From the NCBI GenBank assembly GCA_048013815.1, contig CM106586.1, forward strand, positions 3,038,001 to 3,102,000: a stretch of DNA of 64,000 nt, read 5' to 3'. Positions 1-64,000 of the stretch are shown piece after piece (the first letter of the stretch is position 1; the number at the start of each line of letters is the position of its first letter). The position numbers and the translations under genes are program-made. Source of the DNA: Setoptus koraiensis (taxonomy: Eukaryota > Animalia > Arthropoda). Under the pieces are notes generated by a model, which had not been told where the DNA came from, did not search any database, and was given only the letters and a program-made list of their open reading frames with translations.

Positions 1-1298
1 ACTGTTGAGTAAAATTGGTGTTATCTCGGTGATGAGCTATTGGTGAGATTTAGCCATACAAAGAAACGTTTGTATAGTGACATAATGACGGCATCCAAGT
101 GTAAATGATGCCTCTAAATAAGAATGCGAAAGCATCATTAGAAAGTATCATACCGCGATGATAACTTTGCATAGATAGCCGGCATTTGCGGGCAAGTCGA
201 GGTCAATTCTTCAACTTTGGCGCTTTTAGCCAAAGTTGAATAAGTAAAAAACGGTAGAGGGCCAGCCGTAGAACTGTGTATGTTTCTGATGAGTGCAAAG
301 CCCAAGGAGGATTGGTCGAGGCCACAGACAATGGAAGATTTTCACTTTGTGAAGTGTATGTGGTTAATTTCGAATCGCGCGCTACTTAGTTGAACTGAGC
401 GAAGCAAAGAGCGCCTCAATAAATATATCTTTGCTAGCTGTATCCAGTGTGCAATTATAACAGTGACGTGCCAGTGGAGTATAATAGTGTGGGCCAGTGT
501 AAACCGTTCTTTGGAGCAGTGGTGAACTGTTAGTAAAGTGTAATGGCATTTTGCATGCGCTAGAGTGCTGGCGTTCATCGCGGAGAATGTTTCTTCTAGT
601 TTACAGACAGACACACAGACAGACAAACACACAGACACGCATCGAATTGCTTCATTGACGCACGCACACAGAGATGAATGCCTGGCAAGATGGCGCACGG
701 GCAAACGGTTAGTGGAATATATAACTCTTGAAGCGCTGGTCAGAACCTTGAACCGCCTTGTGCTATGCCTACAAGATAGCTATTAATAGATAGCAGCACT
801 AACGATATACGAATATATTTAATTATAATTACCGACGATAACAGCACAATTATTATCCTTGTCGCTGTATTGATTTAATTGGAACAGATGATGACCTTCA
901 ACAACCTGCCACATTTAATCTGAAAGTTGGCCACCGACACACACACGCACGCACCGCAACCACCATCAAATCCACGGGCAATACTATCATTATTAGTACA
1001 AATATATATATATTTATATACAGATATTTATTCATTCATCCACACACACACACAGACTAACTCATATCATTTTAGACTAGTAGCGAGACAGAGGGAGAGA
1101 GAGAGAGAGAGGGAAAGAATATAGCAGTAATCAGATAAACGCGCTTCGTTATCGATCTTCATGATACACACCATCGCCAGCACAGCAATCTAGCAGCCTA
1201 CCCAGACCAACAACACCGACCACAACGACCGCAGCAGCAACGACAACAACAATAACAACCACTATCACAACAACAACAACAACAACAGCAACAACAAC

Positions 1299-1904
1299 AT
1301 GACCTACGGCAGAAATAGGGTATTCATTGGCGGCCTAGAGCCGGTCATCACCAAAGAGGACATCGAGAAAGAATTTGGCAAATTCGGAAAGCTAGAAAAT
1401 GTTTGGGTGGCCCAAAATCCGCCAGGCTTTGCATTTATTGTTTACGGCGAACAACAAGACGCCGAAAATGCCGTGGACAAAATGAACGGTCAGACGTTCA
1501 TGGGCGGAAAATTGCGCGTTGAACACTCCAGGCCAAAGCCACCGGGAGCTAGAAGAGGTGGCGGCGGCTACGTCGGTGGGCCACCTAGACGCGACGGCGG
1601 CGGTGGCTACATCGGCGGAGGTGCATACAGAAACGGCCGCGGCAGCTACAATAGTACCAGCTACGGTGCCCCCCATTACGCTCGTTCACAGCCCTACGGG
1701 GGCCCAGGAGCTGGCGGTGACCGCGGTGGCGGCCGGCCAGAACGACGCGACCACGGAGACAGATCCGTGGGCGGGGGTCGCGCAAACGGAAGATACCATG
1801 ACGCAGACAGTTATGGCGATTCGAGACCTCCCAGAAGAGACGACGGCCCAAGATCTAGAGAGTACCGCTCAGGCGGTAGAAGCCCACCGAGGAGATACAG
1901 TTAA
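1299..1904 (+). CDS. Rsf1: SR-related RNA-binding protein (single RRM + Gly/RGG-rich region + short RS tail), Rsf1/SRSF3-7-like, intronless, 201 aa
   Basis: ATG-started ORF. RNP2 VFIGGL and RNP1 region VWVAQNPPGFAFI, ending GGKLRVEHSR. The NPPGFAF signature marks the SRSF3/SRSF7/Rbp1/Rsf1 group. The Gly-rich C-terminus with no zinc knuckle favours Rsf1. Family call is strong; the exact orthologue is less certain. Confidence 0.85.
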   Translation: MTYGRNRVFIGGLEPVITKEDIEKEFGKFGKLENVWVAQNPPGFAFIVYGEQQDAENAVDKMNGQTFMGGKLRVEHSRPKPPGARRGGGGYVGGPPRRDGGGGYIGGGAYRNGRGSYNSTSYGAPHYARSQPYGGPGAGGDRGGGRPERRDHGDRSVGGGRANGRYHDADSYGDSRPPRRDDGPRSREYRSGGRSPPRRYS

Positions 1905-4900
1905 AGCACACCAAAACTACAACAACAATTAGATCAGTTAGTTAGCCAGTAACTATATGAATATGTAATAATACTAATACCTATGACATCTACGCATACA
2001 CGCACACACACACATACATACATACATTCATTCATTTGAAAATACTTACACACACGTACATATTTAGTTATATATTTATATATATATATAAATATATATA
2101 CACATACATATACAAACACAAACAAACATAAAAACTGCTGCCAAGCAATCGCATCTTATAGACAATTTCATTACACATACACAAGCATAATTCTCATTCA
2201 AATATATAATAAGAGTACATTCACATTGAACTACCACTGCTACCACTACTACATTCGTAATATCAATGCACACCATCACACCCATCTTACGACTTGATTG
2301 AGAGTATTGTAATAATACCTATTACTGCACCTATGATACTGAAATTACTAGATTCGCCAACAAATATATAATCAATATTTGACAAAAGAATGGAACTTCT
2401 ATCTCAATGATCTCGATCGATATATTCTGCTGCAACCGATTCTCTATATATCACAAAATAACGATCAATCCTTACAGAGCAATTTGTTATTGGGCAACAA
2501 ACCAATTCATTATTCACATAATTTTACTACAGCACTTCATCTGATCTTTTATCTATGGAAACAAAGTTCTAGCGCATAGTACGCATACCTAAGAAAAGGT
2601 ATCTTTTAAACTACAAAGATCCTCTTTCAACAAATCGATCTCAAGTTTGCTCGATCACATTAAAAATGTACGGGTATCATCATTGATGAATAATATATAT
2701 TTATATATAAAAGTAACAAGACTGTGATAGACAATTGATGATATTGATAGGCAAACGACATAATGACGCAATCCTCCCTCGCACCAGTATGAATATGACA
2801 CAACCTCATTGCAAATTATGTCGATTTTCATTCCAGTAGATACAATAGAGGTTTATAAGTAAGTGAGATAGTTAAAGAAGCTATTATTTTAAATTCTACG
2901 ATCTTGACACATGTCAGAGCGCAAGAAAAAGAAGAAAACTGTTTCTTGAGCTCAATGTTGTGGACGTCGAAAGTTCGCAGTTAGGACACAAATGAGTGTT
3001 GGCTTGGGAAATCCATGACAAAAACTGCTGGAAAATGATTGAATTCCATCATCCGAAGCCCGAGTTATGCATCACGAAATCGCATCTTCCTTCGTTGTAT
3101 CTGCTCACCGTCAATTATTTTTGAATCATTCATCTCGGTGTCATCAATATTTTATGGTTAGCTGGACGAGCATTTATATTATTGTGCTTCTGAACCTCTC
3201 CAATCTTCGTGCTTCAACTCGACGGATTTAGTTTATTCGTGTGAAACCATGATGGATAAAGTTAATTTATACAACTTAGAGGCGCGAGGTTTCATCTATA
3301 AGCAAACCCTCACTCGATGATTCTATTATCGACTAGGTGTACAAGCTTAACCCTACCTAGGATGTTTTCTTTCAAGGCTCATGGTTGGTACTTATTTTTG
3401 AAAAAAAAAAATCGATAATCGGCTCCGGAGCCATTCGCAACCGTACCATCAACAGACATGGCAGACGCGGATCACGGAGGAGATGGGTTTTCGCGTTCGC
3501 AGACCCACTGTTTTGTACCCAATGAAAACATTAAACTTACGGCAGCTTTTAATGAGCATACCGCGACAATTATATTGCAATTAGGCCATTAATTAATCAT
3601 GTATGTCTTTCAATCGTTTGTTTCGATTTTATTGTTATTTTTTAAAATAAGACTTAGTTGGACAATAGCTAAATTGTTCCGATAATTTGTAACCATATCT
3701 GTCTATATATCTTTGAAATTAGCCAACTTCTTCACTCCGTTACGATTTGTGATGATGTCGGTCCGATTGATGATTAGATGATTTACTGCTAATACTATTT
3801 TTTTTTTTAAATATGATCTACTTTATTGATGTGTGACTATGTTGATGACGGAAATGATCCTCTATTCATTTTAAGAAAGTTAAAAGTATCATTTGGTGGC
3901 ATCCCCGATGGCCGTTTGTTTTCCACACAAAATGCATATATTATACTTATATTAGAAGTATACAGTATTAATTAGTGATTAATGTAATAATAACGGTATA
4001 GATATACATAATGGAAAACATGGTACATGGATGGTGAAGAGAAAAACGCACACGCAAATTCTATTGGATTTTAATTAGGAGGAATGATTTATTAAGACAC
4101 CAACGAATCAATGACTCGTTTCGTTGATGATTGAACTAGAAATGTTGATGTTGTTACTGTCAGAGTATGTGAAGAGTTATAATTTGGGTATACTTTTGTT
4201 GCGCTGATAAATCTCTCTAGGTACTGATGTTATATAATACTGTATACTGTTTTCATTGGTGATATTGATTGAGCAATTGTGATGACGACAGTATCATCAG
4301 TATCAGTGGCAGTGATGGGCAAACAAATATTATATAATAGGAGGATTATATTTGTTGTCTTGCCAACATTGTGTTTTGTAGATAGAGAGAGTACAAGTTG
4401 AATTTGTTGGCTATGCTGGTAGATCGTTATTGTGGGTACCAACCAGTCAGTTGTGTGGGTAACTCCTGATGTAATGGGGACCATTCGCAAACAACTTTGG
4501 GCCAATTTAAATTGATCAACTTTTTACTAGCTAGAAAAGGCCCAAGAACATATAACCCACAGTACTGGTAAAGACAGGTAGGACAAGGTCTAGCGAGCTC
4601 ACGACAGGTGGCAGTGTGTGCATAATATAATATAAATACGTTTTTATATATATTTGTTGGATTATTTGTGTGATGTTGCTAAATTTTTGTTAGAGAATCT
4701 GATTGTCAGCTTCAAAATGGTTGATGTAATTCTTTTCATTTCTTAATTCTTTATACTTTTTAATACCATTCCGTTCCTTTCAATTTTATTTCGATTCGTT
4801 CCGTTCCGTTCCATTTCGTTTCGTTCCGTTCGTTTCCGTTCTCATGTAGATATTCGAATAACATACATGGTTGGTCATCCATTGATAATCTTTTGAGAGA

Positions 4901-5224
4901 GAAATCAATTGAGAATTGTCTAAGACAATTATTGCAAATATCGTTGTTGTCGATACGATGGTGTTGTTGTTGTTTGTGTTGTTGTGTAAAGAGTAAGTGT
5001 CGTTAAATTAAAAAGCTTCCATCCACTAGGCTCCACTTGTAATCTAAATTATGGTGCCAATTCAGTGTAATTGCATATGAGTGAACTGTTGCGAGCAACA
5101 ACCATTATAGAATTATAACTGCGATCACGACGACCAATTAGCAGTTGACAATAATAATAATGCCGTTGTAGCCTAGCTAGCTTGCTATATGTTCTTGCAT
5201 TGAACTGACCCCATGATGATTCAT

Positions 5225-8200
5225 CTAGTAGTGGGATTCGTGATGACCGTGGTGGTGGTAGGCAGGTGCAGTCTTGATTTCCTTGTAATGATGCTCAACA
5301 CTGTTGTTTTGTTTGTTTAGACATTTCACATTTGTTAATATGATGTGAACATTGTTGTTACGCAATGGATGTGACATTGTGCAATTGTTGTTGTTGACCA
5401 CACACGCAAACATAATAATTTAGACACATGAGATTGTGTGAATTTTGCGGCCAATGAATTTGGTGGTCAGCCAATGGTCGGTGGTTGCATTATCACAGAG
5501 TTGCAATGTTTCAGTTTTGATATGGCATGTCGGTTGTTGTTGCAGGCAAGATAATTGAGGTTGCCATTTAGTCAGTACATAAATATGAGGCGTTTAAATA
5601 GACGTTTTTTAAATATACATGTAACATATAAATATAGTCGTTATTGTTCAGTTATTGTTATGTAATGGCGAGTTCAAGTCCAATTGTTTTGTGTGGACAT
5701 GGTGGTTGAGTTTGTTAGACGGTCGTCGGCGTCGTCGTTGTTGTTATAATAGATACAAGTTGAAGTGGAAGAAAATACACGATAAAGAGATGGAGAGAGA
5801 CAGGGAGAGGTGATTAGTTTGGTTGCGTTGTTTATGACGACAATCTAAGCGGTTTTGCTAGGCTCTCGGTCCTTTGTATAAATTTAACAGTGGCAGTAAC
5901 AACATTATCCGACGATGCCGCTGACCCAATTGTGTGTACGGCCCATTGAGGGCAACACCACACACATTCGCATGGAACAACAAGTGGAAATAATGATAAA
6001 GCGGCCCGTTATTGTTGTTGTTGTTGCTGCTGCTGTTATTACAATGGAGAGAGAGAGAGAGGGAAAGTAGTGCGCGACAACTACCAAACTGAGCCGAGGT
6101 GAGGCGTAAATACCGGCCAGTGGTAGCCGCCAAGACACACGGTGGTTGGCGTAAGACGATCATCTGTGAATCACATGAGAAAGATGGAACTCAAGATAGA
6201 CCTAAACTCATCTATCATCGCGGAGATTGTTTGCGGCTTGATGATGATTCTAACTATTTATTATTCTTTTTCGCACGGCCAATAAACAACTGTTGCTGGT
6301 CGCTAGTCGCTGTTTGCTGGCTGCTGGCGTCGTTTTGCTGCTGTGCCACCACATCAAATAATAATTGCATATCTGTTAATCCGCTGCGACGGAGTTGCAA
6401 CGGCCCGGCCGTTTATTATGCTATTTGTGTGTGTGTGTTGCTGCTGCCGTTGTTGTTGCTGCCGTTGTTGGCGCTGTTGTTGTTGGCGGCAACAACAACA
6501 ACAACAATACACGGCCATAACAGTAACAATAACGGCAACAACGGCCTTTTATTATGGCCATTATTGCCGGCGAGAACTCATCAACAGCAAGCGAGCGTTG
6601 TCGTAATAACGCTCCAACGGCCAGTGGTCAGTTTGTGCTGATGGATGCAGCGAGAAAGATTGATGCGTCGCTCACGGTGCTCATACATATAAATATAAAT
6701 ATATATATGTATATATTGCTGGCCTGGCTAACGATCATCGGCTGGCCAATGATCGCCGTCAGTCATAGGGCGATCATCGGCGATTGAACGATGCTGATGC
6801 GTTGGTGCGACAACGGCGTGCCTCAGTCGTTCGCGGCGCCCATCGACTCGATGGCATCGAGAGTTGTGCAAGCCGATTGAAAAGAATAAGCGAATAATGG
6901 ATAGAATTGGGCGAGAGTTGCACTGTGTTGAGGAGAGTTCGAGCGGGCGAAGCAACAGCGTCTGCCAGCAGTGACATCGGTCGGCTGGGTTCAAGTGATT
7001 GTAAATAGAATGGCTTGAACTCTTCTTTTCTCGCTGCTATCTTTACATTTAGTCAAAGTTTGACTAGTCAACAAGACGAGAAACGTTAAATGGCCGCGGC
7101 GAGCCGAGCCGAGGGAGTTGCAGGCATTAAATTAGCGTTAGTTGTTGGAGCCAACTGGCGATTGAGAGAGAGAGCTATTATTGGTCATATAATGCTGACT
7201 GCTGACTGCTATTATAACTTTTGGGCAACTTTCTTTTGCCTGGCTGGTCGCTTGTCGTCGTTGGCGTTGTTGTCGGCCCGACAACAACAGCCATGAGTAT
7301 CGTTGTTGTCGCTGGCGCATTGTTGTTGTCGGTGGCGAATTCGCGAAAGTTTTGCCAAATAAAAGCTGGCCGGCCGGCCAACAGGTTGGCTCGGGCGAGC
7401 GGTAAGTGAGAGGCACTCGATTGATATAATAAGAAGAAGAAGAAGCGTTTAAGAAGCGCTCGAACGAATTCTGCCAATTACACGAAGCCAACAACGGCGC
7501 CCGTTGTTGGCTCAAGAATTGTTCAGATTGTTGCTGTTGTCGTCGTTGTTGCACCAACTGGAAAGTGGCTCTGCCAGCCAGCGCCATTGACAGCAACACT
7601 GGCTGGCCCATGCAACTGGCGCCGGCTCATAGCGCACACAATTGGATAATAGCAACAGCCAGTGTTATGACACAATGCATTGTTGTGTTCACATTACCGC
7701 TGGCGCCTGTACACTCACGAGCACACTCATCATGAGTGACTCATGGGTGCTCCTCTTCACCTGTCATCTGTGCGTCATGCGTCTGTCATGTGTCACCTGT
7801 CATGGGCCGATCAATGCGGCCGTTGTTGTTGCCGCTGTTGTCGTTGTTGCCGCTGTTGTCGTTGTTGCTGGCGCTGTTGTCGGTGTTGTTGCCGTCTGGC
7901 TGGCTTATCCAATTGGACAACAACCGTTATCCAGTTAGGCCGACAGTAACAGTTACATAACAGTTACGCCAGCACGGACAACGGCCCGCGGCCGTCCAGT
8001 CGCCGGCCGATTGTTGACAATCGCACTGTGCAGGCCGACCAATGACACTGCTGGCCGCATGACTTGCGGCTCGGGCGAGTCGGGCCAGTTGGGCGCTCAC
8101 CTGGCCGCTCACTTTCTTGGCACACTGGCGCTGTGCTAACGGGCCGGCCGGCCGGCCGCTCAACAAACTCGGAGCCGTCAATTTTGTGTTAGAGGCAAAC

Positions 8201-11200
8201 GCAGCACAGTGTACATTTACATTGAATACTGTATCATGCGCTCGGATATTCACTTGGCGCAACGGAGCTCGGCTCAAGTGCGACAGTCACGACGCCGTCA
8301 TTGATTCGGCGTGGCGGGGGCGCTGCGCCCAGATCGCAAATCGCAAATTGCGAATTGCGTCCCTTCCGCATGTCGTGCCGCTTTCGATTTGTTGTGTCGC
8401 TTTTAATTTGTGTTGTCGCTGTTGTCGGCGTCGTTGTGTCGCCGAGCAAACAACGGGCTGCGCTCATTTTGTTTCGCTCGCCACCAGGGCATCTCACACA
8501 GTTACATAATACACACACACACACACATTACATAATCTCAATCATTATCCTAATTGCAATCACTGCCGGCGCCGGCGCTGTCTGGCTGCAGCGATTGTCG
8601 GCCTGATTGGTTCGCCATTCGCAAATTGGCCAGCCAGCCAGCCAGCCGGCAGCACAATGGCGTAGCGGTGGCCGGCCCGTCTCGGCAACAAGCCACCGAT
8701 AACGGCAACAACCGATAACCGCAACAACAGCCTCATCAACATACACCCAACGGGCAACAAGTGGGCCTTTTTTGCTGCCCACCATACAGCGGTGCAGTTG
8801 CGGCTACATCTACATGTGAGAGATAAAAAGTTGCCCAATTCATTAGAAATTATCTCTCTCTCGCTCGAACTGGCTCGCATGCACTATCGCGGCCGATCGA
8901 TCAGCCGAATTAAGTGAGCGCCAGTCGCAAATAGGAAGTGGCCGCGCCGTTGTTGTTCATTGACATTCGTCGTCGTGCTGCCAGCCGGCAAGGTGTGTGT
9001 CAGGCAAACAATCGCCCCCGCATGCCGTCGGCGTCGTTGTTGGCGCTGTCAGACGACAACAAAAAGCGGGGAAAGTGCTCGCCAGCCTTTACTTGAACTT
9101 GACTGGCCCTGCCGCTCGCTTGTGGCCGCGCAGCGGCCCGTCCGTCGCTGTCGGCCGCTCGCTGGCGTCCGACACCCACGACGCGGCCCGACACCAAGCA
9201 CGGCGTGGGCTCTGGCCAGCCGGACGCTCATGTTTGTGCGCACTTGTCCGTGCATGTGCGCATATCCGCTTGTTCGTTGGCTCTGTTGTGCGCTTGTTCG
9301 GGTGCACCGGCGGCGCGCAACCCGGCCGCCAGATTCATTTGGACTGGCGCTGTCTCTGGCAATAACGTTGCTGTTTGGCGCCGTTATGGCCAAATAGAAA
9401 GTTGCGCACACTGGCGACAGGAAGTTGCCATTGCCGGCAAGTGCCTGCGCGAACAGCGAACAGCCAACAGCGACAGCCGGGCCGTCGTCGGGCGGCAGCC
9501 TGTTGGCGTCGGTCGTATCTCCCGGGGCAACAACATGCGCGCCCGCTCCCATTAAACTGACAACTGGAGCCATTGGCCAAACACACACACACACACACAC
9601 GCCAATTAGGCAAACAAATATCGATTAATGCAACTACAAATACCCTCCGCTCGCTGACCACTGTCGGCCGGTGTGTCACTTCCGGATTGCAAACAGGTTC
9701 TGGTGCGGTGCGGTGCGGCTGCATTGATTTGCGGCGCAACTGCATTGATTTGTTTCGAGTTGTGTCGAGTTGCGCCGAGTTGCGTCATCGAGTTGCATCA
9801 GATCAGTTGCAAGTTGCCAGTTGCCGGCACACACAAACTGTCAATGGTGCGACATTATCTCTCATCAAGGGTTCGCCTGGATTGGTCGGCATGCTTGCAT
9901 CATGGCACAGGTTGTGTGGCGCATAATGCGACGACAAACAAATATTACAGCAGTGATAACAGTGTCACATGCCAAGACAACTTGCCATTGCGCAATGTTA
10001 GCCAATATGCGCCATGTTATGCAATGCGCGCCATGTTATGTAATATTGGCCATGTTATGTATAACATGCCTTGAATACTAAATGAATAGTCGCTGCTGCT
10101 GCAGCGACGAGCCATCACTCGATCGCTATCCATCGATCAATGCAGACAATATCGTATCGTTGTGTGCATTACATAACACGGTTATGTTATTATGCAACAG
10201 CCAACGGGCACAAACGGCAACAAGTGGTTCAAGTTTAGTTAAGGCGCTTGCTTGTTGTTGTCCGTTGCGTTGGCATGCCAACGACTGTTGCCTCTTCTCC
10301 GCTGTTGCATGGCTGAGCTCACTTTCGCTCGCCGTGCTCGGCTTATCCGCTCCGCTAATGGCGTAATGGTTGCATTGACGATCGCGATTGGCCAAGTCTC
10401 GCCGGATCGAGACTCGCCGAATCGAGAGTCGCCAGATCGAGAGTCGCCAGATCGAGAGTCGCCAGATCGAGAGTCGGGCAAAGTCGCGCGCCCAACAAAA
10501 AACAAACACAAACCGGCCGCCTATTGAAACAACATGAGCAATCTCATATTTGTTAGCTGGCGCTGCGAATTAGTGTCTTGCCAATGGCACAATGAGTCAA
10601 CAGGTGACTGAGACGGTCGCTTGTTGCAGCCGCTATCGAGACAGGAAAAGCGATGCATGTTTTTGTTGTCGCTCTCATCTCGTTCTTTCTCTCTGCTCCT
10701 TCTCTCTCTATCGGCTTTCTCTCTCTCTCTGCTCGCTCTCTCGCCGTTTCTCTGGCCGTTTCGCTGCTCCTTCGCTCGACATTCGCCGCTCTCTCTCTCT
10801 CTCTTGTTCTGTCGGCCCGTCTCTTGTTCGGGCACCGACAAAACGGACAAAACGGCTCACACAATGATGCAACAGCGGACGCACAAACAAACGCAAACAC
10901 AAACAAACGCAAACAAACGCAAACATAAACGCAAACAAACAAACGAACATTCGAACAAACGAACGTTCGAACAAAGCGAAACTCGCCCGCTCGGGGAAAC
11001 AAATCAGGTTGTTGTGAATAGTAATTAGTTTTTTGGCTTCGCAGGCGCTGGCTCAAGCTCGGGCTAAGGCGAGCTCGGGCTCGGGCTAAGGCGAGCGCGG
11101 CAGTCGGCGGCATAGGCAGATCTGGATCTCGGCAGCGCACATATAATTAGATCATGCAGTTATTACCATTCAATTGGATTCATTTAAATTCACTTTCACT

Positions 11201-12735
11201 CAAAGCCAAACAACTCTGCCCGCTGCCTGCTGGCCGGCGCCTTTGCCGTCTCAAGAGCGGCAATTAGACAATTGCGAGCTCGACGAGAGCCGGCGATTGT
11301 ATTAATTAGAAATGCGATCAATTTGATTGCTTGCCATGATAATGATCGAACGCATGATGATGCAATCCACTTTATATTCATCGTCGTCGCTGCACAATTA
11401 CGACAAACGCACACACACACACACACACACACTGGCAACAAACAACCGCTCCATCATAAATAATCTAGGCCAAAGCGTTTAGCTCGACCTGACACCGGCC
11501 GGTCGCGCCGCTCAATGATTGATCGCCTCGAGCGACGCGCCGCACCGCCAATCACAGCGGCCGCCGGGCCGGCAGCCGCTCGTTGTGTCACACACTAACA
11601 ACTGCGCTAAACACACACATGCACACTTGCTCACAGAAATCGGGCGCCGCTCAGGGCCGCTCGGGCCGCCCGGGCCGCCGGACCGCAATCACGAGCGAAG
11701 CCGGAGCCGCGGCCGGAGCGAGCATGAGCACCCGAGGGGCCCAGTGTCGCTGGCTACTGGTTGTACTTACAGGATGGGCACCTTCTTCTTGACGATCACG
11801 GGCTTCTCTTTGATCACTGGCACGATCTTGTGTACGGCCTTTGGTACGGGCACTGGGACGTTCTTGTAGACTGGGTAGAAGTAAGGCTTTGGTACCTGTT
11901 GCGGGCGGGAAAGAGAACAATTGCGTGCGGCACACGGGCCGGAAGCGGGCAAAAGGCGTTAGTCGATGTAGGGTAAATGTCGACACACATGTGGGTACAT
12001 ACCGACATATGTGGGCACATGTCGATATCGAGTAAGCTAGGGGGCAACGCGCAACGGCGCCAAACTTACCTTGACGGTGACTGGGTAGGGCACTGGCTTG
12101 GCAATGGGCACGATCTTGGGCACGTGGACAATGTAAGGCTTGGGCACCTTAACCATGTAAGGATGGGGCACTGGCTTTGGAACCGGAATTGGTTTGGCCA
12201 CTGGTACGTGCTTGAATACTGGGTATGGGGCGTAGACGTGCTTAATTACAGGAACAATCACGTGCTTAGGTACAAATTTTGCAATTGGCAACTTCTTAAA
12301 TACCGGATAAGGTTTCAATACTGGGTATGGCTTGTGTACTGGGTAGGCTTTCATGTAAGGAACTTCTTTAGCAATATGTTTAACAATAATCTTCACTGGC
12401 CTTGCGTATTCAGTGTGATAATGATGCTCGCCACCCTCGGCTTGATTTCCGTAACCTGATTGCATTGAAGCGGCCTGTTGGCTTCCGTAAGACGAGCCCG
12501 AATCCATTGAGGGTCCGCTAGAGGCGCCATACGAGGAGCCCGAGTCCATGGATGAGCCGTATTGGTCGCCACCTGACGACGATTGTCCGTAACCTGATGC
12601 TCCCGAATCGCTGCCACTGGAGCCGTATGGATCGGAGGCGCTGACAAAATTACATAATATGGCTACACTAAGTGATATTGTCACTAGAGTGACGATGCTC
12701 GAAGCCACATTTTTGTTATTATGTGGGCACTTCAT
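5225..12735 (-). CDS. Secreted Pro/Val/Tyr/Lys-rich low-complexity cuticular-type protein (CPLCP-like), 3 exons, about 288 aa, His-rich C-terminus
   Basis: Exons (minus): 12735-12070, 11895-11771, 5300-5225. Junctions: AAG|GTAAGT...AACAG|GTA (phase 0) and CT|GTAAGT...AACAG|T (phase 2, matches). Signal-like VTLVTISLSVAILCNFVSA, a G/S/Y-rich segment, PV/PY/K repeats, and the end VEHHYKEIKTAPAYHHHGHHESHY*. Exons 1-2 are solid. Exon 3 is inferred from phase, acceptor and composition. Confidence 0.8.
10405..10477. repeat. 15-bp minisatellite (GATCGAGAGTCGCCA) x about 5
   Basis: Read directly from the sequence. Confidence 0.9.
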
Positions 12736-12995
12736 AATTGTGTTTGTTATGAACCACGATAATTATGAATATGATGTGTGTAATTTGTACGTATATAGAA
12801 ACAATTATACAACAACTATATAACTGTGTTGCACTTGACTGCTATTGTGTATGAATAATAATAATGAATATGTGAATGAATTTGTCGATTTATAACGCTT
12901 TCAACAAATACAAATAATAATAATAATAAGACTTGTGAGTGTCTTGACGACTTGTGTGACTACTGTTAATTGTTGTGTTTCGCTGCCGGTGTCGC

Positions 12996-13040
12996 GAATG
13001 TAACTATTTTATTTTGTTCTTGTGTGTATTTAAACACTTT
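12996..13040 (-). promoter_or_regulatory. Putative core promoter of the minus-strand cuticle-type gene (TATA-like TTTAAATA + Inr-like ATAGTT, TSS about 13005)
   Basis: AAAGTGTTTAAATAC (13040-13026) and TAGTTACATTC (13006-12996) are both identical in the paralogue's upstream region. TATA-like start to Inr A is 29 nt. Confidence 0.55.
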
Positions 13041-13698
13041 TCAAACTGATGTCGCTTGATGTCGTTGTTGTCTGTCTGTCTGTTCGTCTGTTTGTTTGTT
13101 TGTTTGTTTGTTTGTCTAGCTAGCTTGGTGCCGTTATGTTATAACAGTGTCCTTATGCCCTTATGCCGTGTTGCAAGTGTGAGCTGGCCGGTGATAAACA
13201 ATCTCTATATTATCATATACTGCTTATGCAACTACAAGCTGCACTACAACTACTACTGCTGTTGCTGTTGCTGTTGCTGCTGTCACTATCGCCAGCGTTA
13301 ATACTAGCGTGTATATCTATATAATAATATTATATATATACAAACAGATAGATATAAATATATATATATATAGATTATATATATTTATACATATACACCT
13401 AGTGGCAAGCGAGAGAGGCGCACAAAGAGCGAGCGAGCGGCCGCGCACACAGAGCTACAAACAAACAATATATATATTCATATAAATATAAATATATATA
13501 ATTGATATAAATATCACTGGTTATCTGGTGGTTGGTGGTTGGTTGTTGCGCTGTCGACGGCGACAATTGATATGACACACGCTGCTTGATATGACCGTTA
13601 CGTCCAGTACAGTACACACAACAGGTCTTGTCGTTGTTGTTGTTGTTGTTGTTGTTAAATTGCTTGCGCACACTCTCTACGCAAATGATGCTGACCAA

Positions 13699-13876
13699 GA
13701 TATTCACCTGTGCCGTTGTTGTTGTTGCTGTTGTTGCTGCTGTCGTTGTTGTTGTTGTTGCTGTCGTCGTTGCTGCCGGTGCTGTTGCTGCTGTTGGCGC
13801 TGTCAGTGCTGCTCACCTGTCTATTCGCTCAGCTGGTCTCAGGATGGTCATTAATGGTGATGCTCCTGCCCACTAT
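13699..13876 (-). promoter_or_regulatory. Paralogue-conserved upstream cis-regulatory module (41-bp element + two CAGGTG blocks)
   Basis: 13836-13876 is the exact reverse complement of 29166-29206. 13807-13823 matches 29313-29329 and 13699-13712 matches 29456-29469. Confidence 0.65.
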
Positions 13877-14533
13877 ACTAAACACACACACACACACACA
13901 CACACACAAGTGACTGCTCTGGCCGGAGGAGGCGAGCAAGGTTGTACGCATTGCAACGCAAGTGAGTTCGATGTAATGGCGCCGTTCGAAATTCGAATTC
14001 CGTTTCGATTCGATCCCGTTCGAGCGGCAGTCCCGCATTCGCATTGTGATTGCCGGCCGAGCGGATCGCCGCCAGTAAATCCGATCCGATTCGAGCCGAG
14101 CCGATACGATCGGGTTGGTCGGTACGGTCGGGTCGCAGCGGAACGGCGGAACGCACCAAATCGAATCGGCAATCGGTTGGCCAGCGGACGGCGGTGTGAT
14201 TCCGTTTGGGCCGGTCAGGTCGGCGCGGTGTTGTTGTGGTAGCGAATCGGTTCGATTTGAAGCGAATCGCACGGACGAATGGAGAGTCAAACGAGATGGA
14301 GAGGAGAGAGGGAGAGAGGGGAAATCAAACAAGTTAGATCAACAAGTCAGCGGTAATTGGCCCGCGGAGCGGCTGCTTTCGCTCTCGAATTTCGCCGCTG
14401 CAAAAGCAATTTTTCTTCGGCGCGCTGTTCGAGCTGGCCGTTCGAACTTCGAACGGCCAACAATCGCGTGAACGGCAAACGTTGAGATGCCGCCGATGTC
14501 GGCAATTCAAATTGCGAATTCGCATTAAGCGAC

Positions 14534-14688
14534 TGGCGATTGGCAATTGGCAATTGGCGATTGGCAATTTGCAATTTGCAATTCACAATTCACAATTCGC
14601 AATTCACAATTCGCAATTGGCAATTGGCAATTCGCAATTCGCAGTTCACAATGAGCAATTCACAATTCGCAATTCGCAATTCGCAATT
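14534..14688. repeat. 7-bp degenerate minisatellite NNCAATT x about 22
   Basis: Units shift along the array: GGCAATT, TGCAATT, CACAATT, CGCAATT. Confidence 0.9.
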
Positions 14689-16276
14689 GTTAATGCGAAT
14701 CGCAAGTGCCGGGCAATTGCTGACAATGACCAATGTGTGTGTGTGCGTATCGGCGCAGGTCGATCAACTGACTCACCTGTCGGATGCGCGCTGGCTGTTG
14801 AGTGGCTCTGGCTTGATTGCGGTTGCCTTGATGATCAATTGATGCTGCACTTGCTGCTTCACTAATTATTATCTGTGTGTCCGACTGTGTGTCAACAATG
14901 TGAATTTATGCGAAACTCTTAATAACTTGTTAATATGTGAAAGCTTTGCTTGGTTAGTGCACTTGTTGTTGCTGTTGCTGCTGCTATCGATATGCGCGAT
15001 GCTGCTTGTTTGCGACAAATATTGCGACTGATGCCCTGGCACTGTTTGTATTTTTGAGATGGTGTTGGCGCCCACGCAATGCTGCTATGAGTGCTGCTGC
15101 TGCTGCTGTAGTGTTGACGAATGAACCAAGAGGCAAACAACAATGACAATCGCTCAGACGTCGCCGAGCCTTCTTATGTTAAAAAAAGTTCTCTGGAAAC
15201 GTTCTAGAAAAGAGAAAAGTTTCTTCGCTCATTATTCTCTCTCTCTCTCTCTGTCTCTCTGTCTGCGTACAACGGCCCACCGCTACAGCAACCGCTACAA
15301 CGGCGACATCGACAACAACAACAACAACGACAGCAACAACAACAGCAACAGCAGCGACAACAACAACGACAACAACAACCTCTGCTGCTAAGAACGCTGC
15401 AAGAAAACTGTGACGGTCCCTAGGCCAGCGCGGCTCAGGTGAGCCAAGGGTTTTTTGTTTGCTTGTTGTGCCGTAAGGGTCTGCATGCACACACTTACGG
15501 CATCATCGGTTGGTGCAGCCAGTTAGTGGCGGGCTCACCTGTCTACAAGTGTGCACCACTTAACTACAGGCTACCACAATGCATTGTGTCCCATTGTTGT
15601 GCTGCCTGTGCGGCTAACGGGCGCTGTCAGCCAGTTCAATCGGCTCCAGCACTCATGTCAGGTGAATGTTGTTGTCGCTGTTGTTGTTGTCGCTGTTGTT
15701 GTTGTTGCCGATACTTGCGGCATCCTACAGCAACTCACTCTTGACAGTGACAGTCGCGCAAGCCGACACAACAGCCAGGTGAGGCTCCATCTACTCGCAA
15801 CTTATGTAACTGTTGGCCGGCTCACCTGTCGGTGTGTGTTACCTGTCGGTGTGTGCTGCAGGGCGCGCACTACTGGCTGTGACACATTGGGCAAAACTCT
15901 CGCTTCGCTAATTGATCGCACTTGTTGCCACTGTTGCAGTTATTGTGTGTGCGTGTGTGTGTGTGTGTGTGTGCTGCATAATTATCGCCGTATCGACAAC
16001 AATCGTGCCGACAACAACATGCGATCGGCGCCATATCTGTACATATCAGCCAATCGCCGTTATCTGTCAATATCTGTCAAAATGGATATTTCATCGCTGT
16101 TTTTTTTTCACTTGCCGGTGGCGCTGTTTGACATTAGTGTCAATCACAGCTGACAATCCCAGCAGCGGCATGTTCCGTTATAACGCTGCTATGTGTCACC
16201 GTATTATTTACACATGCATTACCCACTGTTTCATTGTGTCCACCATGTTGCACACCGTCCATTGTGCACAGCCATA

Positions 16277-16399
16277 CAGCTGACTACACAGCTGACTACA
16301 CAGCTGACTACACAGCTGACTACACAGCTGACTACACAGCTGACTACACAGGTGACAGCTATACAGCTGACTATACAGGTGACATAACAGGTGACATTA
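16277..16399. repeat. 12-bp minisatellite (CAGCTGACTACA) x6 perfect + 4 variants
   Basis: Read directly from the sequence; each unit starts with an E-box. Confidence 0.95.
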
Positions 16400-17546
16400 G
16401 AGATGGCGACGATAGTGCAAATGAGGGGAGCAACTCATTTGCGTGCTGACCGTTATGTCACCGGAGCAGCTGACGTTAGCAGCTGCAATGTCGAGGCATG
16501 TTGAGCAACCCCGACAAGTGTCAACAGCGACAAGTCGACAGTGACAAGTCGACAGTGACAAGTCAATAGTGAATTGTTGAATAGTCAATTGTGACCATAT
16601 GCGCAACAGTGTCAATGGAGTGGACAGCGACAGCGATGCTGCAGTTGTGGGTCACTCTCTCATGGTGGCGCCTCCTGACGGTAAATCACAAAGCTGATTT
16701 GCACAAGCACCAATGTGACACACTCACTGTATTAGTAATACATACTGTAGCTGTATGGCCAAACAGTGTACAGTGTACGGTACCAGTATGCGGTGACCGC
16801 AAACTGGCAAACACTCTAATTAACAATATCAATCAAGCAACAATTTATTTCATTTTATTATTATTATGGGCATGATAAGCTCGTGCAAGTGTCGTCAATT
16901 ATGAGCAGTGCTTATGATTGCAGTCGGATAAAGTAGGTTAACAACACAAACAACAACAAACTAATGTAATCAATTAATTACCAGCACACAAACAAGCGCG
17001 ATAGCGGGGGCGTCGAAGGTCCGAAGGTGACACAGCCGGTTCGGCCGAACCTAACCGTTTAAGGGTGTCGCTCTATCTGTGCTGGTATCTGTTGCGTTAG
17101 TTGTCATGAGCCGTGTTGCGCAATCTCTGGTAAGTGGCAATGAAGTTGAAGTTGAAATGTTATAAAATGGGTTACGCAACAAACAGAGAGCGAGCGAGCG
17201 AGCGAGAGAGATAAATCATTGATAGATGCACAATGGGAGTGAAGATCGAGGAAGTGACCCTTGCACCGTAATTGCGTGGCCTCGCCCAAATGTACCTAAC
17301 GTAACAAAAATAATAATAATAACAATAATAATGATAATGATAATGGTAATGGTAATAGTAATAATAATAATAATAATAGTGATAATCTGTGCGAATGTGC
17401 AATAATTGTGTTTGCTCGGGCGCTCGCATTTACATCAGTTAGTTAGTTAAATTATCGGCTGGCCGCTTGATTGGCTGCTTCGAGGAGTCGGCCTGATAAC
17501 GGCACGGTTGGCCCGATAAAACGTAAGCCAGTTGGGCCGCCGATAA

Positions 17547-17602
17547 AGCCGGTTAGCCGGTTAGTTGATTAGCCGGTTAGCCGGTTAGCCGGTTAGCCGG
17601 TT
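17547..17602. repeat. 8-bp repeat (AGCCGGTT) x6
   Basis: Read directly from the sequence; one 8-bp interruption. Confidence 0.9.
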
Positions 17603-18234
17603 AGCTGACTGACTGGCTGACTTTCCGATAGATTCATATCTCGCAGATAATTACTTCCATTGCCAGACTTTTATCGGCGCGATTTAATCGTCGTGATTAA
17701 TGAGCCCTAGCAACAATTAAACATAGAGATTATTAATTTCCTTTCCTCGAGCGCCAGTTGCCCAAATAACAATTTACTTAAATAACTGTTGCCGTCACCC
17801 GCCTGTTGCTATCAAATGTCGCCGAGCCGAATGAAGAAAAGTTATTCGTTTCAAGTGAGAGCGAGAGCGAGAGCGAAATGGTAAATTAGATAGTTAGCAA
17901 AATTCAAAACGTTGCCAGCGGTTTGTGTGTGTGTGTGTGTGTGTCGAATGCTAATAACAAACAAGACAGTTTATAACGGTCGCTGGCTACTTGTTCAACT
18001 ATTGGCCATTATCATTGTCGTTGTCGTATTGTCGCTATCAGGCCAATCAACAAGACAGCTAACACGACAGCTAACCCACTGACTGGATTACCTGTCGAGC
18101 GCTGCCGACTGCCGACTGCAGATCTATCTGGAGATCCGATCAAATTGATAGTAACAAGCAAACTTTGTTGGGGGCAAACATTGACGACGTTTGACAAAGA
18201 TAACGGTCGCTCACTCGCTCGAAAATGTAACAGT

Positions 18235-18302
<68 letters not shown>

Positions 18303-18303
18303 C
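18235..18303. repeat. (AAC)n microsatellite, about 23 units
   Basis: Read directly from the sequence. Confidence 0.97.
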
Positions 18304-21300
18304 TGTGTACAATGTGTGCGCAATTTAAACATGCATATTCAATAAGATCGGCGTCGTTCCATTTCATTCATTTAAAAGCGTTTCACTTGAAATAATGCAA
18401 CCAACACGGTGACCAGGTTAAATTATGCAATCACTCTATTGATCATCATTATTTGAAGGATTGTAGTTGGCAGCAAACAGTTGCAACAACATCAACAACA
18501 ACAAAAACAGTGACCACTGTTCACCTACCGGCTACTGTCAGCCGATGGTCGTGTCGTCGAGTCCGGGCAATTAATACAAACAATTCAAGTACGTGTGTGT
18601 GTTTGTGTTGCGCAACGTGATTAGCTAACGGAACTGCGCGAAACTCTGTACCTGTCATATGATTATTGTTATTGCCGTAGTTGTTGCTGTCGTCGTTGTT
18701 GTCGTTGTCGTTATCGTTGTTATTGTTGTTGCTGCCGTTATTGTGGGTTTAATCTTGGTTTAAGGCATTGAACTATCCTGTTGGGTATCGAGAGCAACAA
18801 CAGCGATAGAACGACCGAGGAAATCGGACGATAAAAAGATTATCACGACCATAAAAAACTAATACATAAATTATTGCAGCGTCTCGCTAGTCGTAACGCC
18901 AGCCATTGCAACATATTAGATGGGCCTTGCGACAATTTTCAGCGACGGCTTTACCTGTTGCCTATCGCTTAGCGCCAATCGGGTTCAATAAGGCAACAAA
19001 AACAATTAATAATATCGCACATTCTTCCTTGTCGATCAGCCACCCACACACTCACTGTACATAATATACAGTGTCAAACTCGACGCCGGCTAATCAGTGG
19101 CTTGCTCGGCCCCCAATTCGGTTGTGCCAAAGCTAATCACACGAACAAATCATCCGTTGTCTAGCGCGGCTTCGCTGAACAGTCGGAAATTTTGTCTGTT
19201 ATCCATTGTGATTTACCGTGATTTTATCTGGCGTGATCTGTCGTGATCTGTCGTGGTCTGTCGTGATCTGGTTGGCCGTTGGTTTGCTGTTGAAGGCTGT
19301 TGAACGTTGTCGAGTGGATGTTGAACGCGTCCAACATCCACTAATCAACGCAATCGCTTCTCATTGACGACATCTCACATCTGGCTAGCGAGACTCGATA
19401 TAGATGGCGACCGTTAGATGCAGTTGCGCAACAAGGACACCCAGAACCACATTCGGCCTGAGCACATCATTTGTTGCTAATTACAATTTCGCATACATGT
19501 GTGTGTGTGTATACGAGTGTGAATTATCTAATGTTGTTATTGCAAAACCAAGAAGGAATAAAATTAAATTTATTAGTATTACAATTATAAAATTATACCC
19601 GTGAATTGTGTCACCTACGCGCACCCCAAAACCTTCATTAGCAAAAGCTTCATTAACCTTCGTTCGCAATCTTTTCGGCTATCTTGTAGTAGATGTTCAT
19701 GGCCCACAGGGGGCGTCCAGATAACGGCCAATGTCATGTCGGGTCAGGCAAACAGGACACAACTTGGTTTTTGCTCTATTTTGTCGCTTCACCGCTTAAT
19801 CTTGCTGCAATCTCGCTAAAATGTCACTGTTAAATGGCTGGCCGTTTGAATTATCCCGCTGTCGTTGTTTGTGTCTCGTATCGAGAATTAATGCGACCGT
19901 CATGACGAAAGAGAGCGAAACGAGTGAGCATAAACGACCATAAATCAAAGGGCCGAGCGGGCCGAGTTCAAGCGTACCGTAATTAGCTCAATATAGCCAG
20001 ATATATCAATAATGTTTCGATTGGCGATGTTATCTTGATTATTGAATTGATAATTGTTACGACATGCCATCCAAATCGCAAGAGGAGCGCAAAAGCCAAA
20101 ATGAGCCATTTATCTCGAATGCTCTGTTTGATAAATGATTCAGGTCGCGCGGGCGAGCATTTTATCCATCTATTTCGCGCATTTATTTCTCTGTTTATCT
20201 CTGTTTATTTCTGTTTATCTCTGTCGGTCTCTGTTGGTCTCGGTGCAAGTGTCGCCCCTCGCGCTGTTGGCGTCTCGGCGAAGAAGCCAGCCAAGGCCAG
20301 CCAAGCCAGTGCACGTATGCATATTAATGTTGCTTTATACCGGTCGCTAATGGATTCGCTGATGGCACGTAAAAGTGTCAGTGTACGCGTCTCATCTGAC
20401 GGGTGCGGGCGGCCGGCCGGCCGAGCGAGCCCGCTTTTCTGCGGGTCGGGCAACCAACTAAAACACTAATCGTCCGATAGGGCGATAGGGCGATAGTGCG
20501 ACAGGGCATGGTGGCGAAAATGTGGGCACGGATGTGAGCAAATTGATCAGCTCGCCTAATCATTATCGCTAATCACTATCGCTTACTATCACGGGCCGAG
20601 ACAATTCAATTGCGATGGCCGAAGGTGGCCGGCCCACGGCGACAGCAAAATAGATTAAAATGTAGCGCAGTGAAGTGACTCTCGCCAATGCAAATGAAAT
20701 TCAAAATTCGAGCCATTTAGCCTATTAAATCATTAGCATCATCGTGTGAGTGTTGCATCATTAGCCACAGGCGATTCACCGACTGGCGTGCTGTTATTAT
20801 TACATGTTACCTGTTATTACCTGTTAGCTGTGCATTATTAGCTGCAATGGGCATTCACCCGCGTGATTTGCTACAAATTTACCTGCAATAAAGAGATGTG
20901 TCTCAGGTACATATCGCGGGTGTGTGTAGCTGTGCCGGCGGGCCAAGGGCAACAAACGCGGGACAAATTCGCGCCATTATCAGAAATCAAATCCCTTCTC
21001 GCTGACCACTCATTAGCGGGCGCTGACCACTTGCCATTATGGGTCGCGGTGCGCGGCGATCGGCCAATTGTGGGCACTTGTTGCCCGGTGCTGCCTCGGT
21101 GACTCAACAAACGCACATAATGATGATGCCTGCTGGTCTAATGATGCCAACGACAGCGACACAACCAATTATCCGTGTCAAATTATTTATCTATTCTCTT
21201 TCGTCGACAGTCGGCCGGCCAGGCAGGCAAGCAATTGTGCGCAAACTGCCAACTTGTTTCACTGCTACACGACAAGTGTCCGGCGAGTGAGTCGCGGCGA

Positions 21301-21715
21301 GCGGCCAGAGCAAACTGCCAGAGGAATAGTCAAGTCGAGCAGTAATGATAATAATTTCATTTCTTTTCTTTTTATGCCGTTCGCTTCCTTCTTCGTGCTT
21401 CCATTTGGCAAGCCGCCGATTTGGCAAGCCGCCGATTTGGCAAATTCGGCGCTGCCAGAGACACTTTAATTAGGCACATCTTCATTAGCATTAAATTGAG
21501 CTCTCTCGAGGAGAAAGTCTGCACTCTAGAAATGCTACTACTCTGCAGGGCTAATCTATAGAGAAATCTCTATAGAGCAATAGAGAGCGACGCACGAAAG
21601 CGAAAACAAACAAGAAAAATAGGGCAAACAACAGTGATTATTATTATCGCCATCATTATAATTGTTGTGCTGCTGCTAATGATTAGTCGCTTCCTCGAAC
21701 CACTCGCCCGCTCAA

Positions 21716-21765
21716 CACTCACCTGTCCGACACTCACCTGTCCGACACTCACCTGTCCGACACTC
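21716..21765. repeat. 15-bp minisatellite (CACTCACCTGTCCGA) x3.3
   Basis: Read directly from the sequence. Confidence 0.95.
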
Positions 21766-24700
21766 GGCAGCCGGCGCCGCTATCACTGCTCGCCAACCGA
21801 AGCTTGCCAACGCGCTGGCGATAGTAGGAAGCTCGACAACAATTATCTTGCCTTTTGCAACCAATTGCAACCACCGAGACGCCAGATGATTGTTCAAGTC
21901 CAACATGGCGACACTGCTGCTGCTCTGGCCGCTGGCCGACCCTGGCCCGAAACCAATTTTCTCTTTTTAATTTGGCTGATGCTGGCCAAACAGCCATGTG
22001 ACATCATCATCGTCATGTCAACATTTCGTCATTATTTCCGCTAATTGTAACACACACACAAACACAGCGGAAATGATGATGCCGGCACAGCAAATATCTC
22101 AAATTGACACTTTTGCCACAATCGACACACTTGCCGTTGCCGCCGACGCCGGCAAACGGTGATGACGACGATCCATCCTGAATGAGAATGAGGCCCGATG
22201 AGCTCTTTTGGGGCCCGGCACATTCGCAGATTCGCCGGCATCAATCAGTTTGGTGTCATCCACTATACGCTATGTAAAGGGTCAAGAGACGCAACAGTGA
22301 TCGCCGGGCTATTCCCGATTCCGATTGGTCATCGGATTTTTCCCTCACTCACCCGAACGAAAGCCGCCCGATTCACTGAAGCGATTCATCGATGAAGCGA
22401 CAATCGGCAGCAAATCGCAAACGAGTATCACGTCGGTAGCGTCATCATCTCGCCGCCACATCACCGTCGAACAGATTCTGGACAGCACAGTCAGCAGCAG
22501 CCAGCAGCACGAGCCTGATGAGATGACTCAATGACTCGAACCATTGCTATAATTTGATAATTTCCAAGCTTAAAGTATTCAGAGAGAGATCGCTCTGACT
22601 GAATGGCCGGCGTCTCTCAATACTCAATCATTTCTGTCTGAGATTTCTGTCTGAGATTTCTGTCTGAGATTTCTGTCAACATTTCTGTCCGGTATTTCTG
22701 TCCGAATTTAAATGCGATTTTGAGCCTGAGCAACCCTGTCCACGAGCAACATGCCAAACAAATTGTGTCGTGAGTGCAAATGGAAAAATCGTGCTCAATC
22801 ATCGGATGTGGCGAGTGTATCTCTGGCTAGTATCGCATGAAGAAATCAGCAACAATTTGTTAGTAACAAATAACAAATAATGAGCCAAGCAGCAGCAGCA
22901 GCGGAGGCAAGCAGAAACTAGCCTGTTTGGCCGTGATCTGCGCGCTGGCTAATTGTTAATTAGTTGCATCGCCACCAGTGGACAGGAGATGAATTTTTGA
23001 TATTAATTTTGATTTCGAAGATGCGCCAATCAACGCAAGCGGGACACTTTGTTCGGCCTGCGACCCTGGTTTGCATTTCGTTGGGTTGTTTGCGTTGATT
23101 TAGCAAGCCCGTTTGGCAAGATGTGGCCGGCGAGCCGTTGCTAGTGAGCGCATCAGACAGTTATTGCGAGAGGGAGAGAGAGTGTGTGTTATTTAATATT
23201 AAATTCGTGCCGGATTATTATGCGGGCAACTATTTGTTTGGACGAGACTAGGAGCCGTTTGGTCGGCGAGCCAAGAATTATAGCTGAAGAATTATAACTG
23301 CGAACTGTTTGGCGTCGCCGGCCGATTATCCCGGGGCTGACACGATCAATTGCGGAATATGATTAACTCGCCACCGGCTAGCGCAACTTGGCTCGGCAGC
23401 GCCACAGACCGTGCCCAGACACTTGTTGCAGCAGTTCTCTTTCTCTGGCAAGCTAGCGTGAGCTGGCAGTTTTGTGTCGGCTCGGCTCGCCTGTGCCTCG
23501 CCGTGTGGCAAGCGAGGCATATAAATAAAACTAATCACTTTTGTTGGTTGCGTCGGAGTTGCGAGAGCGGCCGAGAGGGCGACTGAGCAACCGGGCTGAG
23601 AGCCGAGCGATTACGGCGCTCGCTAAGCTTGGGATGCCGCTCGATGCGTCATGCGGAATAAAGGAACGGAGAAGCGAGCGCCGAAGAAGCGAACGTTCGA
23701 AGAAGCGAACGTTCGAAGAGCGGACAAGCGAGCGGCCGAAGAGCGAATAAGCGAGCGCTGAAGCGAACGGCGAACGGAGCAAACGACGCAGGCATAAAGG
23801 AAGGGTTTGGCGCCGATTAGCTCGGGGGCTTCTCTCGGTGCGGCCGGCCAGCTCACCGAGAGAACAGCATCACTTTCTCGCAAGTCGGCGAATTCATTTT
23901 CATGCCAGCTCGCCGGCTCAATAGACGGCCAGCCCAATAGATGGCGAGCTCAATGGAATGAATGGGCAACAACAGCTGAATGGGCAGCGAGCGGCCGGCT
24001 GGCCAGAATGGTCAACAAGAGAGAACGAGATAAAGATGGAGCCAAAGATAAAGAGCTTGTAATCTGTGTCGAAATCATTTTTTTGCGTTGTCGGCCGCGG
24101 CAATTGCCCAATGACGCCAGTGCCAATGCTGTATACGAATGAGCGAGAGTGGGTCGACAATAAAGGAAGGATGTGAGCGCCGTGCCTCATTAATCATCGG
24201 GCGCACACACAGGCCGCCGAGCGACCGGCGATGACCAACAACAACGAAGCGTTCGCAGTCGGGTTCGCAGTTCCAGCTCGCAGCAGTCGCCTTCGAATTC
24301 GAGTTCGCAGTCGCCTTCGAATTCGAGCTCGAGCTCGAATTCGAAGTTCGAGCGCCGAGCCTCGCACTGTGAGCCTCGAATCTGCGACTCGCGAATCGCC
24401 GGCCGGCCGGCCAGCCGAGCAACAAACAACCAACGACCAACAGCGAACAACGAACAGCGAGCCGCAATCAAAGAGCGAAATTTGTTGCTGGCAACTCTCG
24501 CTAATGGCGCTGCCGCCACCGTCTAAATAGCGTCTAGCTGGCGCCTAACTGGCGCCGTCTCGGGATGACACTGCAAGTGCACCGCTCACTTCCTCTATTG
24601 CGCAACGGGCCGGGCTAATCAGCTGGCCGTTGATGCGCCCGTCGTCCGCTGGCCAACCGGCCGGCCGGCCGGTTCTGAGACTGGCCAGTACTGAGACTGG

Positions 24701-27700
24701 CCAGTTGGCTCGCAACAAGTGTCAGCGAACAATATGATTGCGGCACGATTAGCGGGCGGCGTCCGGCCGCGTCGGCGTCGGCGCTGGACGGCGGGCCGAA
24801 GCGGCCCGACGCCGATGCGGCCGTTTAAGCCGCCCATCGGCCCGATTGGCAACGCCGTCGCCACAGCTCCGACCCGGCGGAAATTTGTGGCCGCTGCGGC
24901 GTGATCGGCTCGAATCGGTTCGGCTCGCCTCGACAGCACGGCGCACAACTCCGGCTGCAACAAACGCCGATTAGCGGCTAACATTATTAGCCGGCTAATC
25001 AATGAGATAATCACGCACAGCCTTCGATGCGGCCACTCGATTGGTTCCGTCGGGTCCGGCGGCTCATTCGGTTTCTTCGGCTCCGTCGGGCCGTCGCTAT
25101 CTATATTTACTGTTACATTATGTATTATTACACACACATGAGCGCTGATGAGCGATAATAGCCCAGTGGGGAATCGCGCTGAGCGGTCCAATTATCGGTC
25201 TTTATCCGCTCATACCGGCCAGCACTAAACCGCTGGCTACACGATGGCGCCACACCGCTCCTAGGCAAGCCTGGACAAACTTAATTAAATCACCGCCTCA
25301 TTATCAATTATGATTATTATGATCAATATTCTAGAGATTTCACTGCGCTGCCCAGGCTGCAACATGAATAATTAATTATCATTTGTTAATTGCTTAATGG
25401 ACAGCGGTGGCGGCGGCGGCAACAACAACAACTTGAAACTGTTCATTAATTCATCGCAAATCGCCGCTGACCGACCCACGACGGTGCCAGCGATTCGTGA
25501 GCGCCAAACAGATGCAACAGGTGCCAATCGTCGCCACTACGACCGCTTGGCGCTCGTAATTGGCCAATTGAAAGTTTCGCCGGCCAGCATAATAATAATT
25601 AGAACGCTATAATTAGACACTCGCAAGCCAGCTCGACTTTTATATCGCGCAGAGTGTCGACTTTTATCGTTTGTATCATCATTTTAATATCATTGTCAGC
25701 TGCCATGCCGACATAAACCACAATCGGGCTATCGACGACACCAATCATCGCTTTTTATATCTATTTCATATATGATAATTGATGTCCAAAAACAGCTCCT
25801 CAGCAACAACGACGGATCACCGAGCTCACTTATATAATATAATATTATGGGCCGTATTGCAGTGTTCCAGTGTGATACAATTTTTTATTTTATCCGACCC
25901 CCACGCAGATTGTTTGCCCGTTGGCGCCTTAATGTTACCAATGAGTCGCCCAATTTAAAGAGCGCTTGCACAAATTAGTGCGCCGCCTCTTCAACCTCTA
26001 TCGCCCATGAGACAGATTATCGTCTGCAAACAGTTTCTCAATGAATAATAGTGGCCAATTTTGCTGATTTGCTAGTTGCGTAACTAGCAAATTAGCACAA
26101 TTGGCATCTCGCGATGCCAACGTGCTAAAGATTTGACGGGAAAAAAATCACATTTTCAATGTAAAATCCAATCCGAGTGCTCCATTGAATCGAGTCGATT
26201 CAATGTTTGGAAAAGTCGCAAGACGAGTTATCTAACAAGTATCTTGTAAGAGACCCAAGAGATTCTCACGTGCAGCCAGCATGAAATATCCTCTGTGGGC
26301 TGTGAGCCCGAGCAAATATAAAATAAAGCGGAGATACGATGAAGCAAAAATGAGTGATACTACGAATCTCTGCTTCAGTTTATCAATTGATCAGACACTG
26401 GACGGTGTGTCTTATCTGCATGGAAAAATTTCAATTTCTCCCTGACTCGCCCATGTAAGCTCATAATCCGATGATGATAGTTGTTGAATCAAAATGTGAT
26501 TTCAAGATTTGAATTAATATTAATTTGACGGAACACGAGTCGCTAGCAACACATGCCGGCCACAGGCAATTGATTGGGTCAGATTAAGACAGTGGTTAGT
26601 GTCATTATACTCGCTAGACCAGACTAGATTTCGGTACAATGGTTGTGACCAATGGATAGAGAGATTATTTGCATATTTCTCGACATTTCTCTCGGCAAGA
26701 GAGAGAGAGCCGTGCTCACGAAGGATTAATCTTCTGATAGCAACTGACGGAACAAACAGATTTCCACAAAATGGCTCCACTGAGCCACTGACAAGAGCGT
26801 GCTTAAATGGTTAGTTGAATGGCTAGTTGAATGGCTAGCTGAATGACTGGAAAGCGGGCCAACAGGAAACGACGGATGAGATTTATTCGTGTCAGGGCAT
26901 TTAAATGTTGCCCAAGCGGATTAGTGTCAGAGTGACAGTGTCACTTTTCATCATTTGCATATTGTCGCCGTTGTGCGCATTCGATACTCGCAATCAGATC
27001 GGACGACCTAATTCTATTTGCAACTAATTCTTTTCCGGAGACAAATCTAATCTGATCTGAAATGCACAGATTTCATTTTGCGTCACAAGTTTGTTAGTTT
27101 GGCCGACATGCCCGCTCAAAGGGCACAAACAATGAGCGTTGGCTGCCATTGAAATTTGCGACTGACACTTTTCGACAGGTAACTTTTTGGCCCGTTGGAC
27201 ATGACGTATCGACAGCATGTATCGACAGCATGTTGGCGATATATGGAAAATGTGTCAGTTTGGCGCAACAAGTTTGTTTTTGTCGCAACTTGTTGACTGT
27301 GGCGAGTGCCGATTGGCGAACTTCAAATTGCAAACAATTGTCAGCTTGCCACTGGGCGAGTCAGGCGCCGTGTCGCTGACGAACAGGTGAGAGCCGTTAA
27401 TTGATTATCTGCAGCTGGAAACGCTCGATTGGCGCAGATATTCGGCAGGCATTTGGCAGATATTCGGCAGGCATTTGGCAGATATTGGGCAGATATCGGC
27501 GGATATTGGGCGATCGAGGCAAGTGCTTCGGTGGCCACTCCACCTACAACTTTTACTTTTTTGGCCGGCCTGTTTAACTGGCAGCCAACAATGCTCACAA
27601 GTCGACGGCGGCCGGCCGACAGTTGCTATTGACAGTTGCACTTGGCTCGTTGGAGTGACGCAACTTTCTGTGGATTTTCGCTGTCGTTTTCATCGACATC

Positions 27701-29165
27701 GACATCGGCTCTCAGCGGCAAGCTCTCGAGAGTTGGCTGCAAACCGGCTGGCAGCTCAAGTTGAGCCAAAACAATGCCGAGCGCAAACAGTGCCGAGCAG
27801 GCCGAGATTTAGCTCAGCCAGTGTCTTAACTAATTGTCGCCGGTCATCATCGCCATCAGCTGGCATGCAAAAACAGTTGTACAGGTAAATAGCTCAGTGC
27901 AGCCAGCAGCATGATGCTGGCGAGCTCGCTCGATCCAGCGCGCTCGATACGCAACCCAGTGGCGCCGTTGTTGTCGGTTGTTGCTGCTGTTGCGCTGGCC
28001 AATGTTGTCGGTTGTTGATGTTGCCGTTGCCGGTTGTTGCTGTTGCCGTTGCCGGTTGTTGCTGTTGCCGTTGCCGGTTGTTGCTGTTGCCGTTGCCGGT
28101 TGTTGCCGTTGTCAATGTTGCAGTGGGTGGGTGGCGAGCTCGGCGGCAGCGGCGGCGGCGGCGCAACGGCGGGCGAGGCGAGGCTAGGCGACGACTATTA
28201 TAAGAATTATAACCAAATTATGATTATTGTTGCAGCGAACGCAGGCGAGACAACCGACCAATTCTTTCTCTCTGGCTGCAAACTTTTTGCTTATAATAGT
28301 CACTGGCTGGCTGGCCGTTGTCATCATTGTAGCGTGGGTGCCAAAACATCGTAGTTGATTGAGTTGAGTGTCTCTGCCACCACCAACGCCGCCACCACCG
28401 CACAACAACAGCAACAACGACAACAGCAACGACGACAACAGCAACGACGACAACGACTGCAACAACAACGACGACAACAACGACGCCAAACCAAGACATA
28501 CCAGTGAACGTGACGCAAAAGCCCACAGCAAGTGAGTAAACATCACAGGTAATCACAGGTGAGCGTTGGCAGCATCATCTAGTTGGTTCGCGAGCAGCGA
28601 GCGGCCAGTCGGCATATTACATCAACACAAGATACATCATCAAATTCATTCAAATAATTTATTTATTTATCCCTCTCTCACTACACACACACACTCACAC
28701 ACTCACACACACACACACACACAAACTCGCACACACACAGTTGGTTCATAGTCGGTTCATAGTCGAGATTGGATCAATCGCGCGATTACATCATCATATC
28801 ATACAAGCCACACACATACATTAGAGAGCAACAGATTGATATCGAGCAACGCTCACTCGCACTCAGGTAAGACATTATACAGTCGCACAGATATACAGAT
28901 ATAAACATAATAAAAATAAAAACATTTCAGGCTGAGCCGGCGATGATTTATCATCCGAGTAGCCGAGCTATCGGGCGCGATTAACGTCGGCCGGCCAGTT
29001 TCATTGGTGTGATGGCCAATAGACTGGCAAACACACACTCCCGTTATTAATCTGTCCAACCTTCTCGGCGGCTCGGCAGCTCGGCACCGGCTAGAGAGGC
29101 TTCGTTGTCGAGACCATAAGCTAGCCAACAGGTTGCAAGTGTGTGTGTGTGTGTCTCTTATCCAG

Positions 29166-29469
29166 ATAGTGGGCAGGAGCATCACCATTAATGACCATCC
29201 TGAGACGACCACTGCCCAGGCTAGCTCGCCTGGCAATTAAACGGCCTAGCCAGCCAACGGTTAGCCAGTTAGTGAAAAGTGAATGAGAGAGAGAGTGAGA
29301 GAGTGAAATAACTAGACAGGTGAGCAGCAAGTGAACAACGAGCCAACAGGTGAACAGTTGAATAGGTGAACAGGTGAACAGGTGAATAGGCAAACAAGTA
29401 GTGAACAGCAACAGCAAGTGAAACGACGACGACTAACAAGTAAAAGTAACGGTAACACAGGTGAATATC
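29166..29469 (+). promoter_or_regulatory. Paralogue-conserved upstream cis-regulatory module with five ACAGGTG E-boxes
   Basis: Carries the same three blocks, in the same order and gene-relative orientation as 13699-13876. ACAGGTG at 29316, 29346, 29370, 29378 and 29457. Confidence 0.65.
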
Positions 29470-29605
29470 AGTGGTCATCACAGCATCTTTTTCGCGTCCA
29501 CCAATCTCTTGACTTTCTTCTTCTTCGTCTTCTTCTTCTCCGCTTACCTGTCTCATTCTGGCTTGTATCTGACGCACGCACAAACTTGATTGTCGCCACT
29601 AACCT

Positions 29606-29659
<54 letters not shown>

Positions 29660-29689
29660 ACAATACCCAAAAAACACCCAGTGATATTG

Positions 29690-30130
29690 ATATTTATTTA
29701 TACATTATATACTAATAGTAATAGTTATACTAGCGTGTCCACTATACTTGTGTATATATTTTATACGTATATGTATATACGTGTATGTATCTGTGTGTAA
29801 ATGTCCAGTACACACATATAGGTATCTAGGCATATAGTATATATATATTTATATTATATATATTTATATAAATACATATATATATATATACATATATTAG
29901 TATAAATATATATATATATATATTTGTATAGTCACACTATACCGTTATCGCACGCATATATATAAATATATATATATCTATATACATCATTGTTATATTG
30001 CTATATACATATCTATATATACGCGTTCGTGTAGATGCACTGATATATGCGCATTACCATTGACTAACCAAATCTAATAGCACTACCACTTATTATATTA
30101 TTATCTTTATTACTAATATTATTACTATTA
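29690..30130. repeat. AT-rich (TA)n-like low-complexity block upstream of the plus-strand cuticle-type gene
   Basis: Interrupted TA dinucleotide runs. A smaller equivalent lies at about 13300-13510, upstream of the paralogue. Confidence 0.85.
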
Positions 30131-30274
30131 TTGTTATGCAACAACAACAACAACAACTACTGCTACTTCGAAACGGCACGACACGACACGACCGACTCAA
30201 CAACATCAAACTAGCACCAGCCACAGCAAGCGTCATTGACAAGCAAGCAACAACGGCAGCAAGTTGTCGCGTTG

Positions 30275-30320
30275 AAAGTGTTTAAATACTTACATAAGAC
30301 AAAACAAATTAGTTACATTC
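30275..30320 (+). promoter_or_regulatory. Putative core promoter of the plus-strand cuticle-type gene (TTTAAATA + Inr-like TTAGTT, TSS about 30311)
   Basis: AAAGTGTTTAAATAC at 30275-30289 and TAGTTACATTC at 30310-30320 are shared with the paralogue. TATA-like start to Inr A is 30 nt. Confidence 0.55.
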
Positions 30321-30480
30321 ACGTCGTCAACGATAAACAACGTCGTCGCTAATTACTATTATATAGTAATATAGTAACACAGTATAATAATAACAATAAT
30401 TATATAACAACTCACTCAATTTAACTCACAAACAGACCACAATTTTACCATTTCACATTTACCACAGACGTACACACAAA

Positions 30481-32079
30481 ATGAAGTCCTTTATTGTCAC
30501 ATTAGTGACCATATCAGTTAGTGTTGCTATATTATGTAATTTCGTCAGCGCCAACGATCCCTACGGCTCTAGTGGCGGCGATTCGGGAGCCTCCGCTTAC
30601 GGTGCACAATCGTCAGGCGGCGAACAATATGGTTCGTCGGCGGGCGCATCGGGCGCCTACGGCAAATACTATGAGCCGCCCGTGGTAAAAGTCATCCATA
30701 AGACAGTACATATTCCAAAAGCTATTCCAACGCCAAAATACATACCAGTGCCCAAAATAATACCTGTACCAAAGACTGTGGCCGTGCCTCACCCGGTCCA
30801 TATTCCCGTCAAGGTACCCATCTATAAGCCAGTGAAGAAATACATTCCAGTGGCCAAGACAATACCGGTTCCAAAGCCAATACCCATTGCAAAACCATAC
30901 CCAGTTCAGGTGCCCGTGCCCGTAATTAAGCATCAGCCCGTGCCAGTTTACAAGCAAGTGGCCGTAGCTAAACCATACGGAGTGCCCGTCCCATACAAGG
31001 TCTACAAAGACCATCCGGTGCCTTACCCAAAAATTGTCCATGTTCCAAGACCGTACCCACAGCCATACAACGTACCAGTCTACAAGGAGATAGTTGTCAA
31101 AAAGCCCGTCGAAGTTCCTGTACCGTAAGTATTTAGTAGCGGTTTGTCGGACAATTTTGTCGGAAGTTTGCAAAAAGTTATCCAAACTTATCGCCGAGAT
31201 ATGACAAATATCGCGCCGGATATTTGTCGTAGACGATATTCATACATGAACATGAAATATATGAACGTGAAATATGTGAACATGAAATCAATATTCATGT
31301 GGCCGATCGAATGGCCGCTAGATGGCCGTTGGTGCCCATGTCGCACCGATCGTCCGCTACAACGTAGGCCAACAATCGGCTGTGACCCAGGTTACATAAC
31401 GGCAAACAGCAACGGTAGCGGTAGCAGCGTAATAGTAATGATAATGTCGTTGTCTCATTATGTTGTCTCTCGACAAACCAATGAATGGAGCCAATGAACT
31501 CGTCACTGTTGCCGCAACCTGTTGCTGATAATTATCGGTCTGTTTGAATGTTTGCCACCCGCCGGCGACCAAACAACTGCCAACAACTGCCAACTGCATA
31601 CAATAACTATAACCATAATAACTAATCAATCACTGTGTATTTATATTTATTTATCGTTTATTGTTACCGTGTAACGGAACAGTATCTACATTAAAAAGAA
31701 GCCAGTCTACCATCCACCAGCATACAAGACAGAATACAAGCCAGCTTACGGACACGAATCGAGCAGCTACGCCGGAAGCGGAGGTGACTACGCCAAAGGT
31801 AACTAACGCGACAAATTAAATATCTCATAATCATTATCCGCCTTCGAATGCAGCTGATCGCTGTGACTGGCCATTCTGTCGATATTTACGCACCATATTC
31901 ATGTATTTATGTATTATAATTTTTGCATTTTTGCAGCCGCCGCCAGCAACCAGGTCGTTCAAGCTGTCCAGCACCCAGCTCTAGCCAACGGACAACAACA
32001 ACAACAGGCTGAGGCCAGCAACAAACAACAAGTGGCTGTCGCTGCACCAACTCAACAACAACAACAACAAAAGAGTTGA
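30481..32079 (+). CDS. Secreted Pro/Val/Tyr/Lys-rich low-complexity cuticular-type protein (CPLCP-like), 3 exons, about 300 aa, Gln/Ala-rich C-terminus
   Basis: Exons 30481-31124, 31683-31798 and 31937-32079, all with canonical GT-AG junctions in matching phases (2, then 1). Reads MKSFIVTLVTISVSVAILCNFVSANDPYGSS...KKPVEVPVP|IYIKKKPVYHPPAYKTEYKPAYGHESSSY...AK|AAASNQ...QQQQKS*. The N-terminus is nearly identical to the minus-strand paralogue. Confidence 0.88.
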
Positions 32080-33249
32080 TTTAATTAATTGCAGGACCAC
32101 AACAACAACATCGACAACAACAACAGCAACAACAACGACAACATTTGACTAATTGTCTGATGGGCAAACAGGCGCAACAGCAACAACTAATGACACTGCC
32201 AATTGATTAACATCCAGTAATTATATTATTACATGTTTCTGTGTTCTGTAGCCTATGACGACTACCAGCAACAACAACAACAACACAACAACAACAACAA
32301 CATCCGAACAACGACAACATCCAAACAAGACACAAAGCAAACAACAGCCCCTAGTCTATATAAAGAAAGATAATTTAAATTTAACGACGCTTGCTGCACG
32401 TACCATTTATTACAAACGAATATTATTTTTTGAAGGATTAAGGCCCATCATAATTGAGATATTTATCTTATTTCGATGAAAAATAAATAATAATAAATGA
32501 ACGTTTATCAACGGTCGCTAACATATTGAACCTGCACGTCTGTCCATTTTATCTCTTGCGTTTCTTCTGCTTCTCATCGCATCACTTTGTGTGTCATCGC
32601 CTGATCGTGTTTGTATCCAGTTACGACTGTATGCGATTTGTATTTGTATTTCATGAAAATTTGTTGTTGTTTACAACTGTTTTCACAATTTTGACAATAT
32701 TCACATTTTTCCGGCGATTGCGAGCAATCACTAGCGGGGATTCTTGCACAAATGAGAGCGACTAATTCGTATATATCAGCGTTATATAATAGTAGCAGAC
32801 GGTCACGAGGATAGCTAATTTTTAAATTGTCAATTGTTGAATTGTACAGTGCAGCACAGTGCCAGAACAGATGAACAAGCGATTGTCGTAATTGATGTAA
32901 ACGAGTTCAGACGTCAATTGATAGACACAAAATATGCGAAATATTGACGACATATCAGTGTGACATGATCAATGGTGACATTGTGGCGATTCTGGCGACT
33001 CGTTGTATAATTTCGTAGTGACAATTGGTGCAACATGGATTCATCTTGATCCTCGTCGGCGGGATCGCCACTCGATGGCAACATTGAGTGTCAGTTTCGT
33101 TTAGTGATCTCGAACATCGAGGATAAAGATGAGCCCACGGTTCACCATTTGCCGCTACAGTCAATTTTACAGCGAGTGGCACAGAATTACGACAGCCTTC
33201 GATCGACACTACTGATGGAAATCCGATGATTGCACAATTTTTAAAACAT

Positions 33250-34160
33250 TCAATTGGTTCGGGATAAGACAACATATACGTATATTGTGGCCACAATCAG
33301 CAGGATCAAGCTGGTATCGCGGCCAGCGCTCGTTGAGTTGGCTGCTCGTTGGATGGATGATAATGGAGCGATAATAATAAAAAAAAACGGGATAAAGGTC
33401 AGACGGGTGAAACAGATAGTGACATTAAATGAGATTGATTGCGCAAAGATACGTTGGGTAAGTGCCATAATGGGTGTCAGTAGAGAGCATAATCAGACTA
33501 TCGAGCATTGAGGGTACTAACCGACAACGGTCATATATATCTCGAGATTATCCGTTTGAAAGTCATTGGCCGTCACCTCGCATCTGTATCGGCCGCTGGT
33601 GTCACTTGTAGTATTGGTTAGGACAATGGTTTGATTGCGCGACTTGGACAGCTAAATGGATTTACATTTTAGATTGTGTAGATTTTAGATTGTTTAGATG
33701 TTAGATTATTTCGTAGATTCGTATGACAAAGCAATTAATTAGTGCTGTTAGTGGTGGCCTTGGCGAACGCACAAATCAACGACAAAAACAACGACTGACT
33801 AGCTCAAGATAAATAGTCAATGATTAACAGATTATGGGCAGATTATTTGATTAATTGATCAACTTACGTCTACATGAACTCCAGTGCGATTAAACACAAG
33901 CACCGAGCGCCTATCGTAGGGCTGATAACGGTAAAATTCCCTTCCATTCTTATACCAGGCAAGCGATTGTAATTTGTTATTTTCCGGATCGAACAGGCAT
34001 TTCAGTGAGGCCAATTGGCCCTGTTTTATCTCAACAGGTACCTCTATTCTCACCAATCTAAGGCAATGGGCATAACGGATAAAAGTGAAGCTAGCGTGAA
34101 ACTTAAATAGATGGTAGCGGCCCAGCAGAGCGGCCTCAGATAGCCAGTGCCAGAGTGCGC
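33250..34160 (-). CDS. Beaten path (Beat) family Ig-domain cell-surface/secreted protein (core exons)
   Basis: Reads LRLVRIEVP...ASLKCLFDPENNKLQSLAWYKNGREFYRYQP...GVHVD | LSKSRNQTIVLTNTTSDTSGRYRCEVTANDFQTDNLEIYMTVV, the typical first Ig domain of Beat. Exons about 34160-33868 (5' boundary uncertain) and 33651-33522. A probable terminal exon at 33341-33250 encodes a hydrophobic, GPI-signal-like tail. Confidence 0.82.
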
Positions 34161-36779
34161 CTAATTTGACAATTCCATCGATGGATTTGGTGGTGTTGTT
34201 GTGCAACTGTGGTGACGTTGTTGTGGCGCTGGCATTTAAATAATTAGAATAATTAATACTCATAGAAATATCACCCTGTCTTTTTGTTGATTGGTCCTCG
34301 TAGTTGCTGGCCAAGTGAACATGACGAGCGTCCGAATGTTTGGTGCCGTCCGAAGAGTTTGCCAGCCGGTTGGCGGGCGCCGGCGAGTTTATCAGGGCCG
34401 CATTGGCTGCATTGGTGATTCAATAAACAGGGGATAACGGTTAGTTCATTGCTCGGATAAATCCATCGGAAGCGCAGTCATTGGTTGTTACGATGAATGG
34501 AGATTACAATTAGCAACTCACAGTTGTCAGATACTTATCGTGACAATGACACACTCGACATTTAGACTGCCGTTATTATTGGCCCAATTCTAGTCTGTAC
34601 TGGGCTGAGATTTTCAATGGGGGCCCAATTGCAGCGTGCTGTGTCAACGTGGCTCATTTGCTTATTTGATCTCGTGTGATATTATTAGGTAAACGTTATA
34701 TATTATTAGGACAACAGTGTTAGCCATGGGCGCTGACTGATTAGCGTGACTAGACTGGCACTAATCAGCCGACAAGAAACTGGCACAGATTTTTATTTGC
34801 ACACACACGCACACACACATTGATTGTTTTTGCTAAGCTGGGGCCTCATTACCAGCATAATGGGCTCCGATGGGCCCCAACTGGGCGCAGCGATAGTCAG
34901 CCGTTTAACTATTGATAGATGAGTTAACTGGGGCCACTCCGCGTGCAGTAGCAATATTATGCAATGTGTTGAGGCCCGAGGCGACAATTGCGCAACTATG
35001 GCAACATTATACATACACAGTATATGCGCCATGGCTCGGCCTCACAATTGACACTCTGTTACAGCAAACTCAGAATAAACTAAGATTGCAAAATAAGACA
35101 AGAAAAACTGCATTGCGCAATCAAGAGCTGCCAGTGCCCGGCTGGGGCCCGGTCAAACTCGACTGTCACACATGTGACATATGATATGTCGAATTGGAGG
35201 CATTTTTGGGGTACACCGGGGTATTTGCAGGTCGCGAATAGTACTAGCGCATGTTAAACTGCTGCGGGGCCCCTCCCAGTTGCGATCACTGGGGTACCCC
35301 CGGCCGGTACTGTTATTTGGGCACTGTTTGTTATATGCTACTTATTAGTATACTTATTAGTGCGACTTGCCAGCGGTTACGAGCAAGTATAAAATCTATA
35401 ATGCCTCGGGATGTCGCGCGCACTCAGCCGGCTGTGAGACAGATTATTATCTGACGATGGGGCCCGCATTAACAGTTATTATCTTGAGTTCGGTAGCGGC
35501 AGCGTTGTCATTAGTTTATATATTTATTATTAGCTAATAATAATATGAACAAGTGGTATTCGAGGCAAGATTTTATCTAATAATTGCCAAGAGATAATTC
35601 CTCGTGTGTGTGTGTGCGCGCGCGTTGAGCCGGCTGCAAAAAGTGATGAGTGCGGCCGGGGGCCCCGTTCACGCGTGAACTTCGCACACGACTATTCACA
35701 CATAAATCCATTATAAGTCGGCCTAAAAGCAGTTACACTGACACTTTTGAGCGGCGCGTGGCGCCGCAAGCGCTCCACTGTCGCCGGGCCGCTGCACCAA
35801 CCGGCCCAAGTAGCCCGAAACAGTGGGACTAGCCCGAGCACAGTGCGAACCAGTGCGAAATAGCCCGAACTATTGAGAAATAGCCCGAACTAGTGCGAAC
35901 CAGAGCGAAATGGTCCGAAATAGTCCGACGGCAAATTGACGAATTAGCGATTGTTTGACGCACTCGCTGGCCGTTGTTGTTTGTTGGCCGGCGGGCGGCG
36001 GGCGCCGTCGCAACGGATAATCGGATCAGCGAGCAGCCGACGATTCAATTTTCAATCGCGTGCTCGAGTCCAATAACTGCGCTGGAGGCCGGTCAACGCA
36101 GCCACTGCTGGCTGGCTGGCTGTGATTTACGCAAGACGACGGCTTGGCGAATGTGGCCCAATATTGGCCCGCATTCAGCAAGCCGTGCGCGTTCATTAAC
36201 GAGCTGGCCAATCGGATTTGCGCCAGTGGCTGGTGTTATCAGCGAGTGACAAACCAGATTTGCGCCGGCTCGAGCCGTATCGACATTGCGGGCCTCTCGG
36301 CTTTGGCCGGGCTGCATAACTGCGCCGCTGGCCGCCGGTTACAAATGGTGCAAATTCATGATTACGAGCAGACAGCGTTTTACTCGCGAGCACCCGAGAT
36401 GATAGAGTGTCCTCTGGGTGCATGAATGGGGCCCATTCTAGTGGTCAGTGGCTAGACTGCTGCTTTATCGTTTTTAATGCAATAACGGTGTTGTTGTCGC
36501 CACCAGCGACTAGCGACGGACAACAACAACTTCGCTCATTGTTGTTGTCCATTGTCCAGTTGGCGGGCGACGCTGGCCACTCGGCGGCCCGCACTCCGCC
36601 CGGCGAGCCCCGCGCCCGAGCACCGGCCCCGTTCAGCCGGCGACAGCCAGACCAGACTAGAAAACTAACTGCCGTTTGGTGCCATACGCCGAGACTTGGT
36701 AAGTATATCAATCTTTATTGGATATTACATTATCTGGCCGGCTATTAGTGGGGCCGATTATTCCTGCCCCTGCCAGCGA

Positions 36780-36831
36780 GTGTGTGTGTGTGTGTGTATG
36801 TGTGTGTGTGTGTCTGCGTGTGTCTGTCTGT

Positions 36832-36888
<57 letters not shown>
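36780..36888. repeat. Imperfect (GT)n microsatellite
   Basis: Read directly from the sequence. Confidence 0.97.
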
Positions 36889-36891
<3 letters not shown>

Positions 36892-39353
36892 CGTCCCTGC
36901 GGGCCGGGCCGCACAAAACTGCCCACATAAAACTGCGGCCCGTGCGACTGGCCGCACTTTCCGCTGGCCCCATTTCCGCCGCTGGCGAGATGGGCCTGTA
37001 CGCGCCGACCCGTGCACGATCGCGGCGCGCCGTTCCACACCTCTGCGGGACCGTTCTAGGGATCGCCCATTGGCCCGTTCTAGGAATCACCCTTTGGCAC
37101 GTTGGCCCGTCCGCGCGTCGCCCGTTCGCCCATTTGTGGCCGCTGGCCGGTGTCCAGCGGGCAGCAAATGTGCGGACACTTTCGGGGAAATTTTCCATTT
37201 GAGGCGTGCCGGGCCCCACTAACAGTGTGTGTGTGGGGGAGGCCGACTTTGAATAATGGCGCGCACACTAAATATAGATTAATGATCTTGTTTGTGTCTC
37301 TTGTGTTGCTGTCACACAACCCGAACCAGTCGATCGTCGGCCCGCCAGACGGCACAACAAAACAAAGCAAAGCGAAGCAACGGAGCACTGTTACATAACA
37401 CTGCTGATTTCTGACTTGTGAGCTGGCTGCTGCAATCACAAATGAGCCGTACGTATTATGTAACCAATTGCCAAAACAACAAGCGTGCCCAAGTAGCCGA
37501 GGCTCAACCGTTGTCGCTGTCACTGTCGGTGTTGCTGTCACTGTCGGTGTTGCCGTCGGTGTTGTCGGCGCCGTCTTTGCCTCTGACAGACCGGCCAGCG
37601 TGCGAGCGGCACCCAACGAGCCACCGCTGTTGCGCAACCATCGGGCCGCCGCCGTTGCGCAACCATCGGGCCGCCGGCTGACAGCGGCCATCGAGCCATT
37701 CGGCCATTTGCATATGTGTGTGTGTGTGGGCGCATGAATAATGGGGCCAGTTACTTATAAGCACGACAGTGTGCGAGCTGGCTGTCATCAGTCATCAAAG
37801 TTGATCAGCGCTTAAGTGTCGCTTGACTCCCGCCAATGAGGGGCCTCGCGCAACCCGTGAAAGTGGGGCCACCAACTCTGGCCTGTCCGGCTTCCGTTCG
37901 CGCCCCTACAATCACTGTGCCGCTGCAATCACTGCGCCGCTGGATAATGGGCGATGGGGGCCCCCTCACCTATTATCCGGCCGGCCGAGCACTTGACTCT
38001 TAATGGTCGCTTGACGCCAGCCGGCCGGCCGGCTCTGCGCACACCCTGTAAATAACCGATCCGCGAACGGCTCCCTCGGTTATCCGCTCGCTGGGCCCCC
38101 GTCCGCGGCCTTTCCGGCTCGCGCGTCACCGGCGACACATTCGCCCGTTAGCGGTGACATTTGGCTGCGGTCGGGCGGCAATTTGCGGCCAGTTTGTCGC
38201 GCCAAATCACGGCCCCGGCACGAGCGCCCTTGACAACCGGGCCTCCGCTTGGGGGCCCGGCTGTCGTTTGCGGGCACCGTTGGCAGTGAATGATGGTGCG
38301 CCCGTGCACAATGGCGCCGCTGCGGTTTCGGGGCGCCAAACGGGCAGCGAGGAGCGCCAGACGAGCAAACGAGCAAACGTGAAACGGCAACACTTGCTCG
38401 TTTTGCGGTTTTCACCCAGTTTCGGCCGCTTGGCTGGCAGCCATTTCTGGGCCCGTTACCTGGCAACTGGCGGCGCGCATCGGAATCATTGTTTGTCGGG
38501 GGCGCCAATTGCAAAGTTGACGACAACAATAATATTAATAGTGATAGTAATGATGATGACAATAACAACGATGGCAATCCGAGGCTCGCAAGTGGCCGCG
38601 TGCCCATCGCTTACGTAATCGGGCGACATTTGCATGCCGCCAGCCTGCCAAACGCTCAAGTTTGGCGGTGGGGGGGGGGCGGCCGGATATCACGCATTGT
38701 GCGAGCTGTCACGGGCGCGCCGGCGAGCAAAATTTACCTGCCGATCACACACAAACTGGCAATGAGGCGCCACTTTTATCCGTCGCTCTCACTGCCGGCC
38801 GCTGACACGAAATTGGCACGAACACACTTATTATTATTATTATACACTCATTGCACGCGCATTGCTGGCGCCCCAATGGCGGGGAACCCCAATTACAGGC
38901 AGCCGAAGCAGCGATGGCACAATTGCGAGTTGTTGTTGTCGTTGTTGCCGTTGTCAATGGATTGGCGCATTGTTCGGCAAACAATCAATTTACTATTAAT
39001 GCTGGCCGCAACGAGCGGCGCCCCAACCGCGTCAATCGCAACCAATGAATCGATTGTCGCCAGTCATTAATCTGGCCGCAAGTTGTCGCCGCGCGCCAGT
39101 TTGCGTGCATTTTTGCACGCGCACGCGAGACCCATCGCGCGAGGGGCCCCTCTCAATTTGTCGATAATTGTTTGGCTTTAAATATCCGTTATCCGCGCTA
39201 CACACAACTGCGCATATTTACATTTGGAGCCATTTGGCGCTGTAAGAGCCAGGTTAATGGTTCGTCGATTTATCCGGGGCCCCTTATTTATTTCTCGCGT
39301 CTGGGGCGCACGTCGGCTTGCGGCGGCGACACGGCGCCGTGTCGCCGCGATTG

Positions 39354-39447
39354 CTTTCGCGTTCTCGAGTTCTCGCGTTTTCGCGTTTTCGCGTTTTCGC
39401 GTTCTCGAGTTCTCGCGTTTTCGCGTTTTCGCGTTCTCGCGTTCTCC
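39354..39447. repeat. 8-bp minisatellite (TTTTCGCG/TTCTCGCG/TTCTCGAG) x about 11
   Basis: Read directly from the sequence. Confidence 0.92.
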
Positions 39448-40411
39448 GGCTCGCCCGCTTCGAGCGAGCTGCCGGCAGCGCAGTGATACAAGTGTTTGGA
39501 AGGGGCAAAAGTCCAAAGTGGCCGACCTCTGCCCGACTGGATTACCGTGTCGCGCCCGCAAGAATATATTGTCGAGACGAGCGAGATTATCGCCGGTGAA
39601 TTGCTCGTCTCGGCGTCGGGGCGCCAGCCAGCGTCTAGCTGGCGCGGCTTATGTACGCTGAATAATCTAATAATATTTGAATAATAATAAGAGATGAGAT
39701 ATTCACATATATACGTATATAAATATATATATGCCGTGGCATTTAATGAGCAGGCCGCAAACCAGCGGCGGCCAAAATTGCCAATTCAAGCCCAACTCGA
39801 GCCGCTCGTTTAGCCAGTTTAGACTCTAAACTTTACAGTGCGAGCGCCCTTTTTATTCCGGGCAGGGGGCCCCGCTTGAGCGGAAGGGCCCCAGCCGATC
39901 AGCTGACTGTCTGATGAGAGTGGTCGCATTAAGTAGGCGCGCGGCATGACATCTTGGCGCGAGTCGCAGCCGCTCCTATTCGCAGGCTCCGAGGGTTAAA
40001 TCGTAACGGTTGGCACGGGCCCGCGTTCGGCCGCTTGTTCCGCCGGCTTCGCTCGTTCCGCCGGCTTCGCTCATCTCGCCCGTTTCGCTAGTTGTTTGGG
40101 GCCAGTTCGGAAGTTGGCCCAGTTGTTTTAGTTTTAAACTGGCTTCTTAGGGGGCTTAGGCTCAATTTCGGTTTTGCTTTTTGTCGCTCGCTCACTAACA
40201 CCTTTGTGTGTCATTACTGTCATTGTGCTGCTGTTTGTTGCCAACGCAAGCTCGCGCGATATGCAAATTAGTTGGCGCGCCCAAGACAAGCGAGCGATTT
40301 TAGATTTGAGCGGGTGATAAATCTGAGATCTGGCTTGATGGGTCCCCAATCCCGAATGGCAATCAGAGCGCGCGTTGCTCAACAACATGCAAACAAGTCG
40401 AGCTGGGGCCC

Positions 40412-40471
40412 CTTTGCGAGTCTTTGCGAGTCTTTGCGAGTCTTTGCGAGTCTTTGCAAGTCTTTGCAAGT
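40412..40471. repeat. 10-bp minisatellite (CTTTGCGAGT) x6
   Basis: Read directly from the sequence; the last two units are CTTTGCAAGT. Confidence 0.93.
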
Positions 40472-40743
40472 GGCGCACGCGAGACGAAGAGCGCATTAGG
40501 GTGCGGGGGCTCCTTGTTGCAATCTCTTGCTCGAGATAAACTGAAAAGATAAATATGACCATACATTTTGTCGTCGTCGTCGTCTATTACATGTTACGCG
40601 GCAGCACAATAACAACAACAAACATGACAGACACAGAGAACAAAGAGATGAGTTTAAAAATAATGATAATTATAGTTAACTAAACATGACAGCGCCGAGA
40701 GTGGAAACTTTAGTAAACTTTGCCAGTTTGTCTGTCGTTGCTG

Positions 40744-40778
<35 letters not shown>

Positions 40779-41021
40779 TGTTGTTGCTCTCGGTCACAAG
40801 GAGTCTTGCGAGGCCCCAAACAAGCATGTCAGACGAGCTTGTCGCTGATTGAACTGCTGCAATTGCCACCCAAATGCGCCCAAATCAGCAACTAAAAAAT
40901 GTAACTAATGGTGCCCGTTCCCCTGATGATTGTCGCCGGCGCTCTGTTGATACACGAGCTCGTAGCTGCCGGCATCGTCGGCCGTGTTCCCATCGCCGGG
41001 GCCCCAACCAACCAGCACCGA

Positions 41022-41043
41022 CAACAACAACAACAACCGAAGC

Positions 41044-41107
<64 letters not shown>

Positions 41108-41153
41108 GAAGCAACAACAGAAGCAACAACCGAAGCAACAACGACAACAACAA
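41022..41153. repeat. Interrupted (CAA)n microsatellite
   Basis: Read directly from the sequence. Confidence 0.95.
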
Positions 41154-44100
41154 TTGAGTCTTGGTCGCGCCCAGGCGACAAAGAACCAAACTCGCCACTC
41201 GCACGAGTTGGCGCCCTAATGGGCGAACACCAGCAACACAGACAAACAAACAGATTAATGGTTTCATCTCAATTTGGCCCCGCCGACAAGTGAGGCCCGC
41301 CAGTGTGTGTTACCTCCCCGGATAATCCCAAAAATTCACTGCGCCGGCTGCCTGTGCCGCTGATTGAGAAGCGACCAGACTGGCAACTGGCGAGTTTCGG
41401 CCAGGACGACCGCTTGCATTTTGATGGATGTACTGCCGGCAAGACGCAAGCCTCTTTACGGGGGCCTCTTGGGCTGGCTAGGCGGGCGCAAATGTAGCGC
41501 GATTCCAGCCGCAAATGCAGCGCGAGTTCCCGCCGAGTTCGGAGCAATTCTCTTCGAATCCGGAGCGAATTCAGACTCTGAATTTCAGAGCGATCTCAGA
41601 GCGGATCGGTAGCGATTCGCAGCGAGTTCAGCGGATTCGCGACCCTTGCCGAGCGCGTCGCTGCTAGCGGCGATCCGGTCCGTCTTGGCGTTCCCAAACA
41701 AAGGCGACGAGGAGATAAAGATCGATTCGGGGTGCAAATCTAGATTGCGTTTGGGGAGATATTTGGGTCGACACGACAAAGCGGGGGCGCAAGACGAAGG
41801 CACAAAGTGGCATTTTAAATCAGCACACTCAACGGGCCGATATTACCATGATATCTCAATTGGCCATTCGATCTCATTTAATATTCGCCGTGGAACACCC
41901 ACGCGCCGCAAGCCACCTCTCGGTGTAGCTCGCAAACACAGGCCAAGTTATGTAACAAGCGCGGGTTACATAACATGCCGGTTACGTAACAAACGCGGGT
42001 TACGTTACAAGCGCCGGTTATGTAACATACACAGGTTATGCGGCATTGGCAAAACATGCCAGCATCCACATCAATTACGGCGATAACACCGCAACAATTC
42101 AACTGTTATAACCGTTATAACTGGCAAACGGGCAGTGTACGAAATTCCGCACACGCTCGCATTTTCGGGGGAGCCGCGCGGGCGAGTCGAGAGTCGCAAG
42201 TTTTATTTGGTGTTCGGAGTTGGCATTTTGGATATTTTCAACTTGAAAATTTCAAGATTTCGCCAAAAGCAGCAGCGTAGAGGTTTGTGTGCGCACTTTT
42301 TGTCGGGCCCACTTGGTGCGCTCGAGTTTAGTTAGTGCCCGAAGATGCGGCCCACTTTTGGTGCGATTTCGTCGAATGGCGTCGAATTTCGACGAAATGA
42401 TTTCGTCGCTACCTGCCATGATCATTTTGCCGTTAGTCTTGTCAAAGTTGGTGCACCCAATTGCTCATTTGAATGGTCGGCGCAGATTTCGCCCGGCAGA
42501 GAAACCGCAAACAGAGCCAACATAAACCATCGATCTACATCTATGCCGTATACTATACGGCGTATAGTGCACGTCCAACTGAATGGCGATAAACGGGCCC
42601 CAAAGAAGGCGCCGAGTAGCCGAATGTAGCCAAAAGTAACCAATGTTGTGCGGTGTAAATCATGGTCGTTGCCGGGGTGTCGGCACCCTGGCAGCGACTT
42701 ATGCAAATGCAGCATGCAATGTTATGTAATGTTTGTGGCGCGCTAGTGGCACAGGCACGGGCGATAATTCTTTCTAAATGGTGCCCTCTAACGTGCGAAT
42801 GAATGAATGAATAAATAAATAAATATCCATTCATTTAGACAGAGGGGCCCCATTCAAAGTGGCAAGGTGAGCGCCAGCACATAGCTGCAGTGACGCATGA
42901 TGCACCACGCGATTGTGAGGCAACACTTTTGACTCAAAAGTTTTGAGTGGCTCAAGTGGCTGTAACTGGTTGTGCGAACATTGCGCGAACATTGCGCGAA
43001 AAGTGTCAAAATGTCAGTTAGTGTGCCCGCTGCTTGCTGGGGCCCCATAAAAGCCGAAAGCAGACCAACACTGAGGCGCGATACGCGAGAGAAGCTGCCC
43101 CGAACAAGCTGACCTAACTGGCCGAACTGGCCGAACAAACAGTGGCCAGCCTGCCAGGTCGCTTGGCCACTCAATGAAGGCGCCAAAAGGGAGGGCGACA
43201 TTTTAAAGCAACATTCCAACAGTGAATGAATGAGTTTGTTAAAATGTCGGACACTGGGCTTCGAACAATGGCAGCTGCCAACAACAAACCAGTTGGTCAA
43301 GTTTTAATTTGATTGGCGTAAGTGCTCGTGTGGGCTTGTCCGTTCCGTTTAGTCGGTCAGTTGGTCAACTGTTCGAACTGGCCTCGTGAGCCGTTGGGGC
43401 CCACTTCGAAATTCGAGCCGTTGGGCCGTTGGCGAGCGGTAAACGGAACGGTTCGCCCGGGGTCGTCGGACACAAAAGGCGCAACAACAATGACAACAGC
43501 GACAGCAGCAACAACAACAACAGCAACAACAGCAACAACAACAACAACAAACACAACTGCACTTGTAGTTAAAAAAGTGCCGGACAACTGCAAACAACTG
43601 GCTGCAACAACCGAAGCGACGACCGAGCCACACAACGAACGGTCGACTTTCATTTGTTTGTTTTAATTCACTTTGTTGCCGTTGTGGGGCCAATTGTGTC
43701 GAGCGAGCCACACGAGCGATTTCATTTGGCGAGCATGTTACATCATTGTTTGGTTTATCCGCACAATGATGTAACATGCTGGTGATTTAATAGCCAACAC
43801 ACACACACACACACACATGAACACACAGGTGATGAGTGCCGGCAGCAATTTGAATTGAGTTTTTAAGCGATTAATGCATCTCATGGGCGCCGCCGAACAG
43901 TGTTTGGCCGCCAGACAATGTCGCAATGTTTTCAAAATTCAACACTCATAATGAGCAGCCTTTTTGTTGTGTTCACCGAGGGGCCCCTTTTTCATAGTCG
44001 ACACAATGTGTGTGTGTGTGTCGACTGTGAAAAAGTGTGTGCTTGCGCAATTCAATTATGGTGGCAACTAAATTATATACACACACACACTCGAAACGCC

Positions 44101-44578
44101 AACGCACAGATAAAATGTAAATGTGCGGCCATATAAACATTCGCCAGGGTGTCCATTATTATTATCTGGGCCCCAAATGGGGACCCGACGGCGCCCACTG
44201 TGCCAAGCCCGTGGCCATCAAGTCGGAGTCTCGCTGCGCCGCCAATAACCGCGGCCTGTCGCAACTTGGCCCCATAAAGCTGGCGGCCAGTTTGTGTTAT
44301 TGCCGGGCTGTTTTGGCGGACAACTGGCAAACATTTGCATTATTTTCTGGCATGATTTCCAGCAAAAAAAAAACAGAATCGCCCAGCTCGACGCTGCTGT
44401 TCGGCAGCCAAACGAAGCCATCGGTTGCTGAGAGAGAGAGCGCCAAGAAAGGGGCCAGTAGCCGCGCGACGAGTCGTCGATGCCATAATCGCCTGCTCGT
44501 TACATCTTGCGACTTGTTATCCGGCTGGGTGAGTCGGCCTTGTTATGTCGGCGTTGCGTTGCGGACTGCGGGTCAGTG

Positions 44579-44656
44579 GGTCGGCCGCACTTGGCGTCGG
44601 TCGGCCGCACTTGGCGTCGGTCGGCCGGACTTGGCGTCGGTCGGTCGGCCGCACTC
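44579..44656. repeat. 20-bp minisatellite (GGTCGGCCGCACTTGGCGTC) x about 3.5
   Basis: Read directly from the sequence. Confidence 0.9.
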
Positions 44657-46985
44657 AGGGTCGGTCGGGCTGTCGGTTCGGGGTCAGTCGGTCGGCCGGA
44701 CTTGGAGCGCACGGGCGCGGATTGGCGGGCGCGGGGCAAAGTGCGAAAATCCGTTGTACATTGTCCGCTGGTCGTTGCGGCCCGTCCGATCCGCTCGAAC
44801 ATGCCCGTCCGGCGTGATGCGGTAATACTAACAGTAATCCGCTTGCACTGTCCATCGGGTCTGTGCGCGTATTTGGCCCGCCAAACAGGGATTTGGCAGC
44901 TGCGGGCCGGTCGCAATCCGCGATCGGTCAGAGATTATTCAGATTATGCGCCGGTCAGATGGTAGATATTAGATAGTGGCGCAACAACACAACATGCTAA
45001 TAGTCAAATGGCTGCCATATGCAAATGAATATATCTATGTATGAATATGTGGCCTCAGTGGGGCCAGCACACAGCGCGCAGGCCCCAGCGAGGATAAACC
45101 GCATGATATGCGGTTGATGGCGAGTCTTTTGTTGCGTAACATGTAATAAAATAGCATAAAATCATCACGTGATCCAGTGGGCGCTGCTGACCGCTGGCGC
45201 CCATCGAGTGCAACGTTCAGTTGCGCTTTAATGTGCGCCAAATTGGATAATAAAAGTTAATTATGACACAACATTACGTGATAATGATTCGCCCACTTTT
45301 TTGCCCGCCACTTGCCTGTTGTGCAGCTCGCGCGTGGGTCGCTCTGGGGCCCCACGATAATGCACAGTAATAAGTTGGCTTGGCCAAATCAGACGGCCTG
45401 AACACACATGGTTGATTGTCACCATTTCATCAAAGAATTACGCTCTCGTTTGGCCGGTTCGCGCCGGTCTAGCCCGTTCGCATAACGGACGCCAACGAGC
45501 ATGATGGCGCCTCAATACAACGAACAAGATTTGAATTTTAATCTTTGTGTGTTTATTTTTATCTAGTCACTCAAATTGCACACTGAGTACATATAAAAGT
45601 GAGTATACAAGTGTTGCGCCAGGGCCCACTTCATGGGGGCACGTACCGAGGGCAGTGGGGCCAGCGGGGCTCAAGTGAGCCATTTGCGGGCCAATCGCTG
45701 GCGATTTATTTATTTAAATTTGCCTAAAGAATAAATTTTTCACTTTCTGCACACATGCTCGTAATGTAGTTATGAGTGGCCTATTAGTGGCACTTGTCGT
45801 TCGCTCGTCCGATTACGTGGATATTCAATTCGCAACAACAGGATCATATCACATTGTGTCAGTCAGCCAGTCGGGGGCCCCTCGTTTCGAATCATGTCGC
45901 CAGCGAGGGACGCGAACCAACCAACAAACAACCAGCCAACAAACTAACAAACAACAAACTAACTAACAAACACACTGGCTCGCTTGTTTGGCTATTTATT
46001 GCGTCACATGGCAAGAAGAGTAATTACCCGTCGTGAATTGGAGCAATTATATTGTTTACCACTCAACTGGCGGCCACTCCACTCAAACAGACTGAGTCTG
46101 ACTGTTAAAACTGCAGCTTATACCGGCGTCAGCCGTTCGTTAGTCATAAGCAGCTATTGCGCAACAACAATGCCGATGATGACGATTCTCTCTAATATTG
46201 TTGTTACATAATATTATATAACAATGTACAATGCAAGTAAGCGAGTGAGAGAGAGAGAGAGAGCGATCAAACGAATGGGAGCGCGCGCGAGATTTGTTCA
46301 GGCGGAAGATAATTTGAATAGAAAGTAAAAAGTAAATTCAACTCTTGCTCGCTCCACCAAGCGCCCCGCTGGCCCCACTGCCAATATCCAGCGCTAATAT
46401 CCAGCCCGCTGATATCTGTGCCAACACGCCTGGCGTGTTTGCACGAATATATTGCTCGATATCGCAATAGTCAAACATTTTGTCAGACGAGCGCTTATTG
46501 TGTCAAACGAATAACACTAACTGTTGTTGCACAAAAGTCTTATCTGGCTAGTTTGTCATCACTGGCGCCACCGCTGTCTCAATTGCTGCGCGATCACCTG
46601 GAAACTGAGGCTTTTTTCACAGGCCACCGCCAGCAATTGGGCCCCCCATAGGAGCCTCAAACAATGAATAATGACACAACTAATCTAGCCAGTGCCGTGA
46701 TTAGTTCCAAGTTGGAGGGGCCCAATTAGGCAGTCGAGTTTTGCGTTTATCGCTAATTATTGCCAACATCAACAAATTACGTGATGACTGTGAGTGGCGC
46801 GAAACGGCTTGCAAAATCAGCCTGCCAGTTGTAGTTGGCTGACTGACTAGTCGGCCGATGAGCATCGAATGGGGCCAAATCAATCAGCGATTGATGTGCG
46901 CAGTATGAGACAGTTCTTTATTACAGTATCAGACAACTATTAATGGAATAATAATTAATTATTAATGGATTAGTGGATAACTCAC

Positions 46986-47094
46986 CCAAATAAAGCAACA
47001 GCAACGCCATCAGCATATCTCTGTTTGATCGTGTGCTTTTCCATCTGGCAGGCGCCCCAATCGCCGAAGAAACGCTCACGTGACCACTGGCCAT
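46986..47094 (-). CDS. Candidate first (signal-peptide) coding exon of the Beat-like gene
   Basis: MASGHVSVSSAIGAPARWKSTRSNRDMLMALLLLYL-G ends at a consensus GTGAGT donor (phase 1). It joins in frame to AG|GC at 34160, giving MLMALLLLYLGALWHWLSEA. Inference only. Confidence 0.35.
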
Positions 47095-48155
47095 TCCGTG
47101 GCTTGATGCGGCCCCCAAAAAATCGCTCTCGCCTTGAGCTGCTGTGTGGTGCGGTAGTTTGGTGGTGCGTTGCGTTGATTTGTTGCGCGCGTCAATTGTG
47201 TCCCTCAACTAGACTTGCTGGCCTGACATTGTCCGAGCGTTCATAAGAATTGTTTGGTGCCACTTATTTATTTCGAAGCGGGGCTTATTTGCATGATGAT
47301 TTGGTGCCGTTGTTGTTATTGTTATTGCACTGTTGCGATTTTGCGCCACTTGGACTTGCGTCGACGACGGGCCCGTTCGCTGGGCGCTCTAATTATCAAC
47401 TATTTATGATTACCGGTGTAGCCAAATCGGTGACAGTGACAGCAATGGGGCGCAATTTGTTGAGCGCATTGATTTCTGGCCTCTGGCCTGTTGTTGTGGC
47501 GAGTGCGCGCGACGACAATTACAAATTGCGCTCATTAGCAACGTCAGCAATGTGTCACACGATGACGCAACGATGCTGTCTTTGTGGCTGCAATCACTGG
47601 CCTTTCGGTGGTCGGGCTGTCGGGCTTTCGATCGCCGGGCTTCCGATTGTCGGGCTTTCAATTGTCGGGCTGTCGGGGCGATTAGCACACCGTCGAGACG
47701 CGCAACTAGCGAGTGTGTCGATATAAGCAGCTCGAGCACGCAATTGGCGAGCCAGACACAAACAGATTAATGTTGGGCCATTGTCGCGGGGCACTTTGTA
47801 CCAATGTTGGCCGCACACACGCACACGCACGCACAGCGTGCATGCGCAAGCAACTTTTTGGGTCCCCAAAAATCGGAGACGAGTCGTCGGAAATTGCGCG
47901 ACGCAGCCTCAGTGCTGGCGAGCTGGCGGGCGTTTAGAAAGGGCCCGCTCGCGCTCCAGTGAGCGGCAGTGGCTCGGCGATTTGTTGCAGCGCGCTGCGA
48001 TGCCCGCGATTTGTTGGGGCGCGCCGGACGCCAGAGCCGATACCGAAAAGTTTAGCTGATTGGGCCGTTTTTTAATTATGACGCGCACGCCGGAGAGTTT
48101 TACATTACATTTTATTTACAGTGTTGTTGTGCCTATGATCTCGGCTGCGCAGAGG

Positions 48156-51100
48156 CTAGCGGCACTGGAATCGCATCACAAACAGCAGCACATAGTATGT
48201 GACAAATCGGGACCCGACGAACATGGCGACCAGAATCACCAACCAGGGCACCAGATCGGAGTCGCGCTGGTCGCGCTCCACCAGATACAGCGACCTGTAG
48301 GTGTCGCAGCTGCCCAGCTGGTCCCTGTTTGGCACGAACATGTTGTTGGCGCCCGATAGGAGCTGCACGATCACGTTGAACAGGCGCCCGTCCGCCGACA
48401 TTGCGGAGCCCGACGCCAGTGCGGAGTCCGACGCCAGTGCGGAGTCCGACGCCAGTGCGGAGTGCGGCGGTGTGTCGTCGAGTGAGCGCAACGAGTGATT
48501 AGTGGTGAGGTCTATGAGCCCGTTGGCCAGGTTCTCCAGCTGCACGGGCACCGCATCTTCGGTGGGACGGGCCGGGTATCCGGTCACTTGGTTTGGGTCG
48601 CAGGGGCACAGGCCAAAGCCGTAGCGCAATATAAATAGACTGTCGAAGCCGTAGCGCAAAAAGAAGCCGTATGACAGGTATTGTAGGAATGGGTACATGT
48701 CGGCGACGCGCACCGCAATGCCCGACAGGAGCGCTTGTGGCGCCACCATAACGCACGATGCAAACACCGAGTTCTCGACGGAATCTAGCAGAAAGGCGCT
48801 CACTATTTGCGACTGTGACTTGCACATCAGACACACCATTATACAAGTGAAGGTGTAGGCAAAAAAGCGCCAATGCAAATAGGAATCGGGCTGCTGGCAC
48901 AGCGGATACATGATGGTCATGGTGACAATGGGGCCCAGCATGTCGGTGGGCAGCTCGGCCAGCGTGTTGCTGGTGACGAAGCTAGCGAGCGAGTACCAGC
49001 CATTTTTGCGTTCGCGCAAAAACATTTTCATTTGTAGCGGAAAAACGAGGCCCGTCAAAGCGGAAGTGACCATCATGATGCACAGCACCGAATGAAAGAA
49101 GAAGGTGTGCGTGGAGCGCGTTTGGGTGAGATGCTGCACGGTCTCGTTGGCTATCCGCTGCAAGCTGTTGCGCAACAGCTGGCCCACGTCGTCCACCTCG
49201 GTGTAGTATGAGGGGCACAAGTGCGCGTCCTTATTCAGGGCCCCAGCGTATATTTGCACTATGCCGGCCGCCACCATCACGAAGCCCACAACTCGCACCA
49301 GCATCAAAAACAAATTTCGTCTGGTCAGTATCCACGTGCGCTCAATGAGCGTCATGGTGTGGCGCCAATAGTGACTCTTGAGCATGGCGCCCCTGCGCAA
49401 TCGGCGATCCACCTTCACCTTGCCATAATTGAGGGCCATTGTTTGGTCGCTGGCCGAAGAGAAATATGTCATTGAGGTGACCGCTGACACGTAATCGGGC
49501 TGCTGCTGCTGCTGCTGTTGCTGTTGTTGTAGTTGAGCTTGAGGTTCCAAATTGTGCTCGTACCGCCAAGCGGCAAATCGGGGCGACACCGATAGGGGCG
49601 ACGGGCGCGCCGGACGCAAACTGCGCGGCGTGCCGCCCGCCAACGAGCCGCTCTCGTCGCCATAGTACGCCGGTTGCTCCATTGTTTGCTGGGTGTGATA
49701 ATCGGCCAGATCCTTTATGACCTCTTGGCCGTACTCGCCCGACGCCACTTCGATGGCAACGACGGCCGGATTTTCATTTAGTGCGCGCCGCGCTGACGCG
49801 CCCAACCGACGCGCCCTCTTCAGCAGGTCGCACTGATCCACCATGACCGACATCAAACTAGACGGGGGACCCTCGAAAATGGTCCGGCCGCCCTGCGCCA
49901 TCACATATATCCTGTGAAACAAATTCAATAGTTCACGCTGGGGCTGATGAATGGTCACTATCATGGCCATGGGCCTGTCCAGTTCGTTGTCGCTGTGCTC
50001 AACGAGACTCTTCAGCGCACTTATGATCTTCCAGCAGGTGCTTGCATCCAAACCGGAAGTGGGCTCGTCCAATATCATGACATCCGGGTTTGATAATAGT
50101 TCGCGCGCTATGGATAGGCGGCGCGCCTCGCCTCCTGACAGCTTGCTGATGCGCGTCTCGAAACATTTGCCTATTTGCAGCAACCGCGTCACCTGTCGTT
50201 ATGATGTGATGATGATGTCGACGAGAAGATTATTACAGGTCAGTCAGTATAAGTCAGTAGAGGATAATAATCAGTAGCTAGCCACTTGCTTGTGGCCGAT
50301 TTACTCAACCGGAAGTGGCGCACAGGCCAACAGTGTGGGCGGCCACTTCCAGACGAGGTTGCGATTGCTTACCCTGGCCACGTTTTTGTCGTGGTCGAAA
50401 CCGGGGTGCGGATTTTTGATTTTGGACGCGAAATACAGGTCCTCTTTCACGGTCAGCTGCTGGGGCAGAATGTCCTCTTGGGGTATTGTGCAGACGGCGA
50501 AATTTTTGTTCGAGCCGCCGATCACGGATACCCGGCCGGTGCCCTCCAGGGTATTGTGTCCGGTGAAACAGTTGAGCAGAGTTGTCTTGCCGACGCCTGC
50601 TCGGGTTCCGCGCCAAGTGTGTGCGCCATTTTGCGACAATATTTTGGCAGCGGGAAGTTTGCCGTTAGTCAAGTTGTCTTTGTGTTTGCAGTTGAGATTG
50701 TGTTTGTAGTTGAGATTGTATTTGTGGTCGTCACTACTATGTAGTGGCAACTGTCAACTGGAAACTTACCGCTCGGTCCGAGAATGGCGGTCAGCTGACC
50801 GGAATAGAGTGTACCGCTGAGATTGGACAAAATCTGTCTGGTGCCATCGTCGGCCACCAGTTCATTGGATCCGGTGTTCTCGTAGCGATCGGTGGCGCCC
50901 CTGCCGCCCAATAAATCCTGAATGAAGTTACCCTTGGCCTTTGTTCGCAGGTCTATGTTGCGCCATCTCAGCTCGAAATGTTTCGATGAGTTGTCTAGCG
51001 CGGACGCGGACCGGATGCCCGACAGTGACGATTTGCTGACCGTGGACACACCGTCAAACAGGGACTTGTTAGTGCGGGCGCCCGGCACGGGAGTGGCCGG

Positions 51101-51334
51101 ACTTGAGGCGCGCCGAGCTTGTCTGAGGCTGGCCGGCGTTGCATTTGCGCTTTGGTGGTCACTTTGTTGTTGTTTGTCGGATAATCGGATATTATCCGCG
51201 CTGTTGGCTTGGTTTGTGGTGCCCACAATTTGACACAATTCTTCGGAATATTGATCTGGTGGCTTGAGAGTGTGGTCGCTGGTCGCTTCGTTGAGCTCGC
51301 CTTGCAGACTCTTGAACGACAGCAGCTGAGCCAT
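48156..51334 (-). CDS. ABCG (white-family) half-transporter, 3 coding exons, about 941 aa
   Basis: Exons 51334-50770, 50596-50373 and 50192-48156. Walker A GPSG|VGKT is split by intron 1. Signature LSGGE, Walker B VMILDEPTSGLD and H-loop TIHQP are followed by a multi-pass TMD (FLRERKNGWY). Domain order is NBD-TMD. Confidence 0.95.
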
Positions 51335-51348
51335 AATGATTGCACTAT

Positions 51349-53324
51349 CTAGGTGTATTTGTGACTTGACTAAGAGCGATCTTGTCGCCTATTGATTCAT
51401 TCTGTTGTATTCAATCAAGGGCAACGAGTTTATGATTAGTTGCCGGCGTTAGTTTTTTGGCTCTTTCAGCGCCTTATTGTCAAACGGCTCACTCAAATAC
51501 AAAATGTGAAAAAAACAATTACAATGGCTAATACCAATTACAACTTGTTGTGACGAAATGTGAGCAAATGACGCACGCCAAATGAACTAAATCCTGTCCA
51601 TCCGGCTTCGTCCGGGTTAATTGATGCCGCTTGCTGTTTGTTAATTGACACGGGTAAACACACTAACAATTATCTTTAGTTATTAGTGATGGGGTTTTCT
51701 CACTATGAGTGTCTGTTGACTTTATCTCGTCACTTAAATCGCAGCGAGTGACTAGTCGCAGTTCATTGGTGAGCCGGCCGGCAAACGTGCCCGCTGAATG
51801 AATGATCAAAATTGAATGATCTATCTATTTTCAAGTTCAACGAAAAAATATGGGCTCGAGCTACACGATTGATAAGGCAAAACGAAGCAAAGTTGCTGCG
51901 ATCAAACTAGCTGATACTTGTTCTACTGCCTGAGCTCTGCAAACTGTCTTTTGGCCTGTTATAGTGTTCATTTAGATCCCATTAGACAGATCGATGTGTC
52001 GATATATGCGCTGCTTGCTTGGTTGGCATTCATCAACAAATCACTGTGTGGCATCATATCTCATATCTTCTTCACCTGTCAGCTCTTTTCGGTTTTTTGT
52101 GTTGTTGCTAGTATTAGTTGTTTCAATCATTAGCGTTATGCAAATGTGTATCGCTTCTCTTGGCTGGCTTGTGTAACGTCCGGCAATCATCTATAATTGT
52201 TTTCGTTGCTTGTTACAACATGTTGTGCTCGATAAGTACAAGTAAGAGTGTACATCGTGGGCTTCCAACAACAACAACAATCATACTTTACTTTGTGCCG
52301 ACTGGATTTGCGAATCGAGTCGGTTGTTGTTGCTGTTGTTGCTGCTGCTGCTGTTGTATACAGGTATAGGTGTGTGAGAGTGAACTCTTCTGCCGGCGAC
52401 AAGGCAGTTCATGTATGATTTTATCAACTGGTGGTGATTAATATGCGCTCGGGATGCAAACAACCATAATCTAGCGCCGACTGGCTTGACACACTGGCGT
52501 CGTTGTTGTCGTTGGTTCAGGAAATAGTGGCTACGACAAGTTTGGCGATGATGAAAATATGTTGCTGCCGGCGCTCTTGTAAGCCCCGACAGGTTAATAA
52601 TTACGTAATTAATCTCGATGAGCATGCAACAATTATTTCCTCTCGTTGCTGCCGCTGCCGCTGCCACCAATAGTGATAATTGTGAATTAGATTTTGCTCA
52701 ATATCAAGTTTTAATTGGCAAGAAGCAAAGCATGAGAGAATATTATTATTACACACTAGTTGATTGAACTTTGTTGTTGTTGTTGCTGCTGTTGTTGTTA
52801 TTGCTGCTGCTGTTGTTGCTGCTGCTGCCTCTGCGGTGGTTGCTGCCACCGAGCCACCACTGCAACAACCAGATCTAATCTAGCTAATGGCGTTCGCGCT
52901 AATAACTTTCTATCTCCTCGGCATCATCTGATCGCGGTGCTTAATCATCGATTTTCGTTTTTGTCGTCGTCAGCTCGCGCTCACGGGGATTTTCCTGTGG
53001 GTCGAAATAGAAGCCCGTATCACAAGCCCGCCCGAACTCATCCTATACCTTCCAGCATTCCGGCAACACATTAAACCCTCTCTCTCTCTCTCTATCGCTC
53101 TGTCTCACTCTCTCGCTTGCGTGCCCGAATGTGCGATTTTCGAGTCGGAAGCTCGAAACTCCTCCAGCACTTGATCAAATCAACAAGCAGCCACGAAGAA
53201 TGTTACAATCCAGTTTTATACAATGCACAATTGCGACAATCCAGGTAGACAAGTTGATTTTAATTTTATACTCTTGCCAGCAGAGAGTCTAGGCAACTTT
53301 TATTGCTCGCTGTTCGCTACTTAC
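51349..53324 (-). other. Possible 5'-leader intron of the ABCG gene
   Basis: Acceptor CCTAG lies 14 nt upstream of the ATG, and a consensus donor G|GTAAGT sits at 53324 (minus). The sequence between is microsatellite-rich and noncoding. The pairing is inferred. Confidence 0.3.
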
Positions 53325-54058
53325 CAAAATACTCTCGTTCGCTCTTCGTTTTTACGCCAAGACTCACTTATCACCACTACCACACAACTACTATGTTGTC
53401 GTTAGACTCATCCTCGTTCAAGCTGACTAAATATAAGCAGCAACAACACAACAGCGGGTTGCAATTAAATTCAAAGTCACACAACTCAGATGAAATAGGT
53501 AGATATGGGTGAAAATGAACACGTTAGCACAAACGGTGGCCAACAAATTTTCTTGTCTTGTTTTTATGAGTGCTCTTTTATATGTCGGTTCTGCCGGAGA
53601 TAAACGACCATAGACTAGATAGAAAGCAACTAAACAACTCTTACACAAGATGCCAAGAAACGTTAATAATTTTTTCTATCCAAACATACACACAAAATCG
53701 ATAGCCGTAATGACAATTTATTACAACTACTTTTAGTTTTTATTCACTCTTGCTTGAAACAACAAATGAGCGGGACAAAATCGTTAAAAGATTATGGAAA
53801 GAGATTATGAAGGATTGATTGACTCAACCGAAAACCCTTTAAAGGTAGTTAAGCTAAGTAGAGACAGTTGTGGCAAACTTGAAATGTTAATTCCTGTTCT
53901 TTAATATAGTACACACACAGAGCATTTGCATAGGTAGAAACTGCAACGCCGTCGCTTCTACCTTGCCAGAATAGTATTAGATAGCAAAAATACCTCGGGT
54001 AGACATCCAAAAGTAGACATCCAACTCACTCATTGTTGATTAACCACACACATTATCA

Positions 54059-55270
54059 TCACGATTGAACCTCCTTCTTTCTTTTGCGCTCCTTATCTTT
54101 GGCCTGTCGAGCTTTTATCTTGGCCTGAGCAACTAACGGAGACAGACTTCCATCCTTGGCTAAATACTTCATTACCTCTATTATCAGTGGTAAATAATTA
54201 TGCTTGCGTCTAACATCCTCCACCTGTTTAAAGGAAGAAAAGCAAAAGTAATAATAACAATAGTATCGATAAAAATGATGAATTATAATCGATTCAATCA
54301 ATCAAGTTTTGGTTAGATGGGATTATCTATTGCTGGTGTTGACTTGAAAAGAATTACTGGGAGGTTAAACTGAATGCTGTCTAAGCATGCAACAGACATG
54401 ATTTATAACTACCTTGTATGATCTTAGTTTCTCCTCCTGTGCTGTTATTAGTTGTCTCAGTTCGGTCATCTGAACCTCTATTGTGTCTGTCTCCATTCCG
54501 GACAATAGTTGCTGCTCTAGCTCGAGCAATTTTCGCTTGTAAATGTTCTCCTTATCCGCCACTAAAGCCATCAAATTGAATTGAATCTCGTCCGCATTGT
54601 ACTGTTGAATGCGTTTCTCTATGACTGGCCTGGCCGTCTCAACCCAGTCTGTACCCTCCGGAATGACGCCCAAATCTATGGGTCCCTCTCTGAGGCCGTC
54701 CAATTCGTATAGGCGACCCTCAAAGGGTATGTAACTGATGAAATGGAACACATCGTCATCCTTATCTGCCTGCTTTGCGTCAAACTCAAACATTTGTTGT
54801 CGGGCAAATGTGTTGTGCACTTGACGTATAATATCGCTATTGCTAAGAGCCAATCCTTTCATGGTGGGATCAAAGTCTTTGCTGAACTCCTTGAAGTTGG
54901 ACAATGTTTCGCCCAATAGAATGCCATTGTCGTCATTGGCAGCTTGATTATTGTCCGTCGTTGGTTGTTTCACTGGCGAATTCAGTAATACCGACAAAAT
55001 GGCCTGAGTGGCGCAAGCATTATTGATGACTTGTTTGGCAAAGAACAGCCTGTCCAATCGCGAGTCTCTCACCACATTGGCCTTTGAATCGTCTGAGCTG
55101 CGCCACTTAAACAAAAATATCAAACCATATATTGGATGCATGTTTCGGAAATCCTCTGGAGACAAGCCATACAATTCTTCAACAATGACATTTTTCACGC
55201 CAAATCCTCTTATCAATTGAGTAAAAACGCCGGGATCCGATTCTATCAAGCACCAGTCTGAGGCACTCAT
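54059..55270 (-). CDS. UCHL5: Ubiquitin C-terminal hydrolase L5 (UCH37), 2 exons, 340 aa
   Basis: Exons 55270-54413 and 54223-54059 (phase 0). Motifs: WCLIESDPGVF, catalytic Cys in NNACATQA, His in FHFISY, Asp in YELDG, and the C-terminal ULD RRKHNYLPLI. Confidence 0.96.
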
Positions 55271-55618
55271 CTTTTGTTTCGCTCACGCGTGCCTGCTTGT
55301 GTAGTATTGAGTGATATAGGGGACACAACAACTAAACAGCTTGTTATGTTAGTGACTATAATATCCTTGGTTCTTCTTGTATATATTTTATAAATAATTA
55401 TGTTAACTAAATAATTATAAATGACACAATGTAATCTGAGAATAAATATACAATCTGAAAAGCACCGATGTACTCTTGTTGCCGATCAGCTGCAGACCAA
55501 AATAAACGACGATCGGCTCACGTTGTTTTCAGCATCGGTCGCTTGGGCGCTGCAGTGCGGCGACCATGCCACAACGATGCTTGTAGTGGACAAAAGTTGA
55601 CATCATGTTGTGTCTACC

Positions 55619-56716
55619 ATGTCGTACATGTTGTTGCCACCTTTTACAATGTACAATACCCTTTATTTTAAGCTCACCCTCATTGCTAATTTAATATCTC
55701 TATCTCACTCTTGGCACCAGCACAATATTACCGACATCGAGACCCTACTCAAACATCCAAAGTTGATCTCCAACAAGCAGTCATGCGGTAGAGTTTTCAT
55801 CGACGACCAGAAGCGCCACAAAAGAATCATCAATGGATACAAAGCTCGAATGGGCGCTTGGCCCTGGCAAGTTGCGCTACTCAATCAGAACAAGACAGAA
55901 TTTTGTGCGGCAACCATATTGACTCCTCACCTCTGTATTACCGCGGGCCATTGTATAAGAAACAAAATGTACATAAGGGCCGGTGATTACAATTCTTATG
56001 AAATAGAGAGACAAGAGCAAGTAATCATGGTGGCACAAGCGTTCATTAGTCGCGCATACACATACAATCTTTGTCTCATTCATTCTGATATTGCCATTCT
56101 CAGATTAACTAAACCTCTCAGATTGAACGCCTATGTTTGGCCAGTCTGTCTACCCAAAAAAAACGACATCTTGCCGGAATCAACACGTGTCTTTATCATC
56201 GGCTGGGGCCAAAACGAACCCGATGAACCGGATTCTTACAGCAACTGCAGTGGAACTGTAGTGTATGATAACGAAGGAGAGGAAGAAGATGAAGATACTG
56301 ACTATAGTGATGACGATAATTCTACTAGTGAGACCTACTATGATCCAAATCTCAGAGATATCTACCAAGATGCGGACAATGAAGGATTTTTGTTTCAGGC
56401 TGAAGTTCCTATTGCTAGTATTGAAGCATGCAAAAAAGATTATAGTTACATAAGCGATAAGTTCATCCAGGAAGAGAAACACCTATGCGCCGGAAAGAAA
56501 ATAGGTCCTCGAAGACTAGAGGCTGACGCATGTAAAGGCGACTCAGGTGGACCTCTCTTGTACAAAAACCAGTCCACCGATCAGTGGTATCTCTATGGTA
56601 TAACATCTTTCGGTGGCGGTTGCGGCTACAAGTATGGTGTTTATACTAAAGTCACTCACTTTATCAACTGGATAAATTATAATCTACAATATAGAAACAG
56701 TGTCGTTTCAAATTGA
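55619..56716 (+). CDS. Secreted trypsin-type (S1A) serine protease, intronless, with acidic insertion
   Basis: First ATG is at 55619 (the track starts at an upstream GTG). Hydrophobic leader, RHKR|IING activation site, WPWQV, TAGHC (His), DIAIL (Asp) and DACKGDSGGP (Ser; S1-pocket Asp). Confidence 0.93.
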   Translation: MSYMLLPPFTMYNTLYFKLTLIANLISLSHSWHQHNITDIETLLKHPKLISNKQSCGRVFIDDQKRHKRIINGYKARMGAWPWQVALLNQNKTEFCAATILTPHLCITAGHCIRNKMYIRAGDYNSYEIERQEQVIMVAQAFISRAYTYNLCLIHSDIAILRLTKPLRLNAYVWPVCLPKKNDILPESTRVFIIGWGQNEPDEPDSYSNCSGTVVYDNEGEEEDEDTDYSDDDNSTSETYYDPNLRDIYQDADNEGFLFQAEVPIASIEACKKDYSYISDKFIQEEKHLCAGKKIGPRRLEADACKGDSGGPLLYKNQSTDQWYLYGITSFGGGCGYKYGVYTKVTHFINWINYNLQYRNSVVSN

Positions 56717-56758
56717 TGATAATCGTTACTCCGACAGTGTAAACAGTTACTATATATA

Positions 56759-57775
56759 TTACACAATTTTATCCACGTCCTTGTCCAAATGAACCCATTT
56801 TTTAGCTAGTATCAAAATTTGTTGAGTTGCGGTGTCATCCATTACACTTTTTCTCCATTCAACAGGGCTCAACCTATGCCTGTATAGTTTTCCTGAACTT
56901 TCATAATTGGCTACATTTTTGCTAATTGAACAATAGATAGATTTGGCGGCCGCTCTATCTGGGCTAAGGAACAAAATCTTCATTACACTCTCCCAATTTC
57001 TGTAAGACGAATCAGTGGGCTTTGCGTCTGTACATTTTTTAATAATATTGATTGATATAGGACCGCCTGGGTCTGTGGCAAAGACAAATACTTTGTGATT
57101 GCTTTCTTTCATCTTATTGGCCAAGTCTCGTGTAAACATTGCCAATGCCAGTTTACTTTGATTGTAGGCTTTCTCACTGGTATAACCGTGACCAAGGTTC
57201 ACATTGTCAAAATAAATTTTCCATTTTCTTTTTGGGTTACCCACAACATTGACTATACGACTATCACCAGTAATCTTGGACGATTCTATCAGTTTGTCCA
57301 ATAGGCGCGTGGTCAATAGGTATGGTCCAATATAATTGACCGCCAGGTTCATCTCAATGCCACCTTGTGTTATTTGGCGTTTCTTCAAGTCTTTGACTGC
57401 TGCACTATTGATAAGACCATTAATTCGAGGCTCATTTTGAATAATATTGTCAGCAAACTCATTGATTGACTTGATAGAGCTAAGATCCAGCTCTCTGCAA
57501 GCAATATTCCTGTTGCCAGATCTGAAGACCATTTCGCGTCGAGTCACTCGACACTCATCCATATCACGACAGGCCATGATAACACGAGCCTTTCTCACGG
57601 CTAATCCGTAAGCGGTGCATCTCCCCACTGTTCCTGTTGCGCCCGTAACTATAAATGTTTTTCCGCTGCAATTTAAATCCCTGTTGTGACTAGGATGAAA
57701 GATGTCCAGACATACTGCTCTAAAGCCAACAAATGACAAGGTTATAACACCAATTCTTAGGCCTCGACTAGCCAT
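56759..57775 (-). CDS. Short-chain dehydrogenase/reductase, retinol dehydrogenase 11-14 group (RDH13-like), intronless, about 338 aa
   Basis: First ATG is at 57775 (the track starts at a TTG). Motifs: TFIVTGATGTVG, RVIMACRD, LDLSS, AVNYIGPYLLT, SRIVNV and YNQSK (YxxxK). Confidence 0.88.
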   Translation of the reverse strand: MASRGLRIGVITLSFVGFRAVCLDIFHPSHNRDLNCSGKTFIVTGATGTVGRCTAYGLAVRKARVIMACRDMDECRVTRREMVFRSGNRNIACRELDLSSIKSINEFADNIIQNEPRINGLINSAAVKDLKKRQITQGGIEMNLAVNYIGPYLLTTRLLDKLIESSKITGDSRIVNVVGNPKRKWKIYFDNVNLGHGYTSEKAYNQSKLALAMFTRDLANKMKESNHKVFVFATDPGGPISINIIKKCTDAKPTDSSYRNWESVMKILFLSPDRAAAKSIYCSISKNVANYESSGKLYRHRLSPVEWRKSVMDDTATQQILILAKKWVHLDKDVDKIV

Positions 57776-58389
57776 CCTAATCAGATCATGCCATGTGAGT
57801 GAGATGCATAATCGAGAAAACGTGGGATAGATTGCACATGTTTTCAATACATCGATGTTTTTGAGCTCACTTATGAGGCGCCAAACTCAAATCGACCAGG
57901 CACTTCAGTTGTACTCCCACACGCTCCTGCTGGCTCCCATCGGGAGGGGGAACGAGCTGGTGCAAGGGACGAATTTTATTAACTGGAAGCCATTATCGTA
58001 GCGCCTACTGGCAGCGCGCACACAATGCCGGTCACAATGCCATTAGCGGGTGCACGCCCTCTGGTAAAATGATTCCATAGAACAATAGCTGGGTATCGGG
58101 TGTCCACATGAAATACCCCAACTACGGACAACAAAAAGTGGGCGACAAACTAGTGTAAAAAATTAAGTACGTGCACCACTTGAGCATGCGAACCTGTCCT
58201 AATGAAGAGCCCGCATTCTCATTGTTCATTATCTCTCCGCGTCTAATCCAACCCCATCTAATCTAATCTCAACCCATTTGACACGATTAGATCCCATCTT
58301 TTATTTACTTACGAATTATAAATCACCGTTAATGACAAACCAATCAGCCAGTAAAAATAAAATAATATTTTAGCACACACACACTCACA

Positions 58390-59811
58390 ATGACTGTCAC
58401 TACTGATGTTGAACGCTCAAACAACCACCAGAGGCCAGCAACAATCAACAGATTATCACATTCAACTAAATCATGCATCCATTGCAGAGATACAATATTC
58501 AAGCTTTTAACTGTTACAATACTGTCCTTTGCTGTTTTCATCACAAATCTAAACAGGTGCTCAGGACTGAGTATCCCATCAACGCTAAACCAGACAACGA
58601 TCCAATCAGAACCCACCGACCAAGCCCAACAACCAATTACCGACAGTAATAGCACCACTGCCATTAATCAGCATCAACAGGTTGCGTACCTAATAGATGA
58701 AGCCACTATAGCGCCTAACAATATTATAAATCCGAATATTGAGACTAGTTTATTACATTTCACTGTCACTATAGCGCCCCCCGAGTCGCGCGCATACTCC
58801 GAAGTTCCAACAACGAATCAGTCCAATGATCAATATATACCATGCGATGACAATTGTACCGAAATCTATTCCAGCCACGACAAAGAATATGATTATGATT
58901 CGGGTGACTCCGCCGAGACGCCAGAGCTTGATTACAAGCCCGTCTATGCCGCCTCTATTAGTAAGTTACAGAGACAGAAGAAATGTACTCAACAGGATCT
59001 TTATGAGTTCACCTGGCAGATTAACGAACAATATTGGGCCAAGCTGTCCGATGAGCATGTTAGCGTTATTAGGCGCCGTTTGAATGCATACAAAAAAACT
59101 AGGGATGACTATTGTACACCAGAGTTGGTTTATGCATTCCTAAAACTGGACAGTCTCATCAATACCACTTTATTGTTGGATATGGAAGAGCTGGCTAACG
59201 GCCTTCATGTACACGATAACAAACATTGTAGAAAACTATTTTTACATCAGTGTGATAGCAACGACAATGGCCTTTTGAATGACAGAGAGTGGTGCCTTTG
59301 TTTCAGTGAACAGACACGATTATGTCACAAAAAAGTTAAGGCGGAAAGAAGAAATTTGTTAGATACATTCAAATCATACGGAAAACTACTAACTAGATCT
59401 CTAGCAAAGACACTAATATTGCACACACCTAAGCCTGTCTGTCTTTTTGATGGCTCATTTAACACAAGGCAATGCGACAACAGAGGACTTTGTTGGTGTG
59501 TAGATCGTCGCGGCATTGAGTATCGTGGATCGCGTCGGAACACCACAGTTGGACAGCTGAATAACATAGATTGCTCTAGTTACAGTGACCCAGCCAGGGA
59601 TGAATTAATTCGCTTCACCATCTTGAATGATCATCCAGATAGAGCGAGTTTTTACGGACATACCGGTGTACCGCCTGTAGAATACATATTACCCTTAAAT
59701 TCAACTCTAGAGGGGTTACCTGATGACATGGAGAACGACGCTAATTCTCAGTTCTCTGCAACTAGCAACGACGAATCAGATCTGACAAACGAGATTGATA
59801 GGAAACTGTAA
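58390..59811 (+). CDS. Testican/SPOCK (Cow)-like extracellular protein: SPARC-type EC calcium-binding domain + thyroglobulin type-1 domain, intronless, 473 aa
   Basis: Hydrophobic segment LLTVTILSFAVFI. The EC-domain end CRKLFLHQCDSNDNGLLNDREWCLCF is followed directly by the TY motif PVCLFDGSFNTRQCDNRGLCWCVDRRG. Confidence 0.85.
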   Translation: MTVTTDVERSNNHQRPATINRLSHSTKSCIHCRDTIFKLLTVTILSFAVFITNLNRCSGLSIPSTLNQTTIQSEPTDQAQQPITDSNSTTAINQHQQVAYLIDEATIAPNNIINPNIETSLLHFTVTIAPPESRAYSEVPTTNQSNDQYIPCDDNCTEIYSSHDKEYDYDSGDSAETPELDYKPVYAASISKLQRQKKCTQQDLYEFTWQINEQYWAKLSDEHVSVIRRRLNAYKKTRDDYCTPELVYAFLKLDSLINTTLLLDMEELANGLHVHDNKHCRKLFLHQCDSNDNGLLNDREWCLCFSEQTRLCHKKVKAERRNLLDTFKSYGKLLTRSLAKTLILHTPKPVCLFDGSFNTRQCDNRGLCWCVDRRGIEYRGSRRNTTVGQLNNIDCSSYSDPARDELIRFTILNDHPDRASFYGHTGVPPVEYILPLNSTLEGLPDDMENDANSQFSATSNDESDLTNEIDRKL

Positions 59812-59851
59812 TTATTTACTAAAATAAAACACATACACAAATATTATTTTC

Positions 59852-62206
59852 TTATGCTATTTCCGTAATATCATTTGGCTCTTCATCGTCTTTTGTATAC
59901 GATTGATGGTTGCTCCCGGCACGTGACGGTCTATGTTGCGACAAACCGTATTTGTAACGAATTTTTATATTTTCTAGTTCTTTCAACTTTTGCACCAGTT
60001 CCTTCTCCAGTTCTTTCAATACTCTTCTAGACTCATTGCATTCATATAAAAGATTCTCTCTCAATCGAGCGATCTCTTTTTCACAGACTAACCTATGAGA
60101 CCTGAAGGCCTCCTTTTCTTCTTTAAATTTGGCTTTACTATCTAGGAGGTCTTGGTTGAGATTGTTCACCCTCCTCTCCAAGCTTTGCTTATCCATTTGC
60201 AGTGTCTTATTGATTGTCCTAAGAGACAATGCCTCTCTCACAGACTCTTCACGTTCATTTTTGATTTGGTCAATGTTCAATTCTGCGGCCTCAAATGCTC
60301 TGATTTTGGAATTTGCAATTGTATTTTCTTTGGCTAGTTGCAATATTCTATCTTCCCTGGACTGAATTTGCCCAACGAAATTCTCATTAGAGCAACGAGC
60401 TTTATCTAATTGATTCTCTGCTTCAAACAATTGCTGTTCTAGTTGCTCAATCTTAGAGCCCAATGCTCTAGTTTTTTCTTCTAGCTTGATACAATTCTCA
60501 GTTTGGTTCGATTGATTGATAAGCTTAGATTCTAATTGGGAACAGCGCCTCGAGAGAGCATCTAATTGGTCTTGTTTATCGTTAAGCATTTGTTCCGTAT
60601 CAGATAATTTCGCTTTCAGTCTCCTATGATCGTCCATGTTTTTTTTAGTATCCGATTGCATCAGTTGACTAGATTTGTTCCTCTCCTCAGTTAAAAGATT
60701 GCGAAGCTTATCCAATTCGTTTTCTAGATTTTCATTTTGCTCTTGTGTTCGGGCCAGATTTTGTTTGAGACGTTGCTTTATTTGTATTTCTGTTGACAAC
60801 AATGATTGTAGCTCTTGATTGCTTAGTTGACTTCGAAAGAGTTCACTGGCCAACTTTATTAACTTGGCACTATCATCTTCAACTTGATTAGATTGATTGG
60901 ATAAGATGAGATTCAATCTACTCTCCAATCTAGTATAATTTTGCTTGCCGTCTTTCAGAATATTAGTCAAATGATCTAACTGGTCTCGAAGTTTAAGGTT
61001 TTGCTCCTGCAATTTGAAGAATTCTTCATGACTGGGGTCTGTAATAATAAGACTTTGTTTATCCCTCAATTTATCCAATTGATGTTTCAAACTGGCTATT
61101 GTTTGCTCATAGGTGAGCTTATCCTGGTCGAAAACATTGCGTACCTGTTCTAGCTCTTCCTTATGATGATCGTCTTTCAAACGAAGTTGATTCTCGAGTC
61201 GGTCAATTCTATTTGAAAGATTCTGTTTCTCTATGTGCAAGTTGTTGTTGGCGTGTCCATCTAGAATGGTTTCGAAATTTGTTAAATTATCTCTATGAGA
61301 TTTAGTCAAATTAAGCTCACTCTTAATTTGTAGAATCGTTTGATCCCTTTTGTCGATAATGGCACGCAGTAGATCGTTTTCGGTTGTTTTTTTGTTTCTA
61401 ATTAATCTGTTTTCATTGACCAAATCTCGCATTTCCATCTGCAATTGTTCAAAATCCGATTTTAGTTTTATATGCTCGAACTTAAGCTGATTATAATTGT
61501 GTCGCCTCTGTTCGCTTCTTCTTTTTTCGTCCTTGAGTAACTGTTGCAGGTTATCGACACTTATGGCACCAATCATATCTGAATCAACATCATTATCGCC
61601 CATCATCGTGGGACTATTTGAATCCATAGTGGACGGCTCAAAATTAACTCTATTGATCTTTGGAGCCAATTTATTGGACAAGAGCACCTTGTCTAGTTTA
61701 TTATGTTTACTTCCATCAGTGTTCAATGAATCATCAAGTGTTCTTTCACGTCTTTCGATGGTGTAATCGGTTGAATTTTGTTGTTGCATGAAACAACTCA
61801 ATCCACTGCTTAAGTCTATCTGATCCGTTTGATCAATTGTACCATCAACTTGTCCGCCATAATCTCTGGCTCGTATGTATGCTAGAGGGATATGTTGCCG
61901 GCTATTCAAGAGGTCAGTTAACACTTGATTAGACGATTCCGGAATTGTATTGTTCAGAGATATATCCACGGTGACTATACTACTGGAACTGATAGTCGGG
62001 CTAAAGTTGTGCTCATCTCTCGATTCTTGGTGTTGTGGTTGAGGTTTGTCATGCCTTTCAGATTCGACATTTTCTTGTGATTTCTGTCGAATGGTTGACG
62101 AGCGACGTAATAATCTATTGCTCGATATTGAACTATTGGTCAGGTTGACCCGACTTGTGTTATCTCTATCATTCGAACCTTGGTTATGTATCTTGAGCCC
62201 AGACAT
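59852..62206 (-). CDS. CEP83: Long coiled-coil protein, CEP83 (CCDC41)-like centriolar distal-appendage protein, intronless, about 784 aa
   Basis: ATG at 62206. LQQLLKDEKRRSEQRRHNYNQLKFEHIKLKSDFEQLQ resembles the conserved N-terminal CEP83 block (LIDERxRCExHKxNYxTLKxEH, recalled rather than aligned), followed by a long coiled coil. Confidence 0.7.
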   Translation of the reverse strand: MSGLKIHNQGSNDRDNTSRVNLTNSSISSNRLLRRSSTIRQKSQENVESERHDKPQPQHQESRDEHNFSPTISSSSIVTVDISLNNTIPESSNQVLTDLLNSRQHIPLAYIRARDYGGQVDGTIDQTDQIDLSSGLSCFMQQQNSTDYTIERRERTLDDSLNTDGSKHNKLDKVLLSNKLAPKINRVNFEPSTMDSNSPTMMGDNDVDSDMIGAISVDNLQQLLKDEKRRSEQRRHNYNQLKFEHIKLKSDFEQLQMEMRDLVNENRLIRNKKTTENDLLRAIIDKRDQTILQIKSELNLTKSHRDNLTNFETILDGHANNNLHIEKQNLSNRIDRLENQLRLKDDHHKEELEQVRNVFDQDKLTYEQTIASLKHQLDKLRDKQSLIITDPSHEEFFKLQEQNLKLRDQLDHLTNILKDGKQNYTRLESRLNLILSNQSNQVEDDSAKLIKLASELFRSQLSNQELQSLLSTEIQIKQRLKQNLARTQEQNENLENELDKLRNLLTEERNKSSQLMQSDTKKNMDDHRRLKAKLSDTEQMLNDKQDQLDALSRRCSQLESKLINQSNQTENCIKLEEKTRALGSKIEQLEQQLFEAENQLDKARCSNENFVGQIQSREDRILQLAKENTIANSKIRAFEAAELNIDQIKNEREESVREALSLRTINKTLQMDKQSLERRVNNLNQDLLDSKAKFKEEKEAFRSHRLVCEKEIARLRENLLYECNESRRVLKELEKELVQKLKELENIKIRYKYGLSQHRPSRAGSNHQSYTKDDEEPNDITEIA

Positions 62207-62727
62207 CAAGTCCTACATCGTCCTCGTTCATTTATTGATAATTTAATAGCTTTAATATAAGCTTGACAATCAATTCATGAGTTATAATAATAAAAGTGAG
62301 GAATTGCAACTGCCAGCGGGCACACAACCAATACATCGTTAGCAACTTTTTGATTGCTCTCGTTAGCTGGTCGTTTTTTGTTTCGCATTCGGTTACCATA
62401 GTGATGCCGGATATTCACGCATACATGTCAATGATTGCTTCTCGTACGCACACAAATTACGTAAAAAGCGTAGTATTGTATTGATAGAAAAATACACAAA
62501 TAAAACACAATGTCATAATGATTTTATTCGTTATTTTGAAAAAGCATTGAAAAAGCTAATATTAAAAATGTACAAATATGTAAATATATTGTTTCTTAAC
62601 GCTCTGCTTTCTCAATACCGGACATAGAACAAACTTCAAAAAGGAAAGTTTGTCGCTGCCATTGAATGAATTTCGTCCTTACTTCGCCATCGTGAATCAT
62701 ATGAAACTGCCATAATGTATTGTATTA

Positions 62728-64000: not shown

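Follow-up and report, generated by a model that had tools for sequence, protein, structure and literature searches.

Two head-to-head genes of an eriophyoid mite, here called A and B, share six short colinear islands in otherwise unalignable upstream DNA, one of which is identical at all of its 41 positions. On balance, we think it probable that the genes are an old head-to-head pair whose 5' module was copied from one paralogue to the other after the split from the species represented by metagenome contigs L008 and L013, and that the six islands were then kept by selection as regulatory sites. The window, i.e., the whole stretch of DNA that was analysed, comprises 64,000 nucleotides of Setoptus koraiensis, and all features are listed in Table 1.

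Gene content and locus layout

The start codons of A and B lie 17,746 bp apart, in agreement with the distance of about 17.7 kb given in an earlier reading made from the letters of the window (hereafter the sequence-only reading). At the exon junctions of both genes, the codon that spans the junction was checked locally for its frame; exon 1 of gene A is closed by the donor AAG/GTAAGT, for which both donor and frame were checked, and the junction peptide of gene B is found as a continuous reading frame in the transcript-like contigs L014, L015, L017, L021, L025, and L029.

Judged by their translations, A and B are secreted PV/PY/K-rich proteins of the type of the low complexity, proline-rich cuticular proteins (CPLCP), with a putative location in the cuticle. 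Members of this family are defined by dense PV and PY pairs (PMC12105342), a definition that is traced to Cornman and Willis where it is cited in PMC12426002, and adjacent CPLCP-like paralogues have also been reported from a dust mite (PMC12105342). Like them, both proteins combine a hydrophobic leader at the N-terminus, as read from the translation, with a low-complexity sequence dense in such pairs (A, 232 aa: 11 PV and 8 PY; B, 215 aa: 18 PV and 7 PY; Pro 13-19%, Val 13-19%, and Lys 9-11%), the family itself having no defining trait other than composition. Neither protein was matched by a Pfam model, related proteins of ticks carry only "hypothetical protein" names, and the nearest neighbours in a protein atlas are proline-rich arthropod proteins without a name. 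Between A and B, the PV domains are 57% identical. Gene C (contig C1) was rejected as a third paralogue, as its similarity to B is confined to the PV domain (73% nucleotide identity) and it lacks the upstream blocks. When the enlarged spacer between A and B was checked for transposons, only microsatellite matches were found elsewhere in the genome.

Table 1. Features of the A/B locus (positions in the window) and the orthologous genes on contig L008 (positions on that contig).
Feature	Position	Strand	Remarks
Gene A, predicted exon 2	11771-11895	-	PV-rich, in frame, AG / GTAAGT flanks; predicted from sequence
Gene A, exon 1	12070-12735	-	ORF; putative signal peptide, Gly/Ser/Tyr-rich region, PV/PY-rich domain
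Coding part of 5' module, A	12534-12696	-	79% nucleotide identity with 30493-30658
Proximal block, A	12972-13080	-	Candidate core promoter ~270 nt upstream of ATG, with TATA-like TTTAAATA and Inr-like TAGTTACATTC
Extra island CCAGTGATATT, A	13510-13520	-	785 nt upstream of ATG
Block 3, A	13692-13712	-	14-mer (13699-13712) with CAG/GTGAAT, then TGGTCA
Block 2, A	13807-13823	-	17-mer with ACAG/GTGAGC; E-box or 5' splice-donor-like site
41-mer, A	13836-13876	-	1,101-1,141 nt upstream of ATG; exact match to B copy
(GT/AC)13 microsatellite, A	13880-13908	.	Directly distal to 41-mer; distal limit of detectable homology
(GT)8, B	29139-29154	.	Directly distal to 41-mer; distal limit of detectable homology
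41-mer, B	29166-29206	+	1,275-1,315 nt upstream of ATG
Block 2, B	29313-29329	+	17-mer
(AACAGGTG)x5.8 tandem array, B	29345-29390	+	Between blocks 2 and 3
Block 3, B	29456-29477	+	14-mer = 29456-29469
Extra island CCAGTGATATT, B	29678-29688	+	803 nt upstream of ATG
Proximal block, B	30238-30341	+	Candidate core promoter ~170 nt upstream of ATG
Gene B, exon 1	30481-31124	+	ORF; apparent stop falls within CC/GTAAGT donor
Coding part of 5' module, B	30493-30658	+	
Gene B, exon 2, IYIKKKPVYHPP...	31683-31798	+	Exon 1/2 junction peptide supported by transcript-like contigs
A orthologue on L008	4145-5176	-	
B orthologue on L008	9986-10546	+	

Shared islands upstream of A and B

The sequence-only reading had described four non-coding blocks that the two genes share in the same order and gene-relative orientation, and their coordinates and orientation were borne out throughout, including the 41/41 identity of the 41-mer and the (GT)n run that precedes it in both copies. 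A sixth colinear island, CCAGTGATATT, was absent from its list. On either side of the 41-mer the flanking bases differ between A and B, and beyond the (GT/AC)13 run of A the alignment of the two regions drops to 45%, i.e., to the random level. The gap between the 41-mer and block 2 is 12 nt in A vs. 106 nt in B, and TGGTCA follows the 14-mer of block 3 after 1 or 2 nt. Most CAGGTG boxes of the B copy derive from the (AACAGGTG)x5.8 array. The homeodomain, nuclear-receptor, and Snail/ZEB sites named in the sequence-only reading are conjectures based on short words, as is its link to moulting, and blocks 2 and 3 can with equal ease be taken for 5' splice donors. As had been claimed, the DNA between the blocks is rich in microsatellites and, together with the 5'UTR, unalignable between A and B (44-55%, the level of random sequence).

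The proximal blocks form an alignment of 111 nt with 73% identity (E 7e-11), within which an exact 15-mer (13026-13040 in A, 30275-30289 in B) and an exact 11-mer (12996-13006 and 30310-30320) are separated by 19 or 20 nt, a gap that is thus constant to 1 nt. The TATA-to-Inr arrangement proposed for this block was found: the TATA-like TTTAAATA occupies positions 13027-13034 in A and 30281-30288 in B, and the Inr-like TAGTTACATTC begins about 28 nt downstream of its first T. At the level of sequence, this agrees with the layout of a core promoter, in which a TATA-like box would precede an Inr-like motif by about 30 nt near the gene, and TATA-like boxes also occur a short way 5' of the start codons of the orthologues. 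It is plausible that the islands represent an enhancer together with a TATA/Inr-like core promoter.

To judge these similarities against chance, we used 206 real-sequence segments of 1.4 kb as controls. The longest exact match that is not a simple repeat measured 41 nt vs. at most 19 nt in the controls, and the best colinear chain scored 131 vs. at most 56, in support of the common block order that had been proposed. Taken singly, the lengths of the 17-mer and the 14-mer were reached by 1-2 and 4-11% of the controls, respectively, and are within chance; for these two the signal lies in order and spacing, not in length alone. Sub-motifs of 14-15 nt, with 1 mismatch allowed, had 1-8 other occurrences in the genome vs. 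1-3 for reversed controls, which corresponds to chance frequency. The 41-mer was not found in 100 shuffles of the window, and in the 48.7-Mb genome it has, at up to three mismatches, only its two sites, the same two that were returned by a 76-nt query around it. A dispersed repeat, such as a MITE or SINE fragment at many unrelated loci, which the sequence-only reading had named as the finding that would speak against it, is ruled out by this two-copy number and the differing flanks. The 41-mers are not the termini of a 15.4-kb element either, given that the bases outside them differ and homology runs on outward into both genes. We also rejected a structured RNA, miRNA, or tRNA-like element, since Rfam gave no match to any block at E values up to 1 and the blocks folded no better than their shuffles (z-scores from -0.33 to +1.77). 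Weak miRNA-like matches in the region sit on (TA)n and other simple repeats.

An old gene pair with a probably homogenised 5' module

Orthologues of both genes lie head-to-head, 4.8 kb apart, on L008, a metagenome contig of another mite, and the duplication of A and B is therefore old and predates the split from that species. The PV domain of gene A shares 88% of its amino acids with its L008 orthologue, and in a tree of this domain the two group together with 100/100 support, while window B, the B orthologues of L008 and L013 (themselves a group), and the C-type genes form one clade, also with 100/100 support, apart from A. The N-termini show a different picture. Those of window A and B agree at 84% of their amino acids and 79% of their nucleotides, whereas orthologous N-termini share only 40% (A, window vs. 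L008), 32% (B, window vs. L008), and 48% (B, window vs. L013) of their amino acids, and those of A and B within L008 only 27%. In the N-terminal tree window A and B group together with 89/79 support and tips of about 0.1 vs. branches longer than 1.7; an AU test of the orthologous grouping gave p = 0.095 on 58 columns, which falls short of a formal rejection. By identity, each window paralogue is closer within this tract to the other than to its orthologues, as expected after gene conversion. Because the N-termini of the window paralogues are this similar while the PV domain groups by orthology, the 5' module of about 1.4-1.5 kb was most likely homogenised secondarily in the lineage of the window, and not retained from the duplication. 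Identities and trees point to gene conversion as the likely mechanism of copying.

The claim that the duplication had kept an upstream blueprint is not supported, as the L008 pair has no upstream blocks in common (only (GA)n is shared between its A and B upstream regions) and no window block occurs upstream of any orthologue. Searches of L008 and L013 for the window blocks, with up to 10 substitutions allowed in the 41-mer, returned none, so that the conservation at orthologous loci which might be expected of an enhancer was not seen there; this absence says little, however, because silent sites are saturated in comparison with the window and the test is weak. A search in related mites had been suggested as a source of support; the core of the 41-mer had no matches in the metagenome and genome contigs, and none in the 24 related loci. 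Between the B promoters of L008 and L013, which were compared for ancestral elements at similar silent-site divergence, no colinear islands were found, which makes the six of the window unusually many. The upstream similarity of A and B could therefore be younger than their coding part implies.

Evidence for selection on the 41-mer and the origin of the islands

In the coding part shared by A and B, 12 of the 26 fourfold sites are identical, which is near saturation, and no perfect run exceeds 14 nt, vs. 41 nt in the 41-mer. The identity of the 41-mer is therefore not neutral and requires purifying selection, one of the two causes, next to local gene conversion, that had been named by the sequence-only reading; if about 46% of unconstrained sites remain identical, at least ~90% of the positions of the 41-mer would have to be constrained. 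The further premise of that reading, strong coding divergence, holds for the PV repeats, but the proper baseline is the coding part of the 5' module, with its much higher identity. Non-coding conservation exceeds the neutral expectation, in the 41-mer against this baseline and in the colinear chain against the control segments, as would be expected of an enhancer. A succession of 41 invariant positions exceeds what typical clusters of degenerate binding sites show. A coding micro-exon was discarded as an explanation, since the reading frame diverges beyond the 41-mer and the perfect identity stands beside true coding sequence that is only 79% identical.

In the scenario that we favour, A and B were already a head-to-head pair before the split from the L008/L013 species, after which one module would have been transferred between them, probably by gene conversion of the non-allelic kind, the copies being inverted. 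This module would have extended from the (GT)n run and the 41-mer, 1.1-1.3 kb upstream, across the promoter and the 5'UTR, and have reached 50-55 codons into the gene, where the signal peptide and the first Gly/Ser/Tyr repeats are encoded. Silent and non-functional positions would then have diverged nearly to saturation and microsatellites would have expanded in the spacers, while purifying selection retained the six islands. The proximal island, with its TATA-like box followed by the Inr-like motif, would be the core promoter, and the distal islands, the 41-mer above all, would probably serve as binding sites within an upstream regulatory module through which both genes would be expressed alike. 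A regulatory function of the islands and co-expression of A and B are proposed as part of this scenario.

It is conceivable, though we hold it with some doubt, that the 41-mer is a lineage-specific "ultraconserved" element with constraint on practically all of its 41 positions, tighter than on the adjoining signal-peptide coding sequence, which arose or was fixed after the module had been copied. Were every position constrained, loosely clustered binding sites would hardly account for it, and one might think instead of, for example, a composite site for a rigid multi-protein assembly, an element that works as a pair and requires the two inverted copies (as in a promoter-promoter contact across the 15-kb spacer), or a transcribed leader with a role at the RNA level.

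Alternatively, the 41-mer might belong to, or mark the start of, a short non-coding first exon closed by block 2 (ACAG/GTGAGC, a good 5' splice donor), with block 3 (CAG/GTGAAT) as an alternative donor and splicing to an acceptor just 5' of the ATG, so that constraint would act on a core promoter and transcription start or on an RNA leader rather than on an enhancer. Blocks 2 and 3 each have the donor consensus CAG/GTRA on the sense strand of their gene, the variable gap between the 41-mer and block 2 would fit the body of a non-coding exon, both genes have canonical introns with GTAAGT donors and a T-rich tract followed by AG upstream of their ATGs, the 5'UTRs in transcript-like contigs from related mites measure 330-410 nt, and 41 invariant positions would be less surprising in a core promoter or a transcribed element than in degenerate binding sites. 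We nevertheless regard such a leader exon as unlikely, though still a serious contender: the proximal block already resembles a core promoter with TATA and Inr, placed reasonably with respect to the ATG, the verified donors of A and B read GTAAGT or GTAACT and not GTGAGC or GTGAAT, no candidate acceptor is conserved between the two copies, and RNA structure was not found in the blocks.

Recent or recurrent micro-conversion without function, by which the 41-mer and perhaps other islands would be identical through youth and not through selection, appears quite improbable. It would be in keeping with the earlier conversion of the whole module, with related promoters at comparable divergence that have no islands, and with the (GT)n tracts next to the 41-mer in both copies, as such tracts are associated with recombination and conversion boundaries. 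Conversion requires flanking homology, yet the flanks align at the random level (12-55%); the gap between (GT)n and 41-mer is 6 vs. 11 nt, so that a single tract cannot span both; the coding part of the module, which should be favoured by its 79% identity, has only short perfect runs; and six separate, sharp-edged colinear patches would need six independent events. That the blueprint was retained from the original inverted duplication, and lost in the L008/L013 lineage together with a remodelling of the B N-terminus, is very improbable, for although the B orthologues keep a short Gly/Ser/Tyr linker (CANEYGSSSGSASS in L013) faintly like the window N-terminus and the comparison rests on a single outgroup lineage, the N-terminus evolves too fast, as seen between the A orthologues, for the paralogue identity to be older than the species split, the blocks would have to be lost at both genes as they are also absent upstream of L008 A, and the PV domains of A and B have diverged much further.

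Comparison with known systems

As parasites of plants, eriophyoid mites are of economic importance; their genomes are tiny and evolve fast, their functional genomics has hardly begun, and we know of no cis-regulatory element defined in them so far. For two promoters of high similarity, the locus offers a small and sharply delimited group of candidate elements, obtained without cross-species alignment, and it clearly illustrates partial concerted evolution in which promoter and signal peptide moved together. It also advises caution in within-genome footprinting: similarity between paralogous promoters may stem from later conversion, and it is therefore the converted tract, rather than the remainder of the gene, that should supply the neutral baseline. 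In other respects the phenomenon is familiar and ordinary in kind, if cleanly bounded here.

Concerted evolution that includes the promoter occurs in the divergently oriented hsp70Aa/Ab pair of Drosophila and in the human G-gamma/A-gamma globin genes, where a (TG)n run bounds the converted tract. A and B resemble these cases in that, along a bounded stretch of 5' flank and coding start, the similarity of the paralogues exceeds that of the orthologues, with the remainder grouping by orthology, and in having a (GT)n run at the edge of the homology. Unlike in those cases, the event is old, with silent sites near saturation and short islands in place of a long near-identical tract, and its mechanism is deduced solely from identities and trees. 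The islands, short, colinear, and sharp-edged within unalignable promoter DNA, look like those obtained by phylogenetic or paralogous footprinting, although they are known from within one genome only; as in footprinted modules, their order and, roughly, their distances from the ATG are kept, and a TATA/Inr-like block lies proximal to the gene. Compared with the usual clusters of binding sites, the perfect 41-nt island is both longer and stricter.

Genes A and B and their third paralogue

Genes A and B lie head-to-head, their ATGs (12735 on the minus and 30481 on the plus strand) being separated by 17,746 bp, and each encodes a hydrophobic leader followed by a Gly/Ser/Tyr-rich stretch and then a PV/PY/K-rich domain. 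Neither protein had a match in Pfam, and their relatives comprise proline-rich arthropod proteins without a name and, in ticks, "hypothetical proteins". CPLCP cuticular proteins are defined by being dense in PV and PY pairs (PMC12105342; PMC12426002), a definition that A and B fit, which would make them members by composition alone. Reading extends past the first ORF in both genes: exon 1 of A ends at AAG/GTAAGT (12070/12069), with a further PV-rich exon predicted at about 11771-11895, and the apparent stop of B lies within a CC/GTAAGT donor (31124/31125), its next exon (31683-31798) reading IYIKKKPVYHPP... in agreement with the unbroken frames of six transcript-like metagenome contigs.

A third paralogue, gene C (G000:C1:15529370-15529837; L006 5368-7023, minus), is located on another contig than A and B. 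Its PV-rich domain shares 78% amino-acid identity with that of B and is nearer to it than A is; it is encoded by an exon that an intron precedes, without a leader of the A/B type, and none of the A/B upstream blocks is shared at this gene. Many further metagenome contigs of 1.2-2.4 kb (L012, L014-L031) carry unbroken frames in spliced form, signal peptides and C-terminal Gln-rich tails, several of them with 5'UTRs of 330-410 nt. They are evidently metatranscriptome cDNAs of diverse mites, and the A/B/C protein family is expressed widely and, probably, at a high level.

Colinear islands upstream of A and B

The sequence-only reading had described four shared blocks upstream of the two genes, alike in their order and in their orientation relative to the gene. 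These are exact and colinear, every coordinate is confirmed, and one more island can be added that keeps to this order and orientation, which makes six when the two proximal sub-blocks are counted singly.

Shared islands upstream of genes A and B (window coordinates)
Island	Upstream of A	Upstream of B	Remark
41-mer	13836-13876, minus	29166-29206, plus	41/41 identical
Block 2 (17-mer)	13807-13823	29313-29329	exact match
Block 3 (14-mer plus TGGTCA)	13692-13712	29456-29477	14-mer exact
Extra island, CCAGTGATATT	13510-13520	29678-29688	785 (A) and 803 (B) nt before the ATGs
Proximal pair of sub-blocks	13026-13040 with 12996-13006	30275-30289 with 30310-30320	exact match between the pairs

With 206 real 1.4-kb segments of the same genome as controls, both the best colinear chain (131, controls ≤56) and the longest exact match outside simple sequence (41 nt, controls ≤19 nt) stand out, whereas the 17-mer and the 14-mer are singly within chance expectation, so that their signal resides in colinearity. 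A (GT)n run precedes the 41-mer in both copies, and the bases bordering the 41-mer differ between the copies on either side. The DNA between the islands aligns at 44-55% identity with heavy gapping, and is filled by (CAA/CAG)n, (TA)n, (CA)n and a (AACAGGTG)x5.8 array.

The spacer between the genes (13904-29138) contains neither a long ORF nor repeats of transposon type, and elsewhere in the genome only microsatellites match it; its many arrays include (ATTCGCA)x21 at 14539-14688 and (AAC)x23 at 18235-18303. The flanks of the window carry ordinary conserved genes, among them a Pfam-confirmed UCH-L5 deubiquitinase (54365-55270, minus) whose nearest named relative is that of the eriophyoid mite Fragariocoptes setiger (72% identity; other named taxa ≤62%). 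By translation alone, the ORFs at 48156-50192(-), 55610-56716(+), 56759-57847(-) and 1299-1904(+) resemble an ABC half-transporter exon, a trypsin-like serine protease, a short-chain dehydrogenase and an RRM/RGG protein.

An old gene pair with a probably younger 5' module

Scanning metagenomes with protein B gave 24 loci. One of them (L008, from a 134-kb contig) carries orthologues of both A (4145-5176, minus) and B (9986-10546, plus), with 88% and 90% amino-acid identity, respectively, across the PV domain. They are likewise head-to-head, with 4.8 kb between them as compared with 17.7 kb in the window. A second B orthologue was found in L013, and C orthologues (91% identity) in L010 and L011. 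In a tree of the PV domain, window A groups with its L008 orthologue (100/100), and window B falls into one 100/100 clade with the L008 and L013 B genes and the C-type genes, including window-species C with its L010 orthologue. The head-to-head arrangement in L008 and this tree indicate that the inverted pair predates the split of the window species from the species of L008 and L013.

The N-terminal modules tell a different history. Those of window A and B share 84% amino-acid and 79% nucleotide identity, as against 40% between window A and L008 A, 32% and 48% between window B and the L008 and L013 B genes, and 27% between L008 A and B. In the N-terminal tree the window copies are joined, with tips of about 0.1 versus branches of more than 1.7 to the orthologues; an AU test against the orthologous grouping gave p = 0.095, on 58 columns only. 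The window blocks are absent from L008 and L013, even with 10 substitutions allowed in the 41-mer, and the L008 A and B upstream regions have nothing in common except (GA)n. The simplest account is that, in the window lineage and after the species split, one 5' module was homogenised between the two long-established genes. The module would run from the (GT)n/41-mer through promoter and 5'UTR to about codon 55 (13903-12534 in A, 29139-30658 in B), with gene conversion between the inverted copies as the likely mechanism. In both copies homology ends distally at (GT)n, which would be consistent with a tract boundary by analogy with other converted tracts. On this account the blueprint would not have been kept since the duplication, as first proposed, but copied later.

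The sole non-coding match across species is a 27-mer (TAGCCAGCCAA.GGTTAGCCAGTTAG-like; 24/27 identity) at 29246-29272, 40 nt past the 41-mer of B, and at 9125-9151 in L008, about 835 nt before the B gene and in reversed orientation. It may be semi-low-complexity sequence, kindred GCYAGCC-type words recurring in the window and L008 spacers.

Constraint and candidate function of the islands

Within the shared module, 12/26 fourfold-degenerate sites are identical, no better than between species (0.41-0.61). The 5'UTRs align at 45% identity, and the longest perfect coding run is 14 nt despite the similarity of the proteins. If about 46% of free sites stay identical, at least about nine-tenths of the 41-mer positions are implied to be constrained. 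Since no islands at all survive between the orthologous B promoters of L008 and L013, whose silent sites have diverged to a similar degree, the six of the window are unusually many; the upstream similarity may be younger than the coding part implies.

The proximal block contains a TATA-like TTTAAATA, and some 28 nt after the first T of this box an Inr-like motif begins. It lies 170-270 nt before the ATGs, its internal spacing is kept to within 1 nt, and TATA-like boxes likewise precede the ATGs of the orthologues. A candidate core promoter is a reasonable reading of this block, and the distal islands most likely represent an upstream regulatory module. The factor names proposed earlier (homeodomain, nuclear receptor, Snail/ZEB) are putative, resting on 5-8-nt words, and 3/5 of the CAGGTG boxes in B fall in a tandem array. 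In a rival reading to be taken seriously, block 2 (ACAG/GTGAGC) and block 3 (CAG/GTGAAT) would be 5' splice donors, and the 41-mer would lie in a short non-coding leader exon or in the promoter of that exon. Constraint at all 41-mer positions would suit this, as would the unequal spacing of 41-mer and block 2 (12 versus 106 nt); against it stand the separate proximal TATA/Inr block and the donors in actual use in A and B, which are of the GTAAGT type.

Perfect identity had been ascribed to selection or local gene conversion. Non-neutrality is borne out by the fourfold sites and the 14-nt run, whereas recent micro-conversion of the 41-mer is unlikely: its flanks lack the homology to initiate such an event, the bases from (GT)n to 41-mer are unlike and differ in length (6 versus 11 nt), and the coding part, the best substrate, shows no such tract. 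On these grounds, and from the fourfold sites, 5'UTR and 14-nt run, purifying selection on both copies is the better explanation.

A dispersed MITE or SINE fragment at many unrelated loci is ruled out, since in the 48.76 Mb searched (two contigs) the 41-mer (≤3 mismatches) has two sites only, both in the window, as has a 76-nt query that spans it, the proximal block is likewise unique, and 14-15 nt sub-motifs with one mismatch are about as frequent as reversed controls. The published reads of the Setoptus koraiensis genome come from a pool of at least 100,000 wild individuals and show a heterozygosity of about 1.1% (PMC11920263). No block matched an Rfam family, and neither strand folded better than shuffled sequence. 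Weak sub-threshold Rfam miRNA-like matches (mir-1277, mir-297, mir-466, mir-5366), some on both strands, occur at 29742-30033 and 26049-26110; those at 29742-30033 look like noise on (TA)n-rich simple sequence.

The sequence-only reading was thus partly right: the blocks are real, sharply delimited, non-neutral and no repeat, and they appear functional, with a candidate regulatory role; their history is another, the 5' module having apparently been homogenised secondarily. The locus is a fresh example, from a poorly studied group, of two known phenomena, the conservation of islands in promoters and concerted evolution of part of a gene.
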